Shown: positions 1-64,000 of the stretch, in pieces
How positions within the stretch are numbered: the stretch's first letter is position 1
How the letters are laid out: each line of letters starts with the position of its first letter
IMG/VR virus record: IMGVR_UViG_3300019458_000021
Location: 1-64,000 of that record
Strand: one strand, 5' to 3'
DNA length: 64,000 bases
Notes under the pieces: model-generated
Seen by the model: the letters and a program-made list of their open reading frames with translations, nothing else
The model's database searches: none
Told to the model about the DNA's origin: nothing
Made by a program: the position numbers and the translations under genes

Positions 1-399
1 AAGGTTGCTTAATCTGTGATTTTCCTTGTTTCCGTCCACGTGGTCAAGCTCCAGTACCAATCTTTTACCATTCCAAGTTTCGATCTTACACTCCTCACAC
101 TGAGATTTCTTCAGTCCTTCCCTAAACAATCGTTCTTTAAGAGAGCGTGTTGGATAAGTTGGGTGTTTACCAGTTAAAATCTCTTGTAGCGGTGTCGTGA
201 TACGGTCCAGGTATTCTTTTCGAGCGTTGCTCAGTCCCTCTATTCGTGTGGGATTTGGCCTTGGTCTGTACACACGAAGTTGTGTTGCACGATACCGAAA
301 CGTTTGATACGGTAAATCAAGCTGTCTAGCAGCCTCCTGCATGGAAGCAGAAGTCCTTACGGCTTCGATAATCTGTTCTTTCGTTATAGTTCGATGCAT
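1..399 (-). CDS. HNH endonuclease, partial (runs off left edge)
   Basis: Manual translation from ATG at 399: MHRTITKEQ...LKERLFREGLKKSQCEECKIETWNGKRLVLELDHVDGNKENHRLSNL; not in the ORF track. Confidence 0.85.
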   Translation of the reverse strand, partial: MHRTITKEQIIEAVRTSASMQEAARQLDLPYQTFRYRATQLRVYRPRPNPTRIEGLSNARKEYLDRITTPLQEILTGKHPTYPTRSLKERLFREGLKKSQCEECKIETWNGKRLVLELDHVDGNKENHRLSNL

Positions 400-409
400 T
401 TTGGTATTT

Positions 410-530
410 ATTTAAAATCGACTTTGAGTGATCTTTCTTTGGCTTATCCAACTCTTTTTCGATTTGCTTCTTGAGAGCAGTGATTTTCCCTCAAAAATGT
501 TAAGAAAATTCGGAATTGGTTTAGTCACAA
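410..530 (-). pseudogene. Frameshifted paralog of the 779..1003 gene
   Basis: VTKPIPNFLNIFEGK / ITALKKQIEKELDKPKK versus IPNFLSVFEHKLERLKKQIKTELAKPK; frame change at GGGAAAA. Confidence 0.55.
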
Positions 531-544
531 AATCCCCATATGGT

Positions 545-619
545 TGGTAGGAGCTGTAGGGATTGAAACCTACGACCTTCTCGGTGAAACGAGTTGCTCT
601 ACCGCTGAGCTAAGCTCCC
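545..619 (-). tRNA. Degenerate tRNA-Val-like gene (6-nt anticodon loop, 8-nt T loop)
   Basis: Body nearly identical to tRNA-Val at 1016..1090; loop TTTCAC; CCA encoded. Confidence 0.6.
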
Positions 620-778
620 TCTACCGCTGAGCTAACCACCCATAATCTTTTGTATTTCCTTCACCAACTTCTTGCGAAACTGTTCATATTTCTTTTCCGA
701 CAGCTCGCCAAACTCGTATCCAAGCTTCTCGACAGATCACCAGGCTCGCGCATCTACCGATTACACCATACTCCCGTC

Positions 779-1003
779 TCAAATCTCCCTCCCACAATGC
801 GGGCAGAGTTTTGTTTGTTGCTTCCTCACTTTGTGCACAGCATGTTTCAATGTCTTTGCATTGTTCAACATGTCTTTCAGTTGAGCACGATGCCGCTCGC
901 GTTTTGGCTTCGCAAGTTCGGTCTTGATCTGTTTCTTCAAACGTTCCAGTTTGTGTTCAAACACACTGAGAAAGTTTGGTATCAATTCTTGATCTTTGCT
1001 CAT
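779..1003 (-). CDS. Hypothetical protein with C-terminal CPHC motif
   Basis: ORF track; coiled-coil-like body; frameshifted paralog at 410..530. Confidence 0.7.
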   Translation of the reverse strand: MSKDQELIPNFLSVFEHKLERLKKQIKTELAKPKRERHRAQLKDMLNNAKTLKHAVHKVRKQQTKLCPHCGREI

Positions 1004-1007
1004 CTTT

Positions 1008-1433
1008 TCAATCCATGGTAGGAGCTGTAGGGATCGAACCTACGACCTCGATCTTGTAAGGATCTTGCGCTACCGCTGCGCCAAACTCCCTCGATATTTT
1101 CGTATATACTTGATGCGGTCTTATATCTACGATAAATTCTTTTTCCTTTGTGACACCGGTTATTTCTAACAAATTATCCAAACGGTAAAAATCATCCCAC
1201 ACTTCACCTTCGTAAGAAGGGCATGACAGTACCACAGCACCTTGTCCTTTTAATTTATCAAGAAATATATATCCACCAACAGCTGTATGCCATACAACGC
1301 CTTTTCTTGGATACTTGACAATCAAATAACAGTCATCGGCGTCTTCGGCATAGCCTATCAAGCGAGCAAGCTCAAAGCTCAGGAGTACTGGCTCGTTAAA
1401 GTGATCAAGACACATTTGTTGAATATCGTTCAT
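1008..1433 (-). CDS. Hypothetical phage protein (3' end overlaps tRNA-Val)
   Basis: ORF track; start overlaps stop of upstream ORF. Confidence 0.65.
   Translation of the reverse strand: MNDIQQMCLDHFNEPVLLSFELARLIGYAEDADDCYLIVKYPRKGVVWHTAVGGYIFLDKLKGQGAVVLSCPSYEGEVWDDFYRLDNLLEITGVTKEKEFIVDIRPHQVYTKISREFGAAVAQDPYKIEVVGSIPTAPTMD
1016..1090 (-). tRNA. tRNA-Val(TAC)
   Basis: Cloverleaf GGGAGTT/GCTCCT-A-CCA, loop CT-TAC-AA. Confidence 0.93.
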
Positions 1434-1654
1434 ATTGTCTTCACCATAATAAAGGGTTCTTCCTTTGGTGCTTCTTCATAGTCCTTACCGAGAACAAACG
1501 CTTCCTCTCTTGGCGAGAGCCTTGTTATCTTATATCCGACGAAGTGGCGAGATCCGTCAGGAAGCTCCATCACGCTCGATGATTTCAGCTGAATCTCAGG
1601 AACTTCTTCTACTGGTTTCGTTCTCCACACATTCGCGAAGAAAATGTCTACCAT
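1430..1654 (-). CDS. Hypothetical protein
   Basis: Start moved to MVDIFF downstream of tRNA-Trp, with RBS GAGGAG. Confidence 0.6.
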   Translation of the reverse strand: MVDIFFANVWRTKPVEEVPEIQLKSSSVMELPDGSRHFVGYKITRLSPREEAFVLGKDYEEAPKEEPFIMVKTI

Positions 1655-1667
1655 GTTATCTCCTCTG

Positions 1668-1738
1668 CAGCCCCGTACGGACTCGAACCGCAACCAACGG
1701 TTTTGGAGACCGGTATGCTGCCATTACACCACGGGGCT
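1668..1738 (-). tRNA. tRNA-Trp(CCA)
   Basis: AGCCCCG/CGGGGCT acceptor, loop CT-CCA-AA, G73. Confidence 0.92.
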
Positions 1739-2213
1739 ATTTTCTTGTTTTGGGCACACGAGCTTCATACTCGTAGGTGCGACCAATCGTGATGTGAAAC
1801 CGCCAACCACGCGGCAACCCAAACTCTGCACGGATTTGGTTCAACATAGCGCAGTCTACATCGATCCAATAGAAAAATCCACCGTCTGGATCGTCTGCTG
1901 CACGAAGATTACCGTGTTCGTATCGGAAATTGACTTTTTTTCCCTGATATTTCTTCCAAAGTTCGGGATGCTGAGCACAGGCATGTTCGCCTCGGATAAC
2001 CGAGATGTGTGCATCCCAAGCTGGCTTGTGAAGAATAATGTGCTTTTCGCGTTGAAGCCACCAACGGTAATACCGTGTGATTTCTTTATCAACGTCAACA
2101 ACACACCACCACTTAGTGCGATTCTTCATATCGCCTCGGTACGGATCGTAAACAATCGTACCATATCCGTCGAGATAGTCGACAGACATCCCGTCACGAT
2201 TCAAGTGCTTCAT
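1737..2213 (-). CDS. 2H phosphoesterase family protein
   Basis: Two HxS/T motifs (AHISV, FHITI); start moved to MKHLN because the longer ORF begins inside tRNA-Cys. Confidence 0.7.
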   Translation of the reverse strand: MKHLNRDGMSVDYLDGYGTIVYDPYRGDMKNRTKWWCVVDVDKEITRYYRWWLQREKHIILHKPAWDAHISVIRGEHACAQHPELWKKYQGKKVNFRYEHGNLRAADDPDGGFFYWIDVDCAMLNQIRAEFGLPRGWRFHITIGRTYEYEARVPKTRK

Positions 2214-2232
2214 GATGAAAAATCCTTCTGTG

Positions 2233-2304
2233 AGACGTGTGTAGGAATCGAACCTACCTTGACGACCTTTGCAGGGTGTCACATAGCCACTCTGTTACCA
2301 CGTC
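2233..2304 (-). tRNA. tRNA-Cys(GCA)
   Basis: Loop CT-GCA-AA, U73, T arm GTAGG/CCTAC. Confidence 0.85.
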
Positions 2305-2310
2305 ATGTGT

Positions 2311-3186
2311 TTACTTTAGCCGCTTTGCTAACTCATCTAGTTTTTTACCTAAGTAACTGAATGCTGTATCAGCAACATACCAACCCTCTCCCACCATGTT
2401 CGGCATTTGCATGTACGATGCATACTTGTTGCTATTTCTTCGATACCAAACAATGTTCCCGCGCTTTGTTGGTGCCACTGCTATAAAATTTGGACGCTTT
2501 GTTAGATTTGGATTTGAAGCATAAACAACATCAAACTTCAACCCATGCTTTGCAAGCATGGATTTGAAACGATTATAGTACACAGCATCTTTTTCCCACC
2601 ACGGATACGACTCTGGATCACCAGCGTACCGTCCCTCCGTATTTTCGAAGTACGGATTAACAAATGTACCTTGCCGAGCTGTGTATCTAACTTTAGGGCC
2701 TCGAACATCTTTAACGATATAGTCAAACTGAATTCGTGTCGGAACTTGTTCCGGCGCAATTTGTGAAGCAGTTATTGGTTTCCCACGCACCTGGGCCTTT
2801 GCTTCTCGAGTCTGCTGCGAATTGAGGTTCACCTTGGCATCAATGTACGCTGCTTTTACAGCCTTCAAACGGTTTGCAATCGTCTTATACTCGGTTGTTA
2901 ATTTTTCGAGACGAGCTGCAAGATCTGGATGCGTCCGTTTATTGATGATGATCACACCATGCCTGCCTCCAAAAACCAAATCATCTGGCGTGGAGAGCGA
3001 CGTCGAGATCCAGGGGCTGATGGCCAGTCCCGGTGCCACGGTGTGCTGCGGCCCACCGACCTGGTCGCCCGCCGCGGCGAGGAAGATATCATCGATTTGA
3101 CCCTCAATGTGCTTCTTTCGATGTTCAATCACACGTTGCTGCCGTTCAATCGCCTCAAGCGATTCACGGACATGTATTAACTTCAT
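2311..3186 (-). CDS. Hypothetical protein, paralog of 5672..6400
   Basis: Shared motifs NPY.E....RYAG.PE.Y.W and G.IVWYRR. Confidence 0.85.
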   Translation of the reverse strand: MKLIHVRESLEAIERQQRVIEHRKKHIEGQIDDIFLAAAGDQVGGPQHTVAPGLAISPWISTSLSTPDDLVFGGRHGVIIINKRTHPDLAARLEKLTTEYKTIANRLKAVKAAYIDAKVNLNSQQTREAKAQVRGKPITASQIAPEQVPTRIQFDYIVKDVRGPKVRYTARQGTFVNPYFENTEGRYAGDPESYPWWEKDAVYYNRFKSMLAKHGLKFDVVYASNPNLTKRPNFIAVAPTKRGNIVWYRRNSNKYASYMQMPNMVGEGWYVADTAFSYLGKKLDELAKRLK

Positions 3187-3219
3187 GGGGTATATTTCCT
3201 TGGCTTATTTTTAGTCCTT

Positions 3220-3294
3220 TGGAGCGGGTAGAGGGATTCGAACCCTCCTCCTCTGATTGGAAGTCAGAGATAATAGCCACTATACGACACCCGC
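3220..3294 (-). tRNA. tRNA-Gly(TCC)
   Basis: GCGGGTG/TACCCGC-T-CCA, loop CT-TCC-AA. Confidence 0.95.
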
Positions 3295-3297
3295 AGG

Positions 3298-3498
3298 TTA
3301 AACTTTAACCTTGTAAGGATCCCAAGCTTCATTCAAAGTAAGTGCATGCCGTGCCTTGAACTCTGCTGTTGGGATGCACCAACAGGTCCCGTCTTCTGCT
3401 AACACAAACAACCGATCAATCTCTTCACTAAACGGCCTCGTATCGGTTTTACGAGCGTTCGAACCGGACGTCTTTAAATTCATTGCAAGTCTCATCAT
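3298..3498 (-). pseudogene. C-terminal remnant resembling group-I-intron-associated PD-(D/E)XK endonucleases
   Basis: NLKTSGSN...IDRLFVL...WCIP; catalytic N-terminal part absent. Confidence 0.45.
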
Positions 3499-3600
3499 TT
3501 CCGTTAGTGCTTTTGCCCAAGATTTAACACAACCGTTAGTATTGACTGCTAAACCAGAACTTGGTGAAGGCTAGAACCCAGCCAATGGGCCAATCCCGCA

Positions 3601-3948
3601 TCATACTTCTTCAACATTGAACGTCAAAGGATGATTGTGATCCCTTGAGTAATCAGTTGCTTGCTTTGCTTTCGTTTCAGCGATATCCTTTGGATATACA
3701 CCGCAAATTACTTTCCCAGTCGTGTGAGCACTCATCATGACATTGAATGCTTTCTGGCTATCCATATTGAAGAACTTGATCAAGACTTCGACGACGAAGT
3801 TGAACGGTGTGTAATCATCGTTCAACAACACAACCTGATACATCGGTGGTTCTTTCGTGCGAACTTCTTCACGTTCAAGAATCGCCGTACCCGAATCGCC
3901 CTGCTTCTGTTCCTGATCTTTATCTATGTCAAATGGATTTTCAGCCAC
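3601..3948 (-). CDS. clpS: ATP-dependent Clp protease adaptor ClpS
   Basis: EPPMYQVVLLNDDYTPFNFVVEVL...AHTTGKVICGVYPKDIAETK. Confidence 0.96.
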   Translation of the reverse strand: MAENPFDIDKDQEQKQGDSGTAILEREEVRTKEPPMYQVVLLNDDYTPFNFVVEVLIKFFNMDSQKAFNVMMSAHTTGKVICGVYPKDIAETKAKQATDYSRDHNHPLTFNVEEV

Positions 3949-4001
3949 AGTGACCTCTCATCTGTTTATGAAGCACACGGAGGGATTCGAACCCTACATT
4001 A

Positions 4002-4075
4002 GGAGCACTAGACTGGACTTGAACCAGCACAATTTCGCTTTGCAGGCGAATGCATTATCTTTCTGCCACTAGTGC
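4002..4075 (-). tRNA. tRNA-Cys(GCA), second copy (D loop lacks GG)
   Basis: GCACTAG/CTAGTGC-T, TTCGC-CTGCAAA-GCGAA. Confidence 0.85.
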
Positions 4076-4267
4076 ATTTCTCACATTTTCCAACCCATAC
4101 TTGTGTATTTTACGATGACAATTAGCACAAACTGGAATACACTTTTCTGCTTCTCGTAATATTGCAAAATCTGAAATACGCTTTGCAGGCAGCTCCATTA
4201 GCCTCTCTGGCACGTGTGCGTTCGAAACAAACACCTTACTTCTTATTGCGTGGTTTGACAACCCCAT
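4055..4267 (-). pseudogene. HNH endonuclease C-terminal remnant
   Basis: EAEKCIPVCANCHRKIH motif without the N-terminal part. Confidence 0.55.
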
Positions 4268-4557
4268 TTTCTATACGACGAGCTCGCAATTCTGCCATTG
4301 TCTCGATTCTCGTCCTTTGAACAGGTGGCGGTGGTAGTGGATCTCGGAGCAGGGAGAGAATTGCGTTTAGAAGGGTCTTCACTGGTCATCTCCTTACACT
4401 CCGTTGCAATGATCACCACGCGTTCATCATCCACATCAATTGTTTTCTTCGACATGTTGTTCCGTACGAAATGACATGTGAAGTAATCAAACGGCCCTAC
4501 TACAGCCAAGTGTTGGTCACCACCCCAAAATAATGTAATCATCAACACCCATTTCAT
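4243..4557 (-). CDS. Hypothetical protein with hydrophobic N-terminus
   Basis: ORF track; start moved to MKWVLM. Confidence 0.5.
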   Translation of the reverse strand: MKWVLMITLFWGGDQHLAVVGPFDYFTCHFVRNNMSKKTIDVDDERVVIIATECKEMTSEDPSKRNSLPAPRSTTTATCSKDENRDNGRIASSSYRKWGCQTTQ

Positions 4558-4632
4558 TGGCAACCCCGCACAGAGTCGAACTGTGATCTACTGGTTCAGA
4601 GCCAGTCATACTAGCCGTTATACGACAGGGCA
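4558..4632 (-). tRNA. tRNA-Gln(CTG)
   Basis: ACTGG-CTCTGAA-CCAGT, T arm CACAG/CTGTG, CCA. Confidence 0.9.
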
Positions 4633-4641
4633 ATTGTCCGC

Positions 4642-5547
4642 TTACAGGCGGGCAAAATCTGCAAACCCCGCCTCGATTAGCTCTTCCTGGCAAGTGTGAA
4701 TGTCACGCTCACCAGCAAGATGCTTGTTGATAATCTCTTCTACCTTCTTATTATCCATACGCACTGCTGGAAGTTTCTTGATTAACAATAGTCCCAACAC
4801 GTGCGACTTCAATGGTGTATCGGTCACGTCAAGAATACCACCGACCGATTTGATGTTTTTGTGAATATCCTGCAACGATGTAATTTCAGGCAACATCTGC
4901 ATGTACATCTTTCCACCAATGTGCTGTGAGCAATGCTCAAGCGATCGCAATTCGATATTACCTGCAATCGAACAGTGTGTGCCAACAACAGCTGGCATTC
5001 CAAATAGAGAGGTTAGATGGTTGTGGTTAATAAACAACTCACCATCTACTTGCGTTGGACAGCCTTCCGCGGTCTTCAATTCACCACCCGCGCAAATGAA
5101 GTTTCCTGTAACGTGTCCGAATTGCACTGGAAACTTCTCTTCCTTAACTGCACCAGCGTCAAAGTGAACGTCACCGTTTACGTCGTACGCTCCGGCTTTA
5201 TTCAAGGAAGCATTGGCAACTTTGTGTTGTTTAAGCCATCCTTCGCCGCTTGTTGGTGACGCTGCGGCAGGCACTGCTGTTTTTGCTACTGCTGTTTTTG
5301 CTACAACAGATACCGGAGCTGCAGGGGTTGCACTACCAGCTACTGCTCCTTTTCCGTGTGCGGATTTTGCGTTCTGATAGTATGTACCAGCACCCGCAGG
5401 CGTCATGTTAAATGGTGGTTGTTGCAATAGCTTAAGAAAGTCTTGGCGAGACATGCCACCCTGAACAACATGTTGAAGGTAGGCCGCTTCCACATCTTGC
5501 TTCTTTGCCATCTCGGTGAGAGGCTTCTTGAGATCTTTGATTCGCAT
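4642..5547 (-). CDS. Phage protein with LRR-like repeats
   Basis: Repeats such as GCPTQVDGELFINHNHLTSLFGMP; late promoter upstream; start MRIKDL. Confidence 0.75.
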   Translation of the reverse strand: MRIKDLKKPLTEMAKKQDVEAAYLQHVVQGGMSRQDFLKLLQQPPFNMTPAGAGTYYQNAKSAHGKGAVAGSATPAAPVSVVAKTAVAKTAVPAAASPTSGEGWLKQHKVANASLNKAGAYDVNGDVHFDAGAVKEEKFPVQFGHVTGNFICAGGELKTAEGCPTQVDGELFINHNHLTSLFGMPAVVGTHCSIAGNIELRSLEHCSQHIGGKMYMQMLPEITSLQDIHKNIKSVGGILDVTDTPLKSHVLGLLLIKKLPAVRMDNKKVEEIINKHLAGERDIHTCQEELIEAGFADFARL

Positions 5548-5570
5548 GGTGTCTTTTCCCCTGGATTTAG

Positions 5571-5674
5571 GGATATTTATAAATATCCACCAATCATCGT
5601 CAAAAGAAAACATTCAATGATTGGTGGATATTTATAAATATCCACCAATCATCGTCAAAAGAAAACATTCAATG
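5571..5674. repeat. Duplicated 49-nt unit containing an 18-bp palindrome (divergent late promoters); also a 27-bp inverted repeat
   Basis: GGATATTTATAAATATCC at 5571 and 5626; inverted repeat 5571-5597 / 5617-5643. Confidence 0.9.
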
Positions 5675-6400
5675 GAAAACGGTCCTGAACAGCAGCTTAA
5701 GCGTCTCGCCCATGCACATAAAGCATTGGTTCATCGAGAGCGTCATTACCGCAACGAGTTGCAGGATCTTAACTCGAAGCTGGTTGGAACTCGGCAAAAA
5801 ACCGCTGGATACTTAGAGGTTGTTGACGCAACAGGAAAACCAGTATTTTGGATCGAAAACATTCCGCAAAACATCGAATTTCGTCGATTGTACCAGATTG
5901 CAATACTTGGTCTTAGTCGGGTAGAGCGGGAAATCAAGAAGAACGAGACAGCACAACGCAACGTAAAGAGAGAAGACGTCAAACCAGTAACAACACCAGT
6001 ATCACAGATTCCTCAAAATCGAATTCCTGCAAAGATCTCATTGTCTATGTTTAATTCAATTGACAATCCATACTACGAATTCACCTCTGATCGCTATGCT
6101 GGTCCTCCTGAAGGTTATCAGTGGGATGCATCAGCTGGACTCGAATACTTCGAACTGAAGAGATTACTTGCTCGCTACAACATGAAAATCGACACTGTTT
6201 ACGCCAGCTCAGATAGTGTGACAAGACGATTTGCTGCTGTTGGCGAACGTGGTTCAATCGTGTGGTATCGTCGGCCTGGTAAGGAACGAAGCACACGACT
6301 TTCGATTCTTGGTATGGTGTTCAAGGGCGATCACCTGATAACCCGCAAAACAGCAGGAATGCGAAACGCACTCAAGACGTTGAAAGATAGGGCTAAATGA
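5672..6400 (+). CDS. Hypothetical protein, paralog of 2311..3186
   Basis: Shared C-terminal domain; isolated plus-strand gene in a minus-strand cluster. Confidence 0.8.
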   Translation: MENGPEQQLKRLAHAHKALVHRERHYRNELQDLNSKLVGTRQKTAGYLEVVDATGKPVFWIENIPQNIEFRRLYQIAILGLSRVEREIKKNETAQRNVKREDVKPVTTPVSQIPQNRIPAKISLSMFNSIDNPYYEFTSDRYAGPPEGYQWDASAGLEYFELKRLLARYNMKIDTVYASSDSVTRRFAAVGERGSIVWYRRPGKERSTRLSILGMVFKGDHLITRKTAGMRNALKTLKDRAK

Positions 6401-6503
6401 TAGGGCTAAATGAAAATTGCCGACTTAAAACGGGTAATTTTTGTAGTCATAAACACCTGTTACGGTATTTATGTCTTTAAAACGAAACGAGACCTTCAAA
6501 GAT

Positions 6504-6575
6504 TGGCAAGGGCGTAGGGAATCGAACCCTATCCTATTTGCTTCAAAGGCAAAAGTAGCTCCAAGCCTCGCCCCA
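6504..6575 (-). tRNA. tRNA-Gln(TTG) with shortened D arm
   Basis: TTTGC-CTTTGAA-GCAAA, T arm, CCA; D arm GCT-TGG-AGC. Confidence 0.8.
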
Positions 6576-6586
6576 ATTACAACAGA

Positions 6587-6705
6587 GTTGATTGTCGGAA
6601 TAACTGTCTTACGACCGTTGTGTCTACCATTCCACCATAGAACTTACGTGCTAGAAGGACTCGAACCTTCACGTCTTTAGACGAAGTATGTCATTCCTAC
6701 GCAAC
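6587..6705 (-). ncRNA. Structured RNA motif copy A enclosing a permuted tRNA-Leu-like module
   Basis: GTTG-CGTA-GGAATGAC-ATACTTC ... GTTATTCC-GACAAT-CAAC; encloses variable arm, T arm, acceptor, then Leu-type D arm. Confidence 0.7.
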
Positions 6706-6708
6706 TGT

Positions 6709-6777
6709 TGGTCTCCCTACCAAGACTCGAACTTGGTCCGCAACGTCCCGAACGTTGTACGCTCACGCTCTAGGGAG
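6709..6777 (-). tRNA. tRNA-Pro(CGG) with truncated D loop
   Basis: CAACG-TTCGGGA-CGTTG; C1-G72, A73; close relative of Pro(TGG) at 12772. Confidence 0.8.
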
Positions 6778-6782
6778 ATTTA

Positions 6783-7019
6783 CTACTGATGCATTTGTTG
6801 CTGTTCCTGCCGAGCCTTTTCGATTGACTCGAGATGCTTGCGGATATATCGCATGAATAGCAGTGCTTTGTCCTCCGCAAGGAAGATAGCATTGCCGATA
6901 TCGTCAATAGGCACAGGAAACTGAAATCCAGTCTCCGTCTCGTACCACAATTCTCTTTCACGATAAAAAATGAACTTAACCTTTTTGTTGTCAACAACCA
7001 TTTCTTTCAATGTACTCAT
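6783..7019 (-). CDS. Hypothetical phage protein
   Basis: ORF track; RBS GGAG. Confidence 0.75.
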   Translation of the reverse strand: MSTLKEMVVDNKKVKFIFYRERELWYETETGFQFPVPIDDIGNAIFLAEDKALLFMRYIRKHLESIEKARQEQQQMHQ

Positions 7020-7033
7020 GTGCTTCTCCTTAG

Positions 7034-7131
7034 AGCGGACCGGGGAATTGAACCTAGCACTATAGATCTAGAATTTAAGTGCCCCATCTCCCGATTCACT
7101 GTCGGGCGTACTAACGTTGTACGAGGACCGC
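7034..7131 (-). tRNA. Atypical tRNA: Gly-like body, GTG anticodon, hairpin inserted in the T stem
   Basis: GCGGTCC/GGTCCGC-T; CCCGA-CAGTGAA-TCGGG; GCACT...AGTGC insert before GGTTCAATTCC. Confidence 0.6.
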
Positions 7132-7137
7132 ATTGTT

Positions 7138-7221
7138 TGGTTGCGGAGGTCAGGAGTCGAACCTGCTATCAGGTGGTTATGAGCCACCTATGGTCAATGA
7201 TATCCGTTCCACTTCTCCGCC
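7138..7221 (-). tRNA. tRNA-Met(CAT), initiator-like, enlarged D loop
   Basis: GGTGG-CTCATAA-CCACC; 1:72 mismatch; about 15-nt D loop. Confidence 0.8.
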
Positions 7222-7226
7222 ATTGA

Positions 7227-8510
7227 TTACTTGTGAAATTGCTCTTCTTCTGTTGAACCTTTCAAAGCCGTTGTCGAAGATTTACCTGATTGAATTACTT
7301 GAGTAACTTCATCGAAGTAACTTGTACCAACTTCACGTTGGTGTTTCACCGCCGTAAATCCTTTCTCAGCTGCTGCAAACTCCTTCTGTTGAAGTTCAAC
7401 AAAAGCAGTCATGTGATTCCTTGCATATCCATACGCTAGTTCAAACATCGAATAGTTCAGCGAATGAAAGCCAGCAAGAGTGATAAACTGAAACTTGTAT
7501 CCCATTGCGCCAAGCTCTCGTTGGAACATCGCGATTGTAGCATCGTCGAGATTTTTCTTCCAGTTGAACGATGGTGAACAGTTGTACGCTAATATCTTAT
7601 CGGGATATTTGCTATGAATCGCTTCCGCAAATCGTTTTGCAAACGTCAAATCTGGTTTGCCTGTTTCACACCAGATCAAGTCTGCATACGGTGCATATGC
7701 AAGCCCACGCGAAATAGCCTGATCGAGACCGTTGCGAACACAAAAAAATCCCTCTGAAGTTCTCTCGCCAGTCAAGAACGGTTTATCGTTTTCATCAATG
7801 TCACTGGTCAGTAAGTTTGCTGCTTCGGCGTCCGTTCGTGCAAATAGCACTGTTGGCACACCCATAATGTCAGCTGCTAATCTCGCAGCGACTAATTTCT
7901 CTACTGCTTCTTTTGTCGAGACAAGAACTTTACCACCCATGTGGCCACATTTTTTCACTGATGCGAGCTGATCTTCAAAATGAACACCAGCCGCACCTGC
8001 TTTAATCATTGCTTTCATTAGCTCATGTGCATTTAGCACACCACCAAATCCTGCTTCTGCATCTGCAACAATTGGAGCAAAATAATCGACTATGCGACAT
8101 CGGGGATCACCGTTGCTTTCCATGTGTTGGATTTGGTCTGCTCGTTGCAACGCATTGTTGATCCGTGTAACAACGGTTGGAACACTTGTGGCAGCATACA
8201 ACGATTGATCCGGATACATACTCAAACTGTCATTCGCATCAGCCGCAACCTGCCAACCCGACAGGTAAATCGCAGGCACGCCTGCTTTAACTTGCTGAAC
8301 TGCTTGATTGCCTGTTAGTGCACCAAGAGCATTGACGAATGGCCGCGTATGGAGAAGGCTCCACAACTTGTTTGCGCCTTGTCGCGCAAGAGTATGTTCA
8401 ACTTGGATAGACCCACTTAAACGATTAACGTCTTCAGCAGTATATGGTCGCGTTATCCCTTTCCATCTTGCATCTGTTTCCCACTCACGGTGCAATCGGT
8501 TGTCCATCAT
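7227..8510 (-). CDS. aceA: Isocitrate lyase
   Basis: Catalytic KKCGH motif, [18 protein letters not shown]-terminal GSTEEEQF; full length 427 aa. Confidence 0.98.
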
Positions 8511-8573
8511 TGTTCCCTATTGTGAAATGCAGGAGACATTATACACTGAAACTAGTCAATGTTAACACAAACT

Positions 8574-8647
8574 TGGAGCAGCTAGTGAGATTCGAACTCA
8601 CGCCCTAACGCTGGCAACGTCAGATACTACCGTTATACTATAGCTGC
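8574..8647 (-). tRNA. tRNA-Gly(GCC)
   Basis: GCAGCTA/TAGCTGC-T-CCA, loop TT-GCC-AG. Confidence 0.93.
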
Positions 8648-8837
8648 AATTGGATAATTCCTGCATGCACTTTTCGATGACAATTGCTGCACAAGCACAC
8701 GCATTTTTCAACTCTGTTTGATAAATGCCCAGTTGCTTGTTTAGGAAGCGAAACTCGGACGTGGGTTTATTGTCGAGGCAGTTCGAACATTGTTTCATGT
8801 TCATATTTATGTTTCGAAAAACAACCTATTTTCGAAT

Positions 8838-8912
8838 TGGCGCCCTGTATCCGAATCGGACGGCTCTTCAACGTTCGAAGCGTTGCGTGCATTCCATTAC
8901 ACCTTACAGGGC
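8838..8912 (-). tRNA. tRNA-Arg(TCG)
   Basis: CAACG-CTTCGAA-CGTTG; T loop TCCGATT; CCA. Confidence 0.85.
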
Positions 8913-8959
8913 AGTGTACTATCTTTATATCTTCGTTCCACCTTAGGGAACTACCTTTG

Positions 8960-9043
8960 TGGGCAAGGTGGGACTCGAACCCACACGATCACAGATCACA
9001 AGATTCTGAATCTTGCACGGCTACCAAATTACGTCACAAGCCC
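8960..9043 (-). tRNA. tRNA-Leu(CAG)
   Basis: Long variable arm, CAAGA-TTCAGAA-TCTTG, A73. Confidence 0.92.
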
Positions 9044-9092
9044 GTTTCGTTTCTTTATGAGCGTGTATACCGATTCCACCACAAGGCCAAAG

Positions 9093-9389
9093 TTAGTTAA
9101 TGCTGAGTAGTTGTTTTAGTCGATTTTCGTTAAACCCGTACACAATAGTGTTTCCAACAACAATCAGTGGAACACCATGCCCACCCAGTCGTTTGAATCT
9201 AGCTGCTGCATCGAAATCTTTTTCGATATCGTAGTCAAAGTAAACTATGTTATTTCGTCCGAAGAACACTCGCGCTTGACGGCAATACGGACACCGCGAT
9301 GTACCATACATCGTCACAGTTGGTTGACTGGATCCAATGCTAGGTACAATCAACGCCAACAATAATCCAAGAACGTCTCTTCGTTTCAT
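9093..9389 (-). CDS. Glutaredoxin-like protein with N-terminal signal-like segment
   Basis: CPYC motif, GVPLIVVG; RBS plus start duplicated (18-nt tandem repeat). Confidence 0.85.
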   Translation of the reverse strand: MKRRDVLGLLLALIVPSIGSSQPTVTMYGTSRCPYCRQARVFFGRNNIVYFDYDIEKDFDAAARFKRLGGHGVPLIVVGNTIVYGFNENRLKQLLSIN

Positions 9390-9416
9390 ACAGTCTCCTC
9401 GTTTCATACAGTCTCC

Positions 9417-9508
9417 TGGCGGAAGACCGAGCACTCGAAGCCCAAACCGCTCTCACGGTTCAATCTGATTTCGAATCAGCTCTGGCGCGCCTGTCCAGTT
9501 GATCTTCC
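9417..9508 (-). tRNA. tRNA-Ser(CGA)
   Basis: GGAAGAT/GTCTTCC-G-CCA, loop TT-CGA-AA, long variable arm. Confidence 0.9.
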
Positions 9509-9531
9509 CAGTGTATCTTTGCGTGACCAAT

Positions 9532-10080
9532 TTAGTCCCACAATGCTCGTAAGTATTTACCAAACAATTTCATTCCGTTGTCGATGCGTTGTTCTCGTTG
9601 TTCTCGTTTGTACTCATCTCGCTCATTGTACTCATCTCGCTCATTGCTAGGATGGATTTGTTCAAAAGCCCAAATCATCTCACTAAGAATGTAATCCCAT
9701 CGTTGGTGAAACAATTCGTCCGTGTCCCATGCATGTTCCACAGGAGGAGCCGCAGTCGACCGAAGATGTTCTGGTACATCCGCGTCATCCGTGAATGGTG
9801 ATCCATGTTTCACTTCTTGAAGCTTCTTCAACATTGGAAGAACAATATACGCCAATGTTGAATCCATTGACCACACGTCGTAGTTGTCAATGCGAACTTT
9901 GATGGTTCGTTTCTTTTTGCTCTCCAACCAGTCACACAAAGAACGGACCCAAGTGTTAGTGTTAGCCAACCAGTCACCAAGTTGATGACAACGATCTTCT
10001 GAAACGCCAACGTGTTGCAACAGATGTGCGAGCTGGTAAGGACCAACCCAACTACGATATTTCCCGATGTACACTTTCAC
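9532..10080 (-). CDS. Hypothetical phage protein
   Basis: GTG start after GGAGAAATAGAC; longer ORF call begins inside tRNA-Leu. Confidence 0.75.
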   Translation of the reverse strand: MKVYIGKYRSWVGPYQLAHLLQHVGVSEDRCHQLGDWLANTNTWVRSLCDWLESKKKRTIKVRIDNYDVWSMDSTLAYIVLPMLKKLQEVKHGSPFTDDADVPEHLRSTAAPPVEHAWDTDELFHQRWDYILSEMIWAFEQIHPSNERDEYNERDEYKREQREQRIDNGMKLFGKYLRALWD

Positions 10081-10098
10081 GTCTATTTCTCCTATGTT

Positions 10099-10184
10099 TG
10101 GTGGTCTCGGAGAGACTCGAACTCTCACACCTATCGGCACCACCCCCTCAAGATGGCGTGTCTACCAAATTTCACCACGAGACC
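10099..10184 (-). tRNA. tRNA-Leu(GAG)
   Basis: CCATC-TTGAGGG-GGTGG, long variable arm, CCA. Confidence 0.93.
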
Positions 10185-10386
10185 ATTCAATTCATTCCGA
10201 TCGTTCATGAACAACATACGCAATGCCCGACTCGACATATCCAGCCGGTTCATTTGTGTAATGTTAAATCATGTATTAACAATGTACTTGTAATCCATCT
10301 CGCTTTGAAGCATTCTTTCGTACAAAACGAGGCCCACCCCGTTCCGGCCGGTGTGAATCTCCAGGAAAGAGATTCGAGTACTGGCT

Positions 10387-10653
10387 CTATCTTCGAACAT
10401 TTGTCTCGGTGTCCAGCCAACCAACTGCCGTGGGCCCTACTTTCACGTATTGGGGTACTAAGTGTTGTTTCAGGTCTTCGTACAGGGTGAAAGCTCCCGC
10501 TGATGAAGTGTACAGCTTCTCCCAACCGTCTTCTCCGTAGACCCAAAGGTCGGCCCCACCGTAATAGCTCGTGATGAGCGCGGGCATCCCTTTGTAGGTC
10601 CCACACCAACCAGTGGTGCCGAACATCTTCACTTCTTTAGCCTCTGCCAGCAT
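10387..10653 (-). CDS. Hypothetical protein
   Basis: ORF track only. Confidence 0.5.
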   Translation of the reverse strand: MLAEAKEVKMFGTTGWCGTYKGMPALITSYYGGADLWVYGEDGWEKLYTSSAGAFTLYEDLKQHLVPQYVKVGPTAVGWLDTETNVRR

Positions 10654-10735
10654 CTTTAACCCGATGTTCTGCTTCGCCTAGTTTAGTTTTCATGAACTAT
10701 TTAGTAGTCTGAAAACTATGAACACCATTCGATAC

Positions 10736-10810
10736 TGGTGCCGGCTGTTGGTATCGAGCCAACCCCTCCACGTCTTCAGCGTGGCGCTAATCCATCTCAG
10801 CTAAACCGGC
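10736..10810 (-). tRNA. tRNA-Phe(GAA)
   Basis: CCACG-CTGAAGA-CGTGG, CCA. Confidence 0.92.
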
Positions 10811-10941
10811 TTTAATCAACGCTAATAGTTCCTTAGAACTTACCACAACCATTTTCCACTCACTCTTCAGCTATTCTCTTCTTGGGAATGTCATAATGAG
10901 CGAATCGACTTCTGTGAAACCAACAACGTTTAATGCCAAGA

Positions 10942-11112
10942 TTAGTCTGCTTGTTCACACTTCAATGTTGCGTTAGGATCATCTTCAAGAAGATCCTTAT
11001 GCTGCGCAATCGCAAGTGTGCATTCCTGTTGCGTTTCAAAGCGTAGTTGTGACGGTATTTCAATCGGACCACTGCATCCGTGAAACGTCATAATAACGAT
11101 TATCCAATACAT
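10942..11112 (-). CDS. Small hypothetical secreted or membrane protein (56 aa)
   Basis: Manual translation MYWIIVIMTFHGCSGP...; RBS GGAGG. Confidence 0.55.
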   Translation of the reverse strand: MYWIIVIMTFHGCSGPIEIPSQLRFETQQECTLAIAQHKDLLEDDPNATLKCEQAD

Positions 11113-11146
11113 TGTATTCCTCCTGTTGGATAACCCTATTTATTTC

Positions 11147-11617
11147 TCATCTCAGTACCATCAATACATAATCATAAGGATTGTGTCCTTGATAATCAAG
11201 TGCCTTGTGATGGTAGTCTAAAACGTCGAGCATTTCGGGTGTTATTTCATCAAGCGGAATTTCCTGAAAACCAACACTTCGATAGATCGATTCATGACCG
11301 GGCCGAGCATTAACATATACAGGCCGTTCCTTGTAACCATCAAACACGTGGTCCATTAACGTTTTTATATATCCTTGACCTTGATATCGAGGCCACGTAC
11401 GAACGTTGTCCATAAACACATATCCTCTTCCTCGCCCACGAAGTTTGAACAAACTTATTCGCGACACAATTGAATTGCCGTTGTACAAGTAGTATGTGTC
11501 CTGATCTTTCGTGATGCGAAACGAACCAGGCAACTTACGAAGCACTTGTTTGCCAGGCCGATTGCTGTGAAACATTCGGGCTGTGCCAGGCGTCCATGAG
11601 ATTTCGTTGAGTTTCAT
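11147..11617 (-). CDS. GNAT family acetyltransferase
   Basis: VRTWPRYQGQGY acetyl-CoA motif and YRSVGF; start moved to MKLNEI. Confidence 0.8.
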   Translation of the reverse strand: MKLNEISWTPGTARMFHSNRPGKQVLRKLPGSFRITKDQDTYYLYNGNSIVSRISLFKLRGRGRGYVFMDNVRTWPRYQGQGYIKTLMDHVFDGYKERPVYVNARPGHESIYRSVGFQEIPLDEITPEMLDVLDYHHKALDYQGHNPYDYVLMVLR

Positions 11618-11641
11618 AGTTAAGTATTTACGTGGTTTGTG

Positions 11642-11703
11642 TGTACAGGGGTGGAATTGAACCACCGACACGCACGCTGCTCTACCAACTGAGCTACCTG
11701 TAC
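11642..11703 (-). ncRNA. tRNA-like RNA lacking the anticodon arm
   Basis: GTACAGG/CCTGTAC acceptor, canonical D and T arms, only 12 nt between them. Confidence 0.75.
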
Positions 11704-11714
11704 AAAGAGCTTGA

Positions 11715-11809
11715 GTTATTGTGTACACGGAAGACGCTGGATTTGAACCAGCTATGTCTGATTTGTAGTCAGATTTTCAACCAATGAAGTAACCGTTGTA
11801 CTACGCAAC
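11715..11809 (-). ncRNA. Structured RNA motif copy B enclosing anticodon arm (ACA) and T arm
   Basis: GTTG-CGTA-GTACAACGG-TTACTTC ... CCGTGTAC-ACAA-TAAC. Confidence 0.7.
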
Positions 11810-11818
11810 AAGCTTCAG

Positions 11819-11907
11819 CGGAAGGTAGAGGTGTCGATCCCCCAGCAGTTCTTCACCGCTGTTCACTTGTTTTCAAGGCAAGCCTGTTCGCCGGAACAAT
11901 ACCTTCC
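11819..11907 (-). tRNA. tRNA-Ser(TGA)
   Basis: GGAAGGT/ACCTTCC-G, loop CT-TGA-AA, long variable arm. Confidence 0.88.
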
Positions 11908-11981
11908 GTGGCGTTCCCAACCGGATTCGAATCCGGTGTTTCAACCTTCCGTAATGGCGAGCTATTTCACCAAAACAGCTG

Positions 11982-12053
11982 TGAACGGTACGGGAATCGA
12001 ACCCGTCTCTTCGGCTTGAAGGGCCGAGGATCTCTCCAGAAATCCAACCGTTC
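11982..12053 (-). tRNA. tRNA-Glu(TTC)
   Basis: TCGGC-CCTTCAA-GCCGA; GAACGGT/ACCGTTC. Confidence 0.88.
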
Positions 12054-12639
12054 AATGTTTTTTGCTGTTTCGTCCAGCATATGTTGCTGTCTGTGAATGA
12101 CAGTTTGGACAAAGAAATTCCAAATTTTGCAGACGATTGTCATTATTCACACCATTTTTGTGTTCAAGCTGCAAAGTTAACGTTTCTCCCTGCCATATAC
12201 CACCATTTTCGCACTTTGCACACTTATAATCAAGTCTACATTCTTCAACGAGACGCTTTTTCAGATCTTTTCGATCATACGTTGAGTTTTTGGTAAGAAT
12301 ATCCTTCAACGCTATTTTTCGCAAGCGTTTGCTCAATCGTTTCCTTTCATAACCAGCACTGTACGGATCAAAATGATCAGTCGAAATGTTATGTTTAAAT
12401 AATCGTGCTTGAAGAATTTTGTATGATGCTCCTGAAACGCTCATACCCATTCGCCGAACAACTTCTGCGCGCGACTTTGATCGTTGAACAGCTTGTTTCA
12501 ACAACTCGGTGTTATCAAACACGCTTGTCTGTTGTCGCTTATGTGGTGCAAAGTGTTCGGTTGAAATTTTGTGTTGTTTGATTGCAGTTAACAATCTTTC
12601 CCGCGTCATTCCACCATTTTTATAGCCAAGATTTGCCAA
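12052..12639 (-). CDS. HNH endonuclease
   Basis: YKCAKC...LQLEHKNGVNNDNRLQNLEFLCPNCHSQT; start uncertain. Confidence 0.9.
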   Translation of the reverse strand: MANLGYKNGGMTRERLLTAIKQHKISTEHFAPHKRQQTSVFDNTELLKQAVQRSKSRAEVVRRMGMSVSGASYKILQARLFKHNISTDHFDPYSAGYERKRLSKRLRKIALKDILTKNSTYDRKDLKKRLVEECRLDYKCAKCENGGIWQGETLTLQLEHKNGVNNDNRLQNLEFLCPNCHSQTATYAGRNSKKH

Positions 12640-12771
12640 CGCCTGTTTTAGATTTGTTGCTGTAGATATCGCTCGTTCTAATATTTCTTTCAGGAGGACT
12701 TATATGGATTGGGACAATATAGTATTTATAGGACACCATCAGGGGCATACCAATAGACGAACACTACATAA

Positions 12772-12846
12772 TGGTCTCCGTACAAGAACTTGAATCTTGT
12801 CCACAACGCCCCAAACGTTGTACGCTAACCCTCACGCTCTACGGAG
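12772..12846 (-). tRNA. tRNA-Pro(TGG)
   Basis: CAACG-TTTGGGG-CGTTG, C1-G72, CCA. Confidence 0.88.
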
Positions 12847-12946
12847 AAATTTGTAGCACGACAAAACCACCTCTGTGTGCGTGGCTGTGGGACGCTACTT
12901 TGTCTTATAAACGCTTGGCGGATGACTGTTAGGAACATCAATCGAG

Positions 12947-13092
12947 ATTAAACGTGCAGAGAACATGCGGTTTCCCGCTCGGGTTATGAGCCCGCTTGGC
13001 CCCACGGCCGATTCGCCACAAAAAACACCTCGATGCTCTTTGTGGCGAATTTTAGAGTCGAACTAAATGAAGTAACTCTACTACTGCGCAAC
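12947..13092 (-). ncRNA. Structured RNA motif copy C enclosing a circularly permuted tRNA-Met(CAT)
   Basis: T arm plus ATTCGCC precedes GGCGAAT plus D arm plus CGGG-CTCATAA-CCCG; closed by GTAGTAGAG/TTCTCTGC. Confidence 0.75.
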
Positions 13093-13095
13093 GAT

Positions 13096-13172
13096 TGGTC
13101 TTGGTGACAGGAGTCGAACCTGCGTGGTCTCCGCCCCAAACGGAGTGACTAACCAGACTAGCCTACACCAAG
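13096..13172 (-). tRNA. tRNA-Pro(TGG), second copy
   Basis: CTCCG...loop TT-TGG-GG; CTTGGTG/CACCAAG-A-CCA. Confidence 0.9.
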
Positions 13173-13934
13173 AATGTCTTTTGCATAGCCTACACGACGC
13201 AATTGCGTGAGGTCAGCTTGTGTATATGTTTGGTATTTTCCTTTGATGTGTTCTGGCATCGGAAAATACTCAATTGCATTGCTCGAATCTTGCGTGATGA
13301 TTCGCGCTAATTCGTTAAATGATATTGCCACACCTGTTCCAACATCGTAGATTCCGCCAATAGGATTGGCGAGAAAGGACATGATAACATTCACGACATC
13401 TTCGACATGAATGAAATCTCGTTGTTGTTCACCGCTCTCAAACAGTCTGACTTTACCAGTTGTTTTGTATTGCTCACACAGTTGATGTATCATCGACGCC
13501 ATACGTCCTTTGCAATGCTCACCAGGACCGTACACGTTGAAATATCGTAGTCCAACGACGTGTGGCAGTTTAGTCGCTCGAACAAGGTCGTCGAACATCA
13601 GCTTTGACCATCCGTAAAGATTCAACGGATGTTCCTGTCCTGGTGTGTTACCGTACACAGCGGCCGACGATGCATAGATCAAAGGAATGTTCTGACAGTA
13701 CTCTAACACACGCTTAGAGTAGTCATAGTTTAACTCCATCATGCGCGATACGTCTGTTTCGGTTGTGTCTGCACACGCGCCTTGATGAATGACAGCCTCA
13801 ACATCAGTAAGTTCAAACAACGTGTTTCGGTTGTCGATATCGATCGATACTACTTGACGTCCTCGCGTCTGCAGTGTTTTTACAACATGACTTCCAATAA
13901 AACCATGAGCACCTGTCACAACAATCATTTCCAT
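13158..13934 (-). CDS. hldD: ADP-L-glycero-D-manno-heptose 6-epimerase-like NAD-dependent epimerase (C-terminally shortened)
   Basis: GAHGFIG, HQGACADTTE, YASSAAVYG, PLNLYGWSK, GLRYFNVYGP, YTQADL. Confidence 0.85.
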   Translation of the reverse strand: MEMIVVTGAHGFIGSHVVKTLQTRGRQVVSIDIDNRNTLFELTDVEAVIHQGACADTTETDVSRMMELNYDYSKRVLEYCQNIPLIYASSAAVYGNTPGQEHPLNLYGWSKLMFDDLVRATKLPHVVGLRYFNVYGPGEHCKGRMASMIHQLCEQYKTTGKVRLFESGEQQRDFIHVEDVVNVIMSFLANPIGGIYDVGTGVAISFNELARIITQDSSNAIEYFPMPEHIKGKYQTYTQADLTQLRRVGYAKDILGVG

Positions 13935-13973
13935 CTCTTATAAGTGATACATTACTTATAAGATGAAACAGGG

Positions 13974-14137
13974 TGCGGATGAACAGGATTTGAACCTGCA
14001 TAAGATATACAGACACCTTTCTTTCGGAACTCTTGTCGAAGGGCCTCTCGAGCGGTTATCCCTCAACTCACCGACTTAGTCGCATATCCACCTCTCTCCC
14101 GCTAGTGGGAAGCCGTCTTCATTTGCGCCACATCCGA
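13974..14137 (-). ncRNA. tRNA-like RNA with about 115-nt structured domain replacing the anticodon arm
   Basis: TCGGATG/CATCCGC acceptor, GCAGG-TTCAAAT-CCTGT T arm, internal GATATGC/GTATATC helix. Confidence 0.65.
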
Positions 14138-14142
14138 TAATA

Positions 14143-14219
14143 TGGTCAGGGTGAGAAGACTCGAACTTCCAACCTCCTGTCTCCAAAACAGGCCGTCTAC
14201 CAATTGACATTACACCCTG
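14143..14219 (-). tRNA. tRNA-Pro(TGG), third copy
   Basis: CCTGT-TTTGGAG-ACAGG; CAGGGTG/CACCCTG-A-CCA. Confidence 0.93.
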
Positions 14220-14226
14220 ATATTAG

Positions 14227-14291
14227 CGGCGAAGGAGGGATTCCAACCCCCGTTAGCCCCGCGGGGCTGTTCTCCATTAAACTACCTCGCC
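14227..14291 (-). ncRNA. tRNA-like RNA with anticodon loop collapsed to a tetraloop
   Basis: GGCGAGG/CTTCGCC; AGCCC-CGCG-GGGCT; T loop TTGGAAT. Confidence 0.7.
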
Positions 14292-14302
14292 AATCAAGCT
14301 GA

Positions 14303-14377
14303 GTTAAGATCGCAGACAGCAACAAAGTTCCACCAGGATTCTAGGGCGAAAGTGAAGTAACTGTCTTACTGCGCAAC
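14303..14377 (-). ncRNA. Structured RNA motif copy D
   Basis: GTTG-CGCA-GTAAGACAG-TTACTTC ... CTGTCTGC-GATCT-TAAC. Confidence 0.7.
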
Positions 14378-14381
14378 AACT

Positions 14382-14468
14382 TGGTGCCCTTGACAGGAGT
14401 CGAACCTGCACCCACTTATGTGGCCGATGCTCTCAACGTCGTGCGTTTACCAATTACACCACAAGGGC
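14382..14468 (-). tRNA. tRNA-Leu(GAG), second copy
   Basis: Loop TT-GAG-AG, long variable arm, CCA. Confidence 0.88.
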
Positions 14469-14492
14469 ATTATTTCTGTTTGATCATAGCGA

Positions 14493-14708
14493 TCAATTCA
14501 ATTCACCATTTACGGTATTGGATTCGCTCATTCTGTACAAGATGTTCACAGCTTCATGAAGTCCGTCCACAAAAGCGATTTGTTCTCCGATTAAACGAAT
14601 CTTTTCTTCTGGAGAAGAGTCTTCATTAAAGATTCGTTCGTCACGACGATTGTTAAAATAACACTTCTCCCTTGCATTCCCATCTGCTTGTTCGTCCCAC
14701 TTATTCAT
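14493..14708 (-). CDS. Hypothetical protein
   Basis: ORF track; RBS GGAG. Confidence 0.6.
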   Translation of the reverse strand: MNKWDEQADGNAREKCYFNNRRDERIFNEDSSPEEKIRLIGEQIAFVDGLHEAVNILYRMSESNTVNGELN

Positions 14709-14717
14709 GTCATCTCC

Positions 14718-14792
14718 TGGTAGTGGATGGCGGTTACGATCCGCCTACTCAACCTTATGAGGGTCACGTGATAGCCAGTTCACCAATCCACC
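14718..14792 (-). tRNA. tRNA with CAT anticodon (Met or Ile2)
   Basis: TGACC-CTCATAA-GGTTG, A73, CCA. Confidence 0.85.
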
Positions 14793-14826
14793 GTAGAAAG
14801 TTTGCCCAGTCGCTACATTGAATTCG

Positions 14827-14910
14827 TGGTGGATGACCTAGGATTCGAACCTAGCGTCCAGAGGACACGGGGTTACAGCCCGCTGCAGTCGCCAATGCTA
14901 CTCGTCATCC
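14827..14910 (-). tRNA. tRNA-Tyr(GTA)
   Basis: Loop CT-GTA-AC, variable arm, CCA. Confidence 0.92.
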
Positions 14911-15077
14911 ATTCCCCATTCTGCAACCGAATAAAGGCATCCGTAGATGTTGTTCCCTACTCTTCGCTCCGCCGGTGGGGTTCGGCCAAATTGGCCCGTG
15001 CATTTGTTAGACTTCCCGAGTTGTGGAAGTCACCAGCTCCTTGTTGGCTGGAAGATCACGGTATCTCTTACTTAATA

Positions 15078-15152
15078 TGGCGGAACGTACGGGAGTCGAA
15101 CCCGTCTCTCCTGATAGACAGTCAGGAATAATCGCCGATATACCAACGCTCC
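15078..15152 (-). tRNA. tRNA-Asp(GTC)
   Basis: CCTGA-CTGTCTA-TCAGG, G73, CCA. Confidence 0.93.
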
Positions 15153-15208
15153 ATATTTCTTTGGCACCGGCGGGGCTGTCCACCACAAACAGCCCCGCCC
15201 CAATCTTC

Positions 15209-15282
15209 TGGTATCCCGAAAAAGAATCGAACCTTCTTTTTCCAACCTTCGCAGGGTTAGTTCTGTATCCATCAGCCGAGAC
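15209..15282 (-). tRNA. tRNA-Arg(GCG), rare anticodon
   Basis: TAACC-CTGCGAA-GGTTG; GU-rich acceptor and T stems; CCA. Confidence 0.7.
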
Positions 15283-15284
15283 AT

Positions 15285-15377
15285 TGGAGGAAGATGTGGG
15301 ATTCGAACCCACGGAGCATCTTGACGACGCTCAACACCTTAGGAGGGTGCCGACATAATCCACTCATCCAATCTTCC
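15285..15377 (-). tRNA. Class II (Ser-like) tRNA with Arg anticodon CCT
   Basis: GGAAGAT/ATCTTCC-T-CCA, GCACC-CTCCTAA-GGTGT, 7-bp variable arm. Confidence 0.8.
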
Positions 15378-15515
15378 ATAAAAATCTTCAACCCATCGAG
15401 CTTTGTGGCTCTCTCGAATCTTTCCGTTGCGATTTGTTCGAAACGTTACACTCCCAACAGTTTCCAGTTTCTCGATTTGGAACAAACAGAATGTCATGTG
15501 TTGATGCGTTCTTAG

Positions 15516-15590
15516 GGGTGATCGACGAGATTCGAACTCGCCCTACGACTTTCACAGAGTCGGATGCTAACCGCTACATTACAATCACCC
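15516..15590 (-). tRNA. tRNA-His(GTG) with encoded G-1
   Basis: CGACT-CTGTGAA-AGTCG; G-1:C73. Confidence 0.92.
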
Positions 15591-15810
15591 CTAAGAACAC
15601 TACAAGGATTTCTCCTGTAGTGTTCTTCTAGAATACTTTCGTACTCCACCGTAGGCATTCCCTACGGTGATGATTCTTACTCATGCGTTTTCGCCGCACT
15701 TTCATCCTCACCGCCGACCATTCCTGTATGTTTATCGTCCACAGTCGGATCTCGTTTCCAATCTGGACGTTACGTCTAATCCTGCATGCCGCCTTAAAAT
15801 TGAACTTACC

Positions 15811-15847
15811 AAAAAGGAAGGGCTCTGGATTTCTCGCAGAGCCCTTC
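15811..15847 (-). terminator. Intrinsic terminator with a competing upstream helix
   Basis: GAAGGGCTCTG/CAGAGCCCTTC followed by CTTTTT. Confidence 0.75.
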
Positions 15848-16158
15848 GTGTTTGTTCTGCTTAGATCCGTTTTAGTCCCAGGTCGGATCTCCACGAAGGG
15901 CGCTGTTAGGCTGCTCAGGACGTTCGAATCGATACGAACGCATGGAGCCCTGCCCGAGTGACGTATCACTCAGATGCCAGCTATGTAGTGATTGACAGCG
16001 TTGCATTTCGTTACCCTTCATATTCCATGTTCAAAGTTAGTTCCAAAGAAATCAAACTGTACCTCTATTTATAGTAGAAGGTCAACAGTTTTGAAAACAC
16101 GTGACCAGAACACACTGGCTACACGTGTTGTGCAGTATATATGATTCGTTTCGAAAAA

Positions 16159-16509
16159 TCAACCACCGGACCATTGAAACGTAACTCTACGTGCTTTTGC
16201 ACGTTTGGTTGTCTTCTGCTTTCCTTTGTTCGCAGATTTTGCCACCGCAGATGTTGCACGTGGTGCAACATCTTCTGGAAGGACCATTTCGAGTTTGTCG
16301 TAATAACGTGGATTCTCTTTAAGATGGTCAAGCACAATTTCACGAGCAGCGGCGCGTGATTTTGTGTGCTCGAGTTCGTGTTGAATTCCTTTGTACAGTT
16401 GTGCATTGATCACCGACAACGGAACATTGTGACGCAACGCTAATTGCTGTGGCGACATCGTTGGGACGCTCAAAACACCTCTATGGAACAACTCTATTAG
16501 TCGCATTCG
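16159..16509 (-). CDS. DUF5661-like hypothetical protein
   Basis: GIQHELEHT...IVLDHLKENPRYYDKL motif; start moved to MRLIEL. Confidence 0.65.
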   Translation of the reverse strand, partial: RMRLIELFHRGVLSVPTMSPQQLALRHNVPLSVINAQLYKGIQHELEHTKSRAAAREIVLDHLKENPRYYDKLEMVLPEDVAPRATSAVAKSANKGKQKTTKRAKARRVTFQWSGG

Positions 16510-16510
16510 A

Positions 16511-17941
16511 CTAGTCCTTGTAACCGAAGCCCTTTGATGCACGCTTCAACAGTGCTTGACCACGCTTGAAGTCAAACATATCCTTCAACGTTGGCTGACG
16601 ACCACCATTGACAACAAACAATCGAACAACCTCAGGAATGTTTGTTGTGATTGGATTCATCCAAGAAGACATTTTGATCTGAGCTTGCTTCATACCTGCA
16701 ACAGTGCCCTGTGAAAGATGATCATGCAACTCTTCCATAGCACCAGCAACTGTCATGCAGAATGACGCCTGTGCATCATCACGCGTGTTGTTGTAGTCAG
16801 CTGCCTTGCGGAACGTGTCGATACTTGCCTTGAGTGCTGACATAACGTTGCCAGGAATCTTGACTTTCTCATCATGATTCATAGCTGTTGCATATGTCAG
16901 ATCTGTTTCTGGCCTGTTTTCCTCACCAACTGGGTCGTCGAAATCAACCTCACTAACCTTTGGTTCTGTTAGGTTTGGAATTGTGTCATCATTCTCACTT
17001 GGAGGAGCTGGATCATTGCCAGGACGCTTAGGCATGTGAGAATCTTCAGTAACCAACTTGGCTAATTTCTGTTCGTCTGGAGTCAGTTTACGAATGAATT
17101 GAACGGCAGCTGGTGCATTGTTTTCGAAATCGTACTTGCGACCGTTATAGATTACGTAAACGCGCTTCGGACGATCACTCCATGCATGTTCTCCAGCGCG
17201 TGCTTGACCTGCTCGTTCGCCTGCACCCAATCCAGCGCGATCCCATGCAGCGGCACGAGCAGCATATGCCATTTGCGGATTAACACCTTCAATAGATTCT
17301 GAACGAACCTTCTGAACATCCTTATATGGAACCTTTTTGTCAAGTCCATCAACACGAATTACAACGAAATCAGCTTGTGCGTTTGGTACGATAACTGTTG
17401 CGTTGTGTCCGTTCCACATCACCGGCTCGTCAGCGTGAAACAGGTTGCCTGTATTAACGGCTGAACGCTCTTCATCCTGCGCAACAAAAGCCATTTCACA
17501 ATCTTCTTTGTGTTGTCCTGCTTTGCCGCATTTCGGACAAGTTTCCTTCTCGGTTTCAGTTTCGCTGGAATCAGCATCTGCATCCACGTCGGATGGTAAA
17601 TCATCGGAATCTGCATCCATGTCGGAATCTGCATCGTCAGTAGGGATGTCTGAATCCGGCGACACTGCTGAATCGACATCGTCGTGATGTGGTTCGATTG
17701 GGGTCTTCTCTTCGGTTTCAGGGTCAATCTTAAACGCTTCGAGTTCAGCTAACGGTGTTAGTTTGGCACTGTAGGAGCCTCGCACCCACAGCTTTTTCAC
17801 AGCATCAGAACCAGATGCGTCGCTATGATAAATCGCTGCTTCTTCGAGGTTGTCCGTCCAGACAGGACGGTTGTAGGAGCTGCGTGAGCTGAAGAACAGT
17901 TTGCTGGTTCTGTTCTTGGAAATGATGAACCCTTGTTTCAT
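16511..17941 (-). CDS. Acidic late protein, probably virion-associated
   Basis: TATAAATA at 17964-17971 upstream; D/E-rich linker; start MKQGF. Confidence 0.75.
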   Translation of the reverse strand: MKQGFIISKNRTSKLFFSSRSSYNRPVWTDNLEEAAIYHSDASGSDAVKKLWVRGSYSAKLTPLAELEAFKIDPETEEKTPIEPHHDDVDSAVSPDSDIPTDDADSDMDADSDDLPSDVDADADSSETETEKETCPKCGKAGQHKEDCEMAFVAQDEERSAVNTGNLFHADEPVMWNGHNATVIVPNAQADFVVIRVDGLDKKVPYKDVQKVRSESIEGVNPQMAYAARAAAWDRAGLGAGERAGQARAGEHAWSDRPKRVYVIYNGRKYDFENNAPAAVQFIRKLTPDEQKLAKLVTEDSHMPKRPGNDPAPPSENDDTIPNLTEPKVSEVDFDDPVGEENRPETDLTYATAMNHDEKVKIPGNVMSALKASIDTFRKAADYNNTRDDAQASFCMTVAGAMEELHDHLSQGTVAGMKQAQIKMSSWMNPITTNIPEVVRLFVVNGGRQPTLKDMFDFKRGQALLKRASKGFGYKD

Positions 17942-18013
17942 TGAGGATCTCCTGTGTTTAGGATATTTATAGGAGACAAGGGGCAAGTGAACGTTTTCTA
18001 TCCCTCTGAACCG

Positions 18014-18045
18014 AAAAAAGAAAACGCCGCTCGAAGGCGGCGTTT
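18014..18045 (-). terminator. Intrinsic terminator
   Basis: AAACGCCGC-CTTCGA-GCGGCGTTT followed by a T run. Confidence 0.85.
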
Positions 18046-18063
18046 GTCCTAGAACGTAGGGCC

Positions 18064-19401
18064 TTACTTTACTGCCATTGGCTTCTTCGCCTTTCCATCG
18101 GCGAAACCATGTGAATACCCAGCAACGTTGCCAGAATACTGACCAGCATTAGCAAGATTCTTCTTCTTGCCACGGCCGTCTTTGTAGCCGATCTTGTAGC
18201 CGACATTATAGTCGACACTATTTGCCAAAGCTGTTGGTTGAGTGAAACCAGCCGCAATTTGTTTTTTGCGAATCAATTGAGCTGGATCACCAGCTTTGCG
18301 GACCTTTGTAATCTTCGCATGCACAGGAGCAGCTTTTGCTGAGCTTTTGCCATCGATATAACCAACGCCAACATTCGGCCAGTACATCAGAGTTGTGCCG
18401 ACTGGCAACTTACGGTTTACAGATGTTGACTGGATGAATACGTCGTACGCAGCATGATCACCTGGACGCAGTTGAATCGTTCCAGTTGTCGGAAGACCAA
18501 GAAGCTGACGAGCACCATGACCAGCGTAGACAGCACGCGTTGCACGATCACGAATCATGATCAGCTTGTACTCTTGAACTTCGTCTTCTTTCTTAACGAG
18601 TTCATAGAACGCTGCACCACGAAGCATTGGCTTGCCGGTCATGCGTTCACAGAAGTCACGAATCTCAAAGCAATGGGATGCGGTGACCTTCCACTCATTC
18701 ACTTGGGCGGAGATGTCCGTCATCGTCGATTGAATCGCTTTGACGTCAACACCACTTAGGTCAGTCGTGTAGAATGCCTTAGTCGAACCAACACCTGTTG
18801 CACGTGCGCTGAAATACGACGCTGTGGCCGCACGAGTTGCAGTTTCAGCAACGCGGAGACCTTGTTCCGTTTGTTCCCATTCCATGATATTGTTCGCAGG
18901 AATCCCCATGTTTACAAGCGAACGTTTGTATCCATGAGGGACGCGGAACGTGAACGTCCAGCGATCGGTTGCGTGGAGCTTGAAGATCTCACCACCGAGA
19001 CGGCTGCCGAGCCACTCGTATGAAGCATTCTCTTCACCGTCGGTGATTGCCAGGATCAGGAACGATACGTTCGGATCGTTCGCATCCGGCATACGTGAGA
19101 ACTGATTGATCAGGTAACCAACCGCATCGTAAAGACGAGTCTGACCGAGAGTTGCTTTGAACAGGTGTTCAGATTGAGGTTGAACAGACATCACGGGCAG
19201 CACAGTGACGAAAGGTTCGATGGAGCTGCCGAAATCGACGACGCTGATGATACTGTCGAGTTGATGCTGTTGAGTGTTGTGTTGAATTTCTTGCAGCTGT
19301 GAGTTGTAATCTCTTGCGCATGGACGCTCGAGTCCGTAGCTGCGAATGGAACCGCTTCGATCGCGGGCAATGCCGATGTAAGTCTTGTACGCTTTTGTCA
19401 T
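18064..19401 (-). CDS. von Willebrand factor A domain protein
   Basis: DRSGS MIDAS-like motif, TRLYDAVG, ITDGEEN; start moved to MTKAY. Confidence 0.8.
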   Translation of the reverse strand: MTKAYKTYIGIARDRSGSIRSYGLERPCARDYNSQLQEIQHNTQQHQLDSIISVVDFGSSIEPFVTVLPVMSVQPQSEHLFKATLGQTRLYDAVGYLINQFSRMPDANDPNVSFLILAITDGEENASYEWLGSRLGGEIFKLHATDRWTFTFRVPHGYKRSLVNMGIPANNIMEWEQTEQGLRVAETATRAATASYFSARATGVGSTKAFYTTDLSGVDVKAIQSTMTDISAQVNEWKVTASHCFEIRDFCERMTGKPMLRGAAFYELVKKEDEVQEYKLIMIRDRATRAVYAGHGARQLLGLPTTGTIQLRPGDHAAYDVFIQSTSVNRKLPVGTTLMYWPNVGVGYIDGKSSAKAAPVHAKITKVRKAGDPAQLIRKKQIAAGFTQPTALANSVDYNVGYKIGYKDGRGKKKNLANAGQYSGNVAGYSHGFADGKAKKPMAVK

Positions 19402-19461
19402 GATAATACTCCCGTCTAGTAAAAAGTGAAAGGTCTGTTTCAAGTCTTGAGCGCTTAGTGT

Positions 19462-19541
19462 TGGTGCTCGAGGGGGGATTCGAACCCCCGACCGATTCGG
19501 TTTTAGAGACCGCCGCTCTGAAACCACTGAGCTACTCGAGC
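19462..19541 (-). tRNA. Amber suppressor tRNA (anticodon CTA)
   Basis: GCTCGAG/CTCGAGC-A-CCA; GCGGT-CT-CTA-AA-ACCGA; perfect T arm. Confidence 0.88.
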
Positions 19542-19659
19542 GTATTTATGGCTTAAGAAAACAAATCCCCATTACCCTTGTCAGAACAAGTCGAATGTGA
19601 CTTTCCAAGATTCGACAGAAAGTGTCAACATAAATAGGGTTATCGGACGGAGGAAACAC

Positions 19660-20334
19660 ATGAAGAAAGTACTAGTGTTCGTTGCAATGTTGTTGTGTTT
19701 CACCAATACCAATGCCCAAGATTATTCGGTTGTACGCCAAACGGTGTATGGGGTATCAATTGGTGGTGCACACGGATCGGCAGTGGTGATTGCTAACGGA
19801 TATTTGCTTACGTCTGCACACGTTGTCGAAGCTGTTCCCAAAGCACAGATCTATATAGGTCCAAATAATGCCACAGCAAAAATCGTCAAGATTGATCAAG
19901 CAGCCGACATCGCACTTTTACACGCGCCTGACATACACTGTCCATGCGGTTCACTTTCAGAAAGACTTCCGATGATCGACGAACCTCTCGTCGCTGTAGG
20001 ATTTCCGTTGCCAGAATTAACACAAGTTCAATTTGCAACCGACGGACGGTTTCAAGGATTAAACACAGCGGGACAATTGGTAATGACCGTTAACATTTCT
20101 TTCGGCAACTCAGGCGGTGGAGTGTTCATCGTGAACACTAATGAGCTCGTTGGACTTGTTGATTCGATCATCGCGATCCCACAAGGACCGAGACAATATG
20201 GCATTCAAGCTTTCCACCATTACATGTCAATAGCTGTGTCGATTGTCAAGATTCGAGCATTCTTACGATTGGCCACAGGACAGCCAACACCAGAGCATCT
20301 TGGTGGTCTGGTGCCAAAAGTGTTCAACAATTAA
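19660..20334 (+). CDS. Trypsin-like serine protease with signal peptide
   Basis: LLTSAHVV, DIALL and GNSGGG catalytic triad motifs. Confidence 0.9.
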   Translation: MKKVLVFVAMLLCFTNTNAQDYSVVRQTVYGVSIGGAHGSAVVIANGYLLTSAHVVEAVPKAQIYIGPNNATAKIVKIDQAADIALLHAPDIHCPCGSLSERLPMIDEPLVAVGFPLPELTQVQFATDGRFQGLNTAGQLVMTVNISFGNSGGGVFIVNTNELVGLVDSIIAIPQGPRQYGIQAFHHYMSIAVSIVKIRAFLRLATGQPTPEHLGGLVPKVFNN

Positions 20335-20711
20335 CGAACCGGTTTACCAACTTCAAGGTTACGAAGTGTAAGTTCAGCTTCCCGCAGAGCAGCTGACGCT
20401 GCTCGCAACTGATCTTCATAGCGAAGGATCAAAGCACGCTGAGCCTGAGTTGGTCGTTCGATCTGACGGAGTTCGAATAGTTTGTCTTCGAGTTGTTGAA
20501 CACGAAGTTGAGCCGTGTTCATGTCCTGACGAACAACAATCTTTTGGCTGAGTTGTTCTTGACGTGCTTGATAGTTCTCGAAGTCTGCTGTCTTAACGTA
20601 TCGGCCATCAAAAGCCTGGGCTGCTGTTGCAAGCGTCGCAATTGCAGCAACTGCGGCCGCGATCTTAGTTAGTGTTTTGTTGGCAGCGACAAAGTCGGAC
20701 AAAGATGACAT
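20331..20711 (-). CDS. Membrane-anchored coiled-coil late protein
   Basis: Hydrophobic N-terminal helix; late promoter at 20734-20741. Confidence 0.6.
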   Translation of the reverse strand: MSSLSDFVAANKTLTKIAAAVAAIATLATAAQAFDGRYVKTADFENYQARQEQLSQKIVVRQDMNTAQLRVQQLEDKLFELRQIERPTQAQRALILRYEDQLRAASAALREAELTLRNLEVGKPVR

Positions 20712-20790
20712 TATACCCCTCCAGTTAGTGGGGTATTTATATTCATCCGGAAAAGTCGGGGCGTTTTCCCGCCCCGACATGTTCCCAAAA

Positions 20791-21711
20791 TCAAATCAAT
20801 TCTAATGAAGTACCACACGCGGCACAGAACTTAGCGCTAGCCTTGTTTACGTGTCCGCAACTGGTGCATTTTTGCTTCTTCTTCACAGTAATAGCTTCAA
20901 CAACTGCCTTACCGGTCTCGACTTTGCCAAGCAAACGAAGAACAAGTGTGTAGCTATCTGCTTCGGTAGGAAACCAAGCAACAGTGTGAAACTGTTGATC
21001 AGAAACACCACCTGCTACCGTAATTCCGTTCTCGTTGATTGCGTTCATCGGGATCTGTGCTGAATCCATCACTGAATGACTCATTGCGCTTGCGGGCGCG
21101 CTGCAAGAAATTTGTTGAGCACCATCGTTTGCACTAAATGTTACACCCTGAGCATTCTGAGCCATCAAATTATTGACGGTCACCGTGTCAGCATTATTCA
21201 TTAAACGGTTGCCACCTAACGTATTGGAACACCAAATAATCGGCGGATTATATGGAAAAGGCCAATCAGGCGAACGACGCCGTGGTGTGTGAACCCACTT
21301 ATCGTGATATTCGCGTTCAATGATCTCTTTCTTGATCACGAATTCAGTTTTTGGCGGTCGCTGCTCGAATTTGTACTCGATGACAACGATACCATCTTCA
21401 GAACCAATCCCACGATGATTCTCAATACGTGCAGTTCGTTCAATGAACTTGAAACGATTGCCTTGGTTGAAGTTGCCATTTTTGACAAAACGCTCAATTT
21501 CAATCGAGCCACGAGCCGGCACAACAAACTCTGTGCCATCGCCAATGTCCGTGCCATCGATCGAAATTTTGACCAATGCACGGACAGTGTCCATGTTCTT
21601 GATATAGATTGAGTATTCTGCACCGAAAGGCAGATAGATGATGTCCTTGAATTCGCGAAGGACTTTGCCGTTATGTTTAATAGCTACGGCGAGCTTATTG
21701 CCATACATCAT
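20791..21711 (-). CDS. Hypothetical protein with C-terminal double zinc ribbon
   Basis: CTSCG...FCAACG; RBS GAGGAG. Confidence 0.8.
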   Translation of the reverse strand: MMYGNKLAVAIKHNGKVLREFKDIIYLPFGAEYSIYIKNMDTVRALVKISIDGTDIGDGTEFVVPARGSIEIERFVKNGNFNQGNRFKFIERTARIENHRGIGSEDGIVVIEYKFEQRPPKTEFVIKKEIIEREYHDKWVHTPRRRSPDWPFPYNPPIIWCSNTLGGNRLMNNADTVTVNNLMAQNAQGVTFSANDGAQQISCSAPASAMSHSVMDSAQIPMNAINENGITVAGGVSDQQFHTVAWFPTEADSYTLVLRLLGKVETGKAVVEAITVKKKQKCTSCGHVNKASAKFCAACGTSLELI

Positions 21712-21897
21712 TGTGACTCCTCTTCAACGGCGTACCGACTAAACGCCCAAAATTAAAGTCGGTGAAGTTGGATTCGGTACTATTACCCAATCCAGAAGTC
21801 ATGTGGTCGACTATTTATACCTCCTTTGCTCAACTAAGACAAGCCAAGATTTTGCAATACGTTCTAGTTCTTCTAAGGAAGCGTTCTGCTTTATTGT

Positions 21898-22206
21898 TCA
21901 TTTCTTGTTTCGTTCCGCTTGCTTGCGAGCCCATTCTCTTTGATCGTCAAGAGCTTGACCATAGCGACCACGGCGGCCAGGACGTTCAACTTGATACATT
22001 GTTGCAACATCCAAACGATCGTTAAGATGTTCTGCTTTCAAGTCTTTAAGAGTGTCCCGTTCACCAGGAGAAAGGTTTTCAACAAGCTCTCCAGGTTTGT
22101 GAAAGTGCGTGTTGTTGATTTTCCGGCTACCTACGTGTAAAGGATGGTGCCATTGGAAGAACCACGCGCGGTCAATTAAGCCTCGAATTACGCTGCTAAG
22201 CCTCAT
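21898..22206 (-). CDS. Hypothetical protein
   Basis: TAATG coupling to rpsU stop. Confidence 0.6.
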   Translation of the reverse strand: MRLSSVIRGLIDRAWFFQWHHPLHVGSRKINNTHFHKPGELVENLSPGERDTLKDLKAEHLNDRLDVATMYQVERPGRRGRYGQALDDQREWARKQAERNKK

Positions 22207-22430
22207 TAGTATAATTTCGGAGGAAGTTTGTTTTTCTGCTGATCGCGTTTCCAACGCATGATGGCCGCAGACTTTTTGCGATTGCGTTTCACGCCTGGAC
22301 GTTCATAAGCTTCCAGCTCATGAAGTTTTCGAAGAACGCCACCAGCTTCAACTTTCTTCTTCAGCTTTCGCAATGCGTTATCGATGTCCTTTGAGGACTG
22401 TCGCTCAAGGGTCAGTTCAACTTTTGGCAT
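22206..22430 (-). CDS. rpsU: Ribosomal protein bS21 homolog
   Basis: IDNALRKLKKKV...EAYERPGVKRNRKKSAA pattern. Confidence 0.85.
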   Translation of the reverse strand: MPKVELTLERQSSKDIDNALRKLKKKVEAGGVLRKLHELEAYERPGVKRNRKKSAAIMRWKRDQQKNKLPPKLY

Positions 22431-22613
22431 ATGTAGATGGTCCTAACACTAATCAGCGCAACGATCATTTAAGGTCATGAAATTGTCAACAAGCCTGCAT
22501 GAACTTTTCGATGGCAATTTGCACACAACCGTCGACACTTGGCAATTTCTTTAAGAACACGAGCCAATCTACCACCCATTTGGCTCGAAATCGTAAAATC
22601 TTTTCCATGGCAA

Positions 22614-22653
22614 CCTCTCAGTTCGATCTAAATATCAGGATCGAACTGAGAGG
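22614..22653. terminator. 15-bp perfect inverted repeat (terminator or processing hairpin)
   Basis: CCTCTCAGTTCGATC ... GATCGAACTGAGAGG just 3' of a tRNA-Met. Confidence 0.55.
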
Positions 22654-22661
22654 TCCGAAAG

Positions 22662-22734
22662 TAGCGGGAGAGGGAATCGAACGCCCCGGCCTTTAGGTTA
22701 TGAGCCTAACGAGCTGCCACTGCTCTATCCCGCA
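22662..22734 (-). tRNA. tRNA-Met(CAT), 1:72 mismatch
   Basis: TTAGG-CTCATAA-CCTAA. Confidence 0.88.
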
Positions 22735-22770
22735 ATAGAAACAATATGTTATTTATGTTTGAGGGTCATG

Positions 22771-23325
22771 TCAACGATGTCCTGTGTGAAGCATCTCAAT
22801 GTACTTTAGAATTTTGTCCTCTACACCATCTTCAGACAGAAAGGAAAAGTATGGAATAGCATGCTTATGCAAAAGGGTCTTCAACTCAACGTCTTTATGT
22901 TTTGCCTGTTCTTCTGTTTGATTACGTCCAGCCTGGACATAAGGGATTGCTGGATTGCGTTCTAAGAAGATATTGATGTTGTTGTACGAATGGAACACAT
23001 CAAGAAGGAACGGCTCAAACGATTTCGGAAACCATTCTGGCATGTACAACAATCCCAACAGAATTGAGCTGTCGACCACCGCATAATCGATGTCATGTCG
23101 AATCAGGCGACGAATCATCCGATGTTGTTGGCCAAAAATGTAGTCTTGCTCGGTGAAGATGTGCGTCATACTTTCCCACACACAATCTTTTGCGAATTCG
23201 TGTACGAATTCGACTTTCATTCCCTTCTTCTTCATTTTGACGTATAGCGCAGGTGCAATCGTTGATTTGCCTACGGAAGGACCAGCAAAGAAGTTGATTA
23301 CAGTCAGTTTTTTGTTATCGTACAT
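22771..23325 (-). CDS. NadR-like P-loop ATPase/kinase
   Basis: INFFAGPSVGKST Walker A, EFAKD, VVDSSILL. Confidence 0.75.
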   Translation of the reverse strand: MYDNKKLTVINFFAGPSVGKSTIAPALYVKMKKKGMKVEFVHEFAKDCVWESMTHIFTEQDYIFGQQHRMIRRLIRHDIDYAVVDSSILLGLLYMPEWFPKSFEPFLLDVFHSYNNINIFLERNPAIPYVQAGRNQTEEQAKHKDVELKTLLHKHAIPYFSFLSEDGVEDKILKYIEMLHTGHR

Positions 23326-23448
23326 GGAGAGCCCCTAAGAGCGTCTATTGTACTTCTTACTCTTGGGTTACTCAACTAAACGGTTGCTCGGTTTCCTTCT
23401 TGTGAACCTAAACGTCAATGAAACGTATTCGGCAAAGCCTTGTATTCC

Positions 23449-24471
23449 TCACAAGAAATAGTGAATGATGTCGTAGTGATCTTCAAAGCATTCGTCGCTT
23501 CGAACCTCGCTTACAGGCACCCAGTACGCATCTTTCGCATCATCGCTGCCTTTCACTTCTGGTAATGGTCCAGGCGGCAATTCGATCAGAAATGCGTGTG
23601 TAATCGTTCGACCACGAAGCGATCGTTTCGGTGCATCGAAAACGTGTTGTGCTTTGATCGAGCCTTTAAGAACTGGTGCCGGAACCTTGAGACGAGTCTC
23701 CTCGCGAAGTTCGCGAATCATAGCTTCTATCAATGTTTCACCTTGTTCGATAAATCCGCCAGGTAACGCTTTCAGGCCCATCCCAGGAGCAGCACCACGC
23801 GTGACCATCAGAAGGTGTCCCGATTGGACAACAACTGCGTCGACAGTAACGAACACAGCCGGAAACGGAGCACCCTCCCAGCTCTTCTTGTATCGCTTGA
23901 TGATCTCGTGTTCCTTAGCGAGCGTTCGATAATCTTCCGTCATCTTGAACACTTCGAGACAGCGATATACAGGTTGTGGAAGAAGCGTCTGCAAGAACTT
24001 CAGATTCTTTCCTTCGAAGAACAGTTCGCGGATATCCGTTGCATTGACGATTTCGTTCATCTCATGTTCAACAATTGTCCACTGCGGAAACATCTTGAGA
24101 TAGTAGCTGCTGTGGTCCTTCGTATGGCCGATGATTGCGATTTTTGCTGGTTTGTCACGCCACCCGCCGGCCCGAACAGTTCGTTCAACTTCTTCTTGAA
24201 TGCTCGCTGCCCAAAGTTGATCATTGTACAGCTGATCGCGGATAAGCGAGACTTTGATTCGATCAATCGCATGCGGCATGGAGTCGTAAATCATTGCAAT
24301 ACGTTCATCAGCCACAAACGGATTCTTTGGAGTACGAGGCGCAAATGAGCTACCAATGCACAGGATAACTTTGTCGGAGATCGACAAGGCGGTCTCGACC
24401 ACTTGTCTGTGACCAATATGGAACGGCTGAAACCGTCCAATGAAAACAACATAGTCGTAGATGTATGACAT
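23449..24471 (-). CDS. nadM: Bifunctional NMN adenylyltransferase / Nudix hydrolase (NadM-Nudix)
   Basis: [12 protein letters not shown] and Nudix box [22 protein letters not shown]. Confidence 0.95.
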
Positions 24472-24554
24472 ATCGAACTCCTCGATATCGAAGACAAATC
24501 GGTCTATTCCGATTTGCTGTTACTTTAAGTTACTTAGTGGTTAAGGTCAACCAC

Positions 24555-24821
24555 TCATTTGTAACTTGCAAGATGCTTCCTCAAAAGAGCTACGTGCTCT
24601 TTTGTGCACTTACAAAGTTCTGTGTACTGCTTTTTGTGCTCGTCCGAGAGATCCTTCTGTTGAAGGCGTGCTTCACACATTGCAATAATCTTGTCGCAAT
24701 GACCGATACACGTTTCGAATAGAGCCTTTTCACTCTTGATATGCTCCGGTGAAGCATCACTCTCTACAAGAGGAAGACCAGCAGCTTTGCGGTAGTAGTT
24801 AAGATCCATGTGTTTCTCCAT
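24555..24821 (-). CDS. Hypothetical protein
   Basis: ORF track; MDLNYYRKAAGL phage-type start. Confidence 0.7.
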   Translation of the reverse strand: MEKHMDLNYYRKAAGLPLVESDASPEHIKSEKALFETCIGHCDKIIAMCEARLQQKDLSDEHKKQYTELCKCTKEHVALLRKHLASYK

Positions 24822-24845
24822 AACCTATTGCTATTTATGGAAGAA

Positions 24846-24878
24846 AAGAGAAAAGGGTGAGAAAACTCACCCTTCTCT
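24846..24878 (-). terminator. Intrinsic terminator
   Basis: AAGGGTGAG-TTTT-CTCACCCTT followed by a T-rich tract. Confidence 0.75.
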
Positions 24879-25690
24879 TACAACTCTACAACCAACGCTT
24901 CATCCCAATCAAAGTGTTCATTAGGGTAAGCGCGCGGATTAACAATCACTTGTGTGTTGCCGATCTTGTAGTTGAACACATTGTGCACATGACCATGCAC
25001 CAGTATGTCTGGTTGGGCATCGATAATCTCTGCGTCTAACTCAGAGACGAATGCTGGATTCATGTGATTCCCTTTGAAGCGGCGATGAACTGATTGTTCA
25101 CTTACACCATGATGAACAACCAACACCACCTTTCTTCCAAGTTGTTTCTGTTCCTTTACGGCCGAAAACACGTAATCCTTTGCATCAGCATGATCACGGT
25201 ACACATCTTGCGGGCGCAACCCACGCCAATCGGGAGCGACTGGCCATCCTTGTGATGGCGGGCCATCAAAATATGTTTGGCTGTAATCCGCCATGTATAC
25301 CTTCGACATCGCCATCACACCCGGATTACCGCGCTTGAAATCAGTCCAGAGAGTTGCTCCAACGAAAGCAACGTCGTCGATCACCATGGTTTCTTTCTCG
25401 AGGAGATAGACATTGGTAATCCCAGCTTTCATTAGAGCATCCTTGAACTTTTGCCGCGAATACAGGAATGAGCCACCACTGTAGAACTCGTGATTTCCAA
25501 ACACATAGATCACGTGTTTGAACTGGCTTGCCACCATCTTGAAAAATGGTTCCCCGATGCGATCCCACAACGAGACGGCACACACATCGCCCGCCAGCAC
25601 AAGGACAGTGTCCTTGTCTGTCTCGAGTTCAATCATACGAAGAATCGGAGCGAACTCCAAATGGAGATCACTGTGAGGTCTTATAAGCAT
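24878..25690 (-). CDS. Calcineurin-like metallophosphoesterase
   Basis: SDLH, LAGD, GNHE, VVHH and HGHVH motifs. Confidence 0.92.
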   Translation of the reverse strand: MLIRPHSDLHLEFAPILRMIELETDKDTVLVLAGDVCAVSLWDRIGEPFFKMVASQFKHVIYVFGNHEFYSGGSFLYSRQKFKDALMKAGITNVYLLEKETMVIDDVAFVGATLWTDFKRGNPGVMAMSKVYMADYSQTYFDGPPSQGWPVAPDWRGLRPQDVYRDHADAKDYVFSAVKEQKQLGRKVVLVVHHGVSEQSVHRRFKGNHMNPAFVSELDAEIIDAQPDILVHGHVHNVFNYKIGNTQVIVNPRAYPNEHFDWDEALVVEL

Positions 25691-25777
25691 AAATAAACCA
25701 ACGATTATATGATCGACGTCTTTTATTCTCTACATGAGAATACAAACGATCGACTATCCCTCAACAGGCTGAAACAA

Positions 25778-34965: not shown

Positions 34966-36725
34966 CACACGACGAACAATACATTGCGTGCGTTAAGCAC
35001 ATTCTCGAGCACGGCGTTCAAAAACCAAACCGCACAGGGATCGACACGATCGGTGTGTTCGGCTATCAAATGCGTTTCGATCTGCGCGACTATTCGATTC
35101 CATTACTGACGACCAAGAAGGTGCACACAAAGTCGATAATTCATGAACTATTGTGGATGATGTCAGGTCGCGAAGATGTGAAATATCTTGAACAACACCA
35201 AATCACGATATGGGATGAATGGAAGAATAACAAAAGTCAACTAGGTCCAGTTTACGGCGCCATGTGGAGAGCTTATCCGCCCCCTCCAACGTTTTCACCA
35301 ACGCCCATTCGAAACGTTATAGACAATACGAAGATGCGCTCTTGGCAAGATGTTGTACCAACAATGATCTTATCGGAAGGAAAATATTCAAACAAACGAT
35401 TTACAAACATACAGGGAAGGTGCTATGTTGTTCTTGGTGTAGATGGTTTTCAAAATAATGGGGCTAAAGGACGAACGACAACTTATGCTGTTCGGTTTGA
35501 ACAAAGTGGCTGGATAAAACATGGTGTTAGCACAAGATTGGTTCGTTCAGGTCGATTTGTGGATCAGTCGGTGCCGTCTATCTATGGGATTGGAGCACTT
35601 GGTAACTATCGAAACAAAAAAGAAACGGAACAAAACAAACACTTACGACGAACGTGGGAACTGATGCTGTCTCGATGTTATAATCCTAATGATATAGCTT
35701 TTGAAACACACGGCAAGCAAGGCGTAAAAGTGTGCGAACGCTGGAAAGTTTTGAGCGATTTTCTTGAAGACGTCAAACTGCTGCCCAACTGGTTTGTCAA
35801 GCAACAAAAACAGAACTATGTCCTTGACAAAGACTATTACGGTTCTTCAAAACTTTACCATCCTGAAACGTGTGTGTGGCTTCCAAGATCACACAACAAT
35901 CTTTACCGCAAGGATGCTGTGCCTATTGTTTTATCTTCACCATCTAGCACACTGTTCTTTCCATGTGAAAACACCGCGGCAAAGTTTGTGGGGACAACAG
36001 CAGTAGTAATCAAAGCGAGACGTCTTGGAAAAGTAAAAACACTTATAAACGGTTTTGAGGTTGAACCATTTGTCAATAAAAACTTCGTTGTTCGATATCC
36101 AAACACGATTGATCAAGTCGCTACTATCGTTTGGAAACTGAAGAACACACCAAACGACCGCCGTCTCATTGTGTCGGGTTGGCATCCAGGGCTCTTGCCC
36201 TTCGATGGCATTTCTCCTTCTGAAAACGCTTCTCTTGGTCGTCAAGCATTGCCTCCATGTCACTATACGTTTCAACTATATGCAAAACCACTAACTGTTC
36301 AAGAGAGGTTGTATTCAATGACACGTCTTTATCACATTCCGGATGATGGATCAATGGATAACATAGAACAAATCCTCGATGAAAACAAAGTCCCAAAATA
36401 CGAATTGTCGCTGTTACTGAATCAACGGTCATGTGATGTTGGACTTGGTGTTCCATTTAATATCGTTCAATACAGTCTAATGCTTCGAATGTTTTGCGAG
36501 GTTGCAAATATGTCACCAGGCGATTTCATTTGGAGTGGTGCTGATGTACACATCTATGTTAACCACGTTGAATCTTTGCAAGAACAGATCACAAGAGAAC
36601 CGTATCAGTCGCCAAAATTTCGATTCAACAAAAGGGTTGACTCAATTGATTGTTTCAAGTACGATGACTTCGTTGTTGAAGGGTACATATCTCATCCACC
36701 GGTCAAAATGGACGTAGCTGTATGA
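34959..36725 (+). CDS. thyA: Thymidylate synthase with in-frame insertion of about 275 aa
   Basis: RTGIDT, ELLWMMSG, GPVYG, IDQV, ALPPCH, QRSCDVGLGVPFN. Confidence 0.95.
   Translation: MVTHDEQYIACVKHILEHGVQKPNRTGIDTIGVFGYQMRFDLRDYSIPLLTTKKVHTKSIIHELLWMMSGREDVKYLEQHQITIWDEWKNNKSQLGPVYGAMWRAYPPPPTFSPTPIRNVIDNTKMRSWQDVVPTMILSEGKYSNKRFTNIQGRCYVVLGVDGFQNNGAKGRTTTYAVRFEQSGWIKHGVSTRLVRSGRFVDQSVPSIYGIGALGNYRNKKETEQNKHLRRTWELMLSRCYNPNDIAFETHGKQGVKVCERWKVLSDFLEDVKLLPNWFVKQQKQNYVLDKDYYGSSKLYHPETCVWLPRSHNNLYRKDAVPIVLSSPSSTLFFPCENTAAKFVGTTAVVIKARRLGKVKTLINGFEVEPFVNKNFVVRYPNTIDQVATIVWKLKNTPNDRRLIVSGWHPGLLPFDGISPSENASLGRQALPPCHYTFQLYAKPLTVQERLYSMTRLYHIPDDGSMDNIEQILDENKVPKYELSLLLNQRSCDVGLGVPFNIVQYSLMLRMFCEVANMSPGDFIWSGADVHIYVNHVESLQEQITREPYQSPKFRFNKRVDSIDCFKYDDFVVEGYISHPPVKMDVAV
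35280..36104 (+). mobile_element. Homing-endonuclease-like (HNH-type) domain inserted in frame in thyA
   Basis: TWELMLSRCYNP...GVKVCERW...LDKD...YHPETCVW; no intein or intron motifs recognised. Confidence 0.7.
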
Positions 36726-36837
36726 TCATCTATCGTATTCGCAGCAACAAAACGGGCAAAATCTTACTTCAGTCCGAAACCGTTGGTGATGCGATCCGTG
36801 AGTGCATCGCTCGTGGATACAATGTACGAGGCAAAAA

Positions 36838-38799
36838 ATGACTAAGACTCGCACGTCACTTCAAATCGCCCAAGATTATCTCGTCTTCGGTATTGATTAT
36901 ATTCCCTTCGACGAAGTCATTCAAATGCTTCGAGCAGCGGATGAACTCTATCACGGTGTCGAAGAGAGCTTCCTATCCGATTCCGAATATGACGAAGCCT
37001 ATCGATTCGCGCAGAGAAAAGAACCGACTCACACATACTTCCTCGGAACGGGCAGCAAGGTGCGTGGAAGTAAGATTAAGCTTCCGTATCCGATGGGATC
37101 GCTCACGCAAGTTTACGAGGGCGAAACCGCCAAATGGATTACACAATCGGGAGCTGACAGTACATCAGTCATCATTACGGACAAACTAGATGGGCTAAGT
37201 GCATTGCTTGTCTATGATCATCAGGGCAAGCTTCAAATCGCCTATTCACGAGGAGATGGTATCGAGGGAGCTGATATCACTCGGCACATCTCGTTGATTC
37301 CGTCTGTTCCTCAACAAGTTCGTAACGCGAATTTAGTTGTGCGTGGGGAAGTGATCATGAAGAAGCTAAACTTCCCGACGGCGCAATCAACGATGAAAAC
37401 TCGAAGTGGTCAGCTGTACAAGAACTCACGGAATATGACCGCCGGTCTGATGAACAGCAGTTCCAATCCAGCTGCAATCTACCAACTGCTCGATTTCGTT
37501 GCTTACGAAATCGTGGCAGGAGGTGACCACACTATGAAATCGCTGATGCTTGATGAACTGGTTATCAAACATGGCTTCCTCGTGCCTGGTTGGCAGTCGT
37601 ACAACGCACACGAACTAAACGACACGATTCTAATCGATCGTCTCAACCAACGACGAACCGAATCGGTATATGAACTTGATGGGCTTGTTCTCGATTTCAA
37701 CAATTCTGACTATCGTCAGGGATACGATACTAGTTCGCTCAATCCAAAATACGCTCGCAAGTTCAAAATTGCGGAGGCATCAAATCTTGCCGAGGCGACT
37801 GTTGTTGAAGTCGAGTTGAACCTATCGAAGGACGGTTACTTCAAACCGCGCGTTAAGATTGAGCCCGTTGAATTGGTCGGTGTAACAGTTCAATATGCAA
37901 CAGGATTCAATGCCAAGTTCATCTATGACAATCAAATCGGGCCAGGCGCTGTGATCAAAATCACGCGCAGCGGCGATGTGATTCCATTCATCACTGGTGT
38001 GGTTTCACCTGCGATCGTCAGTGATTTCAACACGTGGTTCGAGATGCAATTCGAGGCATATGGCGACTGGAAATGGACCGAAACTGGTGTTGATGTAATC
38101 CTTGTTGATGCGGCTAGCAATGAGAAAGTACAGTTTGAACGTTTGCTCGACTTCTTCAATACAATCGACATTCCAGCAATGAAGGAAGGCAATTTGCAAG
38201 AGATTTTTCGTGCTGGTTTCACAACACCAGAAGATGTCCTCAATCTCACTGGTGCTGAGCTGCAATCGTTACTCGGCCGGTCAATCGGCGCAAAAATTCA
38301 ACAAGGGCTTCGCGAAAAGTTCACAAACATCCCTCTGTATTTGTTGATGGGTGCTCACCCATCCTTCGGGCGAGGCGTTGGTGTTCGCAAGATGAAGAAG
38401 CTGTACGACAAGTTCGAAGGCAAGCTCGAAATGTTCCGCTTCCCGTCTAACATTGTTCTGATTGAAGGATTTGAAGCGAAGACGGCACAAAAGATTGCTA
38501 ACGGATATCAAACATTCATGCAGTTTCTTGACGACGTGAAACGCGTCGTTACGATTGCGCCTTATCAAGCGCCCGCTCAAGGCCAACTGTCCGGCTTGAC
38601 AGTCGTGTTCACTGGTTTCCGTGACGAAGATCTCGAAAAAGCGATCGAGTCGGCTGGTGGAAAGATCGGGTCGACCGTCAGCAAAAATACATCATTGCTC
38701 GTTGCAGCAGATCCGGATAGCACGTCTGGAAAAGCAGCAAAGGCTCGTGAGCTGGGTGTGAAAGTGATCTCTCCGGATGAAATGAGGACAATGGTATGA
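36838..38799 (+). CDS. ligA: NAD-dependent DNA ligase
   Basis: KLDG adenylation motif, RGDG, DGLV, RSGDVIP, C-terminal BRCT. Confidence 0.95.
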   Translation: MTKTRTSLQIAQDYLVFGIDYIPFDEVIQMLRAADELYHGVEESFLSDSEYDEAYRFAQRKEPTHTYFLGTGSKVRGSKIKLPYPMGSLTQVYEGETAKWITQSGADSTSVIITDKLDGLSALLVYDHQGKLQIAYSRGDGIEGADITRHISLIPSVPQQVRNANLVVRGEVIMKKLNFPTAQSTMKTRSGQLYKNSRNMTAGLMNSSSNPAAIYQLLDFVAYEIVAGGDHTMKSLMLDELVIKHGFLVPGWQSYNAHELNDTILIDRLNQRRTESVYELDGLVLDFNNSDYRQGYDTSSLNPKYARKFKIAEASNLAEATVVEVELNLSKDGYFKPRVKIEPVELVGVTVQYATGFNAKFIYDNQIGPGAVIKITRSGDVIPFITGVVSPAIVSDFNTWFEMQFEAYGDWKWTETGVDVILVDAASNEKVQFERLLDFFNTIDIPAMKEGNLQEIFRAGFTTPEDVLNLTGAELQSLLGRSIGAKIQQGLREKFTNIPLYLLMGAHPSFGRGVGVRKMKKLYDKFEGKLEMFRFPSNIVLIEGFEAKTAQKIANGYQTFMQFLDDVKRVVTIAPYQAPAQGQLSGLTVVFTGFRDEDLEKAIESAGGKIGSTVSKNTSLLVAADPDSTSGKAAKARELGVKVISPDEMRTMV

Positions 38800-39455
38800 G
38801 ACAGCAACGTCCGATGACAGAAGAAGAATGTGCTTACTTTCAAAAGTTGCTCGATGAACACTTTGACACAAAACGAAAGCTTCAAGAAGCCCGTCGTAAA
38901 GCGATTCAAACGCAGAAGGACATTGACAGAGCGCCTTCTCGTTATTGTGACTTTGTTGTGATTGTGGCAGTTGATCAATACGGCGGAATCGCTAAGGACA
39001 AAACGATTCCGTGGCGGTTTCCAGAAGACATGAAGTGGTTCCAAAATCATACAAAGGGGCACAAATGTGTGATGGGTTGCCACACTTACGAAGAGATTAA
39101 CACGATTCTCGATGAGAAGGCCAAGGACAGCGTGCTGCCTGATCGTGAATGCTTCGTTGTATCTTCAACGCTCGCAGATCTTCCGAACGCAAAGGTGATC
39201 AAGTCGCTGACAGAAATCGAAAAACATCTAGTTGCTGATGAACGTGAAACGGTGTTTGTCATTGGAGGCGAAAGGCTATTCCGTGAAGCATTGGCACTCG
39301 CCAACACGGTGTACATGACAATCATCAACGACGGTTACAATTGCGATCAACACTTTCCTGTCACATTTGTCACGGAACACTTCACTGAGGAACATACATA
39401 CAAAGTCAACACGAACGACAAGTTGCGTTTCACAACTTGGAAGCGAAACGACTAA
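38796..39455 (+). CDS. folA: Dihydrofolate reductase with N-terminal extension
   Basis: GGIAKDKTIPWRFPEDMKWF, VMG, VIGG. Confidence 0.9.
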   Translation: MRQQRPMTEEECAYFQKLLDEHFDTKRKLQEARRKAIQTQKDIDRAPSRYCDFVVIVAVDQYGGIAKDKTIPWRFPEDMKWFQNHTKGHKCVMGCHTYEEINTILDEKAKDSVLPDRECFVVSSTLADLPNAKVIKSLTEIEKHLVADERETVFVIGGERLFREALALANTVYMTIINDGYNCDQHFPVTFVTEHFTEEHTYKVNTNDKLRFTTWKRND

Positions 39456-39526
39456 TATCACTCGATTCAGCGTTGCCTAGTTGACCCTTTTGTCGTATAA
39501 TTCTCTGGTTTCAATGGAGAAAAGAC

Positions 39527-39685
39527 ATGGCACAGTTAACTCGAGAGCAGTTCCGCGAGTTTCGGATGAAAGTTGGTAAATACGTTCGTAAGGGGCACAT
39601 CCAGACCACCAAACATTGGATGTATGGACAACCAGTCGAGCCGAATGAGCTCAAGCCTGGACTAACAGGCTTTGAGAAACTATAA
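39527..39685 (+). CDS. Small hypothetical protein (52 aa)
   Basis: Manual translation; RBS GGAG. Confidence 0.5.
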   Translation: MAQLTREQFREFRMKVGKYVRKGHIQTTKHWMYGQPVEPNELKPGLTGFEKL

Positions 39686-39858
39686 TGAAACCGCAGAATC
39701 GAAAAGAAGCACACTTCCAACGAAGGTTCAAAGAGGAAGACGATCTTCCTTATGAGATCGAGCGAAGTGTTCGTGAAGGTAAGCGAGTATGGAAGAGACA
39801 GACTCAGAAGTTGAACCGCCGTCTCGGAAAAAACAACTAAAACGGGAGCTGGAGACGA

Positions 39859-40395
39859 GTGATGTTACTATGGGAAGTGACTGACAAAGAGAAGAAGGGT
39901 TCGTACGCAGGAGTGAGATTTGACACGGCGACGAACAAAGCGATACACAAGTATATCCACGATAACAAAATCCCAACCTCGGTACGTCCGGATCGGCTAC
40001 ACAGTACGCTCTTGTATAGCAGGAAATACCTTCCTAACTACAAGCCAGCTGGTAAGCTTGACAAACCATTGATTGGCACCCCAAAAAGCTTTGAGGTGTG
40101 GAAGACTCGTCCACCGGCCGGCTCTGATGGTAAACCAACAAACTGCCTTGTGTTGAAATATTCGTGCCCCGAACTTGAAACGCGCCACAAAGAGCTGATG
40201 AAGGAGCATAGCGCTCAGTATGACTACGACGAATACTATCCACACATCACTCTTTCGTACGACATTGGCGATATGAACATCAAAGATCTGCCGGACATCA
40301 AAGACACGGTGAAGGAGATCAAAATTGTCGAGGAATATGGTGAGGATCTTGACCTTGATTGGGCACGAAACAAAGGTGTCCGCAAAGGCAGTTAA
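39859..40395 (+). CDS. acb1: Anti-CBASS nuclease Acb1 (T4 gp57B-like 2H phosphoesterase)
   Basis: LHSTLLYS, FEVWKT, YDYDEYYPHITLSY, LDLDW match the T4 57B pattern. Confidence 0.85.
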   Translation: MMLLWEVTDKEKKGSYAGVRFDTATNKAIHKYIHDNKIPTSVRPDRLHSTLLYSRKYLPNYKPAGKLDKPLIGTPKSFEVWKTRPPAGSDGKPTNCLVLKYSCPELETRHKELMKEHSAQYDYDEYYPHITLSYDIGDMNIKDLPDIKDTVKEIKIVEEYGEDLDLDWARNKGVRKGS

Positions 40396-40503
40396 AATGG
40401 ATTTTTACATCTACCAGCTTGGAACAAAGGCATTCCACTACAAAAAGACCAAATAACAAAAAGAACGGCCACAAGATTGCAGCGACGGTTAGCAACTGGC
40501 AAG

Positions 40504-40534
40504 TTGACTCCCCGTTTCTTTTGAGGTATAAATA
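40504..40534 (+). promoter_or_regulatory. Composite sigma70 and late promoter for tmRNA
   Basis: TTGACT-17 nt-TATAAA(TA). Confidence 0.75.
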
Positions 40535-40539
40535 CACCT

Positions 40540-40890
40540 AACACTGTGTGAAGCAGCTGCAAGGCGGACAAGACCCGAGTTCGAATCTCGGCATCTCCAC
40601 CAACACGGTTCGAATGATAAGTTGAGTCTAGGGCAGAGGTACAACAGTTGTGAGACACTGCCATTGTGAGAAATGCTAGCAAAGCTCACACACGAACCAC
40701 CTATGGGGGTGAATGGAATTGATTGACGTGCGAGTGGCCAGTGGACAGTGCGAGAGACGACTGACGTAATCAGCGTAAAACGTTAAACGCAAACGACTCT
40801 GCGTACAATGTTGAGGAACTCTACGGAGTAGCTGCTTAACAGCAGCCTTGCCTCGACCGAGCGTGACTGCTTGGGAACAGGAAACGTCAG
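40540..40890 (+). ncRNA. ssrA: Circularly permuted (two-piece) tmRNA
   Basis: Acceptor piece ending CCGAG-TTCGAAT-CTCGG-CATCTCC-ACCA (40602) precedes GGGGGTG (40705) with G3:U70; tag ANDSAYNVEELYGVAA* at 40789-40839. Confidence 0.92.
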
Positions 40891-40920
40891 AAAGAGGAGC
40901 CTCGTGCTCCTCTTTCTTTA
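40890..40920 (+). terminator. Intrinsic terminator after tmRNA
   Basis: GAAAGAGGAGC-CTCGT-GCTCCTCTTTC-TTT. Confidence 0.85.
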
Positions 40921-40929
40921 GGACACATC

Positions 40930-41235
40930 ATGGACCGAATATTACAACTAGATGAAAAGCGGGCTAAGTACTGGCGCACACGTGCTCAAGATCTCTTCGA
41001 AGAAATGAAGGAGGAAGTTCAAACAGTGTTGGGCGTTCCGTTCGTTACGGCGGTTGCGTCACATACTGATTCGTTCTACCAAGTCGGACCACGTTACGTA
41101 TTCAATCAGTTCTCTAAACAGGATGAGTTTGTACACGTACTTGGCGAATATGACCAATCAATGATCCGCATTAAAACCGCGAAATCTCAATCGCTTACCC
41201 CTTATCCTGACGATATACTTACGGCGTTGTTCTGA
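40930..41235 (+). CDS. Hypothetical protein
   Basis: ORF track. Confidence 0.65.
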   Translation: MDRILQLDEKRAKYWRTRAQDLFEEMKEEVQTVLGVPFVTAVASHTDSFYQVGPRYVFNQFSKQDEFVHVLGEYDQSMIRIKTAKSQSLTPYPDDILTALF

Positions 41236-41286
41236 ATAGTACACATCGGAACAACGCCGTAAATACATCGTCATCAGGAGGCGAGT

Positions 41287-41982
41287 GTGTTTACATATAC
41301 CTACAAGAATTCTCGGGCTGAGGAAGAAGAACAGCCGAAAAAAGATCCGAAGAAGAAGCCATACAACGCGTATGAGACTACCTTCACAGCGGCTCAGGTC
41401 CACTTTTACCTTAGCGAAGAAATTGGCGAACCAAACGAATACACCGACATGATTCATCGGATCCTCGTCGCTGGTCCGAATGACATCATCTTTATCCACC
41501 TGAACACACCTGGAGGTCGGCTCGATACTGGTGTTCAAATTGTCAACGCCATGCAAAATTCTCAGGGCAAGATCATCACAGTTCTCGAAGGAATGGCATT
41601 CTCACTTGGTACATTGATCTTCTTGGCAGGCGACGAAATGATCGTCAACGATCATTGTATGTTGATGTTCCACAACTTCAAGAGTGGTATCTTAGGCAAG
41701 GGTCAGGAACTTGCAGCCCAACTTGAGGCAACAATGAAATGGTTCACCGCTCTTGCAAAGAACCTTTACATTCCCTTCTTGACAGAGGAAGAGTTTAATC
41801 GTATTCTGCGAGGCGAAGACATCTACATTCATTCCCCTGAAATTCGACGACGTCTTGATGTAATGATCAAGCAGATGTCAGAGTCGAAGAAACCCAATAA
41901 AGCTACAAGAATCACAAAGCCAACACCACCACCTGGTAAATTGCGCTACGAGGGTGATGACAAGGGTCGTCCTGCAAAGTGA
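41287..41982 (+). CDS. ClpP-like protease
   Basis: LNTPGG, AFSLGTLIFLAGD (catalytic Ser), LMFH. Confidence 0.85.
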   Translation: MFTYTYKNSRAEEEEQPKKDPKKKPYNAYETTFTAAQVHFYLSEEIGEPNEYTDMIHRILVAGPNDIIFIHLNTPGGRLDTGVQIVNAMQNSQGKIITVLEGMAFSLGTLIFLAGDEMIVNDHCMLMFHNFKSGILGKGQELAAQLEATMKWFTALAKNLYIPFLTEEEFNRILRGEDIYIHSPEIRRRLDVMIKQMSESKKPNKATRITKPTPPPGKLRYEGDDKGRPAK

Positions 41983-42026
41983 GTTGACGACCCTTGGGGG
42001 ATATCGTATGTTGAGAACAAAAACAA

Positions 42027-43025
42027 ATGACATCACTCGAACAAATCATCCGACAGTACGTCCCACTCTCCCGACGAGCAAGTAATGGGTGGTACTCAGT
42101 TCTGTGCAAAGTCTGTAACGATCATGGCCGTAAAGGACAACGTGCTGGATTCAATTTCGACGGTCCAAAAGTAGGCTATAATTGCTTCAACTGTGGTCAC
42201 GCTGCTGTTTACGATCCGACGGTCAACGGATTCTTGTCGCGCGATATGAAAACAGTCCTCGACGCTTTTGGTGTTTCGAAGGATGATTGGCAGCGTGTTG
42301 TTTTTGAAGCTCTAGCCAATCAAGATATTTCACACCGATTTGTCCATCCTTTGGCTGATATCGAGCCAACCGTGTTGCAACTCCCCCCTACATTCTATCC
42401 ATTAACAGACGATCCCGACGATGAGTGGGCAGTTGCTGCAAACAATCACCTAATGGAAAAACGTAGGATGACTTGGGAAGATTACCCATTCTACTTGTCC
42501 AAAAAGACTGATGAGCCAGAGCTCAAGAAATGGTTTGGGCGGCTCATTGTCCCTGTTTACAAAGGGAAAACTGTCGTTTTCTGGCAGGGCCGCGATTTAT
42601 CTGGCACACGATCGCGTAAATACTTAAGTCCTGACGTTCCACGCGAGAACGTGCTCTACGGATATGAACGACTAGAGGAGGAGACTGACACACCATTGTA
42701 CGTGGTAGAAGGATTCTTTGATGCGTATGCACTGAAGGGTGTAGCAATCTTCGGCAGCAAACTTACTCCTAATCAGCTGCGATGGATTAACCAGTCCAGA
42801 CGCCCCAAAGTAGTAGTTCCTGACAGATACGGCAATGGTATTGCTCTCGCCGAGCAAGCGTTAGATCTCGGTTGGTCGATTTCTACTCCAGACGTTGGCT
42901 CTTGCAAAGACGTTAGTGATGCGGTGGTAAAGTATGGATTGTTGTACACTTTGCGAACAATTAAAGACAGCACTTCAAGTGGCTATGAAGGAGCTGTCAA
43001 GGCAAAACTCTACTGTAATAAATGA
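42027..43025 (+). CDS. DNA primase (T4 gp61-like)
   Basis: Zn finger C..C...CFNC, VVEGFFDA TOPRIM, VPD...KD. Confidence 0.88.
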   Translation: MTSLEQIIRQYVPLSRRASNGWYSVLCKVCNDHGRKGQRAGFNFDGPKVGYNCFNCGHAAVYDPTVNGFLSRDMKTVLDAFGVSKDDWQRVVFEALANQDISHRFVHPLADIEPTVLQLPPTFYPLTDDPDDEWAVAANNHLMEKRRMTWEDYPFYLSKKTDEPELKKWFGRLIVPVYKGKTVVFWQGRDLSGTRSRKYLSPDVPRENVLYGYERLEEETDTPLYVVEGFFDAYALKGVAIFGSKLTPNQLRWINQSRRPKVVVPDRYGNGIALAEQALDLGWSISTPDVGSCKDVSDAVVKYGLLYTLRTIKDSTSSGYEGAVKAKLYCNK

Positions 43026-43441
43026 CACATGACGAAGCTCGTGAATACGTGAAGGGCCACCTTCAGCGTGTCGGGCATCGAAAAGCAGAAGTTACCGAGC
43101 GAATGATGGCTCGGTGGTTCAATGTTTTGAACACTGCTGTTTTTTATGGTCGACTGGACAAGCCGAAGAAATTCGAGGCTCGACGGCTGCGTGGAGTCTG
43201 GGGGCGTTGTATTCACCGACTGAACGGCGAACGAAGAGTTTTGTGCTTGGAACTTAACGATGAATTCACAAACCGAAGAATGTTCCTTGACGTTCTTGTT
43301 CATGAAATGGTTCATGCCTGGGAGCATCAACATCACACCGTTTCGGGACATGGTAAGCGATTTATGTCTTGGAAATCACGGATTAAACGAACTGTTGGAC
43401 TTGACTTATTGATTGAGGCATGTGAAAGTGACTATGAATGA
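43022..43441 (+). CDS. SprT-like zinc metalloprotease
   Basis: LVHEMVH and HGKRF. Confidence 0.85.
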   Translation: MTHDEAREYVKGHLQRVGHRKAEVTERMMARWFNVLNTAVFYGRLDKPKKFEARRLRGVWGRCIHRLNGERRVLCLELNDEFTNRRMFLDVLVHEMVHAWEHQHHTVSGHGKRFMSWKSRIKRTVGLDLLIEACESDYE

Positions 43442-43640
43442 AGATACTGAGTTACGTGCTGATCAGTGGCATACGATGACTCTTCAGCAACTCAATCACG
43501 AACGTGACAAGGTGATCAACAAACTCAACCTGTTACATGGAATGGTTGCAGGTAACGTAACATCACAGGGATTGTATCTTGCACTTGATCATGCTTTGAA
43601 CTATCTCAACGGTCTCATTGACAACCGCACACAACAGTAA
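43434..43640 (+). CDS. Hypothetical protein
   Basis: Coupled start MNEDTE. Confidence 0.6.
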   Translation: MNEDTELRADQWHTMTLQQLNHERDKVINKLNLLHGMVAGNVTSQGLYLALDHALNYLNGLIDNRTQQ

Positions 43641-43642
43641 AC

Positions 43643-45544
43643 ATGGCTAAAGAGAAAACATACACCGCCAAGGACATTCAAGACCTGGGCGATCGGGACT
43701 ATGTTCGTCTTCGAACACAGATCTATTTCGGCAACATGCATCCGACGGCGTATCGCGTTCCAATTCTGTCGGCCACAAAGCTCGTTGTTAAAGAGATTGA
43801 ATTCATTCCAGCCGTCTACAAAGCGGTAAACGAGGTCATTGACAACAGTCTTGATGAGTTTGCGCAGATCAAATCGAAAATCAAGCTGCTAAAAATCAAC
43901 ACAAATCTCAAAGAAGGATACTACTGCGTTGAAGATAACGGTCGTGGTATTCCAATTGAGAAGAAGAAAGATCGTGAAGGTGAACTCGTATGGGTTCCTG
44001 AGTTGGTATTAGGACGTCTTCGTTCCGGTCGAAACTTCAAGACCGAAAAAGACATTGGTGTCATCGGTCAAAACGGTGTTGGAGCCGCATGTACCAACTT
44101 TTGCAGTAGTGTATTTGAAGTCGATGTGTATCGAGATAACAAACACTACTCACAACGTTTTGAAGATGGTGCTGCAACTGTTGAACCAGCAAAGATGAAG
44201 AGTGTTGTTGCACAAAGCACAGGAACAACCGTTGCATTCACACTCGATCCGAAAGTGTTCAAGGATATTCAGCTACCAGAGCGATTGATTACCAACCGTA
44301 TTCACGAAATTGCTCTTACCAATCCCGATGTGACGATCGAATACAAAGGCGAGCGCATTCGTTACAAACGAGGGTTCGCGGAATACGTTGAGAAGCTAAA
44401 CGGATCGCATTCTGTATTCACAATTGACACACCCAACGTTCAAGGTGAAGTCTACCTGCTTTTCGATGTCAATAAAGATGAATCCGAAGAGATGTTCACA
44501 TGGGTTAACAGTTCTTTGCTATTCGACGGCGGCAAGTGCAATACACAGTTCCTTAACGCGTTTTTTGAGAAAGCGATTGTAGCACTTGGGTCTGAGGCAA
44601 AGAAACGCAAGTGTGAAGTCACTCGCAATGATGTCCGAGAAGGGTTGTTGATTTTATGCAACCTAAAAATGAAGAACCCTGAATACGACAGCCAGGCCAA
44701 AACTCGACTGACCGCTCCTGATCTTCGGAAAGACTTCGTTGAAGCTATCGAAAAACAGTGGAAAGCGTTTGCCAAGAAGAATGACACTTGGTTGAATGCA
44801 CTGCTGGCGCGCGCCGAACGTCGGCATAAATTTCAAGAAGACTCAAAAGCGATTGAAGAACACGAACTGAACAAAAAACGCAAACGTGTAGCTGGTCTCC
44901 TCGATGCAACAGGTCGCATTCGTTCAAACTGTCAGATTCTCATCACGGAAGGTGAGAGCGCACAGGGACAGATTAGCGAAGCGCGTGATCCAACAACGAC
45001 AGCTGCGTTTGCACTGACAGGCAAGATCAACAATGTATATGGCAACACGGCCGCCCAAGTATTGAAGATGGGCAAATTGACTGATCTGTTAGCTGCAATT
45101 GGTCTTACTCCGGGGAAGAAAGCAATTCGAAGTCACCTCAACTATGGTAAGATCGTCATTGCAACAGATGCCGACTACGATGGTGATGATATCTTCACAC
45201 TGCTTGTAAACTTGTTCTATCAGTTCTGGCCAGAACTGTTCGACAAGCACTATACGCCGTTTGTTTACAGACTCGTGGCTCCCAACGTAGTCGTGTCAAA
45301 AAGCGGAAAACGGATTCATTTCACCCGGCGCTCTGAGTTTGAGAAGGTTAAGGATAAGTATAAGGGATGGACAGTTGAGTATATGAAGGGATTAGGTTCG
45401 ATGTGGAAGGAAGACTGGGAGATGGTTCTCACAGGCGAAACCGATACATTGGTGCCCATCATCGATGATGGGAATATCAGCAGCACTCTCACTTTGTTGT
45501 TTGGCGAAAATGCCGATGCGCGAAAAGAATGGTTGTCAAAGTAA
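43643..45544 (+). CDS. Type II topoisomerase large subunit (gp39/60-like)
   Basis: EVIDNSLDE, DNGRGIP, GQNGVG, TEGESA, TDADYDG, YMKGLG. Confidence 0.95.
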   Translation: MAKEKTYTAKDIQDLGDRDYVRLRTQIYFGNMHPTAYRVPILSATKLVVKEIEFIPAVYKAVNEVIDNSLDEFAQIKSKIKLLKINTNLKEGYYCVEDNGRGIPIEKKKDREGELVWVPELVLGRLRSGRNFKTEKDIGVIGQNGVGAACTNFCSSVFEVDVYRDNKHYSQRFEDGAATVEPAKMKSVVAQSTGTTVAFTLDPKVFKDIQLPERLITNRIHEIALTNPDVTIEYKGERIRYKRGFAEYVEKLNGSHSVFTIDTPNVQGEVYLLFDVNKDESEEMFTWVNSSLLFDGGKCNTQFLNAFFEKAIVALGSEAKKRKCEVTRNDVREGLLILCNLKMKNPEYDSQAKTRLTAPDLRKDFVEAIEKQWKAFAKKNDTWLNALLARAERRHKFQEDSKAIEEHELNKKRKRVAGLLDATGRIRSNCQILITEGESAQGQISEARDPTTTAAFALTGKINNVYGNTAAQVLKMGKLTDLLAAIGLTPGKKAIRSHLNYGKIVIATDADYDGDDIFTLLVNLFYQFWPELFDKHYTPFVYRLVAPNVVVSKSGKRIHFTRRSEFEKVKDKYKGWTVEYMKGLGSMWKEDWEMVLTGETDTLVPIIDDGNISSTLTLLFGENADARKEWLSK

Positions 45545-45586
45545 CCATTCTAGGGTAAACTCCTGCCCAATCAAAGGAGAAATGAA

Positions 45587-46285
45587 ATGATAAAGCTTAC
45601 GCAGGACGATCTGCGACAACTCTATCTGAAAGATCTGGAAATGCCAGACGTCTTTCACGGACGCACCACGCCGAAAGTTCGACGAATCGATCAGTGGAAG
45701 AAAATCCAGACAGAGCTTCTGTCAGGCCAGGACAAGCCTCGTCACGTCGATCCGCTTGGTACAACGGATGTTTGGCTGTGGAGCGATATTCACTGGGGAC
45801 ACGGTAACATTATCAAGTACTGCAACCGTCCATTTCCGGATCGAAGCCTGATGGACGCTTGTTTGATTGGCAACTATAAGAACGTTGTCAAACCACAAGA
45901 TGTCGTGATTTTTGGTGGTGATATTGGATTCCACTGTGAAAACGACATCAATCACATCCTAGCACAATTGCCAGGATACAAGATTCAGATCGTCGGCAAC
46001 CACGACGTCCATCGCGACGGTAAGGTGATGCAGTTAGCTTTCAACGAACGACACCTGTGTCTCGTGCTTGATGTTGTTGATGCAGATGTTGAGTACCAGT
46101 TGCTTTTTACCCACTATCCGATGGACAGTGTGCCAGCAGGCTGTGTCAACATTCACGGACACATCCACGACAAACTTGCAAATGCTTGGAACATTAACAT
46201 ATGCGTCGAACATACAAACTACAAGCCGAAGCACATCAAGGAAGTACTTGCTCAGGCTCGCAAGTACATCGAAGCTCACGCATAG
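45587..46285 (+). CDS. Metallophosphoesterase
   Basis: SDIHWGH, GGD, GNHD, THYP, HGHIH. Confidence 0.9.
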   Translation: MIKLTQDDLRQLYLKDLEMPDVFHGRTTPKVRRIDQWKKIQTELLSGQDKPRHVDPLGTTDVWLWSDIHWGHGNIIKYCNRPFPDRSLMDACLIGNYKNVVKPQDVVIFGGDIGFHCENDINHILAQLPGYKIQIVGNHDVHRDGKVMQLAFNERHLCLVLDVVDADVEYQLLFTHYPMDSVPAGCVNIHGHIHDKLANAWNINICVEHTNYKPKHIKEVLAQARKYIEAHA

Positions 46286-46306
46286 TGTCGAGATAGTAGA
46301 TAAACT

Positions 46307-46660
46307 ATGACTATGACTCTTCGTGGCAATCACCGGTCGGCCCGCCATAGTGTGTCGTATAAACGTCTGATGTCTTTGTTCTATCACGTCGCCGCAGATA
46401 GAGGACAACACGTTCTATGCACGTTAGATAAGACGATTTTCACAATCAATGCCTTTACTTACAACGGGGTCCAAGTTGAACACCACGAACTCGGAGGCGC
46501 AATTCATATCAAATATCGAGATGATCGTGTGTGGTACGATCCAGAAGGTGAGAACACAATCAATATTTGCCGTCATTGGGATCCAGTAAATCGTCAGTAC
46601 TATAACACAGACCTTCGTGTCTTCCTCGACAACACAATTTTTGATCTTCTGAATGCCTAA
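46307..46660 (+). CDS. Hypothetical protein
   Basis: ORF track. Confidence 0.6.
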   Translation: MTMTLRGNHRSARHSVSYKRLMSLFYHVAADRGQHVLCTLDKTIFTINAFTYNGVQVEHHELGGAIHIKYRDDRVWYDPEGENTINICRHWDPVNRQYYNTDLRVFLDNTIFDLLNA

Positions 46661-48011
46661 GTCATCTACCTATATTGACGAACAACGTCGTCAATATTCA
46701 CTGTATGTAATGCAAATGCGGGCAATCCCCGCAGCCACCGATGGGTTGAAATCGGCTGGGCGACGTGTGTTGTGGATGGCACATGATGGTGCAAAGTATA
46801 AGAGTGCTGTGTTGGCTGGTGCTACAATGCCAATTCATCCCCACGCAAGTCCAGAAGGCGCAGTCAACACACTTGCTGCAAGATACGGGAACAACATTCC
46901 CCTGCTCACACCATACGGTATGTTTGGTACATTGTTGAAGCCAACAGACTTTGGTGCAAGTCGCTACACGTCCGTACAACTATCTAAGTTCGCAAAGGAT
47001 GTTGTGTTTCGAGACATCGAAATCGTTCCTATGCAGGAAAACTACGACGGCACACTTCATGAACCAGTCCATTTTCTACCATTAGTACCACTTGCTCTTC
47101 TAAACCCATCGGAAGGGATTGCAGTCGGATTTGCAACCAACATTCTTCCTCGAGATCTTGAGGAATTGATCGTCCAACAACTTGTGCATCTTAACGGCGG
47201 AAAGAACGCAAGAGAGCCTTTACCGAAACATATGCCGACAGCAGCTCCAAAGCCATTTCTTTCGGCGGCTGTTCGACGTGAAGAAACCGAACGCGGCATT
47301 GCCTACTATTTCAACGGCGAATACGATACTATCGATGCAACAACAATTCGCATAACAAAGCTTCCTTTTGGACTTCTTCACGAAAAGTTCCTAAACAAGC
47401 TCGACGAACTGTGTGACAGAGGAATTGCCCTTAACTATACCGACAACAGCAAGGATCAGTATGATATCGTTGTTAAGTTCAAGAAGGGTGAGATAAGTTC
47501 ACGACAAGAAGACGAAATCCTCGCTTTGCTTGGATTGACAATTCGCCATATTGAAAACCTCAATCTGGTCGACTTCAGCGGTAAGGCAATCTTGAACACC
47601 AATCCAACAGATTTTATCCGTGTTTTTACCAATTGGAGACTTGGTTGGTACGTTCAACGCTATGAACGTTTGCGAGACTTATTACAAATTGAATTACAGC
47701 GGTATTTGGACATCCGCACAGCAATCAAACATAAGGGAAACGAAACGGCCCGGAAATGCGAGAATCGAGCCGAATTCAAAGAATGGCTCGATGCGATTAG
47801 CATCGTTCACTTAGATTACATTGCCGATCTTCCTGTCTATCGCTTCACGGAAGAAGAACGACTCAAAAATGAACAACGAATTGTCGACGCAGAAGCACAG
47901 ATGAAAGAGTATCAGAGCTTGTTGTCCAGTGAACCCAAACGCCGTAAGGTTTACGTTTCGGAATTAGAAGAGGTTCTTAGAAACTATTCCAAAGGGTCCT
48001 ATAAAACATGA
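46653..48011 (+). CDS. Type II topoisomerase medium subunit (gp52-like)
   Basis: DGLK, HPH, ASRYT active site, GIAVGFAT. Confidence 0.95.
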   Translation: MPKSSTYIDEQRRQYSLYVMQMRAIPAATDGLKSAGRRVLWMAHDGAKYKSAVLAGATMPIHPHASPEGAVNTLAARYGNNIPLLTPYGMFGTLLKPTDFGASRYTSVQLSKFAKDVVFRDIEIVPMQENYDGTLHEPVHFLPLVPLALLNPSEGIAVGFATNILPRDLEELIVQQLVHLNGGKNAREPLPKHMPTAAPKPFLSAAVRREETERGIAYYFNGEYDTIDATTIRITKLPFGLLHEKFLNKLDELCDRGIALNYTDNSKDQYDIVVKFKKGEISSRQEDEILALLGLTIRHIENLNLVDFSGKAILNTNPTDFIRVFTNWRLGWYVQRYERLRDLLQIELQRYLDIRTAIKHKGNETARKCENRAEFKEWLDAISIVHLDYIADLPVYRFTEEERLKNEQRIVDAEAQMKEYQSLLSSEPKRRKVYVSELEEVLRNYSKGSYKT

Positions 48012-49015
48012 GCAATGATGTTGCTACCGACATTGCCGAATTTGCGGCTGAAGTCGGAAAAAGCGTTTCGCGCAAACGTCCTCGGGCGGAAGAGCTCACC
48101 TCAACACCACCATCTGCTGGTGTTGAGGTGAGCTCTTCTGCCAAAGAGATGTGGGCGATCTATGGCGGTCACATGTACTCTGCTTGCGAAGCAGCAGTCG
48201 GATCCTTGCCGCCTGGTCAATACACAATTGAGCACAACAACCAAATCGGTATCTACTTCAACCTCCATCACGTCAATCTAGATGATCTTGTCCACTTACC
48301 CGATTCAGTTTCGGATGCTGTGATTAGAGAGATCCGTACATTCTGGACGAAGGAAGAACATTTCCGCAAGTTTGGATTTCTGTGGAAGCGAGGTGTTCTG
48401 TTGTTTGGTCCTCCAGGCAGCGGAAAAACCTCTACACTTCAGGTCGTCGCGAAAGAAGTGATCGACTCTGGTGGTGTTGCTGTATACGTCAGCAATCCAC
48501 GACTTGCCTCACTAGGATTGAAAATCATGCGAGAGGTTGAGCCATCACGCCCAATCGTTGTGATGCTCGAAGATGTTGACGCAATCGTTGAAGAATATGG
48601 AGAGGCAGAATTACTCGCGGTAATGGACGGTGAATTACAGATTGACAATGTCGTGTTCATCGCTACAACAAACTATCTCAGCCGTCTTGATCCTCGTTTC
48701 GTGTGCCGGCCAAGCCGGTTTGATATCGTTCGTAAGATCGACTATCCAAATGAAAGCGCAAGACGAGTTTATCTTACAAGTAAGAATAAACGTCTTGCAA
48801 CAGAAGAACGCGCTGAGGAACTAAAACAGTGGGTTGGAGCAACAAAAGGGTTCTCTGTTGCACACCTCAAAGAATTGATCGTGTCTATCGAAGTGTTTGA
48901 GGTTCCATTTAAGGATGCTGTTGAGCGCCTAAGGGAACTCACGAAGGTTCCGACCGACACAGACAACTTCAAGAAGAAGGTTGGTTTTACCAACACTGAT
49001 AATGATGGAGATTAG
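48008..49015 (+). CDS. AAA+ ATPase
   Basis: GPPGSGKT, LEDVD, TTN, RPSRFD. Confidence 0.92.
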   Translation: MSNDVATDIAEFAAEVGKSVSRKRPRAEELTSTPPSAGVEVSSSAKEMWAIYGGHMYSACEAAVGSLPPGQYTIEHNNQIGIYFNLHHVNLDDLVHLPDSVSDAVIREIRTFWTKEEHFRKFGFLWKRGVLLFGPPGSGKTSTLQVVAKEVIDSGGVAVYVSNPRLASLGLKIMREVEPSRPIVVMLEDVDAIVEEYGEAELLAVMDGELQIDNVVFIATTNYLSRLDPRFVCRPSRFDIVRKIDYPNESARRVYLTSKNKRLATEERAEELKQWVGATKGFSVAHLKELIVSIEVFEVPFKDAVERLRELTKVPTDTDNFKKKVGFTNTDNDGD

Positions 49016-49273
49016 TTGGACATGAGTAAGCATCACGTCTCAGACACTCACTCTCGAGTGTTGAATGACGTTCGTCGCTTATCGCACGAACAGCTCGTAG
49101 AGTTGTATGGTATCGACATTGATAATGATGGTTCTGTATTTGATCCGACAGAGAACCAACAATTCGATACACTTGAGGATTGGGCCAGGTTCATTTCTGA
49201 ACGAGATAGTGATGACAACTACGGCTCATTCGTCAAGCGCGGCGGTAAACATCGCTACGACGACGAATACTAA
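49016..49273 (+). CDS. Hypothetical protein
   Basis: ORF track. Confidence 0.65.
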   Translation: MDMSKHHVSDTHSRVLNDVRRLSHEQLVELYGIDIDNDGSVFDPTENQQFDTLEDWARFISERDSDDNYGSFVKRGGKHRYDDEY

Positions 49274-49662
49274 GAGAAGAATTTCAACGGAGCGGTAAAC
49301 TTGTAAGGCTCGACGTGCGTCCAGCCTTTCATGATCAAATCATTTGACATCACCGGTTTCTTCCCTTTGGAACGATCTAAAGACCAAGTGATGTGGTATG
49401 TCTTGCCATCTTCACGACGTTTGGAACCATTTACAGAGACAACTAACGCTTCTAAACCGTCTTCCTCAGCATAACCAACAACGTTGATCATTGCATGTGG
49501 GATCATCAAGTCACCAGGATTTTCAACACCGAACTGTTGCGTGATATGATGACCAATGAAGTCCGGATACTTTGGTGGAAAACGTCGAGCAAGTTCGCAG
49601 CGAACTTGCTCGGGTACTTCATAGGCCATGTATCCAGTTCGTTGCATTTGGGTTAGCTTCAT
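49270..49662 (-). CDS. 2H phosphoesterase family protein
   Basis: GHHITQQF and TYHITWS motifs. Confidence 0.75.
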   Translation of the reverse strand: MKLTQMQRTGYMAYEVPEQVRCELARRFPPKYPDFIGHHITQQFGVENPGDLMIPHAMINVVGYAEEDGLEALVVSVNGSKRREDGKTYHITWSLDRSKGKKPVMSNDLIMKGWTHVEPYKFTAPLKFFS

Positions 49663-50195
49663 AAGCCAAGCTCCTTCAACTGCCGGATTGTGTTAGCGGT
49701 GGATGTATGGAGAATAGGAATACCGCCTTGTTGCTTCCAAGGATCCAACGCTTTCATTTTGTCGTCGATCAAGATTCGGTTCGGACCAGCCATCTGTGAC
49801 TTGTCAGCCGCACGACGAACAAGATTAACAACAACGTTCGCACCGAGATGTCGTTTGACCCACTCACGCTTTTCTGGTTCAGGTGCACCAACGACGCCAG
49901 TTGCTGAAAGAATCTGCGGATTGTACTTCTGCAAGTAGGACCACAATTCATGTGCATCGGGCATCGGTTCCATTGTACCCCAAAACGGAATACCAAGCTT
50001 CGCGCGACCACCAACACGACCCCACAATTCACGATCCAGTTTCTTGTTGCGCATTGGATGAGCATCGTCCTCCCATCCAGGAACCCACTCTTTTGCTTTC
50101 TTTACGAAGTCGACAAGAACACCGTCCAAGTCGACAAAAATCTCTACCGGTCGACCGGCCTGCTGACCATCCATTATGACCTCATCTAGTCTCAT
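49659..50195 (-). CDS. HAD-family 5'(3')-deoxyribonucleotidase-like protein
   Basis: FVDLDGVLVDF, ILIDD; start moved to MRLDEV. Confidence 0.85.
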   Translation of the reverse strand: MRLDEVIMDGQQAGRPVEIFVDLDGVLVDFVKKAKEWVPGWEDDAHPMRNKKLDRELWGRVGGRAKLGIPFWGTMEPMPDAHELWSYLQKYNPQILSATGVVGAPEPEKREWVKRHLGANVVVNLVRRAADKSQMAGPNRILIDDKMKALDPWKQQGGIPILHTSTANTIRQLKELGL

Positions 50196-50196
50196 T

Positions 50197-50421
50197 TCAT
50201 CCACCATCAAACCATTCTGATCCATGCACGGTGTTTTTGAAGCCTTCATGCCATGCACGATATTGTTCTGAGTGCTCCTCATATTCACATGTTGGCATTG
50301 CTTTGCCTTTATGTTGACCGTGCGTGTCAAGGAACAGCTGGGCAGCAGTGCAGCCTTTTTCATATGCTGCAGTGTGGGTAACGCCGCTGTTCTTTTCGTT
50401 TAGAAGTTCGTCAATTTTCAT
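50197..50421 (-). CDS. Hypothetical protein
   Basis: ORF track. Confidence 0.65.
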   Translation of the reverse strand: MKIDELLNEKNSGVTHTAAYEKGCTAAQLFLDTHGQHKGKAMPTCEYEEHSEQYRAWHEGFKNTVHGSEWFDGG

Positions 50422-50457
50422 GATTTGTATTTATCTTACCCTGTTTTCAAACAACTA

Positions 50458-53400
50458 TCAACCGCACTTGCTCGATCCACAGTTTGTGCACTTGTGGCAC
50501 CCTTCGCTGTAGACAACCAACGTCGATCCACAATCACCACACGTTACACCTTCCGCAGCTTCGCCGTCCTTGATGAACGATGACAGGTACTTCTTGATCT
50601 GGAACAAGAACGTTCCTACAAATACATCTTGGACTCGGTCGAGGGCAGCAACAATGTTTTTGATCAACACTCCATGACGAAGATTCAGACTGATCATACG
50701 AGCAACCTTTGTTGTGTTGTTGTCGACCGCAATCTTCTCGAGCGTCTCGTCGATGTGCTTCTTAGGAATCCCCTTGCTGCAGGCGAGCGCTGTCAGCACT
50801 TCAACAGCATCGTTTGACGTTACGGTTTTCTCATAGCTGTTCGTATGCACGAAGAATCCAAACGGTCGCAGCTTCTGATCATCCCACCAAAGAACGGTCA
50901 GGTACCACTTACGTCCTTCAGCCTTCAACGTCTTCATTGTCGCCGGAGCTGAATCAGGAAGCTTAACGTCTTCAAGGATGATCTCTTCATCGGCATCGGT
51001 TGCTGTTTTCTCGTCTTTGGCGCCAAGAACCGTCGTCATCGTACCGGCGCGATAGGTTGTAACACCTTTAACATATCCTGATGCAAACGCATCTGTGTAA
51101 ATCGACTTGAATTGCTCGAACGGATATTCGTTTGGAACATTGACCGTGTTATGGGAAACAATACCGTTGATGAGATAGCTATGTGTATCTTCCACTTCAA
51201 TATCGTACACATTTTTCAAACCTGCGCTCCGGATATCCGTAACCACAACGCTCGTGAGATGTCGATCAAATTTGAGGCCTGTTTTTTCTATAAACGACAT
51301 TCTAACAAAATTGCCTCTTTGTTGACACTTTCGCAATCTCGCTCTAACCATGCTGCCATATGTATTGCTTGGTTGTTGGGCAATCAATTGTTCAAACACA
51401 TCGTTTGAAATATAAGTTTGTTTCTGTGTTTTGCCCTGCACTGTATATATCATCTTGTGGTCTTCAATAGGTACAATCGTATCCATGTCTTCTAACCAAG
51501 CCGTAACACCATATGTTGTTTTTCCTTCTCCAACATTTCTTGTACAGAGGGAATACTGAACACCCATTGAAGATAACATGTGTGTCACTTTTTCTGCAAC
51601 ATCTTTGGCATACCCATCAAACACAACCAACGAGGCACCATACTCGTTTGTTTTCAAATAGCCATCAAGAGTTAGCCCTTCAATGAAAGCCTTCCAGATT
51701 GAAACCGGGGAATCCAACAGCCATTGAGGGAGATGTTTATTGGCAGCACCGTGTCCAAACTCTTGCTTAAACCAGCGAGCAATCGAATTCGAATGCACAT
51801 AGTGCGTATTGACGCCCCACCTGTCGTCAGTCTGAACATGATGGGTATTAAACAATTGCAGCATCAAACGTTCGCACAGAGCGGATACTTTTTCATTCTT
51901 TTCACAAATTGCAATAGAATGATCGGTCAAGCTTCCATCCGCCACCCACATTCCAAGTAGTAAAGCAAAATCTTCATCGACAACTTGCGGGAACTTCCTA
52001 TGCTTTGCGTTGGCTGCAAATGTTGGTTGAGGAGGGGATACGTAACCTCTCTCGACGACAAATGCGTTTGTGCGATAAAACACCTTGTCTCCAACTTCAA
52101 TATCGTCGAGTGATTTCCATCCCGTAGCACATTTTAGCTTATGGGTATAAGCGGCGGTTATCTCAAATCCGTTGTCAAAACGGACAGTAGCGCAAGGTTT
52201 GACGCCGCCAAAATAATGACGTGTTATTGCCTTTTCCTGACCATTTTCATCAAGAACAGTGAAAGAATCACACGGCACAACAAATCCTTCTTGCGATGGG
52301 TTGTGAATACCCAATGCTTCAACAGGTTTTAATCCCTTGTTTGTCGAAATTAGTGTACCCTCTGCCACACATTTCGACATTGCACTGTCAACCCACCTGG
52401 CGAATCCCTTTAGATCGTTCACATGATCTTTCACATTCAAACTTAGTGCTGTGGCGGCCCAGGAAGCGTTCGAATTCCACTGCTTCTTGCGTTTCATAAC
52501 ACGAACACCGTAATCTTCGCACAAAACTTCCTTTGTTAAACCACGATTCTTATCTATCTTGTAAACGAGTCCATCAGGAGCAACACCACGAAGAATCTCT
52601 TCATCGCCTTCTTTAGTGAACTTAAACATCGACGTTTCGTGCCACGCTCCTTCAAACCATTTAGGTGTGACATCCGCAATGTATTCGGGCATTGTACCAA
52701 CAATCACCGTACGAACGTACTCGTGCAAGAACACCGGTTCAAGTCCACCCGAAACAACATTGGCAAAGATCGACGTGTTACCTGTTGGTTGAATTGAGAG
52801 AAGAGAACTGTTCCGAATACCGTAATTGTTAAGTTTCTCCCAGTATTCCTGTGGAAGATCGAGACTACGAATAAACACGCCTTGCATGTGCTTGTCTGGA
52901 TCACACAAAGAGAACATTCCTTTCTCTTGTGCAAGATCAATTGAAGCCATGTATGCTGACTGTGCAACCGTCCTCATGACTTCATCGCGATACCGATCGG
53001 CGTTCTTGCTTGCGAATTTTGTTTTCAGCATGTAAAGGGCTGATCCCCAGCCAAGAATACCAACACCGATCCGACGTTTGTTCTGAATACTCCACTCATA
53101 TTCTGAAAGAGGAGCCTTCGTGAGATCGTTGATGTTATCGAGGAATCGAACCATGTAGCCTGTGTACTGCGCAATTTTTGCAAGATCAAACCCATCCTCG
53201 ATCACGAACTGTGTAAGGTTAAGCGATCCAAGATTACACACACCGCCAGGAGCAAGTGTTTGTTCACCACATTGTAAATTGTTGATATATGTCCATTTTT
53301 TCTTTCCATTTCTTGTTTGAGTCTCTTGAATACAAACAAAGAAGTTATGGAAGTTATCTACAGTTCCGTTATAAACATTCTGTTTCCCAACATACCTGAC

Positions 53401-56265
53401 TTCAACAACACGGTGGTTTTGATTTGAAGCATATTCCTTGAGATCCGCAAATGAACGATGTGGAGAATGAGGACCAATCAAACAAGCGACGTTCTGTTGT
53501 TTACATTCCTGTTGCCATTCTGTTTTTAATGGCTCACGCTTCAGTGTAGACTTCATGTTGTTATATATTATTGCCTGTTTCTCACGCTTATCTTGTGTGA
53601 TCTTATCAATTGCAGCTTTTGACAAGTCGCTGTATTTTTGCTTGTTCGAGTGGTTTCTGTGTGCCGTATAAGCACGACTACATTCAATCGAACAGAGACC
53701 AACTTCACGATAATGAGCATGAACCTCAAATTTGTCACCACACTGACAACATTCCTTGCGAATAAATAGATTTTGGTTATTGATAATCACATCATACTTC
53801 TGATCTTTGAGGCTAATGTATGTTTTTTGTTGCTTCGGCGACAACGTAGTAAACTCTGAATCCAACCCAACCCGGTCAGCACACTTGATTGAAAGTTCAT
53901 GAACTGATCCAATAGCATCAACTCTCCAAGAACTGAATTGCGTTGGGAGGTTGTGCTCTTTGGCATATTGCTCCCATTCGTTAACAGAGAAGCGTCTACC
54001 GAGTTGTTGTGTCAACGCCGTGGCATGATCTTCAATATCATCATGAGTACATCCCAAGTATCTTGAGTTGTTTTCTCCATTAGTCAAAACCGATGGAGAA
54101 GACACACCACGATATTGCTGCCACTGTTCTTCCGTCCAGTTGGCTTTTGCCCTACGCATTGGATTGTTATCACCACGTATCATCGAGCCATGATATTCAT
54201 CATGGGCTTGTTTGGACATAATTTCCAGGTTGGCTGGATCATTATTCAAGCTATTAAAATCTCTATGGTGAACAACATGCCCCACAGGAACCTTTTGTCC
54301 TGTTGCATACTCAGCAATCAATCTATGTTCTGCTTTGGTTACTCGTCCTAAATTAACCCACATATAATCTTGTGAAGAAAAATTGCTGTTAGGATAGATA
54401 TCTTCCCATGCAGCATGAAACTTATGCATCGTCTTGATGCTATCGCCTGCCATCAAGTCTTTTGTTTGTTTGTATTCTCCGGAAGTCAGTCGCCACTTAT
54501 GGTTGTTCGTGCAGCGAGCAAATGATCCATCTTCAAACACAACTTCATACACGTCCTGATCATATCCGGTAATACGAGGATGACGCATAAGACGGATATC
54601 AACCTCACTCTGGTCGTTGTAACAGAATACGGGGACATCCTTTCCTTCCTCAGCAAGTTGTTGAATTGTCACATTATGGCGTCCATCGGCCACCGCCACC
54701 AGAGTATCGCCCGTAAGGCAAGGGTTGGTTGCGTACACTGTCTCAGCATAGCTGAGAGGAAGAAAATGATTTGCACGATCGAGGAACAGTACGCCTGGCT
54801 CGGCACGATTGTATGTGCTTTGCATGATCAAGTCCCACAACTGCATTGTCGATACTGTCGCGTAGACAACGACACCATATCCCTTCGCTCGCCAATCTTT
54901 CAAATCGCCGTGCCATTCACCTTTATAATGCGGATCTTTTGTATTGGGAAACATAAGTTGCCATGTATCCATCTGTGCTCGATCAGTAGTTAGCTCAGCT
55001 ACCAGCTTCTCGTTTGGATGGTCAAAGGTCATTTCATCCGCAAGAAGTCGATCAATCTCCATTACTCGAAGAACACGAAACATGAAATCGTCCGTACAGT
55101 TAACAGATACGTTGAATTTCGTTAGACGTCCCGGTTGTTGTTTCGCTGTGATGAATTCGATTATGTCTGGATGCCAACAGTTGTGAATAAAGACACCATT
55201 CGCCACGAAGTTATGATATTCAGGCATTGCTATATCAAAAACTTCTTGCTCAATACTCTCCTCTACGCGCACCACTTTGTGGTTTGTGATTAAACGCTTG
55301 TTTAAAGCGGCAAGACTATCACTTGCGATTAAATCTTTTGCTTTTTTATACAACCCATCGCTTAATAAAAATTCGTGGTCGGGTGTGCACTCAATATAAT
55401 CGTCGTTGTTAAATACAACCTTAACAGTTGCTCGTATGCCTTTTGACCATACCATCAATGCCTGACGAACATACACATTACCCTGACCATCAGTGCAATA
55501 CAAGTAGGGTGTTTGACCTACTAACTCTTTGATGGGAACTTTTCCAAACAACGTGTTTATTGGTGTGTTCCCGCCAAGGCAATCCAAGACACCCATCATT
55601 GCGCCCTTACGGATCTTGCCTTTTGCCTTCGTATTCACACTCTTGCGACCAGAACCAGCAGTGATTACGTCAGACACCTTATCAAAGATCTCCATGTACT
55701 TGACAGCACCGGGCGTCTCGACGCCAATACCATCAATGAAGGCACCACGCGGACGAAGGTAAGAGAAGTTTTCACCCCAACCACCTTCTGACTTAAGTGT
55801 ATGTGCCTGAGCTCGAACATGTTCGAAGATGCCGTCGAGACTGTCTGGATCGTATTTCACTCGTGGGCCAGTGAAACAATTCATCAGAGTTGTGCCGCCC
55901 CACTGAGTGCCAGCGTTTGCATAGATCCGACCACCGCACGTTCCCTTGAAGTTTGATAGCAGATTGTAGAACTTCTCGGTCCACTCGAGCCGAAGATCCA
56001 TCGTTTTTTCCATCGAAGCCGCTGCAGCCGCAACACGGAAGATTGTGTCGTTGATGGTTTCATCATTATGATCCTTATACGTACTTGCCCAAACCTCTTC
56101 AGAGAATGCATCCTCAAAAACTGTCGGGTTTTCGTTGATCAGTCGACATTTGAGGAGATAGAGGTAATCGTCTTCGGTTAGGTTATCGCGTGGAGGGGGG
56201 GTCAGGTGATGTGATTGAAAAATGCTAGCGCGTGTCGCTGTATTCTCTTGAACAGAGCTCGACAT
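50458..56265 (-). CDS. nrdJ: Class II (B12-dependent) ribonucleotide reductase with three inteins
   Basis: TLMNC, GGGWG, TNP/CGEQ, RRIGVG, QPTGNTS, KGVTTYR, C-terminal Zn ribbon. Confidence 0.93.
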   Translation of the reverse strand: MSSSVQENTATRASIFQSHHLTPPPRDNLTEDDYLYLLKCRLINENPTVFEDAFSEEVWASTYKDHNDETINDTIFRVAAAAASMEKTMDLRLEWTEKFYNLLSNFKGTCGGRIYANAGTQWGGTTLMNCFTGPRVKYDPDSLDGIFEHVRAQAHTLKSEGGWGENFSYLRPRGAFIDGIGVETPGAVKYMEIFDKVSDVITAGSGRKSVNTKAKGKIRKGAMMGVLDCLGGNTPINTLFGKVPIKELVGQTPYLYCTDGQGNVYVRQALMVWSKGIRATVKVVFNNDDYIECTPDHEFLLSDGLYKKAKDLIASDSLAALNKRLITNHKVVRVEESIEQEVFDIAMPEYHNFVANGVFIHNCWHPDIIEFITAKQQPGRLTKFNVSVNCTDDFMFRVLRVMEIDRLLADEMTFDHPNEKLVAELTTDRAQMDTWQLMFPNTKDPHYKGEWHGDLKDWRAKGYGVVVYATVSTMQLWDLIMQSTYNRAEPGVLFLDRANHFLPLSYAETVYATNPCLTGDTLVAVADGRHNVTIQQLAEEGKDVPVFCYNDQSEVDIRLMRHPRITGYDQDVYEVVFEDGSFARCTNNHKWRLTSGEYKQTKDLMAGDSIKTMHKFHAAWEDIYPNSNFSSQDYMWVNLGRVTKAEHRLIAEYATGQKVPVGHVVHHRDFNSLNNDPANLEIMSKQAHDEYHGSMIRGDNNPMRRAKANWTEEQWQQYRGVSSPSVLTNGENNSRYLGCTHDDIEDHATALTQQLGRRFSVNEWEQYAKEHNLPTQFSSWRVDAIGSVHELSIKCADRVGLDSEFTTLSPKQQKTYISLKDQKYDVIINNQNLFIRKECCQCGDKFEVHAHYREVGLCSIECSRAYTAHRNHSNKQKYSDLSKAAIDKITQDKREKQAIIYNNMKSTLKREPLKTEWQQECKQQNVACLIGPHSPHRSFADLKEYASNQNHRVVEVRYVGKQNVYNGTVDNFHNFFVCIQETQTRNGKKKWTYINNLQCGEQTLAPGGVCNLGSLNLTQFVIEDGFDLAKIAQYTGYMVRFLDNINDLTKAPLSEYEWSIQNKRRIGVGILGWGSALYMLKTKFASKNADRYRDEVMRTVAQSAYMASIDLAQEKGMFSLCDPDKHMQGVFIRSLDLPQEYWEKLNNYGIRNSSLLSIQPTGNTSIFANVVSGGLEPVFLHEYVRTVIVGTMPEYIADVTPKWFEGAWHETSMFKFTKEGDEEILRGVAPDGLVYKIDKNRGLTKEVLCEDYGVRVMKRKKQWNSNASWAATALSLNVKDHVNDLKGFARWVDSAMSKCVAEGTLISTNKGLKPVEALGIHNPSQEGFVVPCDSFTVLDENGQEKAITRHYFGGVKPCATVRFDNGFEITAAYTHKLKCATGWKSLDDIEVGDKVFYRTNAFVVERGYVSPPQPTFAANAKHRKFPQVVDEDFALLLGMWVADGSLTDHSIAICEKNEKVSALCERLMLQLFNTHHVQTDDRWGVNTHYVHSNSIARWFKQEFGHGAANKHLPQWLLDSPVSIWKAFIEGLTLDGYLKTNEYGASLVVFDGYAKDVAEKVTHMLSSMGVQYSLCTRNVGEGKTTYGVTAWLEDMDTIVPIEDHKMIYTVQGKTQKQTYISNDVFEQLIAQQPSNTYGSMVRARLRKCQQRGNFVRMSFIEKTGLKFDRHLTSVVVTDIRSAGLKNVYDIEVEDTHSYLINGIVSHNTVNVPNEYPFEQFKSIYTDAFASGYVKGVTTYRAGTMTTVLGAKDEKTATDADEEIILEDVKLPDSAPATMKTLKAEGRKWYLTVLWWDDQKLRPFGFFVHTNSYEKTVTSNDAVEVLTALACSKGIPKKHIDETLEKIAVDNNTTKVARMISLNLRHGVLIKNIVAALDRVQDVFVGTFLFQIKKYLSSFIKDGEAAEGVTCGDCGSTLVVYSEGCHKCTNCGSSKCG
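51148..52371 (-). mobile_element. Intein 3 in nrdJ with LAGLIDADG endonuclease (408 aa)
   Basis: K/CVAEGT ... GMWVADG ... GLTLDG ... VSHN/T. Confidence 0.9.
53272..54720 (-). mobile_element. Intein 2 in nrdJ with HNH endonuclease, C-terminal Gln (483 aa)
   Basis: P/CLTGDT ... HHRDFNSLNN ... NNLQ/CGEQ. Confidence 0.88.
55180..55581 (-). mobile_element. Mini-intein 1 in nrdJ (134 aa)
   Basis: D/CLGGNT ... FIHN/C; no endonuclease domain. Confidence 0.9.
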
Positions 56266-56717
56266 TTATTGTGCTCCTTGTTGTTCTTGTTAATGATGTT
56301 GTGGTCAACCGACATTTGATGCACAGGTATCTCACATCGGTTAAGGAAATCTAGTCCTACGAAACTCTTTGGATGGTCTTCGATATAATATACGTCTTTA
56401 ATCCCTGCCTGGTAGAGGAGTTTTGCACATGAAAGACACGGAGCTAGAGTACAGAACAGCGTAGCGCCTTCACCGCTTTCTGTGCTTCTAGCTAGCTTCG
56501 CAATGGCATTCGCTTCCGCGTGGGAAAGCTCCGCATGCGTCTTGCCAGTTTCATCTTCGCAACAGTTCTCCCACCCCGGAGGCATACCATTGAAGCCGAT
56601 AGAAATGATTCGATCGTTCTTGACGATCAAACAACCCACCTGTTTGTCCTTGCAGTATGATAGCTTCGCATACTCCAAAGCCGCTCTCATGTGGGCGTGA
56701 GCGTATCGTTCTTTCAT
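56202..56717 (-). CDS. dCMP deaminase
   Basis: HAEANAI and PCLSC motifs. Confidence 0.93.
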   Translation of the reverse strand: MKERYAHAHMRAALEYAKLSYCKDKQVGCLIVKNDRIISIGFNGMPPGWENCCEDETGKTHAELSHAEANAIAKLARSTESGEGATLFCTLAPCLSCAKLLYQAGIKDVYYIEDHPKSFVGLDFLNRCEIPVHQMSVDHNIINKNNKEHNKCRALFKRIQRHALAFFNHIT

Positions 56718-56905
56718 AGGTTCGTCTTATTTACAGTCCGCTTATCAAGGTTTGGTTTTATGTGCGGAAATCACATTGTTTGCTATGATAGTTGAACATA
56801 GTTCGGGTTTCAACGGTTGACATTACCTGATTAGTCATTGTACTGTTTACCTCGTAAAGGGTGCACCCGTTCGGGTGTTTCGATCAATTCTCTGAGTCCT
56901 TAATC

Positions 56906-57196
56906 ATGGCCGAATTGAACAAAGAAGCAAAAGACAAAGATATTCAACAGATCGTGCGATACCTGGTCACGACTTTCAACTCCGCAACATCGAAGATGGA
57001 ACGCCCGTTCCGAACCAGTAAAGGCATTGCAAATCAACTGTACAAGTGGCAGACTGAGTTTGCATATCGATTGAATGATGTGATGCAAAGTCCACGGGCT
57101 CTACAACAAGCAAACATCGGCCGGTGTAACGAGTTCATCGACGAGGCCGTTCAAATTTTGAACCAACTCGAAGAGTCAAAAGAAGCGAAAAAGTAA
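56906..57196 (+). CDS. Hypothetical protein
   Basis: Start moved to MAELNK. Confidence 0.65.
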   Translation: MAELNKEAKDKDIQQIVRYLVTTFNSATSKMERPFRTSKGIANQLYKWQTEFAYRLNDVMQSPRALQQANIGRCNEFIDEAVQILNQLEESKEAKK

Positions 57197-57237
57197 CCAA
57201 AAACACCCGCATAAATACCCTCTCTCGAGGGCGATTT

Positions 57238-57789
57238 ATGCGTATTGAAGATGTGCTTGGTTATGATGAGGATATTCGCCGAGCGGCGAAGATACTCACG
57301 CAACAATGCTCACAGTTTCTGAAGGAAACTTGTGGTGTTCCTCTTCTGAAGTCACTGCCACCGTATCCGGACCTGCTCCAGAAGATCAAGGTTCGTCATA
57401 AACGCGAAGACACCGTTGCTGAGGCTTTCAACAAAGCGTTCAGCACAAACATTCGTCAACGAGCGATCTTCACTTACACCAAATCACCAGTAGTTGAAGG
57501 GTGTGAACCGTCGTACATATTCCCAATCAACGGGTATAAGTACCTTTACAGCCATGAGGTTCGTAATTCTTCTGTCGACTATCAAGATGTTTTGAACACG
57601 TTATTCGAGAACCTTAATGGAGACAAGGCTGTTGAGATTGTCACCGATCTTGTCAAATACACGTATGTAAGGGAAAATCTCATCGAGGGCATTCTATCAG
57701 AGAGTGAGATCATTTTCTACGGCATTCCGTACTTCTACGCGGTTCGAGTGCGCGGCTGTCCCGATTATCGCAAACTGCTAAATACTTAA
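57238..57789 (+). CDS. Hypothetical late protein
   Basis: ORF track; CATAAATA upstream. Confidence 0.75.
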   Translation: MRIEDVLGYDEDIRRAAKILTQQCSQFLKETCGVPLLKSLPPYPDLLQKIKVRHKREDTVAEAFNKAFSTNIRQRAIFTYTKSPVVEGCEPSYIFPINGYKYLYSHEVRNSSVDYQDVLNTLFENLNGDKAVEIVTDLVKYTYVRENLIEGILSESEIIFYGIPYFYAVRVRGCPDYRKLLNT

Positions 57790-57805
57790 CGCTAAAGGAA
57801 AATCA

Positions 57806-58114
57806 ATGACAGCTGTCAACTTATTCAAACTAATCAACGGTCAAGAGGTCATCGCAAAAATCAAGTCGCAAACTGACGAGTACTTCGATGTTCAAGATGT
57901 AAGAGAAATCGCTCCTGTGCCTGTGATGGGTCCGGATGGTAAACAAGGTTTCAAATTGACCTTAGCGCCATACATCTTCGCAACGAATGCCAATGAGAAG
58001 AACATGTTCATATACAAAGGCAGCATTGCTGGACGCGTATCCGAGCTTCCTGACAATCTCGAGAAGGAATACCTTTCGTCCGTGTCAGGCATCATGCTCG
58101 CCAAGGGAATGTAA
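57806..58114 (+). CDS. Hypothetical protein (small beta-rich, T4-like)
   Basis: LFKLINGQEVIAK start motif. Confidence 0.7.
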   Translation: MTAVNLFKLINGQEVIAKIKSQTDEYFDVQDVREIAPVPVMGPDGKQGFKLTLAPYIFATNANEKNMFIYKGSIAGRVSELPDNLEKEYLSSVSGIMLAKGM

Positions 58115-59097
58115 TGAGATCAGCGCGCGGTGAAATCGTTTACCAGTGTGACACATGCAGCCGAAAAGTGCGTGTTCCACTCAACATTTACAGTTTCGAT
58201 GTTGTGCAGCGATGCATCATCACCGAGAACTGTCCCGGTAAACTTTTCCCCGTCAAAAACCTGAAAGAAATTAACGAAACCCCTGTTTTTCCTCCTGAAG
58301 TGCCAGGACTTGAAGACTGGTTTCAACGGAAGATCCTGTTCAACCACGTGCAGTCGATTGCAAATCAGGTATGGCTGATTCAACACAACCTCGGTTCGAA
58401 ACCTCTTGTTCAAGTTTTGATCGACCGTCAAATTTCCAACGACGAATTCACACAAGTTGAGCTTGCTCCAGACGAATTCGAAGTGATCACAATCGACTTA
58501 AACACAGTACAGGTCGTTCTTTTTAGAGCCGAAAGTGGTATCGCTCAGTGCATTGGTACGGCTTCATTAAACCTGATTAACCCACAAGTTATCACAACAG
58601 TTACGCTGTCTGACATACAGTTGACTGGCGATGCTGAGCTGACTATTGCAACGAGCGATCCAAGCACATTGATTTCTGTCACAATCGTCTTCAAGGGCAA
58701 CAATCCTGACACAGTTGTATCATACGTCGGTGTTGACAACGCTCCTTCGATTGACTCACCATGGGTGGGAGCGAACATAGTCCACATCGCTGGAAAGAAC
58801 TACACGGTGCGAAGCTTCAACATTCTGACCAATCTACCAGCTGCTGCATACTTCTCGAACGGATTGATCAACGATGGCTCTCAAATCTTCTTCACAGGAT
58901 TCAGTTCAGAGATCAACCAAAACTTCATTCTGTTAGGACGTCCACCGTTCAGTGCTGTTGATCGAATCACCGATCAAGTGATTGACATTGCAACAATTGA
59001 TCCAGTCGCTCCGGCCACATATTACAACCGCGGAGAGATGTTTGCTAACCCTGCTGCAATTAGGTCAATATACCCTCCTGTGATCGTCGTTGCCTAA
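58114..59097 (+). CDS. Probable virion structural protein
   Basis: Beta-rich composition; TAATG coupling. Confidence 0.6.
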   Translation: MRSARGEIVYQCDTCSRKVRVPLNIYSFDVVQRCIITENCPGKLFPVKNLKEINETPVFPPEVPGLEDWFQRKILFNHVQSIANQVWLIQHNLGSKPLVQVLIDRQISNDEFTQVELAPDEFEVITIDLNTVQVVLFRAESGIAQCIGTASLNLINPQVITTVTLSDIQLTGDAELTIATSDPSTLISVTIVFKGNNPDTVVSYVGVDNAPSIDSPWVGANIVHIAGKNYTVRSFNILTNLPAAAYFSNGLINDGSQIFFTGFSSEINQNFILLGRPPFSAVDRITDQVIDIATIDPVAPATYYNRGEMFANPAAIRSIYPPVIVVA

Positions 59098-59145
59098 ACA
59101 ACACAAAAGCCTTATACTCGGCAACAATAACAACAAGGAAGCAAC

Positions 59146-60471
59146 ATGAACGATCAAGCTGAAAAGCAACAGCTTTTGCTTGAATATTTGCTATCGTCGC
59201 CTGATGCGTATGCGATATGCAAAGCTATCATCAAGCCCGAATACTTCAATCCTGAGTTTCGCAAGACAATCCAATTCGTTGACAAGTACTATGATGAATT
59301 TAGTGGACTACCCACTCCGGCTCAAGTTTACGCGGAAACCAAACTCGGGTTGGAATGCCGTCAAGTAACTCCTCAGATGCTGAAATGGACACTCCAAGAG
59401 ACGGAAGCGTTCTGTAAACAGCGAGCAGTTATGTCAAAAGTCTATGCCGCACCCGAGCTAGCGAAACAAGGCAAGTACGAAGAGATTCTTCAAGGACTAA
59501 AAGAAGCGATTCTTCTTTCACTCACCCGCAATCTCGGTGTTGATTACTTTCACGATCCTCTCGCTCGTCTCGAGGAACTGGTTCGGCAGCCACTTCGAAC
59601 ACCAATGGGATTTACACCCCTTGACGATTTGATGAACGGAGGATTGGCCCGTAGTGAGACGATCATGTTCTGTGCTAACTCAGGCGTTGGTAAGTCAATC
59701 ACACTCGCGAATTTAGCGTACAACTTCGTTCACCGTGGCTTCAACGTTGTGTACATCTCGCTTGAATTGTCTGAGAATTTGATCTCACAACGATTCGATA
59801 TCATGTATTCCGGTATTCCAACATTCCTCGTGAACAAGGAATATCAAACGATTGCAGCAAAAATTCATGAAGTGTCAGCAGGTGTCAAACTAGGCAACTT
59901 GAAAATCAAGTACATGCCTAGTGATACCAACGCCAATGAGATTCGAGCATATTTGAAAGAGTACCAGTTACAGTACGGATTTGCCCCTGATGTGATCATC
60001 GTCGATTATCTTGACAAAATGGGTACGAATCAGAAAATGGGCTATGAAAATATCTGGCTTCGAGACAAATACGCAGCAGAACAACTTGATGATTTGGGGA
60101 AAGAATACAATGCTTTCGTCGCGACTGCTTCCCAGCTAAATAGAGGTGCGATTGAGGCAGAAGAACTCAACCAAGGGCACACGGCTGGAGGCATCAGCAA
60201 GGTGAACACGGTCGACTGGCAGTGGGCAATTGTGATGACTGGAGCAATGAAAGCCGAAGGTGTCATGATGTTCACATGTTTGAAATCTCGTAGTAGCGAC
60301 GCTGTCGGTAAAACAGTTAATATGAGATGGGATAACAAACACCTGCGGATTCTTGATCCAGAAAAAGAGGAAGAAGAGGACGTCCTGATTGCTCCGGGTA
60401 TTGCTCGGTCAACGATCAAAGGATTGCCACAGAAAAGCAAAAAGTCAATACTTGATATTATAGGAGACTAA
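59146..60471 (+). CDS. Replicative DnaB-like helicase (gp41-like)
   Basis: ANSGVGKS, SLEL, IIVDYLD, ATASQLNR. Confidence 0.93.
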   Translation: MNDQAEKQQLLLEYLLSSPDAYAICKAIIKPEYFNPEFRKTIQFVDKYYDEFSGLPTPAQVYAETKLGLECRQVTPQMLKWTLQETEAFCKQRAVMSKVYAAPELAKQGKYEEILQGLKEAILLSLTRNLGVDYFHDPLARLEELVRQPLRTPMGFTPLDDLMNGGLARSETIMFCANSGVGKSITLANLAYNFVHRGFNVVYISLELSENLISQRFDIMYSGIPTFLVNKEYQTIAAKIHEVSAGVKLGNLKIKYMPSDTNANEIRAYLKEYQLQYGFAPDVIIVDYLDKMGTNQKMGYENIWLRDKYAAEQLDDLGKEYNAFVATASQLNRGAIEAEELNQGHTAGGISKVNTVDWQWAIVMTGAMKAEGVMMFTCLKSRSSDAVGKTVNMRWDNKHLRILDPEKEEEEDVLIAPGIARSTIKGLPQKSKKSILDIIGD

Positions 60472-60473
60472 CA

Positions 60474-60767
60474 ATGCCAAAAGTACAAACAACAGAAACA
60501 CTTAACATCGACGGCCAGCTTTACGCAGCAGCAAAGATGAGCCCGAACATTCAGCAGCTGATTGCAATGTTCGACGAATGGCGCCAAAAAGAAGTTGATG
60601 CACAATCGGAACTTCTGATGGTTCGCTCTGCTCTTCGCGACCTACAACGCGAAATGTACAACACAATTGTTGCTGAACGCGATGCTGCAATGAAGGCAGC
60701 CGCAGCATTTGCGCCGGCCCCTGTGCCTGCTCCAGCAAACGAGGACAGTGATGTCGAAGGCGAATAA
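60474..60767 (+). CDS. Hypothetical coiled-coil protein
   Basis: ORF track. Confidence 0.7.
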   Translation: MPKVQTTETLNIDGQLYAAAKMSPNIQQLIAMFDEWRQKEVDAQSELLMVRSALRDLQREMYNTIVAERDAAMKAAAAFAPAPVPAPANEDSDVEGE

Positions 60768-61068
60768 GTTCGACGAAGCGGAAATCTATGACGTTCGATA
60801 TGAAAGTTTGAAGGGGGAAGTGTCTCAACGGACGATTATTCCGATCATCGTTCCCCCTACAAACATCAAAGCTCTCGATGTGTCTGAACGCACCGCTCAA
60901 GAACAGGTTCTGCTGCGCAACTTGTGGGCTGCCTATGCAGACTACCGTGACCAATTCTCCGAACAAATGTTCGATTTTGAGACATGGTTGGATCACACCG
61001 GCCAAAGGCCTGATTTTGAGCTGAAATACCGTACATTCGTTCCTGAGAATCTGCAGACCATTGAGTAA
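60751..61068 (+). CDS. Hypothetical protein
   Basis: Start moved to MSKANK. Confidence 0.7.
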   Translation: MSKANKFDEAEIYDVRYESLKGEVSQRTIIPIIVPPTNIKALDVSERTAQEQVLLRNLWAAYADYRDQFSEQMFDFETWLDHTGQRPDFELKYRTFVPENLQTIE

Positions 61069-61128
61069 ACGGCTTTTTCTCTGAGCTGGTCATAAATAAT
61101 GCACACAGTTCTAAAAGGGAAGCTACCT

Positions 61129-62154
61129 ATGGATTTGCTCAAAAAACTCGAGGAAGAAGCTGCAGGGGGCGCAGTTGGAGCAGGGGCGGTTGCCGTTTAT
61201 TCCATGCCTCTTTTCGCTATGGCCATCAAGTCGAAAAAGCCGAAGAAAAAGAAGGTCAAGAAGCGCATGGGTCTTCATGAGGCGTTCCTAAGACTTAACG
61301 AGATTGAAAATGGACACGGCGATCCTAGCATGTCTCATCCTCAATTCGACCAAACAGAAGTCATTTCAAAACTCAAAGCACTTGAGAAAAAGGACAAGAT
61401 CGATAAGGGTTCCGCTACAACATTCGGACTCGAAGACGACAAGGGTAACCTTGTCCGTGTCACCGTTCAAGCTGATCAGGCAGATGAGTTCGAAAATGCG
61501 CTCAGTGCATTTCTTGCAAGTGAAGAAGAGCACGACGAACGTGTTCCAGAAGTTGCTGAAGTGTTGTTTCGTCTCCGTGACCGGTTCAACATTCTCGACG
61601 TAACGTGGCCAGAAGTTGAAGAGGATCAGGAAGAAGGACAGCAAGTTGCAGGTCAGGAAGGACAAGCAGGCCAGGAAGATCCAAATGCTCAGCCAGGCCA
61701 AGACGTTAGCGCTGACCTTGGTGCAGATGCAGGAATGGAAGCCCCAGCTGGAACTGATGACGTTCAGTCACTGCTCACTCAGGTAATTGACATGATGCGT
61801 GCAGACGCAGACGCTCGTAAAGCAGAAGCCGTTGCGCGCCAAAAGGAAGCTGAAGCAAAGGGCCACGTAGCGAGCGTTCATGGCGCCACAGCACGCGTCA
61901 AGCAAGAAGAACAGCTTCTTGACATGGAAGACTACTTCAAGAAAAAGCAAGAAGAAAAAAAAGAATCAAAGACACTGGCAAAGTTGGCACAGTGGAAGCG
62001 TGAAACAGCTGGCGAGCAAAACGCTATTCCTGATGAAGGTGCGGATCTGGGAGCAAAACAAGAAGAGGAAGAACTTGGTCGTAAGAACCTTCGCTTCCGT
62101 AGTCGAGTTCCGGCCTCTCACTTGGCAAACTTCATCCTCAAAAGGATCAAGTAA
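61129..62154 (+). CDS. Acidic late protein, probably structural
   Basis: CATAAATA upstream; E/Q-rich; start MDLLKK. Confidence 0.7.
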   Translation: MDLLKKLEEEAAGGAVGAGAVAVYSMPLFAMAIKSKKPKKKKVKKRMGLHEAFLRLNEIENGHGDPSMSHPQFDQTEVISKLKALEKKDKIDKGSATTFGLEDDKGNLVRVTVQADQADEFENALSAFLASEEEHDERVPEVAEVLFRLRDRFNILDVTWPEVEEDQEEGQQVAGQEGQAGQEDPNAQPGQDVSADLGADAGMEAPAGTDDVQSLLTQVIDMMRADADARKAEAVARQKEAEAKGHVASVHGATARVKQEEQLLDMEDYFKKKQEEKKESKTLAKLAQWKRETAGEQNAIPDEGADLGAKQEEEELGRKNLRFRSRVPASHLANFILKRIK

Positions 62155-62450
62155 TGGATTCATTCAAGCAGTATCTTGACCAACTGAATGAGTTGGCAGC
62201 ATCAGCAGCAGCCGCAAAAGCCGCTGAAATCGACACAATGATTGCTGCCATCGACAACAAGATTCAACAGTTGACCAATCCGCTTAATAAGCAGAAGATG
62301 GGCCTTCAACGTCAAAAACAAGTGCTCCTCCCTCAAATCGAGAAAGAACGACAAGAGGCAGAACAACAACAGGGCCAACCGATGAAGCCATCAAGCAATG
62401 CAACGACTACCCCTGGCAGTTCCGGAGCTCAAACTCCTGGACAGAGCTAA
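62154..62450 (+). CDS. Hypothetical coiled-coil protein
   Basis: TAATG coupling. Confidence 0.7.
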   Translation: MDSFKQYLDQLNELAASAAAAKAAEIDTMIAAIDNKIQQLTNPLNKQKMGLQRQKQVLLPQIEKERQEAEQQQGQPMKPSSNATTTPGSSGAQTPGQS

Positions 62451-63109
62451 TGTTCATTCACAAATCCGTAACACCCACTGAAACCAAAGTTCAAAATACA
62501 CCAAAGGGTCGCTTTTACACGACGCCATCCGGCAAAATCTATCCTTCGATCACCAATCTACTTGGGGTGAAAGAAAGGCCATGGCTGATCGATTGGCGAA
62601 CTTCTCTTGGTGAAATTGCTGCTGATAAGGAAACAAAGCGAGCTGCTGATAGAGGAACTGCTGTCCATTTGATGGCGGAACGTCTGCTTAATAATCACCC
62701 AAATCCAACCGAGGGACAAACAGCAACTGACGCTGCAGAATTTAACTCACTGCGATTGTTGTTAAAAAAGGTAAACAACATCTATGCTCAAGAGCTACCA
62801 TTGTACAGTGATACGTTGAAGATCGCAGGTCGTGTTGACTGTGTTGCAGAATGGGAAGGACGTCTTGCAGTTGTTGATGTCAAAACGTCGACAAACGACA
62901 AGTACACACAAATGATTGAGGACTACTACCTTCAAACAACGGCGTATGCCTTGATGTTTGAGGAGCTATACAACATCCAAATCGACGATGTTGTCATTGT
63001 TATGTCGGTCGAAAAGGGAATTGTACCACTCGTTTTCAAAGCGCAGGTTGAGGCGTGGATTTGCCCACTGATCGAGCGTATAAATACGTACTATTCCAGC
63101 AGAAAATAG
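62450..63109 (+). CDS. PD-(D/E)XK (Cas4-like) exonuclease
   Basis: YPSIT, RGTAVH, AGRVD, VDVKTS, QTTAYA. Confidence 0.9.
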   Translation: MFIHKSVTPTETKVQNTPKGRFYTTPSGKIYPSITNLLGVKERPWLIDWRTSLGEIAADKETKRAADRGTAVHLMAERLLNNHPNPTEGQTATDAAEFNSLRLLLKKVNNIYAQELPLYSDTLKIAGRVDCVAEWEGRLAVVDVKTSTNDKYTQMIEDYYLQTTAYALMFEELYNIQIDDVVIVMSVEKGIVPLVFKAQVEAWICPLIERINTYYSSRK

Positions 63110-63119
63110 GGGCACACCC

Positions 63120-63830
63120 ATGAAGCACGAAGCTGACATGACAAGCGAAGAGGCAATGAATTATGCCATTGACCGCATTAAGATGGCCATTGACGATCTT
63201 GATCGTGAAACCGTATTCGCTGTCTATGTAAGAATGTTTGGTCAAGATGGTATCACCACTCAAATGATGCAAGAAAGTCATGAGGGCAACCACATTTTGG
63301 GTGATACAACAAAAGTGGTGTTCACAAATCTCGGTGGTGGTGCCACGGTTGACGCGAAAGTTGACAGCGGAGCTACAACATCTTCGCTGCACGTTGACAA
63401 GATTGATGTCCATGGCAACCAAGTTTCGTTTGTTTCAAGCGCTCTTGGTGGACGTCGTTTCACTATGGACCTTGTAGGCAACCAACAAGTACATTCCGCT
63501 GATGGTGGGGTGAGCAATCGACCTGTGATCAAGTGCGATATTGAGGTTAACGGCAAACCATTACAAGGCATCATGTTCAATCTCAACGATCGCTCAAACA
63601 TGGACACTCCCGTTTTGTGTGGGCAGAATGTTTTGAAAGCTGGTGATTTCGTTATTGACGTTCAAAAAGGTCAAACCGAATCTGTTCCGGAAAACGCAAT
63701 TATCAAGAAAGAGATCGACGACAAAGCGATTGTAGAAGCAATTGAAACGCTTGCTAACTCCGGCATGACACTTGCTGAACTTTTCACACACATGCGAACA
63801 GTAGTTGTTCGCAACTTGAAAGATGAATAA
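63120..63830 (+). CDS. RimK-associated aspartic-protease-like protein
   Basis: AKVDSGATTSSLH, RPVI, DRSNMDTPVLCG. Confidence 0.8.
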   Translation: MKHEADMTSEEAMNYAIDRIKMAIDDLDRETVFAVYVRMFGQDGITTQMMQESHEGNHILGDTTKVVFTNLGGGATVDAKVDSGATTSSLHVDKIDVHGNQVSFVSSALGGRRFTMDLVGNQQVHSADGGVSNRPVIKCDIEVNGKPLQGIMFNLNDRSNMDTPVLCGQNVLKAGDFVIDVQKGQTESVPENAIIKKEIDDKAIVEAIETLANSGMTLAELFTHMRTVVVRNLKDE

Positions 63831-64000
63831 GTCCCCATTTTACGTCGTAGAAGAGTTCTTGTCACCACACCTTGCAGATGTTGTTCTCGACTACATAAGT
63901 TTCACTGTTCCTGATACAGACAAAGAGGGACATGAAGTTAAGACACGTAAACCATCCGAAAAGGCCGAAGGTATCGTTTACGAACGTCTTCTGACTCTTC
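63823..64000 (+). CDS. Partial ORF, possibly a 2OG-Fe(II) oxygenase N-terminus
   Basis: MNKSPFYVVEEFLSP; truncated by the window edge. Confidence 0.45.
   Translation, partial: MNKSPFYVVEEFLSPHLADVVLDYISFTVPDTDKEGHEVKTRKPSEKAEGIVYERLLTL

What the first reader, a model, noticed from the sequence alone, without database searches (positions are those of the whole stretch)
6587..6705. Second permuted tRNA (Leu-type) inside motif copy A, broken at a different position
Order: variable arm GTC-TAAA-GAC, T arm GAAGG-TTCGAGT-CCTTC, TAGCAC-GTAA-GTTCTA (acceptor closed by a GNRA loop, one mismatch), Leu-type D arm GTGGAATGGTAGACAC, then AACGG-TCGTAAGA-CAGTT (8-nt loop containing TAA) overlapping the P2 3' strand. 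A different breakpoint from copy C suggests repeated independent capture of tRNAs by the same scaffold.
Basis: partly seen in the sequence, partly recalled or inferred. Interest (0 to 1): 0.7.

Follow-up and report, generated by a model that had tools for sequence, protein, structure and literature searches.

The report
Phage Y RNA-like tRNA mimic
The "permuted tRNA" is real as a sequence pattern, but it is the tRNA-like domain of a Y RNA-like (YrlA-type) small RNA wedged between two tRNA genes of a giant phage; this class is known to partner Ro60 proteins, though here no Ro60 gene lies nearby.

Summary
On the minus strand of 6580-6710 the listed pieces are all present: a variable hairpin, a T arm, an acceptor-like stem closed by GUAA, and a Leu-type D arm.

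They sit inside a conserved scaffold: helix P1, GUUGCGYAG, helix P2, UACUUC, insert, P2, CUUUAACUC, P1. Models built only from other phages recover this locus. The scaffold model gives E 3e-6. The T/acceptor/D domain model gives E 1e-7, the best hit in the window.

P1 and P2 covary strongly across 34 distinct copies. In 10 other phages, 5 from metagenomes and 5 isolates including CcrColossus, copies lie next to a Ro60 (TROVE) gene on the same strand, mostly just upstream. Some of these also match Rfam YrlA.

The order V-T-acceptor-D is the published YrlA architecture. So this is a tRNA mimic, not a permuted tRNA gene.

- **Anticodon arm:** not supported. Its 3' strand is the P2 strand, and the closest relative has no such hairpin.
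- **Unusual features:** no Ro60 gene in the 237-kb contig or in four related contigs, a class II Leu-type module, and precise tRNA flanks.
- **Independent capture of tRNAs:** remains open.

The parts
6709..6777 (-). Upstream tRNA-Pro(CGG)-like gene with a short D loop, missed by ARAGORN and Rfam. Its CCA (6709-6711) overlaps P1 by 2 nt.
   Evidence: 79% identical over 62 nt to tRNA-Pro 12772-12846 (family D3). Sequence read.
6705..6710 (-). P1 5' strand, CAACAG.
   Evidence: R1 alignment. P1 covaries in 5 of 6 pairs across 34 distinct copies.
6698..6704 (-). 5' strand of the conserved internal loop, UUGCGUA. It is part of the family motif GUUGCGYAG, the likely Ro60-contact 'CGAA-type' motif.
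   Evidence: Invariant columns in A2/A3. The motif reads GCGAAG in copies next to Ro60 in L069. The CGAA / GNCGAAN0-1G motif is described in PMC4201824 and PMC12135203.
6690..6697 (-). P2 5' strand, GGAAUGAC.
   Evidence: R1 alignment with 8 of 8 pairs. All 8 P2 pairs show changes on both sides in the family.
6683..6689 (-). Conserved AUACUUC motif. It corresponds to the YUAY that opens the V region in YrlA.
   Evidence: Invariant TACTTC in A2/A3. YUAY is described in PMC4201824.
6673..6682 (-). Variable-arm hairpin GUC-UAAA-GAC, class II type. U at 6671 can form the A15:U48 Levitt pair.
   Evidence: Resembles the V arm of tRNA-Leu(UAA) of L025.
6654..6670 (-). T arm, GAAGG-UUCGAGU-CCUUC.
6638..6653 (-). 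Acceptor-like stem closed by a GUAA tetraloop (AS), 6 bp. The window's C.U mismatch at 6641 is C-G in both public runs.
6620..6637 (-). UG linker (U8 equivalent) and Leu-type D arm, GUGG-AAUGGUAGA-CAC.
6605..6619 (-). Linker after the D arm. It can form a 3-bp hairpin GUC-GUAA-GAC (6606-6615). Its AAG matches a recurrent family element just 5' of P2.
   Evidence: Constrained folds. Family listing.
6597..6604 (-). P2 3' strand, GUUAUUCC.
6586..6596 (-). 3' strand of the conserved internal loop, GACAAUCAACU (family consensus CGNCUUUAACUC).
6580..6585 (-). P1 3' strand, CUGUUG. A 4-nt spacer (6576-6579) follows, then the next tRNA.
6504..6575 (-). Downstream tRNA-Gln(UUG). Its RNase P site would set the 3' end of the Y-like RNA.
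14296..14382 (-). Sister copy 1 of the scaffold, with a short hairpin insert. It lies between tRNA-Leu(GAG) and a tRNA.
   Evidence: R1, 44.8 bits, E 2.3e-9.
12939..13097 (-). Sister copy 2, with a long insert. Found by motif and P1 pairing only.
   Evidence: Not found by R1 with default filters.
11708..11814 (-). Sister copy 3, whose insert is an anticodon arm plus a T arm in unpermuted topology.
   Evidence: R1, 38.9 bits, E 8.5e-8. Rfam tRNA partial match at 11736-11791.

Best explanation
Window 6580-6710 (minus strand) encodes a roughly 130-nt Y RNA-like non-coding RNA of the YrlA type.

**Structure.** Its two ends pair into a long stem, P1 (6 bp) and P2 (8 bp). Between them is a conserved asymmetric internal loop, GUUGCGUAG facing GACAAUCAACU. 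This matches the stem-bulge-stem, CGAA-type Ro60-binding module of Y RNAs. The far end of P2 opens into a tRNA mimic made of a class II-type variable hairpin, a T arm, an acceptor-like stem closed by a GNRA loop, and a Leu-type D arm. The nucleotides for the tRNA elbow and core are in place: U8, A14, A15:U48, G18G19, and U54-A58.

**How it would be made (inferred).** The RNA is transcribed as part of the phage's polycistronic tRNA array. 3' maturation of the upstream tRNA-Pro would free its 5' end, since that tRNA's CCA overlaps P1 by 2 nt. RNase P cleavage at the downstream tRNA-Gln, 4 nt after P1, would free its 3' end.

**What it would do (inferred).** It binds a Ro60/Rsr ring protein through the stem-loop module. 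That protein would be encoded in the unassembled third of the genome or supplied by the host. The tRNA-like module would then act as the effector or tether, or as a stabilising domain, as proposed for bacterial YrlA and for phage phiLo Yrl RNAs with PNPase.

**Shown here:** the sequence anatomy, family membership, covariation of P1/P2, and the family's association with phage Ro60 genes. **Inferred:** expression, processing, Ro60 binding and downstream function.
For: **Scaffold membership.** Model R1 was built from 7 minimal copies of other phages. It finds only three hits in the window on both strands: 14296-14382, 11708-11814, and 6580-6710 (33 bits, E 3e-6, full length, all 14 pairs formed). 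It finds none in the other 173 kb of the genome.

**Covariation.** Across 34 distinct copies, 92.6% of cells are paired against 58.7% in shuffles. The covariation score is 0.80 against 0.20, and about 0.1 when partners are slid. Thirteen of 14 pairs change on both sides.

**tRNA-like domain.** Model R2, built from 6 non-window sequences, gives 6619-6672 as the top hit (32.8 bits, E 1e-7). The 15:48 pair covaries in the subfamily, with 6 A:U and 2 G:C (sequences).

**Link to Ro60.**
- TROVE ORFs lie immediately downstream of the RNA copies, on the same strand, in G005, G006, G007 (100% complete), G008 and G010.
- R1 hits and sub-threshold Rfam YrlA hits flank the Ro60 genes of Caulobacter phage CcrColossus, Brevundimonas phage Kikimora, Rhizobium phage RHph_Y65, Xylella phage Usme and Arthrobacter phage Atuin.
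- Family copy L069:1396-1506 scores 47.7 bits against Rfam YrlA.

**Published architecture.** The order V-T-AS-D, the 5' CGAA-type motif and YUAY match PMC4201824. Phage Ro60 with upstream Yrl RNAs is described in PMC12135203.

**tRNA flanks.** A 4-nt spacer separates P1 from the next tRNA in window copies 1, 3 and A, and at two copies in phage Atuin.

**Closed acceptor stem.** The one mismatch in it is a C-G pair in both public runs.
Against: - Rfam YrlA scores only 12 bits on this locus (E 6.6 even in a 141-nt search), against a gathering score of 69.
- The loop motif here is CGUA, not CGAA.
- The D and T stems do not carry the near-invariant YrlA sequences.
- No TROVE or Ro60 homologue was found in the 237-kb contig (68% complete) or in four apparently related (shared tRNA-Leu-flanked copy type) contigs, G001-G004. 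No RtcB was found either.
- No RNA run was listed, so expression and RNA ends are unobserved.
- In a second cave metagenome run, a contig lacks 6672-6820. That removes the 5' half of this RNA and the tRNA-Pro-like gene, so the RNA may be dispensable.
- The A4 alignment was fitted to the model, which inflates pair counts somewhat.
Confidence: 0.65

Rival explanations
1. A true circularly permuted tRNA-Leu(UAA) gene. The transcript would be processed, for example through a circular or two-piece intermediate, into a decoding tRNA.
For: The pieces rejoined in normal order are called tRNA-Leu by ARAGORN. The D arm and V arm resemble phage tRNA-Leu genes. A UAA triplet lies in the loop after the D arm. 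M. smegmatis YrlA is cut by RNase P in its acceptor loop and receives CCA (PMC4201824).
Against: - The acceptor stem is 6 bp and closed by 4 nt, with no CCA or leader. RNase P cleavage of YrlA was seen only with a 7-bp stem.
- The anticodon stem has at most 4 pairs and an 8-nt loop. Its 3' strand is the conserved P2 strand. The fold is about 4 kcal/mol worse.
- The most similar relative lacks the hairpin.
- The same scaffold occurs without any tRNA part, and next to Ro60 genes.
Confidence: 0.04
2. A Ro60-independent tRNA mimic. In this Ro60-less phage clade the RNA would act on tRNA-binding factors directly. It could be a decoy for host tRNA-targeting defence nucleases or for modification and processing enzymes, or a structured spacer that organises RNase P and 3' processing of the tRNA array.
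For: No Ro60 gene was found in G000-G004, although their Y-like RNAs and tRNA arrays are assembled. All copies are confined to the tRNA array and abut tRNAs with fixed spacing. The tRNA core nucleotides are retained.
Against: The stem-loop motif that accompanies Ro60 genes in ten other phages is fully conserved here, which argues that the same partner is still used. The contigs are incomplete, and hosts may supply Rsr. There is no direct evidence for any decoy activity.
Confidence: 0.2
3. A decaying, non-functional relic of tRNA gene rearrangement in a recombination-prone tRNA array.
For: It has one of the lower R1 scores in the family. A 149-bp deletion removes its 5' half in run X2. The neighbouring tRNA-like genes are aberrant.
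Against: All 14 scaffold pairs and the T, AS and D stems are intact. The tertiary-interaction nucleotides are kept. The only stem mismatch is a proper pair in the sequenced populations.
Confidence: 0.1

Closest known systems
YrlA (Y RNA-like A; Rfam RF02553) of bacteria and phages (Chen et al. 2014, PMC4201824)
   Same: A 5'/3' stem carries a CGAA-type motif and YUAY, followed by V, T arm, closed acceptor-like stem (AS) and D arm in that order. The tRNA tertiary nucleotides are present, including 15:48 covariation. Family relatives lie upstream of Ro60 on the same strand.
   Different: - Only 12 bits against the Rfam model.
- The motif is CGUA rather than CGAA.
- Both strands of the internal loop are conserved (GUUGCGYAG / CUUUAACUC).
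- The D and T stems are not the YrlA invariants but Leu-type, with a class II V hairpin.
- An extra GNRA mini-hairpin follows the D arm.
- No Ro60 gene lies within 4 kb or anywhere in the contig.
- The RNA is embedded between tRNA genes.
Yrl1/Yrl2 of Thermus phage phiLo, with phage Ro60 (PMC12135203)
   Same: Phage-encoded Y RNA-like genes with a stem-bulge-stem and a CGAA-type bulge, in several copies.
   Different: The phiLo RNAs lie directly upstream of the phage Ro60 gene, and model R1 does not detect them. No tRNA-array context is reported for them.
Deinococcus radiodurans Yrn1
   Same: A Ro60-binding stem with both strands conserved, plus a tRNA-like part. Yrn1's topology, with an anticodon-arm-like hairpin between the arms, resembles window copy 3 (11708-11814).
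   Different: Copy A has the YrlA topology, not the Yrn1 one. No sequence similarity was tested.
Circularly permuted tRNA genes of Cyanidioschyzon merolae and some algae and archaea (from my own knowledge)
   Same: The 3' half (T arm, acceptor 3' strand) lies upstream of the 5' half (acceptor 5' strand, D arm).
   Different: Those genes have an intact anticodon arm formed at the junction. A processable linker lies between the acceptor ends, and they yield mature tRNAs. Here the acceptor is closed by a tetraloop and the junction is a long protein-binding stem.
Two-piece (permuted) tmRNA
   Same: A permuted tRNA-like domain. One is encoded in this same window at 40542-40839.
   Different: No tag reading frame or pseudoknots, and no Rfam tmRNA match at the locus.

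Membership tests
Phage Y RNA-like scaffold family defined here (model R1) | P1 (6 bp) and P2 (8 bp) flank the conserved loop strands GUUGCGYAG and CGNCUUUAACUC, with UACUUC after P2. | tested here: met
   R1 was built without window sequences. It scores 33 bits, E 3e-6, full length, with 14 of 14 pairs formed. Family covariation is shown.
YrlA / bacterial Y RNA (RF02553) | tRNA-like domain in the order V, T arm, closed acceptor-like stem, D arm, with tRNA tertiary nucleotides. | tested here: met
   R2 scores 32.8 bits, E 1e-7. U8, A14, A15:U48, G18G19 and U54-A58 were read from the sequence. The defining order is from PMC4201824.
YrlA / bacterial Y RNA (RF02553) | Score at or above the Rfam gathering threshold (69 bits). 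| tested here: not met
   12 bits, E 6.6. Even copies next to Ro60 genes reach only 31-50 bits.
YrlA / bacterial Y RNA (RF02553) | 5' Ro60-contact motif GNCGAAN0-1G (CGAA). | tested here: inconclusive
   Copy A has UUGCGUAGG (CGUA). Family copies beside Ro60 read GCGAAGG or GCGCAGG at the same position.
YrlA / bacterial Y RNA (RF02553) | Encoded within about 4 kb of a Ro60 (TROVE) gene, on the same strand. | tested here: not met
   No TROVE match in G000. The feature is met by family relatives in 5 IMG/VR contigs and 5 isolated phages.
YrlA / bacterial Y RNA (RF02553) | Bound by Ro60/Rsr in vivo. | not testable with these tools
   The complex prediction was not run for a protein-RNA pair.
Permuted tRNA gene | An intact anticodon stem-loop (5 bp, 7-nt loop) formed across the permutation junction. 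| tested here: not met
   At best 4 pairs with an 8-nt loop, sharing 3 nt with P2. The fold is 4.2 kcal/mol worse than the family fold.
Permuted tRNA gene | A processable linker between the acceptor 3' and 5' ends, and a mature tRNA product. | not testable with these tools
   The linker is a 4-nt GUAA loop on a 6-bp stem. No RNA run was listed.
Two-piece tmRNA | Match to a tmRNA model, with a tag reading frame. | tested here: not met
   No tmRNA hit at 6575-6715.

The most novel reading that the evidence does not exclude
The Ro60-type stem-loop may be a modular platform that has repeatedly taken up pieces of resident phage tRNA genes. Examples are the class II Leu module here and in L025, Asp/Glu/Gly-like and canonical YrlA-like modules elsewhere, and unpermuted anticodon-plus-T-arm modules in copy 3. 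A clade of jumbo phages without their own Ro60 would then deploy these 'orphan' Y RNAs, cut out by the tRNA processing machinery, to capture host Rsr/PNPase or to decoy tRNA-directed host defences.
Probability: 0.2. Interest if true: 0.7.

Novelty: new variant of a known kind. Interest (0 to 1): 0.42.

Why it matters
**For annotation.** Apparent "permuted tRNAs" in phage tRNA arrays should be read as Y RNA-like tRNA mimics. Current tools miss them: Rfam gives 12 bits and ARAGORN gives nothing.

**For Y RNA biology.** The results give a scaffold model that finds several unannotated Y-like RNAs around the Ro60 genes of cultured phages (CcrColossus, Kikimora, RHph_Y65, Usme, Atuin). They show that both strands of the putative Ro60-binding loop are conserved in phages. 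They also suggest a simple biogenesis route, excision by tRNA-end processing. And they point to phages that carry Y-like RNAs without a Ro60 gene, which raises the question of whether phages exploit host Ro60.

**Open and testable.** Whether the tRNA modules are swapped with resident tRNA genes bears on how tRNA mimics evolve.

Tried and rejected
- **HDV-like 'theta' or other self-cleaving ribozymes downstream of tRNAs.** I considered this because the motif starts right after CCA. The topology, two nested helices with no double pseudoknot, does not fit, and Rfam gave no match.
- **GOLLD, ROOL and Drum RNAs (tRNA-associated phage RNAs).** No Rfam hits.
- **First IMG/VR pattern scan.** It returned 65 loci, most of them chance matches in coding DNA. 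Only about 12 were genuine.
- **First permissive motif script.** It gave mostly false positives and was tightened.
- **MAFFT alignment of whole tRNA-like copies.** It was poor, so separate scaffold and domain models were built.
- **Copy 2 (12939-13097).** R1 with default filters does not recover it.
- **TROVE and RtcB searches in G000.** Both negative.
- **Ro60-RNA complex prediction.** Not run by the tool, so it is not evidence either way.
- **Two review papers.** Not held in the library.
- **Test of module similarity to co-resident tRNAs.** Not significant.
- **RNA runs.** None was listed.

Full report
**Context**

The window is the first 64 kb of a 237-kb IMG/VR virus record. It is linear and estimated 68% complete. 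It comes from a cave metagenome.

The first 23 kb carry about 30 tRNA genes, all on the minus strand. A permuted tmRNA lies at 40542-40839. The finding lies in this array, between a tRNA-Pro(CGG)-like gene (6709-6777) and tRNA-Gln(UUG) (6504-6575). ARAGORN misses the tRNA-Pro-like gene because its D loop is short. It is a paralogue of 12772-12846.

Read on the minus strand, 6580-6710 contains, in this order:
- CAACAG (P1)
- UUGCGUA
- GGAAUGAC (P2)
- AUACUUC
- hairpin GUC-UAAA-GAC
- GU
- T arm GAAGG-UUCGAGU-CCUUC
- hairpin UAGCAC-GUAA-GUUCUA
- UG
- D arm GUGG-AAUGGUAGA-CAC
- 15-nt linker AACGGUCGUAAGACA
- GUUAUUCC (P2')
- GACAAUCAACU
- CUGUUG (P1')

When the pieces are rejoined in normal order, ARAGORN calls a class II tRNA-Leu. 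The D arm is closest to the phage's own tRNA-Leu(GAG). In both public DNA runs, position 6641 reads C on the plus strand. This turns the only mismatch of the closed acceptor stem into a C-G pair.

**The scaffold is a real, repeated RNA structure**

- The same frame occurs four times in the genome, all in the tRNA array. It also occurs in about a dozen IMG/VR contigs.
- I built covariance model R1 from seven minimal copies of other phages, using P1 and P2 only. It finds three hits in the whole window: 14296-14382, 11708-11814 and 6580-6710. The last scores 33 bits, E 3e-6, with all 14 pairs formed.
- R1 finds nothing in the remaining 173 kb of the genome.
- Over 34 distinct copies, 92.6% of cells pair, against 58.7% in shuffles. 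The covariation score is 0.80 against 0.20, and about 0.1 with slid partners. Thirteen of 14 pairs change on both sides. One caveat applies: that alignment was fitted to the model.

**What the scaffold is**

- In five IMG/VR contigs that carry the motif, a TROVE-domain (Ro60) ORF of about 500 aa follows the RNA copies directly on the same strand. These are G005, G006, G007 (100% complete), G008 and G010. G005 has six tandem copies ending 45 nt before the ORF.
- Around the Ro60 genes of five of eight cultured phages examined, R1 gives 12 hits, all on the Ro60 strand. These phages are CcrColossus, Kikimora, RHph_Y65, Usme and Atuin. The R1 hits are interleaved with tRNAs and with sub-threshold Rfam YrlA hits of 31-50 bits. 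Most lie in the unannotated gap just upstream of the Ro60 gene. In Atuin, two of the three lie downstream of it.
- Family copy L069:1396-1506 matches Rfam YrlA at 47.7 bits.
- Published YrlA RNAs have a 5' CGAA-type motif and YUAY, then V, T, a closed acceptor-like stem (AS) and D. They lie within 4 kb of Ro60 on the same strand, including in phages (PMC4201824). Phage phiLo Ro60 binds two upstream Yrl RNAs with a CGAA bulge (PMC12135203).

So the scaffold is the Y RNA stem-bulge-stem module, and the 'permuted tRNA' is the YrlA-type tRNA mimic.

**Copy A as a member**

- Domain model R2 covers the T arm, a 7-bp closed stem and the D-arm sequence. It was built from six non-window copies. It puts 6619-6672 first in the window, at 32.8 bits and E 1e-7.
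- The core nucleotides are in place. In the subfamily the 15:48 pair is A:U in six copies, including copy A, and G:C in two (sequences). Chen et al. reported the same covariation.
- Direct similarity to Rfam YrlA is weak: 12 bits, though full length and in register. Membership in the Rfam family as defined therefore fails. Homology is bridged by the phage family.

**The 'anticodon arm'**

- Its 3' strand (CAGUU) shares GUU with P2', which is conserved and covarying.
- With P1, T, AS and D fixed, the best fold keeps the 8-bp P2 and leaves a 3-bp GUC-GUAA-GAC hairpin, at -32.0 kcal/mol.
- The AAG within 'UAAG' coincides with an AAG element that recurs 2-3 nt before P2' in many copies that have no tRNA part.
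- The most similar relative is L025:2341-2486. It has a Leu-type D arm, a UG linker, a GNRA-closed 7-bp stem, the same T loop, and one compensatory T-stem change. It has no such hairpin.
- The stretch may be a relic of a tRNA-Leu(UAA) anticodon arm, since the V arm and D arm align with a phage tRNA-Leu(UAA). It is not a conserved functional arm.

**Likely biogenesis (inferred)**

P1 starts within the CCA of the upstream tRNA in copies 1, 2 and A. Exactly 4 nt separate P1' from position +1 of the next tRNA in copies 1, 3 and A. The same spacing occurs at two copies in Arthrobacter phage Atuin. The tRNA-end processing enzymes would therefore release the RNA.

**What is unusual**

- No Ro60 homologue was found in this contig, or in four other contigs (G001-G004) that carry the same scaffold in tRNA arrays and look related to it (shared tRNA-Leu-flanked copy type). 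These are 35-68% complete. Either the gene lies in the unassembled parts, or this clade relies on a host Rsr, or the RNAs work without Ro60.
- Modules differ among copies. There are Leu-type, canonical YrlA-type and Asp/Glu/Gly-like D arms, as well as unpermuted anticodon-plus-T modules and plain hairpins. This is compatible with module exchange.
- The nearest-tRNA test is not significant. The top match was a co-resident tRNA in 2 of 8 cases, with 28-35% expected by chance.

**Population data**

A contig in run X2 lacks 6672-6820. That stretch covers the 5' half of copy A, the tRNA-Pro-like gene and the last codons of the small ORF. The RNA may therefore be dispensable. No RNA run was listed, so expression is untested.

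**Verdict**

The best explanation is a YrlA-type Y RNA-like tRNA mimic embedded in a jumbo-phage tRNA array. It is a new variant of a known kind, and of moderate interest.

Noticed in passing
window 7030-7135 (-): A tRNA-like gene missed by ARAGORN and Rfam. It has an acceptor stem with one mismatch, a D arm and an anticodon arm (loop CAGUGAA). Its T stem (GGGG/CCCC) encloses a 37-nt insert that holds GGUUCAAUU.
   Followed up: partly
window 7142-7220 (-): A tRNA(CAU) with a long D loop. It scores 27.9 bits, just under the Rfam tRNA threshold, and ARAGORN does not call it.
   Followed up: no
window 6709-6777 (-): A tRNA-Pro(CGG)-like paralogue of 12772-12846 with a shortened D loop. Neither tRNA finder detects it.
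   Followed up: partly
window 6672-6820: A contig in cave-metagenome run X2 lacks these 149 bases exactly. This removes the tRNA-Pro-like gene, the 5' half of the Y-like RNA and the end of the small ORF.
   Followed up: partly
window 6783-7019 (-): A 78-aa ORF of phrog_20427, function unknown. Homologues lie beside a Y-like RNA copy in L018 and in Ralstonia jumbo phage RsoM2USA.
   Followed up: partly
window 7227-8510 (-): A full-length isocitrate lyase gene (Pfam ICL, E 1.7e-106) inside the phage tRNA array.
   Followed up: no
window 40542-40839 (+): A permuted (two-piece) tmRNA gene, 97 bits. Brevundimonas phage Kikimora also has one, about 2 kb downstream of its Ro60 gene.
   Followed up: no
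window 12939-13097 (-): Scaffold copy 2 carries a long insert with a weak tmRNA-like piece (13011-13067, 17 bits). Model R1 misses it.
   Followed up: no
window 11708-11814 (-); L026:9300-9403; L037:1776-1911: Scaffold copies whose insert is an anticodon arm plus a T arm in normal order. This is a second, Yrn1-like topology of tRNA mimicry on the same scaffold.
   Followed up: partly
L080, L083, L084, L085, L087 (CcrColossus, Kikimora, RHph_Y65, Usme, Atuin): Unannotated gaps around the Ro60 genes of these cultured phages each hold two to three scaffold (R1) hits, plus one to three separate sub-threshold YrlA hits (in Atuin the single YrlA hit lies inside an R1 hit), often interleaved with tRNAs.
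   Followed up: partly
window 5564-5673: Two tandem 55-nt repeats (95% identical), each containing a palindrome GGATATTTATAAATATCC. They lie at the divergent junction of two ORFs.
   Followed up: no

Follow-up and report, generated by a model that had tools for sequence, protein, structure and literature searches.

Close to their 5′ end, Y RNAs have a GNCGAAN0-1G motif; their V loop opens with YUAY, and they bear tRNA-like T, AS, and D arms (PMC4201824). Two or more are present per species, one of them a tRNA mimic and another a plain hairpin, and RNase P cleaves the M. smegmatis YrlA (PMC4201824). One phage-encoded Ro60 has been shown to bind a pair of Y-like RNAs encoded upstream, which have a CGAA loop, as well as host PNPase (PMC12135203). 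In this study, we analyzed a 64-kb window (positions 1–64000 of the 237-kb contig JGI Ga0187892_10000057) of a phage genome of approximately 352 kb. Four elements in the window (c1–c4) are, with a probability of about 0.85, phage-encoded Y RNAs, in which the scaffold would dock Ro60 and the heads would tether or gate it towards different partners, with putative binding, transcription, and processing. In the best reading, the genome has six predicted Ro60-binding Y RNA paralogs, four of which lie inside tRNA transcription units and have differing tRNA-mimic heads. The RNA class is known, yet Rfam leaves these members unannotated at its curated threshold; what is modestly new is that they sit in a tRNA array far from Ro60 and that their heads are diverse.

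An exact pattern search of the window with GTTGCGYAG-N7-9-TACTTC gave exactly four matches, all on the minus strand (5′ ends at 6705, 11809, 13092, and 14377), against 0 expected, and the pattern was absent from all 100 shuffles. A pairing script reproduced the four copies that a sequence-only reading had described at 6587–6705, 11715–11809, 12947–13092, and 14303–14377. The covariance model R1, whose eight-copy seed consists of c4 and seven copies from unrelated viral contigs, recovered all four copies and nothing else in the window; c2, c1 (absent from the seed), and c3 were found at E values of 3e-8 to 7e-5. The elements and their neighbors are listed in Table 1.

Table 1 Predicted Y RNA copies and adjacent tRNA or tRNA-like genes in the 64-kb window.
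Feature	Position	Strand	Basis
tRNA-Gln(UUG), 4 nt downstream of c1 extended stem	6504..6575	-	ARAGORN; Rfam tRNA 32 bits
c1, predicted Y RNA copy, YrlA type	6580..6710	-	Pattern match; R1 34.6 bits, E 1.2e-5
tRNA-Pro(CGG)-like gene, reduced D-arm, CCA end	6709..6777	-	Fold: acceptor and T-arm
tRNA-like gene without anticodon arm, 4 nt downstream of c2	11642..11703	-	Rfam tRNA 50.1 bits over 62 nt; fold
c2, predicted Y RNA copy	11708..11815	-	Pattern match; R1 45.8 bits, E 3.2e-8; fold
Class-II-like tRNA relative, directly upstream of c2	11817..11909	-	Cloverleaf-like fold, long variable arm, z = -3.06
c3, predicted Y RNA copy, YrlA type, long acceptor-like stem	12939..13097	-	Pattern match; R1 31.4 bits, E 6.8e-5
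tRNA-Pro(UGG)	13096..13172	-	ARAGORN; Rfam tRNA 46 bits
tRNA-like gene, 3-nt 'anticodon' loop, 3 nt downstream of c4	14227..14291	-	Rfam tRNA 46.1 bits; fold
c4, predicted Y RNA copy, short, YrlB-like	14295..14383	-	Pattern match; R1 63.5 bits (seed member); fold
tRNA-Leu(GAG)	14382..14468	-	ARAGORN; Rfam tRNA 45.2 bits

The scaffold consists, in order, of a 5–6 bp outer stem, a UC bulge, GUUG/YAAC, a CG(Y/A)A internal loop, an 8-bp helix (P2), and YUAC-UUC. The helix runs past GUUG/YAAY into the outer stem, which pairs the 4–6 nt 5′ of GUUG with sequence beyond the conserved UC bulge 3′ of YAAY, and the full elements therefore have approximately the extents given in Table 1. P2 forms 8 bp in each copy, as had been claimed; by hand reading of the sequence, c2, c3, and c4 require one bulged base, and the bulge column of the alignment (A20) is an invariant A in all eight seed copies. 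The 3′ strand of P1 in c3 is better read as UAA(u)C than as TAAT. The sequence-only reading was right about the architecture, a closing scaffold of covarying helices with tRNA-derived variable inserts beside tRNAs, and its description of CGYA and UACUUC as unpaired and invariant was confirmed.

The closing helices covary strongly. Among the six paralogs of the phage genome, 96% of cells are paired (69% in shuffles and 29–42% in slid controls), with double changes in 12 of 17 pairs. In an alignment of 41 sequences, the paired fraction is 90% against 59% in shuffles, with double changes in 14 of 17 pairs. While both alignments lean towards the structure because they were fitted to the model, the slid and shuffle controls remain far below the observed pairing.

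The heads differ among the copies. In c1, the extended closing stem, GUUG, a CGUA loop, the 8-bp P2, and AUACUUC are followed by a V hairpin (6673–6682), a T-arm (6654–6670), an acceptor-like hairpin (6638–6653), and a D-arm (6620–6636); the stems and the T-arm are visible in the MFE fold. Alignment of c1 to Rfam YrlA is full-length and places T, AS, and D in the YrlA order but scores only 12 bits; c2, c3, and c4 gave no match, and thus no window copy reached the YrlA threshold of 69 bits. The head of c2 is a cloverleaf in normal tRNA order, with a short D-like hairpin, a 5-bp stem with a 7-nt loop (CUACAAA), and a T-arm, in which P2 replaces the acceptor stem; positions 11736–11791 match Rfam tRNA partially (30.4 bits, model positions 8–63). 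In c3 (fold z = -5.05), the scaffold is followed by a T-arm (13051–13067), an 18-bp hairpin (13011–13050), and three small hairpins, one of which has a 7-nt anticodon-like loop, CUCAUAA. c4 consists of the scaffold and a single imperfect hairpin. A related contig, L014, has an ortholog of c4 (7171–7294) and retains the tRNAs flanking the c2 site without c2 itself.

The claim that each copy begins 3–9 nt after a tRNA 3′ end stands for c3 and c4, where GUUG starts 3 nt after tRNA-Pro(UGG) and 4 nt past the CCA of tRNA-Leu(GAG), respectively, and the extended stem of c4 overlaps that CCA. For c1 and c2 it is qualified, as the upstream neighbors are cloverleaf-like but were called by neither ARAGORN nor Rfam. 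The neighbor of c1, whose 3′ end overlaps the 5′ strand of the c1 extended stem, reads as a paralog of the tRNA-Pro at 12772–12846. Downstream of c2, the tRNA-like gene, whose L014 ortholog is an intact tRNA-Phe(GAA), probably sets the 3′ end of c2 through RNase P cleavage. R1 elements also adjoin tRNA genes in unrelated Ro60 loci (L136, L149, L164, and L122). The region around the elements is rich in homing endonucleases and inteins, and the phage encodes at least 27 tRNAs, a Thg1-like enzyme, and a tmRNA.

By walking leftward from the window via overlapping contigs at ≥99.8% identity, we located the phage's own Ro60 gene approximately 32 kb away, on the same strand as the window copies and 38–46 kb from them. 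It encodes a 577-aa TROVE and vWA protein (Pfam E 3.8e-23), which in the PDB best matches phiLo Ro60, from a Thermus phage (9KOP, 2e-19). Directly upstream of this gene, a terminator-like hairpin accompanies two R1 matches (41.4 and 38.5 bits); both matched copies have the scaffold without a tRNA-like head.

The scaffold is linked to Ro60 genes in other genomes as well. A TROVE gene was detected by tblastn in 11 of 120 IMG/VR loci selected by the motif, directly downstream of the RNAs in the loci examined. Reciprocally, among 160 loci picked by TROVE protein alone (80 metagenomic and 80 viral), 77 (37 and 40) had at least one R1 match at E ≤ 0.01, and all 105 matches (52 and 53) were on the TROVE strand. 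Two cultured phages have matches in unannotated gaps: Rhizobium phage RHph_Y65, with four between tRNA-Leu and the TROVE CDS, and Caulobacter phage CcrColossus, with one 41 nt upstream of the TROVE CDS. In many loci (e.g., L062/L210 and L106), the scaffold lies beside a Ro60 gene with no tRNA nearby. Rfam YrlA matches in scaffold-bearing relatives are full-length but sub-threshold (34–48 bits, E approximately 1e-3 to 2e-8 depending on search size), and seven coincide with R1 matches (L046, L174, L183, L177, L172, and L122).

Together with the two copies upstream of the phage's own Ro60, this tight linkage contradicts the view that the elements match no known family: their scaffold is the stem with which YrlA/YrlB-type Y RNAs of bacteria and phages bind Ro60. 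Since the class is known, the earlier interpretation needs correction. It had proposed a ribozyme, a processing or ligation signal, or a protein-binding clamp, of which only the clamp, here a predicted Ro60 clamp, is backed by evidence. Published signatures of Y RNAs, namely the CGAA-type motif and YUAY, have counterparts in the invariant nucleotides (PMC4201824). The Ro60-contacting block may be GUUG-CGYA or UACUUC, both being candidates, and while cmscan puts the first stem of Rfam YrlA on P2, the motif order suggests the outer stem instead.

Four other explanations were weighed. The elements could be structured spacers that punctuate tRNA operons, guiding or timing precursor cuts by RNase E, III, P, or Z, with the Ro60-proximal copies representing a separate use of the fold. 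All four copies abut tRNA or tRNA-like genes within 3–9 nt, the outer stem overlaps the CCA end of the upstream tRNA, and there is no promoter-like or terminator-like excess between elements and tRNAs. We nevertheless consider this unlikely: the scaffold occurs beside Ro60 genes away from tRNAs and is strand-locked to them, its unpaired invariant nucleotides match published Ro60-recognition signatures (PMC4201824, PMC12135203), and L014 keeps the flanking tRNAs without c2. Somewhat less likely still is that the elements act independently of Ro60 as decoys whose heads titrate tRNA-targeting nucleases or tRNA-modifying enzymes of the host, the scaffold being a mere stable clamp in place of an acceptor or anticodon stem. 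Such a role would suit the diverse, tRNA-like heads, the heavy investment of the phage in tRNA biology, and the degenerate tRNA-like genes directly beside c2 and c4, but the scaffold is kept in c4 and both Ro60-proximal copies despite their having no tRNA-like head, and unrelated phages share not just its shape but its sequence, which is tied to Ro60 genes. Decoy activity is also compatible with Ro60 binding and is therefore not a true alternative.

The explanation first favored, self-cleaving or self-ligating small ribozymes that mature or circularize tRNA-derived inserts, is improbable. Covarying helices flanking invariant unpaired nucleotides are typical of small ribozymes, and the inserts of c1 and c3 resemble permuted tRNA halves; however, no ribozyme family of Rfam 15 matched at the gathering or E-value threshold, c1 and c3, whose heads lack an anticodon arm, could not give rise to a decoding tRNA, their T-AS-D order matches YrlA exactly (PMC4201824), and the gene linked to the elements in genomes codes for an RNA-binding protein rather than a ligase. 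Least probable, and very unlikely on the covariation evidence, is a DNA-level repeat with no RNA function (a recombination or homing site or a miniature mobile element), as suggested by multiple copies among many homing endonucleases and inteins and by the variable presence of c2, since compensatory changes keep RNA pairing, G-U pairs included, on one strand only, no terminal inverted or direct repeats exist besides the RNA stems, and every copy is oriented like the tRNA genes and the Ro60 gene.

We propose a pathway for the predicted Y RNAs. The four window copies would be transcribed within tRNA precursors and freed by the same enzymes that trim the adjoining tRNAs, with RNase P acting at the 5′ end of the downstream tRNA and 3′-end processing acting on the upstream tRNA. 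Each copy would pair its 5′ and 3′ ends into a docking site for Ro60 (Rsr/TROVE), a ring-shaped protein, so that the conserved scaffold serves as the Ro60-binding module, through which released copies bind the phage Ro60, and the variable 'cargo' as an effector head. The putative heads are of three kinds: a YrlA-type tRNA mimic with a T-arm, an acceptor-like hairpin, and a D region (c1 and c3), a cloverleaf in normal tRNA order (c2), and a YrlB-like plain hairpin (c4). They may tether or gate Ro60 to differing partners, candidates being host PNPase, as in RYPER complexes, and tRNA-recognizing enzymes. If so, structured-RNA decay or quality control would be remodeled during infection.

Among known systems, YrlA and YrlB of Salmonella Typhimurium and Mycobacterium smegmatis (Chen et al. 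2014, PMC4201824; Rfam RF02553) are close. Shared features are the 5′ and 3′ ends paired in a stem, a CGAA-type motif near the 5′ end, YUAY opening the variable region, several paralogs per genome that include one tRNA mimic and one plain hairpin, coding on the Ro60 strand, and, presumably for the window copies, processing from a common precursor; c1 and c3 alone also share the YrlA head order. Some differences count against the Y RNA reading: the window motif is UGCGYAG rather than GNCGAA(N)G, with CGYA in place of the published CGAA, and the copies lie in a tRNA array 38–46 kb from Ro60, whereas described Y RNAs typically lie within approximately 2 kb. The extra 5–6 bp outer stem and UC bulge are outside the Rfam model.

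Yrl1 and Yrl2 of Thermus phage phiLo, together with phiRo60 (NAR 2025, PMC12135203; PDB 9KOP, 9L5Y), are similarly close. Both sets are phage-encoded, with a pair of Y-like RNAs immediately preceding the Ro60 gene, and both have a stem-bulge-stem design with a CGAA-type loop; phiRo60 is the closest solved relative of the Ro60 described here (E 2e-19). Binding to the phage Ro60 and to host PNPase has been demonstrated experimentally for phiLo. R1 missed the stretch upstream of phiLo Ro60 that holds the published Yrl1/Yrl2 and gave only weak matches, located downstream of that gene, indicating that the scaffold is not universal among phage Y RNAs. The phiLo paper describes neither tRNA-array copies nor tRNA-like heads (PMC12135203).

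Yrn1 of Deinococcus radiodurans, the Y RNA of the RYPER complex with Rsr and PNPase, has tRNA-like arms opposite in orientation to those of YrlA and a stem-loop at the anticodon position (PMC4201824), an arrangement found in c2. The comparison concerns arrangement; unlike c2, whose loop is a full 7 nt, Yrn1 adjoins rsr. Metazoan Y RNAs (Rfam RF00019) are Pol III genes without a tRNA-like domain, and the window copies gave no match to Rfam Y_RNA at E ≤ 10. The modular logic is shared, in that a conserved, bulged lower stem serves Ro60 and the variable upper part serves other partners, and in our comparison the metazoan Ro60-contacted 5′ strand, GGUCCGA (PMC4201824), resembles GUUGCGY.

Four matches to GTTGCGYA-N8-10-TACTTC are present in the window, all on the minus strand (5' ends 6705, 11809, 13092, and 14377), compared with none in 100 dinucleotide-preserving shuffles; the four-copy repeat described in the sequence-only reading is real and was well described. 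Among these copies (c1 to c4), GTTGCG-A-G and TACTTC are invariant in a MAFFT alignment, and the (U/A)UAC-UUC that follows the P2 helix is kept in 4/4 window copies and in the eight seed copies of our covariance model. As that reading had stated, P2 spans 8 bp in every copy, with a sequence that differs between copies; by hand reading, c2, c3, and c4 need one bulged base to reach this length, and the bulge column of the alignment holds an invariant A in 8/8 seed copies. An additional helix lies outside P1 (the GUUG/YAAY pairing): the 4–6 nt located 5' of GUUG pair with the sequence after a conserved UC dinucleotide 3' of YAAY, and the closing stem therefore extends to approximately 9–10 bp, broken by the UC bulge. 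The 5' strand of this stem runs into the CCA end of the preceding tRNA in c1, c3, and c4. MFE folds show the outer stem and P2 together with the hairpins of the inserts.

The covariance model of the scaffold, R1, was seeded with c4 and seven copies from unrelated IMG/VR contigs. Applied to the 64-kb window, it returned exactly the four copies (63.5, 45.8, 34.6, and 31.4 bits), with no further match at E <= 10. Across 41 model hits, 90.4% of the paired cells were complementary (59% after shuffling and 37–48% with slid partners) and 14 of 17 pairs showed double changes, while the six paralogs of this phage gave 96% (69% shuffled, 29–42% slid) and double changes in 12 of 17 pairs; the alignments were fitted to the model, so these values lean towards structure, yet the controls remain far below them. 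All four Watson–Crick pair types are found at most positions of the outer stem and P2, whereas P1 is mostly conserved sequence with an invariant G-C and is not a covarying helix.

Of the four copies, only c2 matches the Rfam tRNA model (RF00005), and this match is partial (30.4 bits, model positions 8–63); a full cloverleaf, with acceptor stem and a 3' terminus that could take CCA, is lacking, and ARAGORN called none of c1 to c4 as a tRNA. A permuted or split tRNA gene, whose 3' half precedes a 5' half, should yield a whole tRNA with its anticodon arm; c1 and c3 have T, acceptor-like, and D parts, but in these copies the conserved scaffold stands in place of the anticodon arm. For a small ribozyme, one of the options raised by the sequence-only reading, Rfam scans at gathering and E-value thresholds gave no ribozyme family and no known catalytic core. 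At gathering thresholds, the window contains only tRNAs and a permuted tmRNA, and in an E-value scan of 6400–14600 no family other than tRNA matched the copies significantly; a Vault match over c2 (21.6 bits, E 0.5) and a YrlA match on a tRNA (19.4 bits) were judged to be chance. A DNA repeat and a plain tRNA spacer were also considered and rejected. Megablast of the region against GenBank phages found no relatives and only a 33-nt tRNA match; when compared by topoisomerase II, even the nearest phages reach only approximately 34–35% identity.

Ro60 proteins, which carry the Pfam TROVE domain, bind small RNAs called Y RNAs. The scaffold was linked to their genes from two directions. Searching IMG/VR for the 5' motif yielded 120 loci, most of which are chance matches inside ORFs, with a subset that is multi-copy or located in tRNA arrays. 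Genuine and chance loci were told apart by tRNA adjacency, copy number, and the covariance model; a pairing script run on the 120 loci was too permissive and did not separate them. TROVE was found by tblastn in 11 of these motif-selected loci, and the ORF directly 3' of the RNAs at L084, L062, L106, and L028 is TROVE by Pfam. The reciprocal, protein-first test is the stronger of the two and used 80 JGI metagenome and 80 IMG/VR loci selected solely for encoding a TROVE protein. At E <= 0.01, R1 gave 52 hits in 37/80 metagenomic loci and 53 hits in 40/80 viral loci, all on the TROVE strand (105/105 pooled), making 77/160 loci positive. Nearly all hits in the viral set lie within approximately 1,100 nt upstream of TROVE, and most within approximately 500 nt. 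In the cultured Rhizobium phage RHph_Y65, four elements occupy the unannotated gap between tRNA-Leu and the TROVE CDS, and in the cultured Caulobacter phage CcrColossus one element lies 41 nt upstream of the TROVE CDS, again in an unannotated gap. The scaffold, which the sequence-only reading did not recognize as a known family, very probably belongs to the Y RNA family, tied to TROVE/Ro60 genes. The family is known; the members are new and are missed by current annotation models.

The window itself contains no TROVE gene, either by Pfam on 39 ORFs or by tblastn. By exact-protein look-up, it corresponds to positions 1–64000 of JGI 3300019458 contig Ga0187892_10000057 (237,379 bp), and a near-identical ENA contig (ERZ27251176 k141_439466) is 351,809 bp long, so the genome is that of a jumbo phage. 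A leftward walk through overlapping contigs (>= 99.8% identity) reached a gene for a TROVE and vWA protein (locus L291). Among solved structures, the protein is closest to Ro60 of Thermus phage phiLo (9KOP, E 2e-19), with D. radiodurans Rsr next. The gene shares its strand with c1 to c4 and is placed approximately 31.8 kb to the left of window position 1; the four copies are therefore approximately 38–46 kb from it and not within approximately 2 kb. Two more R1 hits are situated directly upstream of this Ro60 gene; both begin GUUGCGUAG, carry UUACUUC, and are followed by a GC-rich hairpin with a T run. This genome thus combines the usual order, Y RNAs and then Ro60, with four further copies at a distance, within the tRNA array. 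Approximately 135 kb of the 351,809-bp contig was covered by the window and the walk loci, and the six Y RNA copies are a count of at least six. This phage's contig was absent from the results of TROVE protein-pattern scans of JGI metagenomes and IMG/VR, and tblastx of those TROVE loci against the phage revealed no synteny.

Coordinates of the RNA copies and other features; positions without a locus prefix are those of the window.
Feature	Position (strand)	Description	Score or basis
c1	6580-6710 (-)	Head: small V hairpin, T-arm (6654-6670), 6-bp acceptor-like hairpin, D-arm	Rfam YrlA alignment, fold
c2	11708-11815 (-)	Head: normal-order tRNA cloverleaf, P2 in acceptor position, 5-bp stem with 7-nt loop	Fold
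c3	12939-13097 (-)	Head: T-arm (13051-13067), 18-bp acceptor-like hairpin, three small hairpins	Fold z-score -5.05
c4	14295-14383 (-)	Head: single imperfect hairpin, YrlB-like	Fold
Gene-proximal copies	L291:15560-15740	Two copies	R1, 41.4 and 38.5 bits
Ro60 of this phage	L291:15832-17565	577 aa, TROVE + vWA	Pfam TROVE E 3.8e-23
tRNA-like genes, 62 and 65 nt	11642-11703 (-), 14227-14291 (-)	Acceptor, D-arm, and T-arm without a proper anticodon arm; each 3-4 nt after a Y RNA copy	Rfam tRNA 50 and 46 bits
Non-canonical tRNA-like genes	6709-6777 (-), 11817-11909 (-), 7040-7220 (-)	Reduced D-arm, 9-nt 'anticodon' loop, long inserts	Missed or sub-threshold in ARAGORN and Rfam
tRNA, anticodon CTA	19462-19541 (-)	Amber suppressor; ARAGORN label 'Pyl'	Rfam tRNA 64 bits
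Class-I release factor	L291:9068-10507	Approximately 25 kb left of the window; called as three pieces around an opposite-strand ORF	PCRF/RF-1 domains
Unannotated ORF, 195 aa	12052-12639 (-)	CxxC...CxxC pattern, inside the tRNA array	
Auxiliary genes	7227-8510 (-), 33529-34455 (+), 13158-13934 (-)	Isocitrate lyase, sugar epimerase, Thg1-like 3'-5' nucleotidyltransferase; the lyase and epimerase genes set between tRNA genes	Isocitrate lyase: Pfam E 1.7e-106
Permuted (two-piece type) tmRNA	40542-40839 (+)	In replication/nucleotide-metabolism region	RF04321, 97.2 bits
Ribonucleotide reductase	50458-56265 (-)	1935 aa, with intein and HNH domains	
PhoH	31631-33487 (+)	LAGLIDADG insert	
Thymidylate synthase	34959-36725 (+)	588 aa, domain in two stretches	
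HNH gene	28527-29123 (+)	Free-standing	
RHph_Y65 (L122, MN988525.1)	2714-3678	Candidate Y RNAs, not annotated, in gaps separating tRNA genes from the TROVE CDS	R1 hits and sub-threshold YrlA hits
CcrColossus (L121, JX100810.1)	2714-2802, 2965-3078, 3784-3915	Unannotated Y RNA candidates between tRNA genes and TROVE CDS	R1 hits and sub-threshold YrlA hits
Split TROVE genes	L106:1-2274 (-), L040:6137-8318 (-)	TROVE matches as two separate pieces; in L106, another ORF within the segment between them	
phiLo (L294, MH673673.1)	3015-3084, 3206-3289	Outer stem, 8-bp helix, GUACUUC and GACUUU, without CGAA	R1, 19.5 and 8.6 bits (weak)

In YrlA RNAs, the tRNA-like head is ordered as T-arm, acceptor-like stem-loop, and D-arm (PMC4201824). 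All three parts are present in c1; c3 has a clear T-arm, a long acceptor-like hairpin, and an atypical D region, and one of its small hairpins bears an anticodon-like loop, CUCAUAA. This type of head is absent from c4, which is YrlB-like, and from c2, which has tRNA order. The heads seen on this one scaffold comprise a YrlA-type head, a cloverleaf of normal order that bears an anticodon-like loop, a head made of several hairpins, and a hairpin alone. Against Rfam YrlA (RF02553), c1 aligns at full length at only 12 bits, with the head parts in YrlA order, and c2, c3, and c4 give no match at E <= 10. The gathering score of 69 bits was reached on none of the loci scanned, including 20 TROVE loci; scaffold-bearing relatives match at full length with 34–48 bits (E ~1e-3 to 2e-8, by search size), and seven full-length matches coincide with R1 hits (L046, L174, L183, L177, L172, and L122). 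While cmscan equates the first stem of the Rfam model with P2, the order of CGAA-type motif, 8-bp helix, and YUAY suggests that it may correspond to the outer stem instead.

L014/L065, a related contig, shares synteny with the window at approximately 70–76% identity. It keeps orthologs of both c4 and c1, and c2 is absent from the corresponding place, where the downstream tRNA is an intact tRNA-Phe(GAA); the window counterpart (11642-11703) is without an anticodon arm. Like the tRNA genes that surround them, Y RNA genes seem to come and go. The two tRNA-like genes without anticodon arms may represent tRNAs in decay or purposeful mimics that dispense with this arm, and with the non-canonical genes the array exceeds the 27 tRNA genes called. 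The CTA tRNA and the split release-factor gene hint at TAG recoding or an interrupted release-factor gene. The Thg1-like enzyme could serve tRNA 5'-end repair. The selfish-element load of the window is heavy, and in other viruses the split TROVE genes suggest an intron, intein, or gene inserted in Ro60.

The functional reading proceeds from three results: the copies belong to a covarying RNA family, this family is linked statistically and physically to Ro60 genes, and a Ro60 gene is present in the same genome. Y RNAs dock on Ro60 via the closing stem, tether or gate Ro60, and form Ro60–Y RNA–PNPase complexes; for one phage Ro60, binding to host PNPase and to two Y-like RNAs encoded upstream has been reported (PMC4201824, PMC12135203). 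Ro60 binding, and dependence on Ro60 for stability, have been shown for other Y RNAs (PMC4201824, PMC12135203). The window copies may be co-transcribed with the tRNAs; a promoter and terminator scan of the array gave counts at background level, with no excess between copies and tRNAs. They may be released by trimming of their tRNA neighbors; R1 elements also abut tRNA genes at unrelated Ro60 loci (L136, L149, L164, and L122). The differing heads would recruit differing partners, and structured-RNA decay, tRNA quality control, and counter-defence are candidate roles in infection. A bolder proposal, which we regard as a long shot, is that one Ro60-docking chassis with swapped tRNA-mimic heads in tRNA operons forms a programmable set of RNA adaptors for counter-defence or selective tRNA/rRNA turnover. 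Placement in tRNA operons would let the copies be made in step with the phage tRNAs, and each head would steer Ro60/PNPase to, or decoy, a different tRNA-recognizing host factor, such as the anticodon nucleases of anti-phage defence.

With the assignment to Y RNAs, what looked like an unknown 'ribozyme-like' repeat gains a functional annotation, and an uncultivated phage of approximately 350 kb is found to carry a Ro60 of its own along with six or more Y RNA genes. The novelty is modest and lies in the six paralogs in one phage, the tRNA-array site far from Ro60, the CGYA variant, and the range of heads on one scaffold. Rfam YrlA at its curated threshold misses this widespread scaffold, and a small covariance model comprising the outer stem, UC bulge, GUUG-CG(A/Y)A, P2, and YUACUUC finds candidates beside approximately half of 160 sampled Ro60 genes, including the unannotated gaps of RHph_Y65 and CcrColossus. 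Since Y RNA genes can sit tens of kb from Ro60 in tRNA arrays, searches restricted to the Ro60 neighborhood undercount them. On a constant stem that is predicted to bind Ro60, a single genome also offers a ready-made range of heads, convenient for finding out which partners the tRNA-like module of Y RNAs recruits, a point that the Y RNA literature has yet to settle.

The published Yrl1/Yrl2 of phiLo, upstream of its Ro60 gene (PMC12135203), were not detected by R1. The weak R1-like elements of phiLo lie downstream of the Ro60 CDS, overlapping the small CDS phiLo_25, and may be additional unrecognized Y-like RNAs. According to Chen et al. (2014), bacterial and phage YrlA RNAs have GNCGAAN0-1G near the 5' end, resembling the GGUCCGA contacted by Xenopus Ro60, and a variable loop that opens with a conserved YUAY; each species has a second Y RNA that is a plain hairpin (PMC4201824). 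The window scaffold, GUUG-CGYA-G, P2, and (U/A)UAC-UUC, follows the same signature order, its closing stem and internal loop are present and covarying, and (U/A)UAC begins the variable region after P2, matching YUAY. Its motif, UGCGUAG or UGCGCAG, differs from GNCGAAN0-1G in that one A is a pyrimidine and the first G is U; the R1-positive relatives in RHph_Y65 read GUUGCGAA. The orientation of the c2 head recalls Yrn1 of D. radiodurans as described in PMC4201824.

What the first reader, a model, noticed from the sequence alone, without database searches (positions are those of the whole stretch)
12947..13092. Circularly permuted initiator-like tRNA-Met inside motif copy C
In transcript order: T arm (TTTAG-TTCGACT-CTAAA) and acceptor 3' strand ATTCGCC, a self-pairing linker of about 27 nt, then acceptor 5' strand GGCGAAT (perfect complement), a mini D arm, CGGG-CTCATAA-CCCG (initiator-type G-C run) and a GCGG-GAAA-CCGC variable arm. 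The two ends are clamped by the motif's P2 helix and share a CAT microrepeat. Established: permuted tRNA genes matured through a circular intermediate are known from red and green algae and an archaeon. I know of none from phages.
Basis: partly seen in the sequence, partly recalled or inferred. Interest (0 to 1): 0.82.

Follow-up and report, generated by a model that had tools for sequence, protein, structure and literature searches.

The report
Phage Y RNA with tRNA-like module
The "permuted tRNA-Met" is real as a sequence pattern. It is best read as the tRNA-mimicking domain of a Y RNA, a small non-coding RNA that partners with Ro60 proteins and in which this reversed order is normal, so it is not a new kind of phage tRNA gene.

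Summary
After re-joining the halves, ARAGORN calls a tRNA-Met (CAU).

The "motif" that clamps the two ends turned out to be the closing stem of a family of phage Y RNAs of the YrlA type:
- The same 5' box (UGCGNAG, a spacer, then UACUU), with covarying P1 and P2 helices, lies directly upstream of TROVE+vWA (Ro60/Rsr) genes in many viral contigs. There are 56 hits on the Ro60 strand in 27 of 79 loci, and none on the other strand.
- Several members hit Rfam YrlA (RF02553) at 38-48 bits, below that family's cut-off.
- A covariance model built only from Ro60-linked members of other phages gives four top hits in the window: copy D (62.7 bits), copy C, which is the finding (33.0 bits, E 2e-7), copy B and copy A.

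T arm, then capped acceptor stem, then D arm is the normal YrlA order. By the same ARAGORN test, 14 of 24 larger relatives also "re-join" into a tRNA.

Copy C is unusual in two ways. It carries an extra initiator-type anticodon hairpin and a GAAA hairpin, and no Ro60 gene lies in the first ~83 kb of the contig. A circular intermediate is neither needed nor supported. Verdict: a new variant of a known kind, of moderate interest.

The parts
12939..13097 (-). Whole Y RNA-like gene, copy C (159 nt), from the P1 5' strand to the P1 3' strand
   Evidence: Model R2, built from 13 Ro60-linked YrlA-like RNAs of other phages, matches 13097-12939 over its full length at 33.0 bits, E 2.2e-7. Fold energy z = -4.9.
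13092..13097 (-). P1 5' strand CAATCG. It overlaps the terminal CA of the upstream tRNA-Pro.
   Evidence: Pairs perfectly with CGATTG at 12944-12939. P1 differs in sequence but stays paired in copies A, B, D and in relatives.
13084..13091 (-). Conserved box UUGCGCAG, the window's form of the family box NUGCGNAG and the putative Ro60-contact region
   Evidence: Invariant columns in alignments A2 and A3. The same box lies upstream of Ro60 genes in 27 of 79 loci.
13076..13083 (-). 4-nt bulge TAGT and P2b 5' strand AGAG
   Evidence: AGAG pairs with TTCT at 12963-12960. The other copies show ACGG/CCGT, ACAG/CTGT and AGGG/CCCT (sequences). P2 covaries in A2 and A3.
13068..13075 (-). UUACUUCA. UUAC fits the YUAY that opens the V loop of YrlA RNAs.
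   Evidence: Invariant in the family. YUAY is described in PMC4201824.
13051..13067 (-). T arm TTTAG-TTCGACT-CTAAA
   Evidence: Aligned to the T arm of model R2 and to the T arm of a tmRNA model.
13011..13050 (-). Acceptor-like stem-loop: 3' strand 13050-13044, 11-bp extension with CGAG loop 13043-13018, 5' strand 13017-13011
   Evidence: An 18-bp hairpin in the minimum-energy fold. Aligned to the acceptor stem-loop of R2 with a 19-nt insertion.
12998..13009 (-). Mini D-like hairpin GGCC-GTGG-GGCC
   Evidence: It replaces the conserved D arm of the family and is skipped as a local end by R2.
12980..12994 (-). Anticodon-like hairpin CGGG-CTCATAA-CCCG, with a 7-nt loop holding CAU
   Evidence: An 11-nt exact match to the anticodon arm of the window's initiator-like tRNA at 22661-22734.
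12967..12978 (-). Extra hairpin GCGG-GAAA-CCGC
   Evidence: An 87-nt initiator-like tRNA-Met of a related phage has the same architecture (GCAC-GAAA-GTGC) at L141:18735-18821.
12945..12963 (-). P2b 3' strand TTCT, P2a 3' strand CTGCAC, and the conserved 3' junction GTTTAATCT
   Evidence: Coordinates. Aligned to the 3' strand and to the UUGAUCUC-type junction of R2.
12939..12944 (-). P1 3' strand CGATTG
6580..6710 (-). Paralogue copy D: a YrlA-like RNA with T arm, short acceptor-like stem and Leu-type D arm
   Evidence: R2 62.7 bits, E 2.4e-15, full length. An ortholog lies at about L141:18923-19040.
11708..11814 (-). Paralogue copy A: the closing stem encloses a D-like hairpin, an anticodon-like hairpin and a T arm, in normal order
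   Evidence: R1 34.3 bits, R2 28.8 bits. A partial Rfam tRNA hit at 11736-11791.
14296..14382 (-). Paralogue copy B: closing stem with a short, decaying insert
   Evidence: R1 32.4 bits, R2 31.7 bits. A 99%-identical strain has different deletions here.
13096..13172 (-). Upstream tRNA-Pro (UGG), whose 3' end abuts P1
   Evidence: ARAGORN and Rfam tRNA at 46 bits.

Best explanation
Copy C (window 13097-12939, minus strand) is one of four paralogous Y RNA genes of the YrlA type that sit in the spacers of this jumbo phage's tRNA array.

Architecture:
- The RNA begins right after the CCA end of a tRNA-Pro.
- Its two ends pair as P1, followed by an internal loop that carries the conserved box UUGCGCAG on one side and UUUAAUCU on the other, and then a bulged P2 helix. 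This rod is the equivalent of the Ro60-binding stem of Y RNAs.
- The apical part is a tRNA mimic written in the order that any such rod-closed mimic must have: variable-loop start (UUAC), T arm, acceptor stem capped by a hairpin, then the D side.
- Copy C additionally carries an initiator-type anticodon hairpin and a GAAA hairpin after a reduced D hairpin. As a result, its rod sits where a long variable arm would sit, not where the anticodon stem would.

Shown here: the homology of the rod and of the T and acceptor parts to RNAs encoded directly upstream of phage Ro60 genes, and the co-variation of P1 and P2.

Inferred:
- The RNA is co-transcribed with the tRNAs and released by their processing.
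- It binds a Ro60/Rsr protein, either the host's or one encoded elsewhere in the phage genome.
- Its 7-bp acceptor stem may let RNase P open the cap and allow CCA addition, as described for Mycobacterium smegmatis YrlA. The two pieces would then be held together by the acceptor stem and the rod.

No circular intermediate and no decoding role are needed.
For: 1. The 5' box with P1 and P2 recurs in other phages immediately upstream of 519-521 aa TROVE+vWA proteins on the same strand: L145, L151, L268 (Pfam), and L150, L148, L112, L064 (tblastn).
2. In 79 Ro60 loci, the relaxed box occurs 56 times on the Ro60 strand, almost always within 1.2 kb upstream of the gene, and never on the other strand.
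3. L144:1396-1506 carries the same box. Rfam YrlA RF02553 aligns to it over the full model at 47.7 bits, E 8e-10. L334, L321 and L341 give 47.5, 41.4 and 38.5 bits.
4. Consensus fold of 13 Ro60-linked members: P1, P2, T arm, acceptor stem-loop, D arm. 24 of 29 pairs show compensatory changes.
5. For 12 minimal members, 92.9% of cells are paired and the covariation score is 0.88, against 0.21 in shuffles (0 of 500 reach it).
6. Model R2, which contains no window sequence, ranks copies D, C, B and A as the four best hits in window 1-24000 (62.7, 33.0, 31.7, 28.8 bits; the next is 17.7). It aligns copy C's P1, box, P2, UUACUUC, T arm and acceptor stem-loop. Model R1, built from minimal members, finds A and B.
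7. By the same ARAGORN test, 14 of 24 larger relatives also give a tRNA when their inner part is re-joined.
8. PMC4201824 describes the order 5' stem, YUAY, V, T, acceptor stem-loop, D. It reports YrlA in 22 phages. [quoted passage not shown]
Against: - No Ro60 gene lies in the window, in contig positions 1 to about 83 kb, or in 21.7 kb of the closest relatives. A Ro60 profile finds nothing there at E up to 10, while the positive control scores 1e-157.
- The window's contig is not among the 80 best Ro60-encoding viral contigs. In a related 229-kb phage, Ro60 sits next to a prs homologue; the syntenic spot in the window has none.
- Rfam YrlA does not match copy C or copy D even at E up to 10. 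Relatives stay below its cut-off of 69 bits.
- The box differs from the published GNCGAAN0-1G.
- Copy C lacks the family's conserved D arm, and R2 has to skip 38 nt there.
- Copy B differs by independent deletions between two 99%-identical strains, which suggests relaxed selection on at least some orphan copies.
- There are no expression or binding data.
Confidence: 0.82

Rival explanations
1. This is a true circularly permuted tRNA-Met gene. The transcript is cut at the P2-clamped ends and ligated into a circle. RNase P and a 3' nuclease then open the linker, and the product decodes AUG.
For: The re-joined sequence is called tRNA-Met by ARAGORN for every junction tried and folds as a cloverleaf. 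It has a canonical T loop and a canonical 7-nt anticodon loop with CAU, and A73. G2-C71 and C3-G70 match E. coli elongator tRNA-Met (from memory). All helices are free of mismatches. The same phage carries a permuted tmRNA gene, so permuted tRNA-like genes are handled in this system.
Against: - The clamping stem belongs to the Ro60-linked Y RNA family.
- 14 of 24 relatives pass the same ARAGORN test.
- The D region is 15 nt where canonical tRNAs have 18-22, it has C8 where nearly all tRNAs have U8, and its D loop is 4 nt. No CCA is encoded, unlike most tRNAs of the array.
- The P2 helix has one 4-nt bulge on one strand only, so it is not a bulge-helix-bulge motif.
- No splicing endonuclease, RtcB or RNA ligase turned up among the window ORFs scanned. 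Permuted tmRNA needs no ligation.
- Copy C has no ortholog outside its own species, and the related phages lack this copy.
Confidence: 0.03
2. A two-piece tRNA-Met. RNase P and CCA addition open the acceptor cap. The two pieces stay together through the acceptor stem and the P1-P2 rod, which acts as an open long variable arm. The RNA is charged by MetRS and used in translation, or serves as a charged mimic.
For: [quoted passage not shown] It has A73 followed by C, so adding CA would complete CCA. The CAU anticodon loop is intact. Two-piece tmRNA is encoded in the same window.
Against: The D arm is aberrant. A rod of about 17 bp plus a further hairpin would sit at the variable position. No relative conserves this arrangement. 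The window already has two CAU tRNAs. No data on processing or charging exist.
Confidence: 0.06
3. An orphan relic. The four window copies are decaying remnants of a Y RNA array left after the phage lost its Ro60 gene. Copy C is a recent recombinant between such a remnant and a long-variable-arm initiator-like tRNA gene, and it has no present function.
For: No Ro60 lies in about 83 kb or at the syntenic site. Copy B carries strain-specific deletions. Copy A lacks acceptor and D parts. The neighbouring tRNA-like genes at 11642-11703 and 14227-14291 have lost their anticodon loops. L141:18735-18821 shows a plausible donor architecture.
Against: All six helices of copy C are intact, including 18 bp of acceptor plus linker in which the only non-Watson-Crick pairs are G-U on the tRNA-sense strand. 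Copy D is conserved between the window phage and L141, which share only about 70% DNA identity. About 150 kb of the contig remains unseen.
Confidence: 0.25
4. Chance juxtaposition of unrelated tRNA gene fragments in a recombination-prone array rich in homing endonucleases, with no relation to Y RNAs.
For: The array holds an HNH endonuclease gene 300 nt away and several broken tRNA-like genes.
Against: The acceptor strands are perfectly complementary and extend to 18 bp. The same closing stem with co-variation recurs in four window copies and in dozens of Ro60-linked RNAs.
Confidence: 0.02

Closest known systems
YrlA-type bacterial and phage Y RNAs (Rfam RF02553; Chen et al. 2014, PMC4201824)
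   Same: A rod formed by the 5' and 3' ends, with an internal loop and conserved 5'-strand bases. YUAY opens the variable region. Then come the T arm, an acceptor-like stem closed by a loop, and the D side. Relatives of the window motif are encoded directly upstream of TROVE+vWA genes and give sub-threshold RF02553 hits.
   Different: The box is UUGCGYAG, or GUGCGAAG in the wider phage family, and not GNCGAAN0-1G. RF02553 does not detect copy C or copy D. No Ro60 gene lies within about 83 kb. The copies sit inside a tRNA array. Copy C has a reduced D hairpin plus an anticodon hairpin and a GAAA hairpin, so its rod lies at the variable-arm position.
Mycobacterium smegmatis YrlA
   Same: A 7-bp acceptor stem. 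There the RNA is cut by RNase P and receives CA to complete CCA, giving two pieces bound by Rsr. Copy C likewise has A73 and C after a 7-bp stem.
   Different: Processing of copy C has not been tested, and its acceptor stem continues for 11 more base pairs.
Deinococcus radiodurans Yrn1
   Same: A Y RNA that can be drawn with a T arm and a possible anticodon arm.
   Different: Yrn1 has a 6-nt loop and no full D arm. Copy C has a canonical 7-nt loop with CAU. The paper considers Yrn1 to have arisen independently of YrlA.
Circularly permuted tRNA genes of Cyanidioschyzon merolae, some green algae and an archaeon (from memory; reviewed in PMC4238349, found but not read)
   Same: The 3' half lies upstream of the 5' half, and the cloverleaf is intact after re-joining.
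   Different: Those genes use a bulge-helix-bulge motif, the splicing endonuclease and a ligase, and they yield canonical tRNAs. Here there is no such motif, no such enzymes were found, the core is non-canonical, and the flanks are a Y RNA stem.
Two-piece tmRNA from permuted genes (one is at window 40542-40839, RF04321, 97 bits)
   Same: T arm and acceptor 3' strand are encoded ahead of the acceptor 5' strand, and the linker is removed without ligation. A weak beta_tmRNA hit covers 13067-13011.
   Different: Copy C has no G3-U70, no tag reading frame and no pseudoknots. The score is 17 bits against a cut-off of 84.

Membership tests
YrlA-type Y RNA | tRNA-like module in the order T arm, acceptor-like stem-loop, D side, enclosed by a stem made of the RNA's two ends | tested here: met
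YrlA-type Y RNA | YUAY at the start of the variable region, just after the closing stem | tested here: met
   UUAC at 13075-13072. Invariant UACUU in A2 and A3.
YrlA-type Y RNA | Conserved Ro60-contact motif GNCGAAN0-1G near the 5' end | tested here: inconclusive
   Copy C has UUGCGCAG. The literal pattern is absent. However, UUGCGUAG and GUGCGAAG forms of the same box lie directly upstream of Ro60 genes.
YrlA-type Y RNA | Encoded within a few kb of a Ro60/TROVE gene on the same strand | tested here: not met
   No TROVE in the window, in contig positions to about 83 kb, or in the nearest relatives. This feature is met for many other carriers of the same stem. The remaining ~150 kb of the contig was not seen.
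YrlA-type Y RNA | Score at or above the RF02553 gathering cut-off (69 bits) | tested here: not met
   No hit for copy C at E up to 10. Relatives score 38-48 bits.
YrlA-type Y RNA | Match to a covariance model of Ro60-linked phage Y RNAs built here | tested here: met
   R2: 33.0 bits, E 2.2e-7, full model. Second-best hit in window 1-24000.
YrlA-type Y RNA | Physical binding to Ro60/Rsr | not testable with these tools
   Needs immunoprecipitation or in-vitro binding.
Circularly permuted tRNA gene | 3' half upstream of 5' half, giving a cloverleaf after re-joining | tested here: met
   The test is not specific: 14 of 24 Y RNA relatives pass it too.
Circularly permuted tRNA gene | Canonical tRNA core (U8, two nucleotides before the D stem, D loop of 7-11 nt) | tested here: not met
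   C8, one linking nucleotide and a 4-nt D loop. The window's own tRNAs are canonical in these features.
Circularly permuted tRNA gene | Bulge-helix-bulge motif at the ends, plus a splicing endonuclease and ligase | tested here: not met
   P2 has a single 4-nt bulge on the 5' strand only. No such enzymes among the window ORFs scanned. The rest of the genome was not seen.
Circularly permuted tRNA gene | Orthologs in which the two acceptor strands co-vary | tested here: inconclusive
   The only other copy is identical, in a 99% strain. No other contig holds it.
Circularly permuted tRNA gene | Circular RNA intermediate | not testable with these tools
   Needs junction RT-PCR or RNase R treatment.
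Two-piece tmRNA | G3-U70, a tag reading frame, pseudoknots, and a family score above cut-off | tested here: not met
   C3-G70. No frame or pseudoknots. beta_tmRNA 17.2 bits against 84.

The most novel reading that the evidence does not exclude
Copy C is a Y RNA that has kept or captured a complete initiator-type anticodon arm. [quoted passage not shown] Such a mimic could be charged by MetRS or bound by initiation factors, anticodon nucleases or tRNA-modifying enzymes. The phage would then have a decoy or tether that links Ro60-type RNA surveillance to initiator tRNA biology.
Probability: 0.07. Interest if true: 0.8.

Novelty: new variant of a known kind. Interest (0 to 1): 0.4.

Why it matters
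The finding would have been the first permuted tRNA gene in a virus. The evidence shows instead that it belongs to a known class, Ro60-partner Y RNAs that mimic tRNA.

The work does bring out several useful points:
- There is a large, divergent phage branch of that class which the Rfam YrlA model detects only below its threshold.
- Members often stand in tandem arrays of two to five genes upstream of phage Ro60.
- Some members are minimal and others carry tRNA-like modules.
- The family occurs in both circular permutations, open either at the rod or at the acceptor stem.
- In this jumbo phage, four copies are scattered through the tRNA array with no Ro60 gene nearby. One of them carries an intact CAU anticodon hairpin.

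This raises testable questions: whether phage Y RNAs use the host's Ro60, and what the tRNA mimicry is for.

It also gives a practical warning. Any scan for permuted tRNA genes in phages and bacteria will pick up Y RNAs.

Tried and rejected
- BLAST of the region against GenBank phages, near and distant modes: no match.
- A viral scan with a mistyped spacer (8 N where the motif has 7) returned mostly chance hits. Two of them, L064 and L112, later proved to be real Ro60 loci.
Only L268 was real.
- Search for a donor tRNA: no tRNA of the window or of L001/L002 resembles the re-joined sequence beyond 11 nt of the anticodon arm. The anticodon-plus-GAAA-hairpin pattern occurs in no other viral contig.
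- Strain comparison: 0 differences in copy C between two 99%-identical strains, where about 1.4 would be expected. This is uninformative.
- Known ribozymes, riboswitches and other Rfam families for the motif: nothing at E up to 10.
- The two ~490-aa proteins next to the array are not Ro60. One has an N-terminal vWA domain only, and the other is unassigned.
- Model R1, built from minimal members, could not span copy C's 120-nt insert and gave a spurious 11.7-bit alignment. The larger model R2 could span it.
- Walking along the contig to look for Ro60 stopped at about 83 kb. A 3549-aa gene there is longer than the flank the tool returns.
- Promoter and terminator scans around the copies found nothing above chance.
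- Thermodynamic folding of the unpermuted relatives did not reproduce the rod. That reading rests on homology of the conserved blocks.
- Earlier ideas considered and dropped: integron attC-like site, homing-endonuclease target, promoter, self-cleaving ribozyme.

Full report
**Context.** The window is the first 64 kb of a 237-kb metagenomic phage contig. It carries a minus-strand array of 26 ARAGORN tRNA genes between 545 and 22734, plus one plus-strand tRNA at 29567-29640, and a permuted tmRNA gene at 40542-40839. It also encodes ClpP, ClpS, a Thg1-like protein, DNA replication genes and several homing endonucleases. It has no match among GenBank phages.

On the minus strand, 13067 to 12967 reads as follows:
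- T arm
- acceptor 3' strand
- a linker that continues the acceptor helix to 18 bp with a CGAG loop
- acceptor 5' strand
- a 4-bp hairpin with a 4-nt loop
- CGGG-CTCATAA-CCCG
- GCGG-GAAA-CCGC

Joining the 5' half to the 3' half gives an ARAGORN tRNA-Met for all 16 junctions tried, and the minimum-energy fold is a cloverleaf. The native stretch is far more stable than shuffles, z = -4.9.

There are four weak points for a real tRNA:
- Position 8 is C, only one nucleotide precedes the D stem, and the D loop has 4 nt.
- No CCA is encoded, although most tRNAs of the array encode it.
- Pair 1-72 is G-C, so the acceptor end is not of initiator type.
- Rfam's tRNA model sees nothing in the 5' half even at E up to 10.

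**The motif.** The 5' box GCGYAGTA..A..GTTACTTCA occurs three times in the window, against 0.05 expected. The sequence just before each box pairs with the sequence just before the next tRNA or tRNA-like gene (P1). The four variable nucleotides of the box pair with a tetranucleotide downstream (P2b). Both helices change sequence between copies yet stay paired. The part enclosed by P2 differs in each copy:
- Copy A holds a D-like hairpin, an anticodon-like hairpin and a T arm.
- Copy C holds the permuted module.
- Copy B holds a short remnant.

A metagenome scan found the motif in a few other phage lineages. Inserts there are as short as 18 nt (L130, L126). In L126 the motif lies outside any tRNA array, behind a promoter-like sequence. 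Copy C itself exists only in this phage and in a 99%-identical strain, where it is unchanged.

**The turn.** A looser scan of viral contigs brought in members whose insert is T arm, capped acceptor stem and a canonical D arm. Rfam's YrlA model (RF02553, "Y RNA-like") aligns over its full length to one of these, L144:1396-1506, at 47.7 bits, E 8e-10.

In L145, L151 and L268 the motif-bearing RNA is followed at once, on the same strand, by a 519-521 aa TROVE+vWA protein, that is, a Ro60/Rsr ortholog. tblastn adds L148, L150, L064 and L112, the last two with five tandem RNAs upstream of Ro60.

Using an alignment of five such proteins, 366 viral contigs with a Ro60 relative were found and the best 80 fetched. 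In 27 of the 79 distinct loci the relaxed box NTGCGNAG-N6-9-TACTTN occurs. There are 56 occurrences on the Ro60 strand, nearly all within 1.2 kb upstream of the gene, and none on the opposite strand.

The commonest form of the box is GGUGCGAAGG. From memory, it differs from the Ro-binding GGUCCGAAGG of human Y1 RNA by one base. The 3' partner CGAC-UUGAUCUC is also conserved.

**Structure of the family.**
- Twelve minimal members give P1 (6 bp) and P2 (7 bp) with 92.9% of cells paired. The covariation score is 0.88 against 0.21 in shuffles, and it collapses when partners are slid. P1 pairing was part of my rule for finding the 3' end, so its 100% is partly by construction. P2 was not selected for.
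- Thirteen larger members give P1, P2, T arm, acceptor stem-loop and D arm, and 24 of 29 pairs show compensatory changes.
- This is the YrlA plan described by Chen et al. (PMC4201824). That paper also reports YrlA in 22 phages, YrlB-type partners without the tRNA module, and RNase P cleavage plus CCA completion for the one YrlA with a 7-bp acceptor stem.
- Further sub-threshold RF02553 hits fall on L334, L321 and L341.

**Membership of the window copies.** Model R2 was built from the 13 larger members of other phages. Searched without filters over window 1-24000, it gives these four best hits:

| Copy | Window position (minus strand) | Bits | E-value |
|---|---|---|---|
| D | 6710-6580 | 62.7 | 2.4e-15 |
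| C | 13097-12939 | 33.0 | 2.2e-7 |
| B | 14382-14296 | 31.7 | 4.7e-7 |
| A | 11814-11708 | 28.8 | 2.9e-6 |

The next hit scores 17.7 bits. For copy C the model aligns P1, the box, P2, UUACUUC, the T arm and the acceptor stem-loop (with a 19-nt insertion). It treats the 38 nt of D, anticodon and GAAA hairpins as a local end.

Model R1, built from minimal members, finds A and B at 34 and 32 bits.

A tRNA spanning the junction is called in 15 of 25 cases. One of these is copy C itself, and the other 14 of 24 are relatives. "Re-joins into a tRNA" is therefore a property of the family and not evidence for a permuted tRNA gene.

**What is special about copy C.**
- Its D arm is reduced. It carries a self-contained anticodon hairpin with a canonical CAU loop and a GGG/CCC stem, followed by a GAAA-capped hairpin.
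- The rod therefore sits where a long variable arm would, whereas in typical members P2 stands in for the anticodon stem.
- A related phage has an 87-nt initiator-like tRNA-Met with the same anticodon arm plus GAAA hairpin layout, at L141:18735-18821. A recombinant origin is plausible, but this is inference.
- One Ro60-linked member, L331:2466-2611, also has a hairpin after its D arm.

**Ro60 in this phage.** None was found.
- Pfam and PHROGs on the scanned window ORFs found none.
- A Ro60 profile finds nothing at E up to 10 in six-frame translations of the window, of contig positions 53-83 kb, or of the nearest relatives. The control scores 1e-157.
- The contig is not among the 80 best Ro60 contigs.
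- In a related 229-kb phage, Ro60 and its Y RNA array sit next to a prs homologue. The corresponding site in the window (26.3-26.4 kb) has none.
- About 150 kb of the contig remains unseen, because the walk was blocked by a 10.6-kb gene.
- Copy B shows independent deletions in two strains, so some copies may be decaying. Copy D is conserved between phages that share only about 70% DNA identity, and copy C has no helix defect.

**Mechanism, as far as it can be argued.**
- Shown: homology and co-varying structure.
- Inferred: co-transcription with the tRNAs, since no promoter or terminator stands out. Release by processing of the flanking tRNAs. Binding of a Ro60/Rsr. Possible RNase P opening of the 7-bp acceptor stem with CCA completion, by analogy with M. 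smegmatis YrlA.
- Ligation into a circle is not required by any step, and nothing in the sequence calls for it.

**Comparison and verdict.** Copy C works like, and by sequence and structure models belongs to, the YrlA-type Y RNAs. It fails two of that family's usual criteria, an adjacent Ro60 gene and the RF02553 cut-off, and it adds an anticodon hairpin. I therefore rate it a new variant of a known kind. The claim of a permuted phage tRNA gene matured through a circle is left with about 3% probability.

Noticed in passing
window 40542-40839 (+): Permuted (two-piece) tmRNA gene, Rfam RF04321 at 97.2 bits. It lies just upstream of a ClpP-like protease gene (41287-41982).
   Followed up: partly
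window 6580-6710, 11708-11814, 14296-14382 (all -): Three further Y RNA-like genes (copies D, A, B) lie in spacers of the tRNA array. D is a full YrlA-like RNA (62.7 bits with model R2). B differs by separate deletions in a 99%-identical strain.
   Followed up: yes
L306:2686-2822, L304:2800-2945, L147 (about 60 nt either side of its motif): Unpermuted relatives. These are normal-order tRNA-like genes (acceptor, D arm, T arm) in which the anticodon arm is replaced by the same Ro-type rod, capped by a GTAA or UCAC loop. Two of them sit directly upstream of Ro60. The family therefore exists in both circular permutations. This reading rests on homology of the conserved blocks; thermodynamic folding did not reproduce the rod.
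   Followed up: partly
L331:2629-2805: A manA RNA hit (RF01745, 57.4 bits, above its cut-off) lies inside an array of Y RNA genes upstream of a phage Ro60 gene. This hints that manA RNAs may be Ro60-associated.
   Followed up: no
window 11642-11703 and 14227-14291 (-): Two tRNA-like genes cannot decode. One is a tRNA-Phe homologue with the whole anticodon arm deleted; it is intact in L001. In the other a tetraloop replaces the anticodon loop, and its L001 ortholog has a non-canonical AAATGGA loop.
   Followed up: partly
window about 11823-11930 (-); L001 about 7694-7785: A tRNA-like gene that neither ARAGORN nor Rfam calls. It has an 8-bp acceptor stem, a long variable arm, an ATCGACA T loop and a 9-nt loop on a 4-bp anticodon-like stem. 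The acceptor stem shows a compensatory change between the two phages.
   Followed up: no
L141:18735-18821: An 87-nt initiator-like tRNA-Met (C1xA72, GGG/CCC) with a long variable arm capped by GAAA. This is an unusual class-II-like Met tRNA, and no ortholog was found in the window.
   Followed up: partly
window 19462-19541 (-): A high-scoring tRNA (64 bits) with anticodon CUA, that is, an amber suppressor. Relatives carry two such genes. This may point to TAG read-through or recoding in this phage group.
   Followed up: no
window 33529-34455 (+), 39859-40395 (+), 31631-33487 (+), 50458-56265 (-): A Thg1-like tRNA 5'-end repair enzyme, an Acb1-type anti-CBASS phosphodiesterase, PhoH interrupted by a LAGLIDADG intein, and a ribonucleotide reductase with several inteins and an HNH domain.
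   Followed up: no
window 7227-8813 versus L129: Part of the stretch with tRNA-Gly and the isocitrate lyase gene (about 7375-7869 and 7906-8812) has no counterpart in the 99%-identical strain. This is a strain-specific insertion or deletion inside the tRNA array.
   Followed up: no
window 5564-5673: Two tandem 55-bp repeats (95% identical), each containing a palindrome ATATTTATAAATAT.
   Followed up: no
L360 (ENA k141_439466, 351,809 bp): The same phage region occurs on a 352-kb contig from another assembly. The genome may be larger than the 237-kb contig, or that assembly may be concatenated.
   Followed up: no

What the first reader, a model, noticed from the sequence alone, without database searches (positions are those of the whole stretch)
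13974..14137. tRNA-like RNA with a 115-nt structured domain in place of the anticodon arm
Acceptor (TCGGATG/CATCCGC) and a canonical T arm flank a large insert with hairpins (CTTCCC/GGGAG) and a long helix (GATATGC-GAC/GTC-T-GTATATC). It is too short for a group I intron and has no tag ORF. It is reminiscent of T4 stable RNAs with tRNA-like ends.
Basis: partly seen in the sequence, partly recalled or inferred. Interest (0 to 1): 0.6.

Follow-up and report, generated by a model that had tools for sequence, protein, structure and literature searches.

The report
Oversized tRNA-like gene in phage array
A 164-base gene in a giant phage's tRNA cluster is a transfer-RNA relative with about 90 extra bases between its anticodon arm and T arm; it resembles phage T4's unexplained "species 1" RNA, but nothing yet shows that it does anything.

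Summary
The window is the start of a roughly 350-kb jumbo phage from a cave metagenome, with a long minus-strand tRNA array. The acceptor pairing, canonical T arm, CTTCC/GGGAG hairpin and long helix are all present at 13974-14137 (minus strand).

The CTTCC/GGGAG hairpin is itself an anticodon-arm look-alike: a 5-bp stem and a 7-nt loop CACUAGC, at the canonical distance from the acceptor. The extra 96 nt lie in the variable-region position, not in place of the anticodon arm.

Given the T arm, acceptor plus hairpin arise by chance with p about 0.001. Neither the whole element (z +0.62) nor the insert (z -0.5) folds better than shuffles. Rfam finds nothing. No homologue was found.

The nearest related phage has the two flanking tRNA-Pro genes 11 nt apart, so the element and the adjacent hldD-like gene are a lineage-specific insertion. 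A strain variant carries one change, U28 to C, which turns a G.U pair into G-C in the hairpin.

Xanthomonas phage XacN1 has an unannotated 149-nt element with the same geometry but no sequence similarity. T4 rnaC is the closest described RNA.

Best reading: a tRNA-derived, non-decoding tRNA-like gene. A decaying pseudogene is nearly as likely.

The parts
13974..14137 (-). The whole tRNA-like element, 164 nt (U1 = 14137, A164 = 13974)
   Evidence: Sequence read. Identical in three assemblies. The custom model R1 matches only this place at high score.
14130..14136 (-). 5' acceptor strand C2-U8. C2-G7 pair with C157-G162; U8 faces U156.
   Evidence: Placement within 10 nt of the preceding tRNA has p = 0.02.
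14113..14129 (-). Degenerate D region. Only C11-G24 and G12-C23 pair; the loop is AAUGAA, with A where G19 would be.
   Evidence: ARAGORN drawing at relaxed threshold. Rfam finds no truncated tRNA match in the 5' half.
14096..14112 (-). Anticodon-arm-like hairpin: stem CUUCC/GGGAG, 7-nt loop CACUAGC (CUA in the anticodon position, A instead of U33)
   Evidence: The isolated hairpin has z -2.9. The only polymorphism, 14110 A>G (U28 to C), makes U28.G40 into C-G.
14000..14095 (-). 96-nt surplus segment in the variable-region position (positions 43-138)
   Evidence: Real tRNAs align end to end to model R1 with this segment skipped. No similarity to anything searched. Fold z -0.5.
14079..14088 (-). 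5' arm of the possible closing helix of the insert (positions 50-59)
   Evidence: Sequence complementarity only. It competes with the MFE pairing of positions 8-14 with 54-61.
14004..14014 (-). 3' arm of the possible closing helix (positions 124-134, U127 bulged)
   Evidence: Same as for the 5' arm.
13983..13999 (-). Canonical T arm: GCAGG, UUCAAAU, CCUGU
   Evidence: A weak Rfam clan match covers it. BLAST matches to T arms of phage tRNA-Pro genes.
13976..13982 (-). 3' acceptor strand U156-G162
13971..13975 (-). 3' tail CACCC. No CCA is encoded. Read as an unpaired C, then discriminator A, then CC, it parallels the C-ACCA tail of the XacN1 element.
   Evidence: Most tRNAs of the array encode CCA.
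14143..14219 (-). Upstream neighbour, tRNA-Pro(UGG). Its CCA ends 5 nt before the element.
13929..13968 (-). Leader hairpin between the element and the hldD-like ORF. Its 3' arm covers the ribosome-binding region and the first ATG.
   Evidence: Fold -11.6 kcal/mol, z -2.84. The CTTATAAG palindrome halves are over-represented.
13158..13934 (-). hldD-like ADP-heptose 6-epimerase ORF (258 aa), inserted together with the element. Its stop codon lies inside the next tRNA-Pro.
   Evidence: Pfam Epimerase 2.8e-37. Best bacterial relatives 47-49% identical. Absent from the related phage.
13096..13172 (-). Downstream tRNA-Pro(UGG). In relatives it directly follows the first tRNA-Pro.

Best explanation
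The element is a tRNA-derived gene. Its order is: acceptor 5' strand, degenerate D region, an intact anticodon-arm-like hairpin (loop CACUAGC), about 90-96 extra nucleotides in the variable-loop position, a canonical T arm, then the acceptor 3' strand.

It arose, together with the adjacent hldD-like gene, as an insertion between two tRNA-Pro genes that are adjacent in relatives.

Inferred, not shown:
- It is co-transcribed with the minus-strand tRNA array.
- Because the acceptor/T-arm minihelix is intact, the host tRNA-end machinery cuts it out: RNase P at the 5' end, and 3' trimming with addition of the missing terminal A.
- The product is a stable tRNA-like RNA of about 160 nt, of the kind exemplified by T4 species 1 RNA.
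- The same cuts would free the hldD message from the tRNA precursor.
- It probably does not decode. Reasons: A instead of U33, a two-pair D stem, loss of G19, mismatches at both ends of the acceptor, and a 96-nt variable region.
- It fits with the other non-decoding tRNA look-alikes of this array.
For: Position and strand:
- It lies in the array on the array's strand, 5 nt after a tRNA's CCA.

tRNA features:
- Canonical T arm and six Watson-Crick acceptor pairs.
- Anticodon-arm-like hairpin at the canonical offset. Joint chance probability is 0.0012.
- Real tRNAs and a tRNA-like gene of the related phage align end to end to a model of the element with the 92-nt insert skipped. These are L036 14361-14432 at 19.7 bits and a tRNA-Cys at 17 bits.
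- The only strain difference (U28 to C) keeps or improves the hairpin.

Origin as an insertion:
- The relative (L036) and XacN1 both have the two tRNA-Pro genes 11 nt apart.

Context of non-decoding look-alikes:
- The neighbouring tRNA-like gene 14227-14291 has an orthologue with three compensatory pairs but a non-conserved anticodon loop.
- A 62-nt tRNA-like gene lacks an anticodon arm.

Parallels elsewhere:
- XacN1 45296-45444 has the same segment lengths. It has a perfect 8-bp acceptor, 17 nt, a 5-bp stem with 7-nt loop (also with A at position 33), an insert of about 80 nt, a T arm, and an encoded C-ACCA tail.
- T4 rnaC is an annotated stable RNA with a T arm and closing stem.
Against: - No homologue of the insert and no covariation. 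The clade is sampled by only two phages.
- The element is absent from the nearest relative.
- There is no thermodynamic signal, unlike T4 rnaC at z -4.6. The well-formed XacN1 element also lacks one, z -0.7.
- Divergence between strains is the same as in the neighbouring ORF, about 0.6%, so it has no power to show constraint.
- No CCA is encoded, although most tRNAs of the array encode it.
- The D arm is degenerate and the 5' half is not recognised by Rfam.
- No RNA data exist.
Confidence: 0.45

Rival explanations
1. It is a decaying pseudogene. A duplicated tRNA or tRNA-like gene was hit by a roughly 90-nt insertion during the rearrangement that brought in the hldD-like gene. It is now functionless and is carried along only because it is young.
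For: - Absent from the nearest relative, and gained together with foreign DNA.
- Degenerate D arm, A at position 33, mismatches at both ends of the acceptor, and no CCA.
- No Rfam match.
- The insert folds no better than shuffles.
- No copy anywhere else.
- The array holds other orphan T arms and fragments.
Against: - Acceptor, anticodon-like stem and T arm are all still paired, and the single polymorphism is pair-preserving.
- An independent element with the same geometry, a perfect acceptor and an encoded CCA exists in XacN1.
- Neighbouring non-decoding tRNA look-alikes are conserved with compensatory changes.
Confidence: 0.35
2. It is an irregular amber-anticodon tRNA with a giant variable arm that is still charged and used. 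It could be the array's second suppressor, or a mimic offered to host enzymes that cut or bind tRNA. It would belong to a class shared with the XacN1 element.
For: - CUA sits in the middle of a 7-nt loop on a 5-bp stem.
- Arrays of this type carry two CUA genes: XacN1 (PMC5852040) and L036. This window has only one canonical CUA gene.
- The irregular second CUA gene of L036 also has A before CUA.
- Long variable arms are what SerRS recognises, and irregular long-arm tRNAs can suppress amber codons (PMC5389517).
- The XacN1 element has the same geometry.
Against: - There is no sign that the phage reads TAG as sense.
- The missing U33, weak D arm and loss of G19 argue against ribosomal use.
- A 96-nt variable region is about four times longer than any in the class II tRNAs seen here.
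- The class rests on two elements without sequence similarity.
Confidence: 0.1
3. It is an intron-containing tRNA gene whose insert is removed to give a normal-sized tRNA(CUA).
For: ARAGORN, with introns allowed and the threshold lowered to 90%, draws a tRNA(cta) with a 75-nt intron in the anticodon loop.
Against: - That drawing needs a C.A mismatch in the stem and ignores the better local hairpin.
- The default threshold finds nothing.
- The insert is too short for a group I intron and Rfam finds no intron or ribozyme.
- No RtcB, RNA ligase or CCA-adding enzyme is encoded in the 237 kb held.
- The insert lies in the variable region, where no bacterial or phage intron type is known (my own knowledge).
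Confidence: 0.06
4. It is a chance resemblance: a stray T-arm-like motif in an untranslated leader of the hldD-like gene.
For: - A 5' strand with at least 6 of 7 pairs somewhere upstream is common, p = 0.19.
- T-arm-like motifs occur outside tRNAs.
Against: - The joint probability of placement plus hairpin is 0.0012.
- The T loop is fully canonical.
- The element fills the spacer exactly from the previous tRNA.
Confidence: 0.04

Closest known systems
Phage T4 species 1 RNA (rnaC), a small stable RNA of the T4 tRNA cluster
   Same: - Encoded in a phage tRNA cluster on the tRNA strand, directly beside tRNA genes.
- Size of 139 nt against 164 nt.
- Canonical T arm (CCGGG, UUCGAAU, CCCGG) followed by a 3' strand that pairs with the 5' end, enclosing a large internal domain.
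- Its function is still not established (my own knowledge).
   Different: - No sequence similarity. Model R1 finds nothing in the T4 locus.
- T4 rnaC folds far better than shuffles, z -4.6 against +0.6.
- It has no anticodon-arm-like 5-bp/7-nt hairpin at the canonical offset.
- T4 rnaC is annotated as a stable RNA in the T4 record. This element has no expression data.
Unannotated element of Xanthomonas phage XacN1, AP018399 45296-45444
   Same: - Same order and nearly the same segment lengths: acceptor, 17 nt of weak D region with a 6-nt loop, a 5-bp stem with a 7-nt loop carrying A at position 33, an insert of about 80-96 nt closed by an imperfect long helix, a T arm, and a C-A-C-C tail.
- It starts 5 nt after a tRNA.
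   Different: - No alignable sequence.
- The loop holds GUA, not CUA.
- The acceptor is a perfect 8 bp and CCA is encoded.
- The phages are not close relatives: this window's topoisomerase II is at most 35% identical to that of any cultured phage.
Irregular long-variable-arm tRNAs (class II tRNAs, tRNA-Sec, allo-tRNAs; PMC5389517)
   Same: - Extra helix between the anticodon arm and the T arm.
- Non-standard acceptor and D arms.
- Some occur in phage tRNA clusters, some carry nonsense anticodons, and some are thought to be non-translating.
   Different: - In the class II tRNAs of this window and of XacN1 the variable arm is about 12 to 21 nt. Here the segment is 96 nt.
- Rfam tRNA-Sec scores 16 bits against a cut-off of 47.
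- The 8/4 or 9/3 branch and the long D stem with a tetraloop are not present.
Canonical tRNA (Rfam RF00005)
   Same: T arm, acceptor pairing, and an anticodon-arm-sized hairpin at the right place.
   Different: - No match to the model.
- D arm degenerate.
- U33 and G19 absent.
- 96-nt variable region.
- No CCA.

Membership tests
Canonical tRNA (RF00005) | Score at or above the family's gathering threshold (29 bits) | tested here: not met
   No RF00005 match over the element at gathering or at E up to 10. The best clan hit is tRNA-Sec at 16.4 bits. The 5' half alone gives no tRNA hit.
Canonical tRNA (RF00005) | 7-bp acceptor stem closed by a T arm with a UUCRANY loop | tested here: met
   Six Watson-Crick pairs plus U.U. 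T arm GCAGG/UUCAAAU/CCUGU.
Canonical tRNA (RF00005) | D arm with a 3-4 bp stem and G18-G19 | tested here: not met
   Only two pairs. The loop is AAUGAA, with A at the G19 place.
Canonical tRNA (RF00005) | 5-bp anticodon stem and 7-nt loop with U33 | tested here: inconclusive
   The stem and loop size are met (positions 26-42). Position 33 is A.
Canonical tRNA (RF00005) | Variable region of 4-5 nt, or an arm of up to about 25 nt | tested here: not met
   96 nt lie between the anticodon-like stem and the T stem.
T4 species 1 RNA type (stable tRNA-like RNA of a phage tRNA cluster) | Gene inside a phage tRNA cluster on the same strand, with a T arm and a closing acceptor-like stem around a large internal domain | tested here: met
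T4 species 1 RNA type (stable tRNA-like RNA of a phage tRNA cluster) | Sequence or profile similarity to T4 rnaC | tested here: not met
   Model R1 gives no hit in the T4 locus. BLAST of the element finds no T4-like record.
T4 species 1 RNA type (stable tRNA-like RNA of a phage tRNA cluster) | Accumulates as a discrete processed RNA during infection | not testable with these tools
   Only two DNA runs hold the sequence and there is no RNA run.
Group I intron in a tRNA gene | Intron of roughly 200 nt or more in the anticodon loop, with the conserved core; match to the Rfam intron model | tested here: not met
   No Rfam intron or ribozyme hit at E up to 10. The surplus is 96 nt and lies after the anticodon-like arm.
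tmRNA (one-piece or permuted) | tRNA-like domain plus tag reading frame and pseudoknots | tested here: not met
   No Rfam tmRNA hit here. ARAGORN tmRNA mode at 80% threshold returns 'Tag not identified'. The phage's permuted tmRNA is at 40542-40839.
tRNA-Sec / allo-tRNA | 8/5, 8/4 or 9/3 acceptor branch, long D stem with a tetraloop, variable arm up to about 25 nt | tested here: not met
   tRNA-Sec scores 16.4 bits against a cut-off of 47. The D region has two pairs. Family features are taken from PMC5389517.

The most novel reading that the evidence does not exclude
Jumbo-phage tRNA arrays hold an unrecognised class of tRNA look-alikes of 145-165 nt with a giant variable region. Its members so far would be this element and XacN1 45296-45444, with T4 species 1 RNA as a looser analogue. 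They would keep the acceptor/T-arm branch and an anticodon-like arm with A33, and would act as non-decoding tRNA mimics. Possible roles are decoys or sensors in the conflict over host tRNA-cutting defences, or irregular amber-anticodon tRNAs.
Probability: 0.15. Interest if true: 0.7.

Novelty: new variant of a known kind. Interest (0 to 1): 0.4.

Why it matters
Phage tRNA arrays are now read mainly as codon supply and as counter-measures against host nucleases that cut tRNAs.

This array carries several RNAs that keep the tRNA body but not a usable anticodon:
- a tetraloop-capped tRNA-like gene
- a tRNA-like gene with no anticodon arm
- this oversized element

If they are made and stable, they point to uses of the tRNA shape other than decoding. 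They would also give a handle on the function of T4 species 1 RNA, which is still unexplained.

If the element is only a relic, it documents how foreign genes (here a heptose epimerase) are captured inside tRNA arrays. It also shows why tRNA finders miss or mislabel such loci.

Tried and rejected
RNA family and gene-finder scans
- Rfam at gathering and at E up to 10, on the window, the locus and each half: nothing beyond a weak T-arm-driven tRNA-Sec match.
- ARAGORN default finds nothing. The intron model appears only at a 90% threshold and was rejected, because of the stem mismatch and the better local hairpin. The tmRNA mode gave nonsense.

Searches for homologues
- Exact scan of viral contigs for the T arm plus acceptor: 0 hits.
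- Protein-anchored searches for syntenic relatives found only the same phage and one relative that lacks the element. These used the hldD-like protein, the 491-aa neighbour and the 487-aa neighbour in viral contigs, and an alignment of the 491-aa neighbour in metagenome contigs.
- BLAST of the element against 50,697 phage records: only T-arm-length matches.
- BLAST against all fetched loci and the phage's own 237 kb: no second copy.
- Custom covariance model R1 over the loci and over whole records of XacN1, RsoM2USA and the relative: only ordinary tRNAs with the insert skipped.

Other ideas tested
- The element came in with bacterial DNA upstream of hldD: two bacterial contexts show no tRNA-like sequence there.
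- The phage reads TAG as sense: no support.
- The phage encodes splicing or repair enzymes: none in the part of the genome held.
- Expression: no RNA run holds the sequence. The laid reads were DNA contigs only.
- Sequence alignment of the element with the XacN1 element showed no homology.

Step left out
Only referenced, unaltered stretches were searched.

Full report
**What the window is**

The window is the first 64 kb of a 237-kb viral record. The same phage occurs as a 351,809-bp contig and in a second assembly. The sequencing runs that hold it are cave metagenomes.

It has no close cultured relative. Its topoisomerase II large subunit is at most about 35% identical to any phage record.

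The minus strand of the first 23 kb or so carries a long tRNA array interspersed with ORFs. ARAGORN finds 27 genes in the window, and Rfam finds further matches. A permuted tmRNA lies at 40542-40839.

**The observation**

I number the minus strand from U1 = 14137 to A164 = 13974. The element starts 5 nt after the CCA of tRNA-Pro(UGG) at 14143-14219. It ends 39 nt before the ATG of an ORF at 13158-13934.

- C2-G7 pair with C157-G162.
- The T arm is GCAGG/UUCAAAU/CCUGU (positions 139-155).
- CUUCC/GGGAG forms a hairpin (positions 26-42).
- Positions 50-59 can pair with 124-134.

Neither the whole element nor the insert folds better than shuffled sequence: z is +0.62 for the whole and -0.5 for the insert. 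The minimum-energy fold uses a different, incompatible pairing, 8-14 with 54-61.

**Re-reading the anatomy**

The 26-42 hairpin has a 5-bp stem and a 7-nt loop, CACUAGC. It begins 24 nt after the first paired acceptor base. That equals 7 + 2 + 4 + 6 + 4 + 1, which is the geometry of a tRNA with a short D loop.

So an anticodon-arm look-alike is present. The surplus 96 nt (positions 43-138) lie between it and the T arm, where a variable loop or arm belongs.

Other features:
- The D region has only two pairs and lacks G19.
- Position 33 is A.
- The tail is CACCC, not CCA.

In 30,000 shuffles of the upstream 138 nt:
- An acceptor partner within 10 nt of the previous tRNA occurred in 2%.
- That together with a correctly placed 5-bp/7-nt hairpin occurred in 0.12%.

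I built a covariance model from the element. It aligns real tRNAs of the related phage end to end with the 92-nt insert skipped, at 19.7 and 17 bits. No homologue of the insert turned up.

I conclude that the unit is tRNA-derived. The evidence for a folded insert is nil.

**Origin**

The ORF downstream is a compact HldD-like ADP-heptose 6-epimerase:
- Pfam Epimerase, 2.8e-37.
- 47-49% identical to gammaproteobacterial enzymes.
- Aligned to residues 1-293 of a 317-aa homologue, with internal gaps.
- Its stop codon lies inside the next tRNA-Pro.

The only related phage found is 53-66% identical in a neighbouring 491-aa protein. It keeps the same gene order, but its two tRNA-Pro genes are 11 nt apart. 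XacN1 shows the same 11-nt spacing.

The element plus the epimerase gene is therefore an insertion specific to this lineage. Two bacterial hldD contexts show nothing tRNA-like upstream.

**Variation**

A second strain differs at 0.6% in the epimerase ORF, with three synonymous and two replacement changes. It differs at one position in the element, 14110 A>G, which is U28 to C.

In the 5-bp register this converts U28.G40 to C-G, and the hairpin is at least as stable. This is compatible with a maintained stem, but it has no statistical weight.

**Context that bears on function**

The array contains other RNAs that keep the tRNA body but not a usable anticodon:
- 14227-14291 has an anticodon stem capped by a 2-4-nt loop. 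Its orthologue in the relative has a 7-nt loop, AAAUGGA. The two differ by three double compensatory changes in the acceptor, anticodon stem and T stem.
- 11642-11703 is a 62-nt unit with a perfect acceptor, D and T arms, and no anticodon arm.

The window has one canonical CUA tRNA. The relative and XacN1 each have two. The relative's second one is irregular and also has A before CUA.

There is no sign of TAG being read as sense in the 237 kb.

**Parallels**

I scanned several arrays for orphan T arms with a distant acceptor partner. One other element showed both a long-range acceptor and a correctly placed 5-bp/7-nt hairpin: XacN1 45296-45444, which is unannotated.
- It has a perfect 8-bp acceptor.
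- It has the same 17-nt weak D region.
- Its loop is AAGUAAU, again with A at position 33.
- It has an insert of about 80 nt closed by an imperfect helix, then a T arm, then the tail C-ACCA.
- It shares no alignable sequence with the target.
- It has no homologue in the phage collection other than XacN1's own second copy.
- It also folds no better than shuffles, z -0.7.

T4 rnaC, the annotated species 1 stable RNA, has a T arm and a closing stem around a large domain. It is strongly structured, z -4.6.

**Verdict**

- tRNA-derived, with a large insertion in the variable-region position: about 0.8.
- Expressed, end-processed, non-decoding tRNA-like RNA that also marks the 5' boundary of the hldD message: 0.45.
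- Inert relic: 0.35.
- Functional irregular CUA tRNA or mimic class: 0.1.
- Intron: 0.06.
- Chance: 0.04.

Nothing here could test expression.

I did not submit any joined ('spliced') sequence to a search. Only unaltered referenced stretches were used.

Noticed in passing
window 40542-40839 (+): Permuted (two-piece type) tmRNA gene in the phage. Rfam RF04321, 97.2 bits, E 1.3e-17.
   Followed up: no
window 14227-14291 (-); L036 14362-14432: tRNA-like gene whose anticodon stem is capped by a 2-4-nt loop. The orthologue in the related phage has a 7-nt loop AAAUGGA. The two differ by three compensatory pairs, so the tRNA body is conserved but the anticodon loop is not.
   Followed up: partly
window 11642-11703 (-) and about 6712-6776 (-): Undersized tRNA look-alikes. 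One is a 62-nt unit with a perfect 7-bp acceptor, normal D and T arms, and 11 nt in place of the anticodon arm (Rfam tRNA 50 bits). The other is a roughly 65-nt unit with a perfect acceptor, T arm and CCA that both finders missed.
   Followed up: partly
window 19462-19541 (-): Canonical amber-suppressor tRNA(CUA), 64 bits. The phage shows no sign of reading TAG as sense in 237 kb. The same puzzle was reported for XacN1 (PMC5852040).
   Followed up: partly
window 15285-15377 (-): 93-nt class II tRNA with a Ser-type acceptor (GGAAGAU) and a long variable arm, but anticodon CCU, which ARAGORN calls Arg. It is similar to annotated tRNA-Ser genes of Serratia and Erwinia jumbo phages.
   Followed up: no
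window 13158-13934 (-) and 13929-13968 (-): Compact HldD-like heptose epimerase gene captured inside the tRNA array, with its stop codon inside tRNA-Pro. A 15-pair leader hairpin (z -2.8) covers its ribosome-binding region and first ATG.
   Followed up: partly
window 14299-14348 and 15174-15230: Patches where the two strains differ at about 30 of 50 positions or by a 14-nt deletion, against about 0.6% elsewhere. These are spacers between tRNA-like genes.
   Followed up: no
window 13000-13067 (-): Orphan T arm (13051-13067) whose 3' flank starts a 12-bp perfect inverted repeat, ATTCGCCACAAA with TTTGTGGCGAAT. A similar motif, GTTGCGCAGTA...GTTACTTCA, follows two tRNAs here and one in the relative.
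   Followed up: no
window 34959-36725 (+): Thymidylate synthase ORF of 588 aa with an HNH endonuclease domain in frame in its middle (residues about 172-318). This could be an intein-like or endonuclease insertion.
   Followed up: no
window 7227-8510 (-) and 12052-12639 (-): An isocitrate-lyase-family ORF and an HNH homing-endonuclease ORF sit between tRNA genes of the array.
   Followed up: no
L049 (XacN1 AP018399) 30282-30390, 36856-36980, 45296-45444: Three unannotated enlarged tRNA look-alikes (about 106, 122 and 149 nt) with perfect acceptors, T arms and encoded CCA. XacN1 tRNAs for Lys(CUU), Gly(UCC), Thr(UGU), Cys(GCA) and Asn(GUU) also carry long variable arms, which is unusual for these identities.
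   Followed up: partly
L036 13552-13637 and 13149-13221, 13640-13714: The relative's tRNA-Thr(UGU) has a 14-nt anticodon loop made of a tandem CTGTCAC/GTGTCAC. Two paralogous tRNA-like genes there carry either a loop AACUACG (CUA with A33) or a 6-bp stem with a tetraloop.
   Followed up: no
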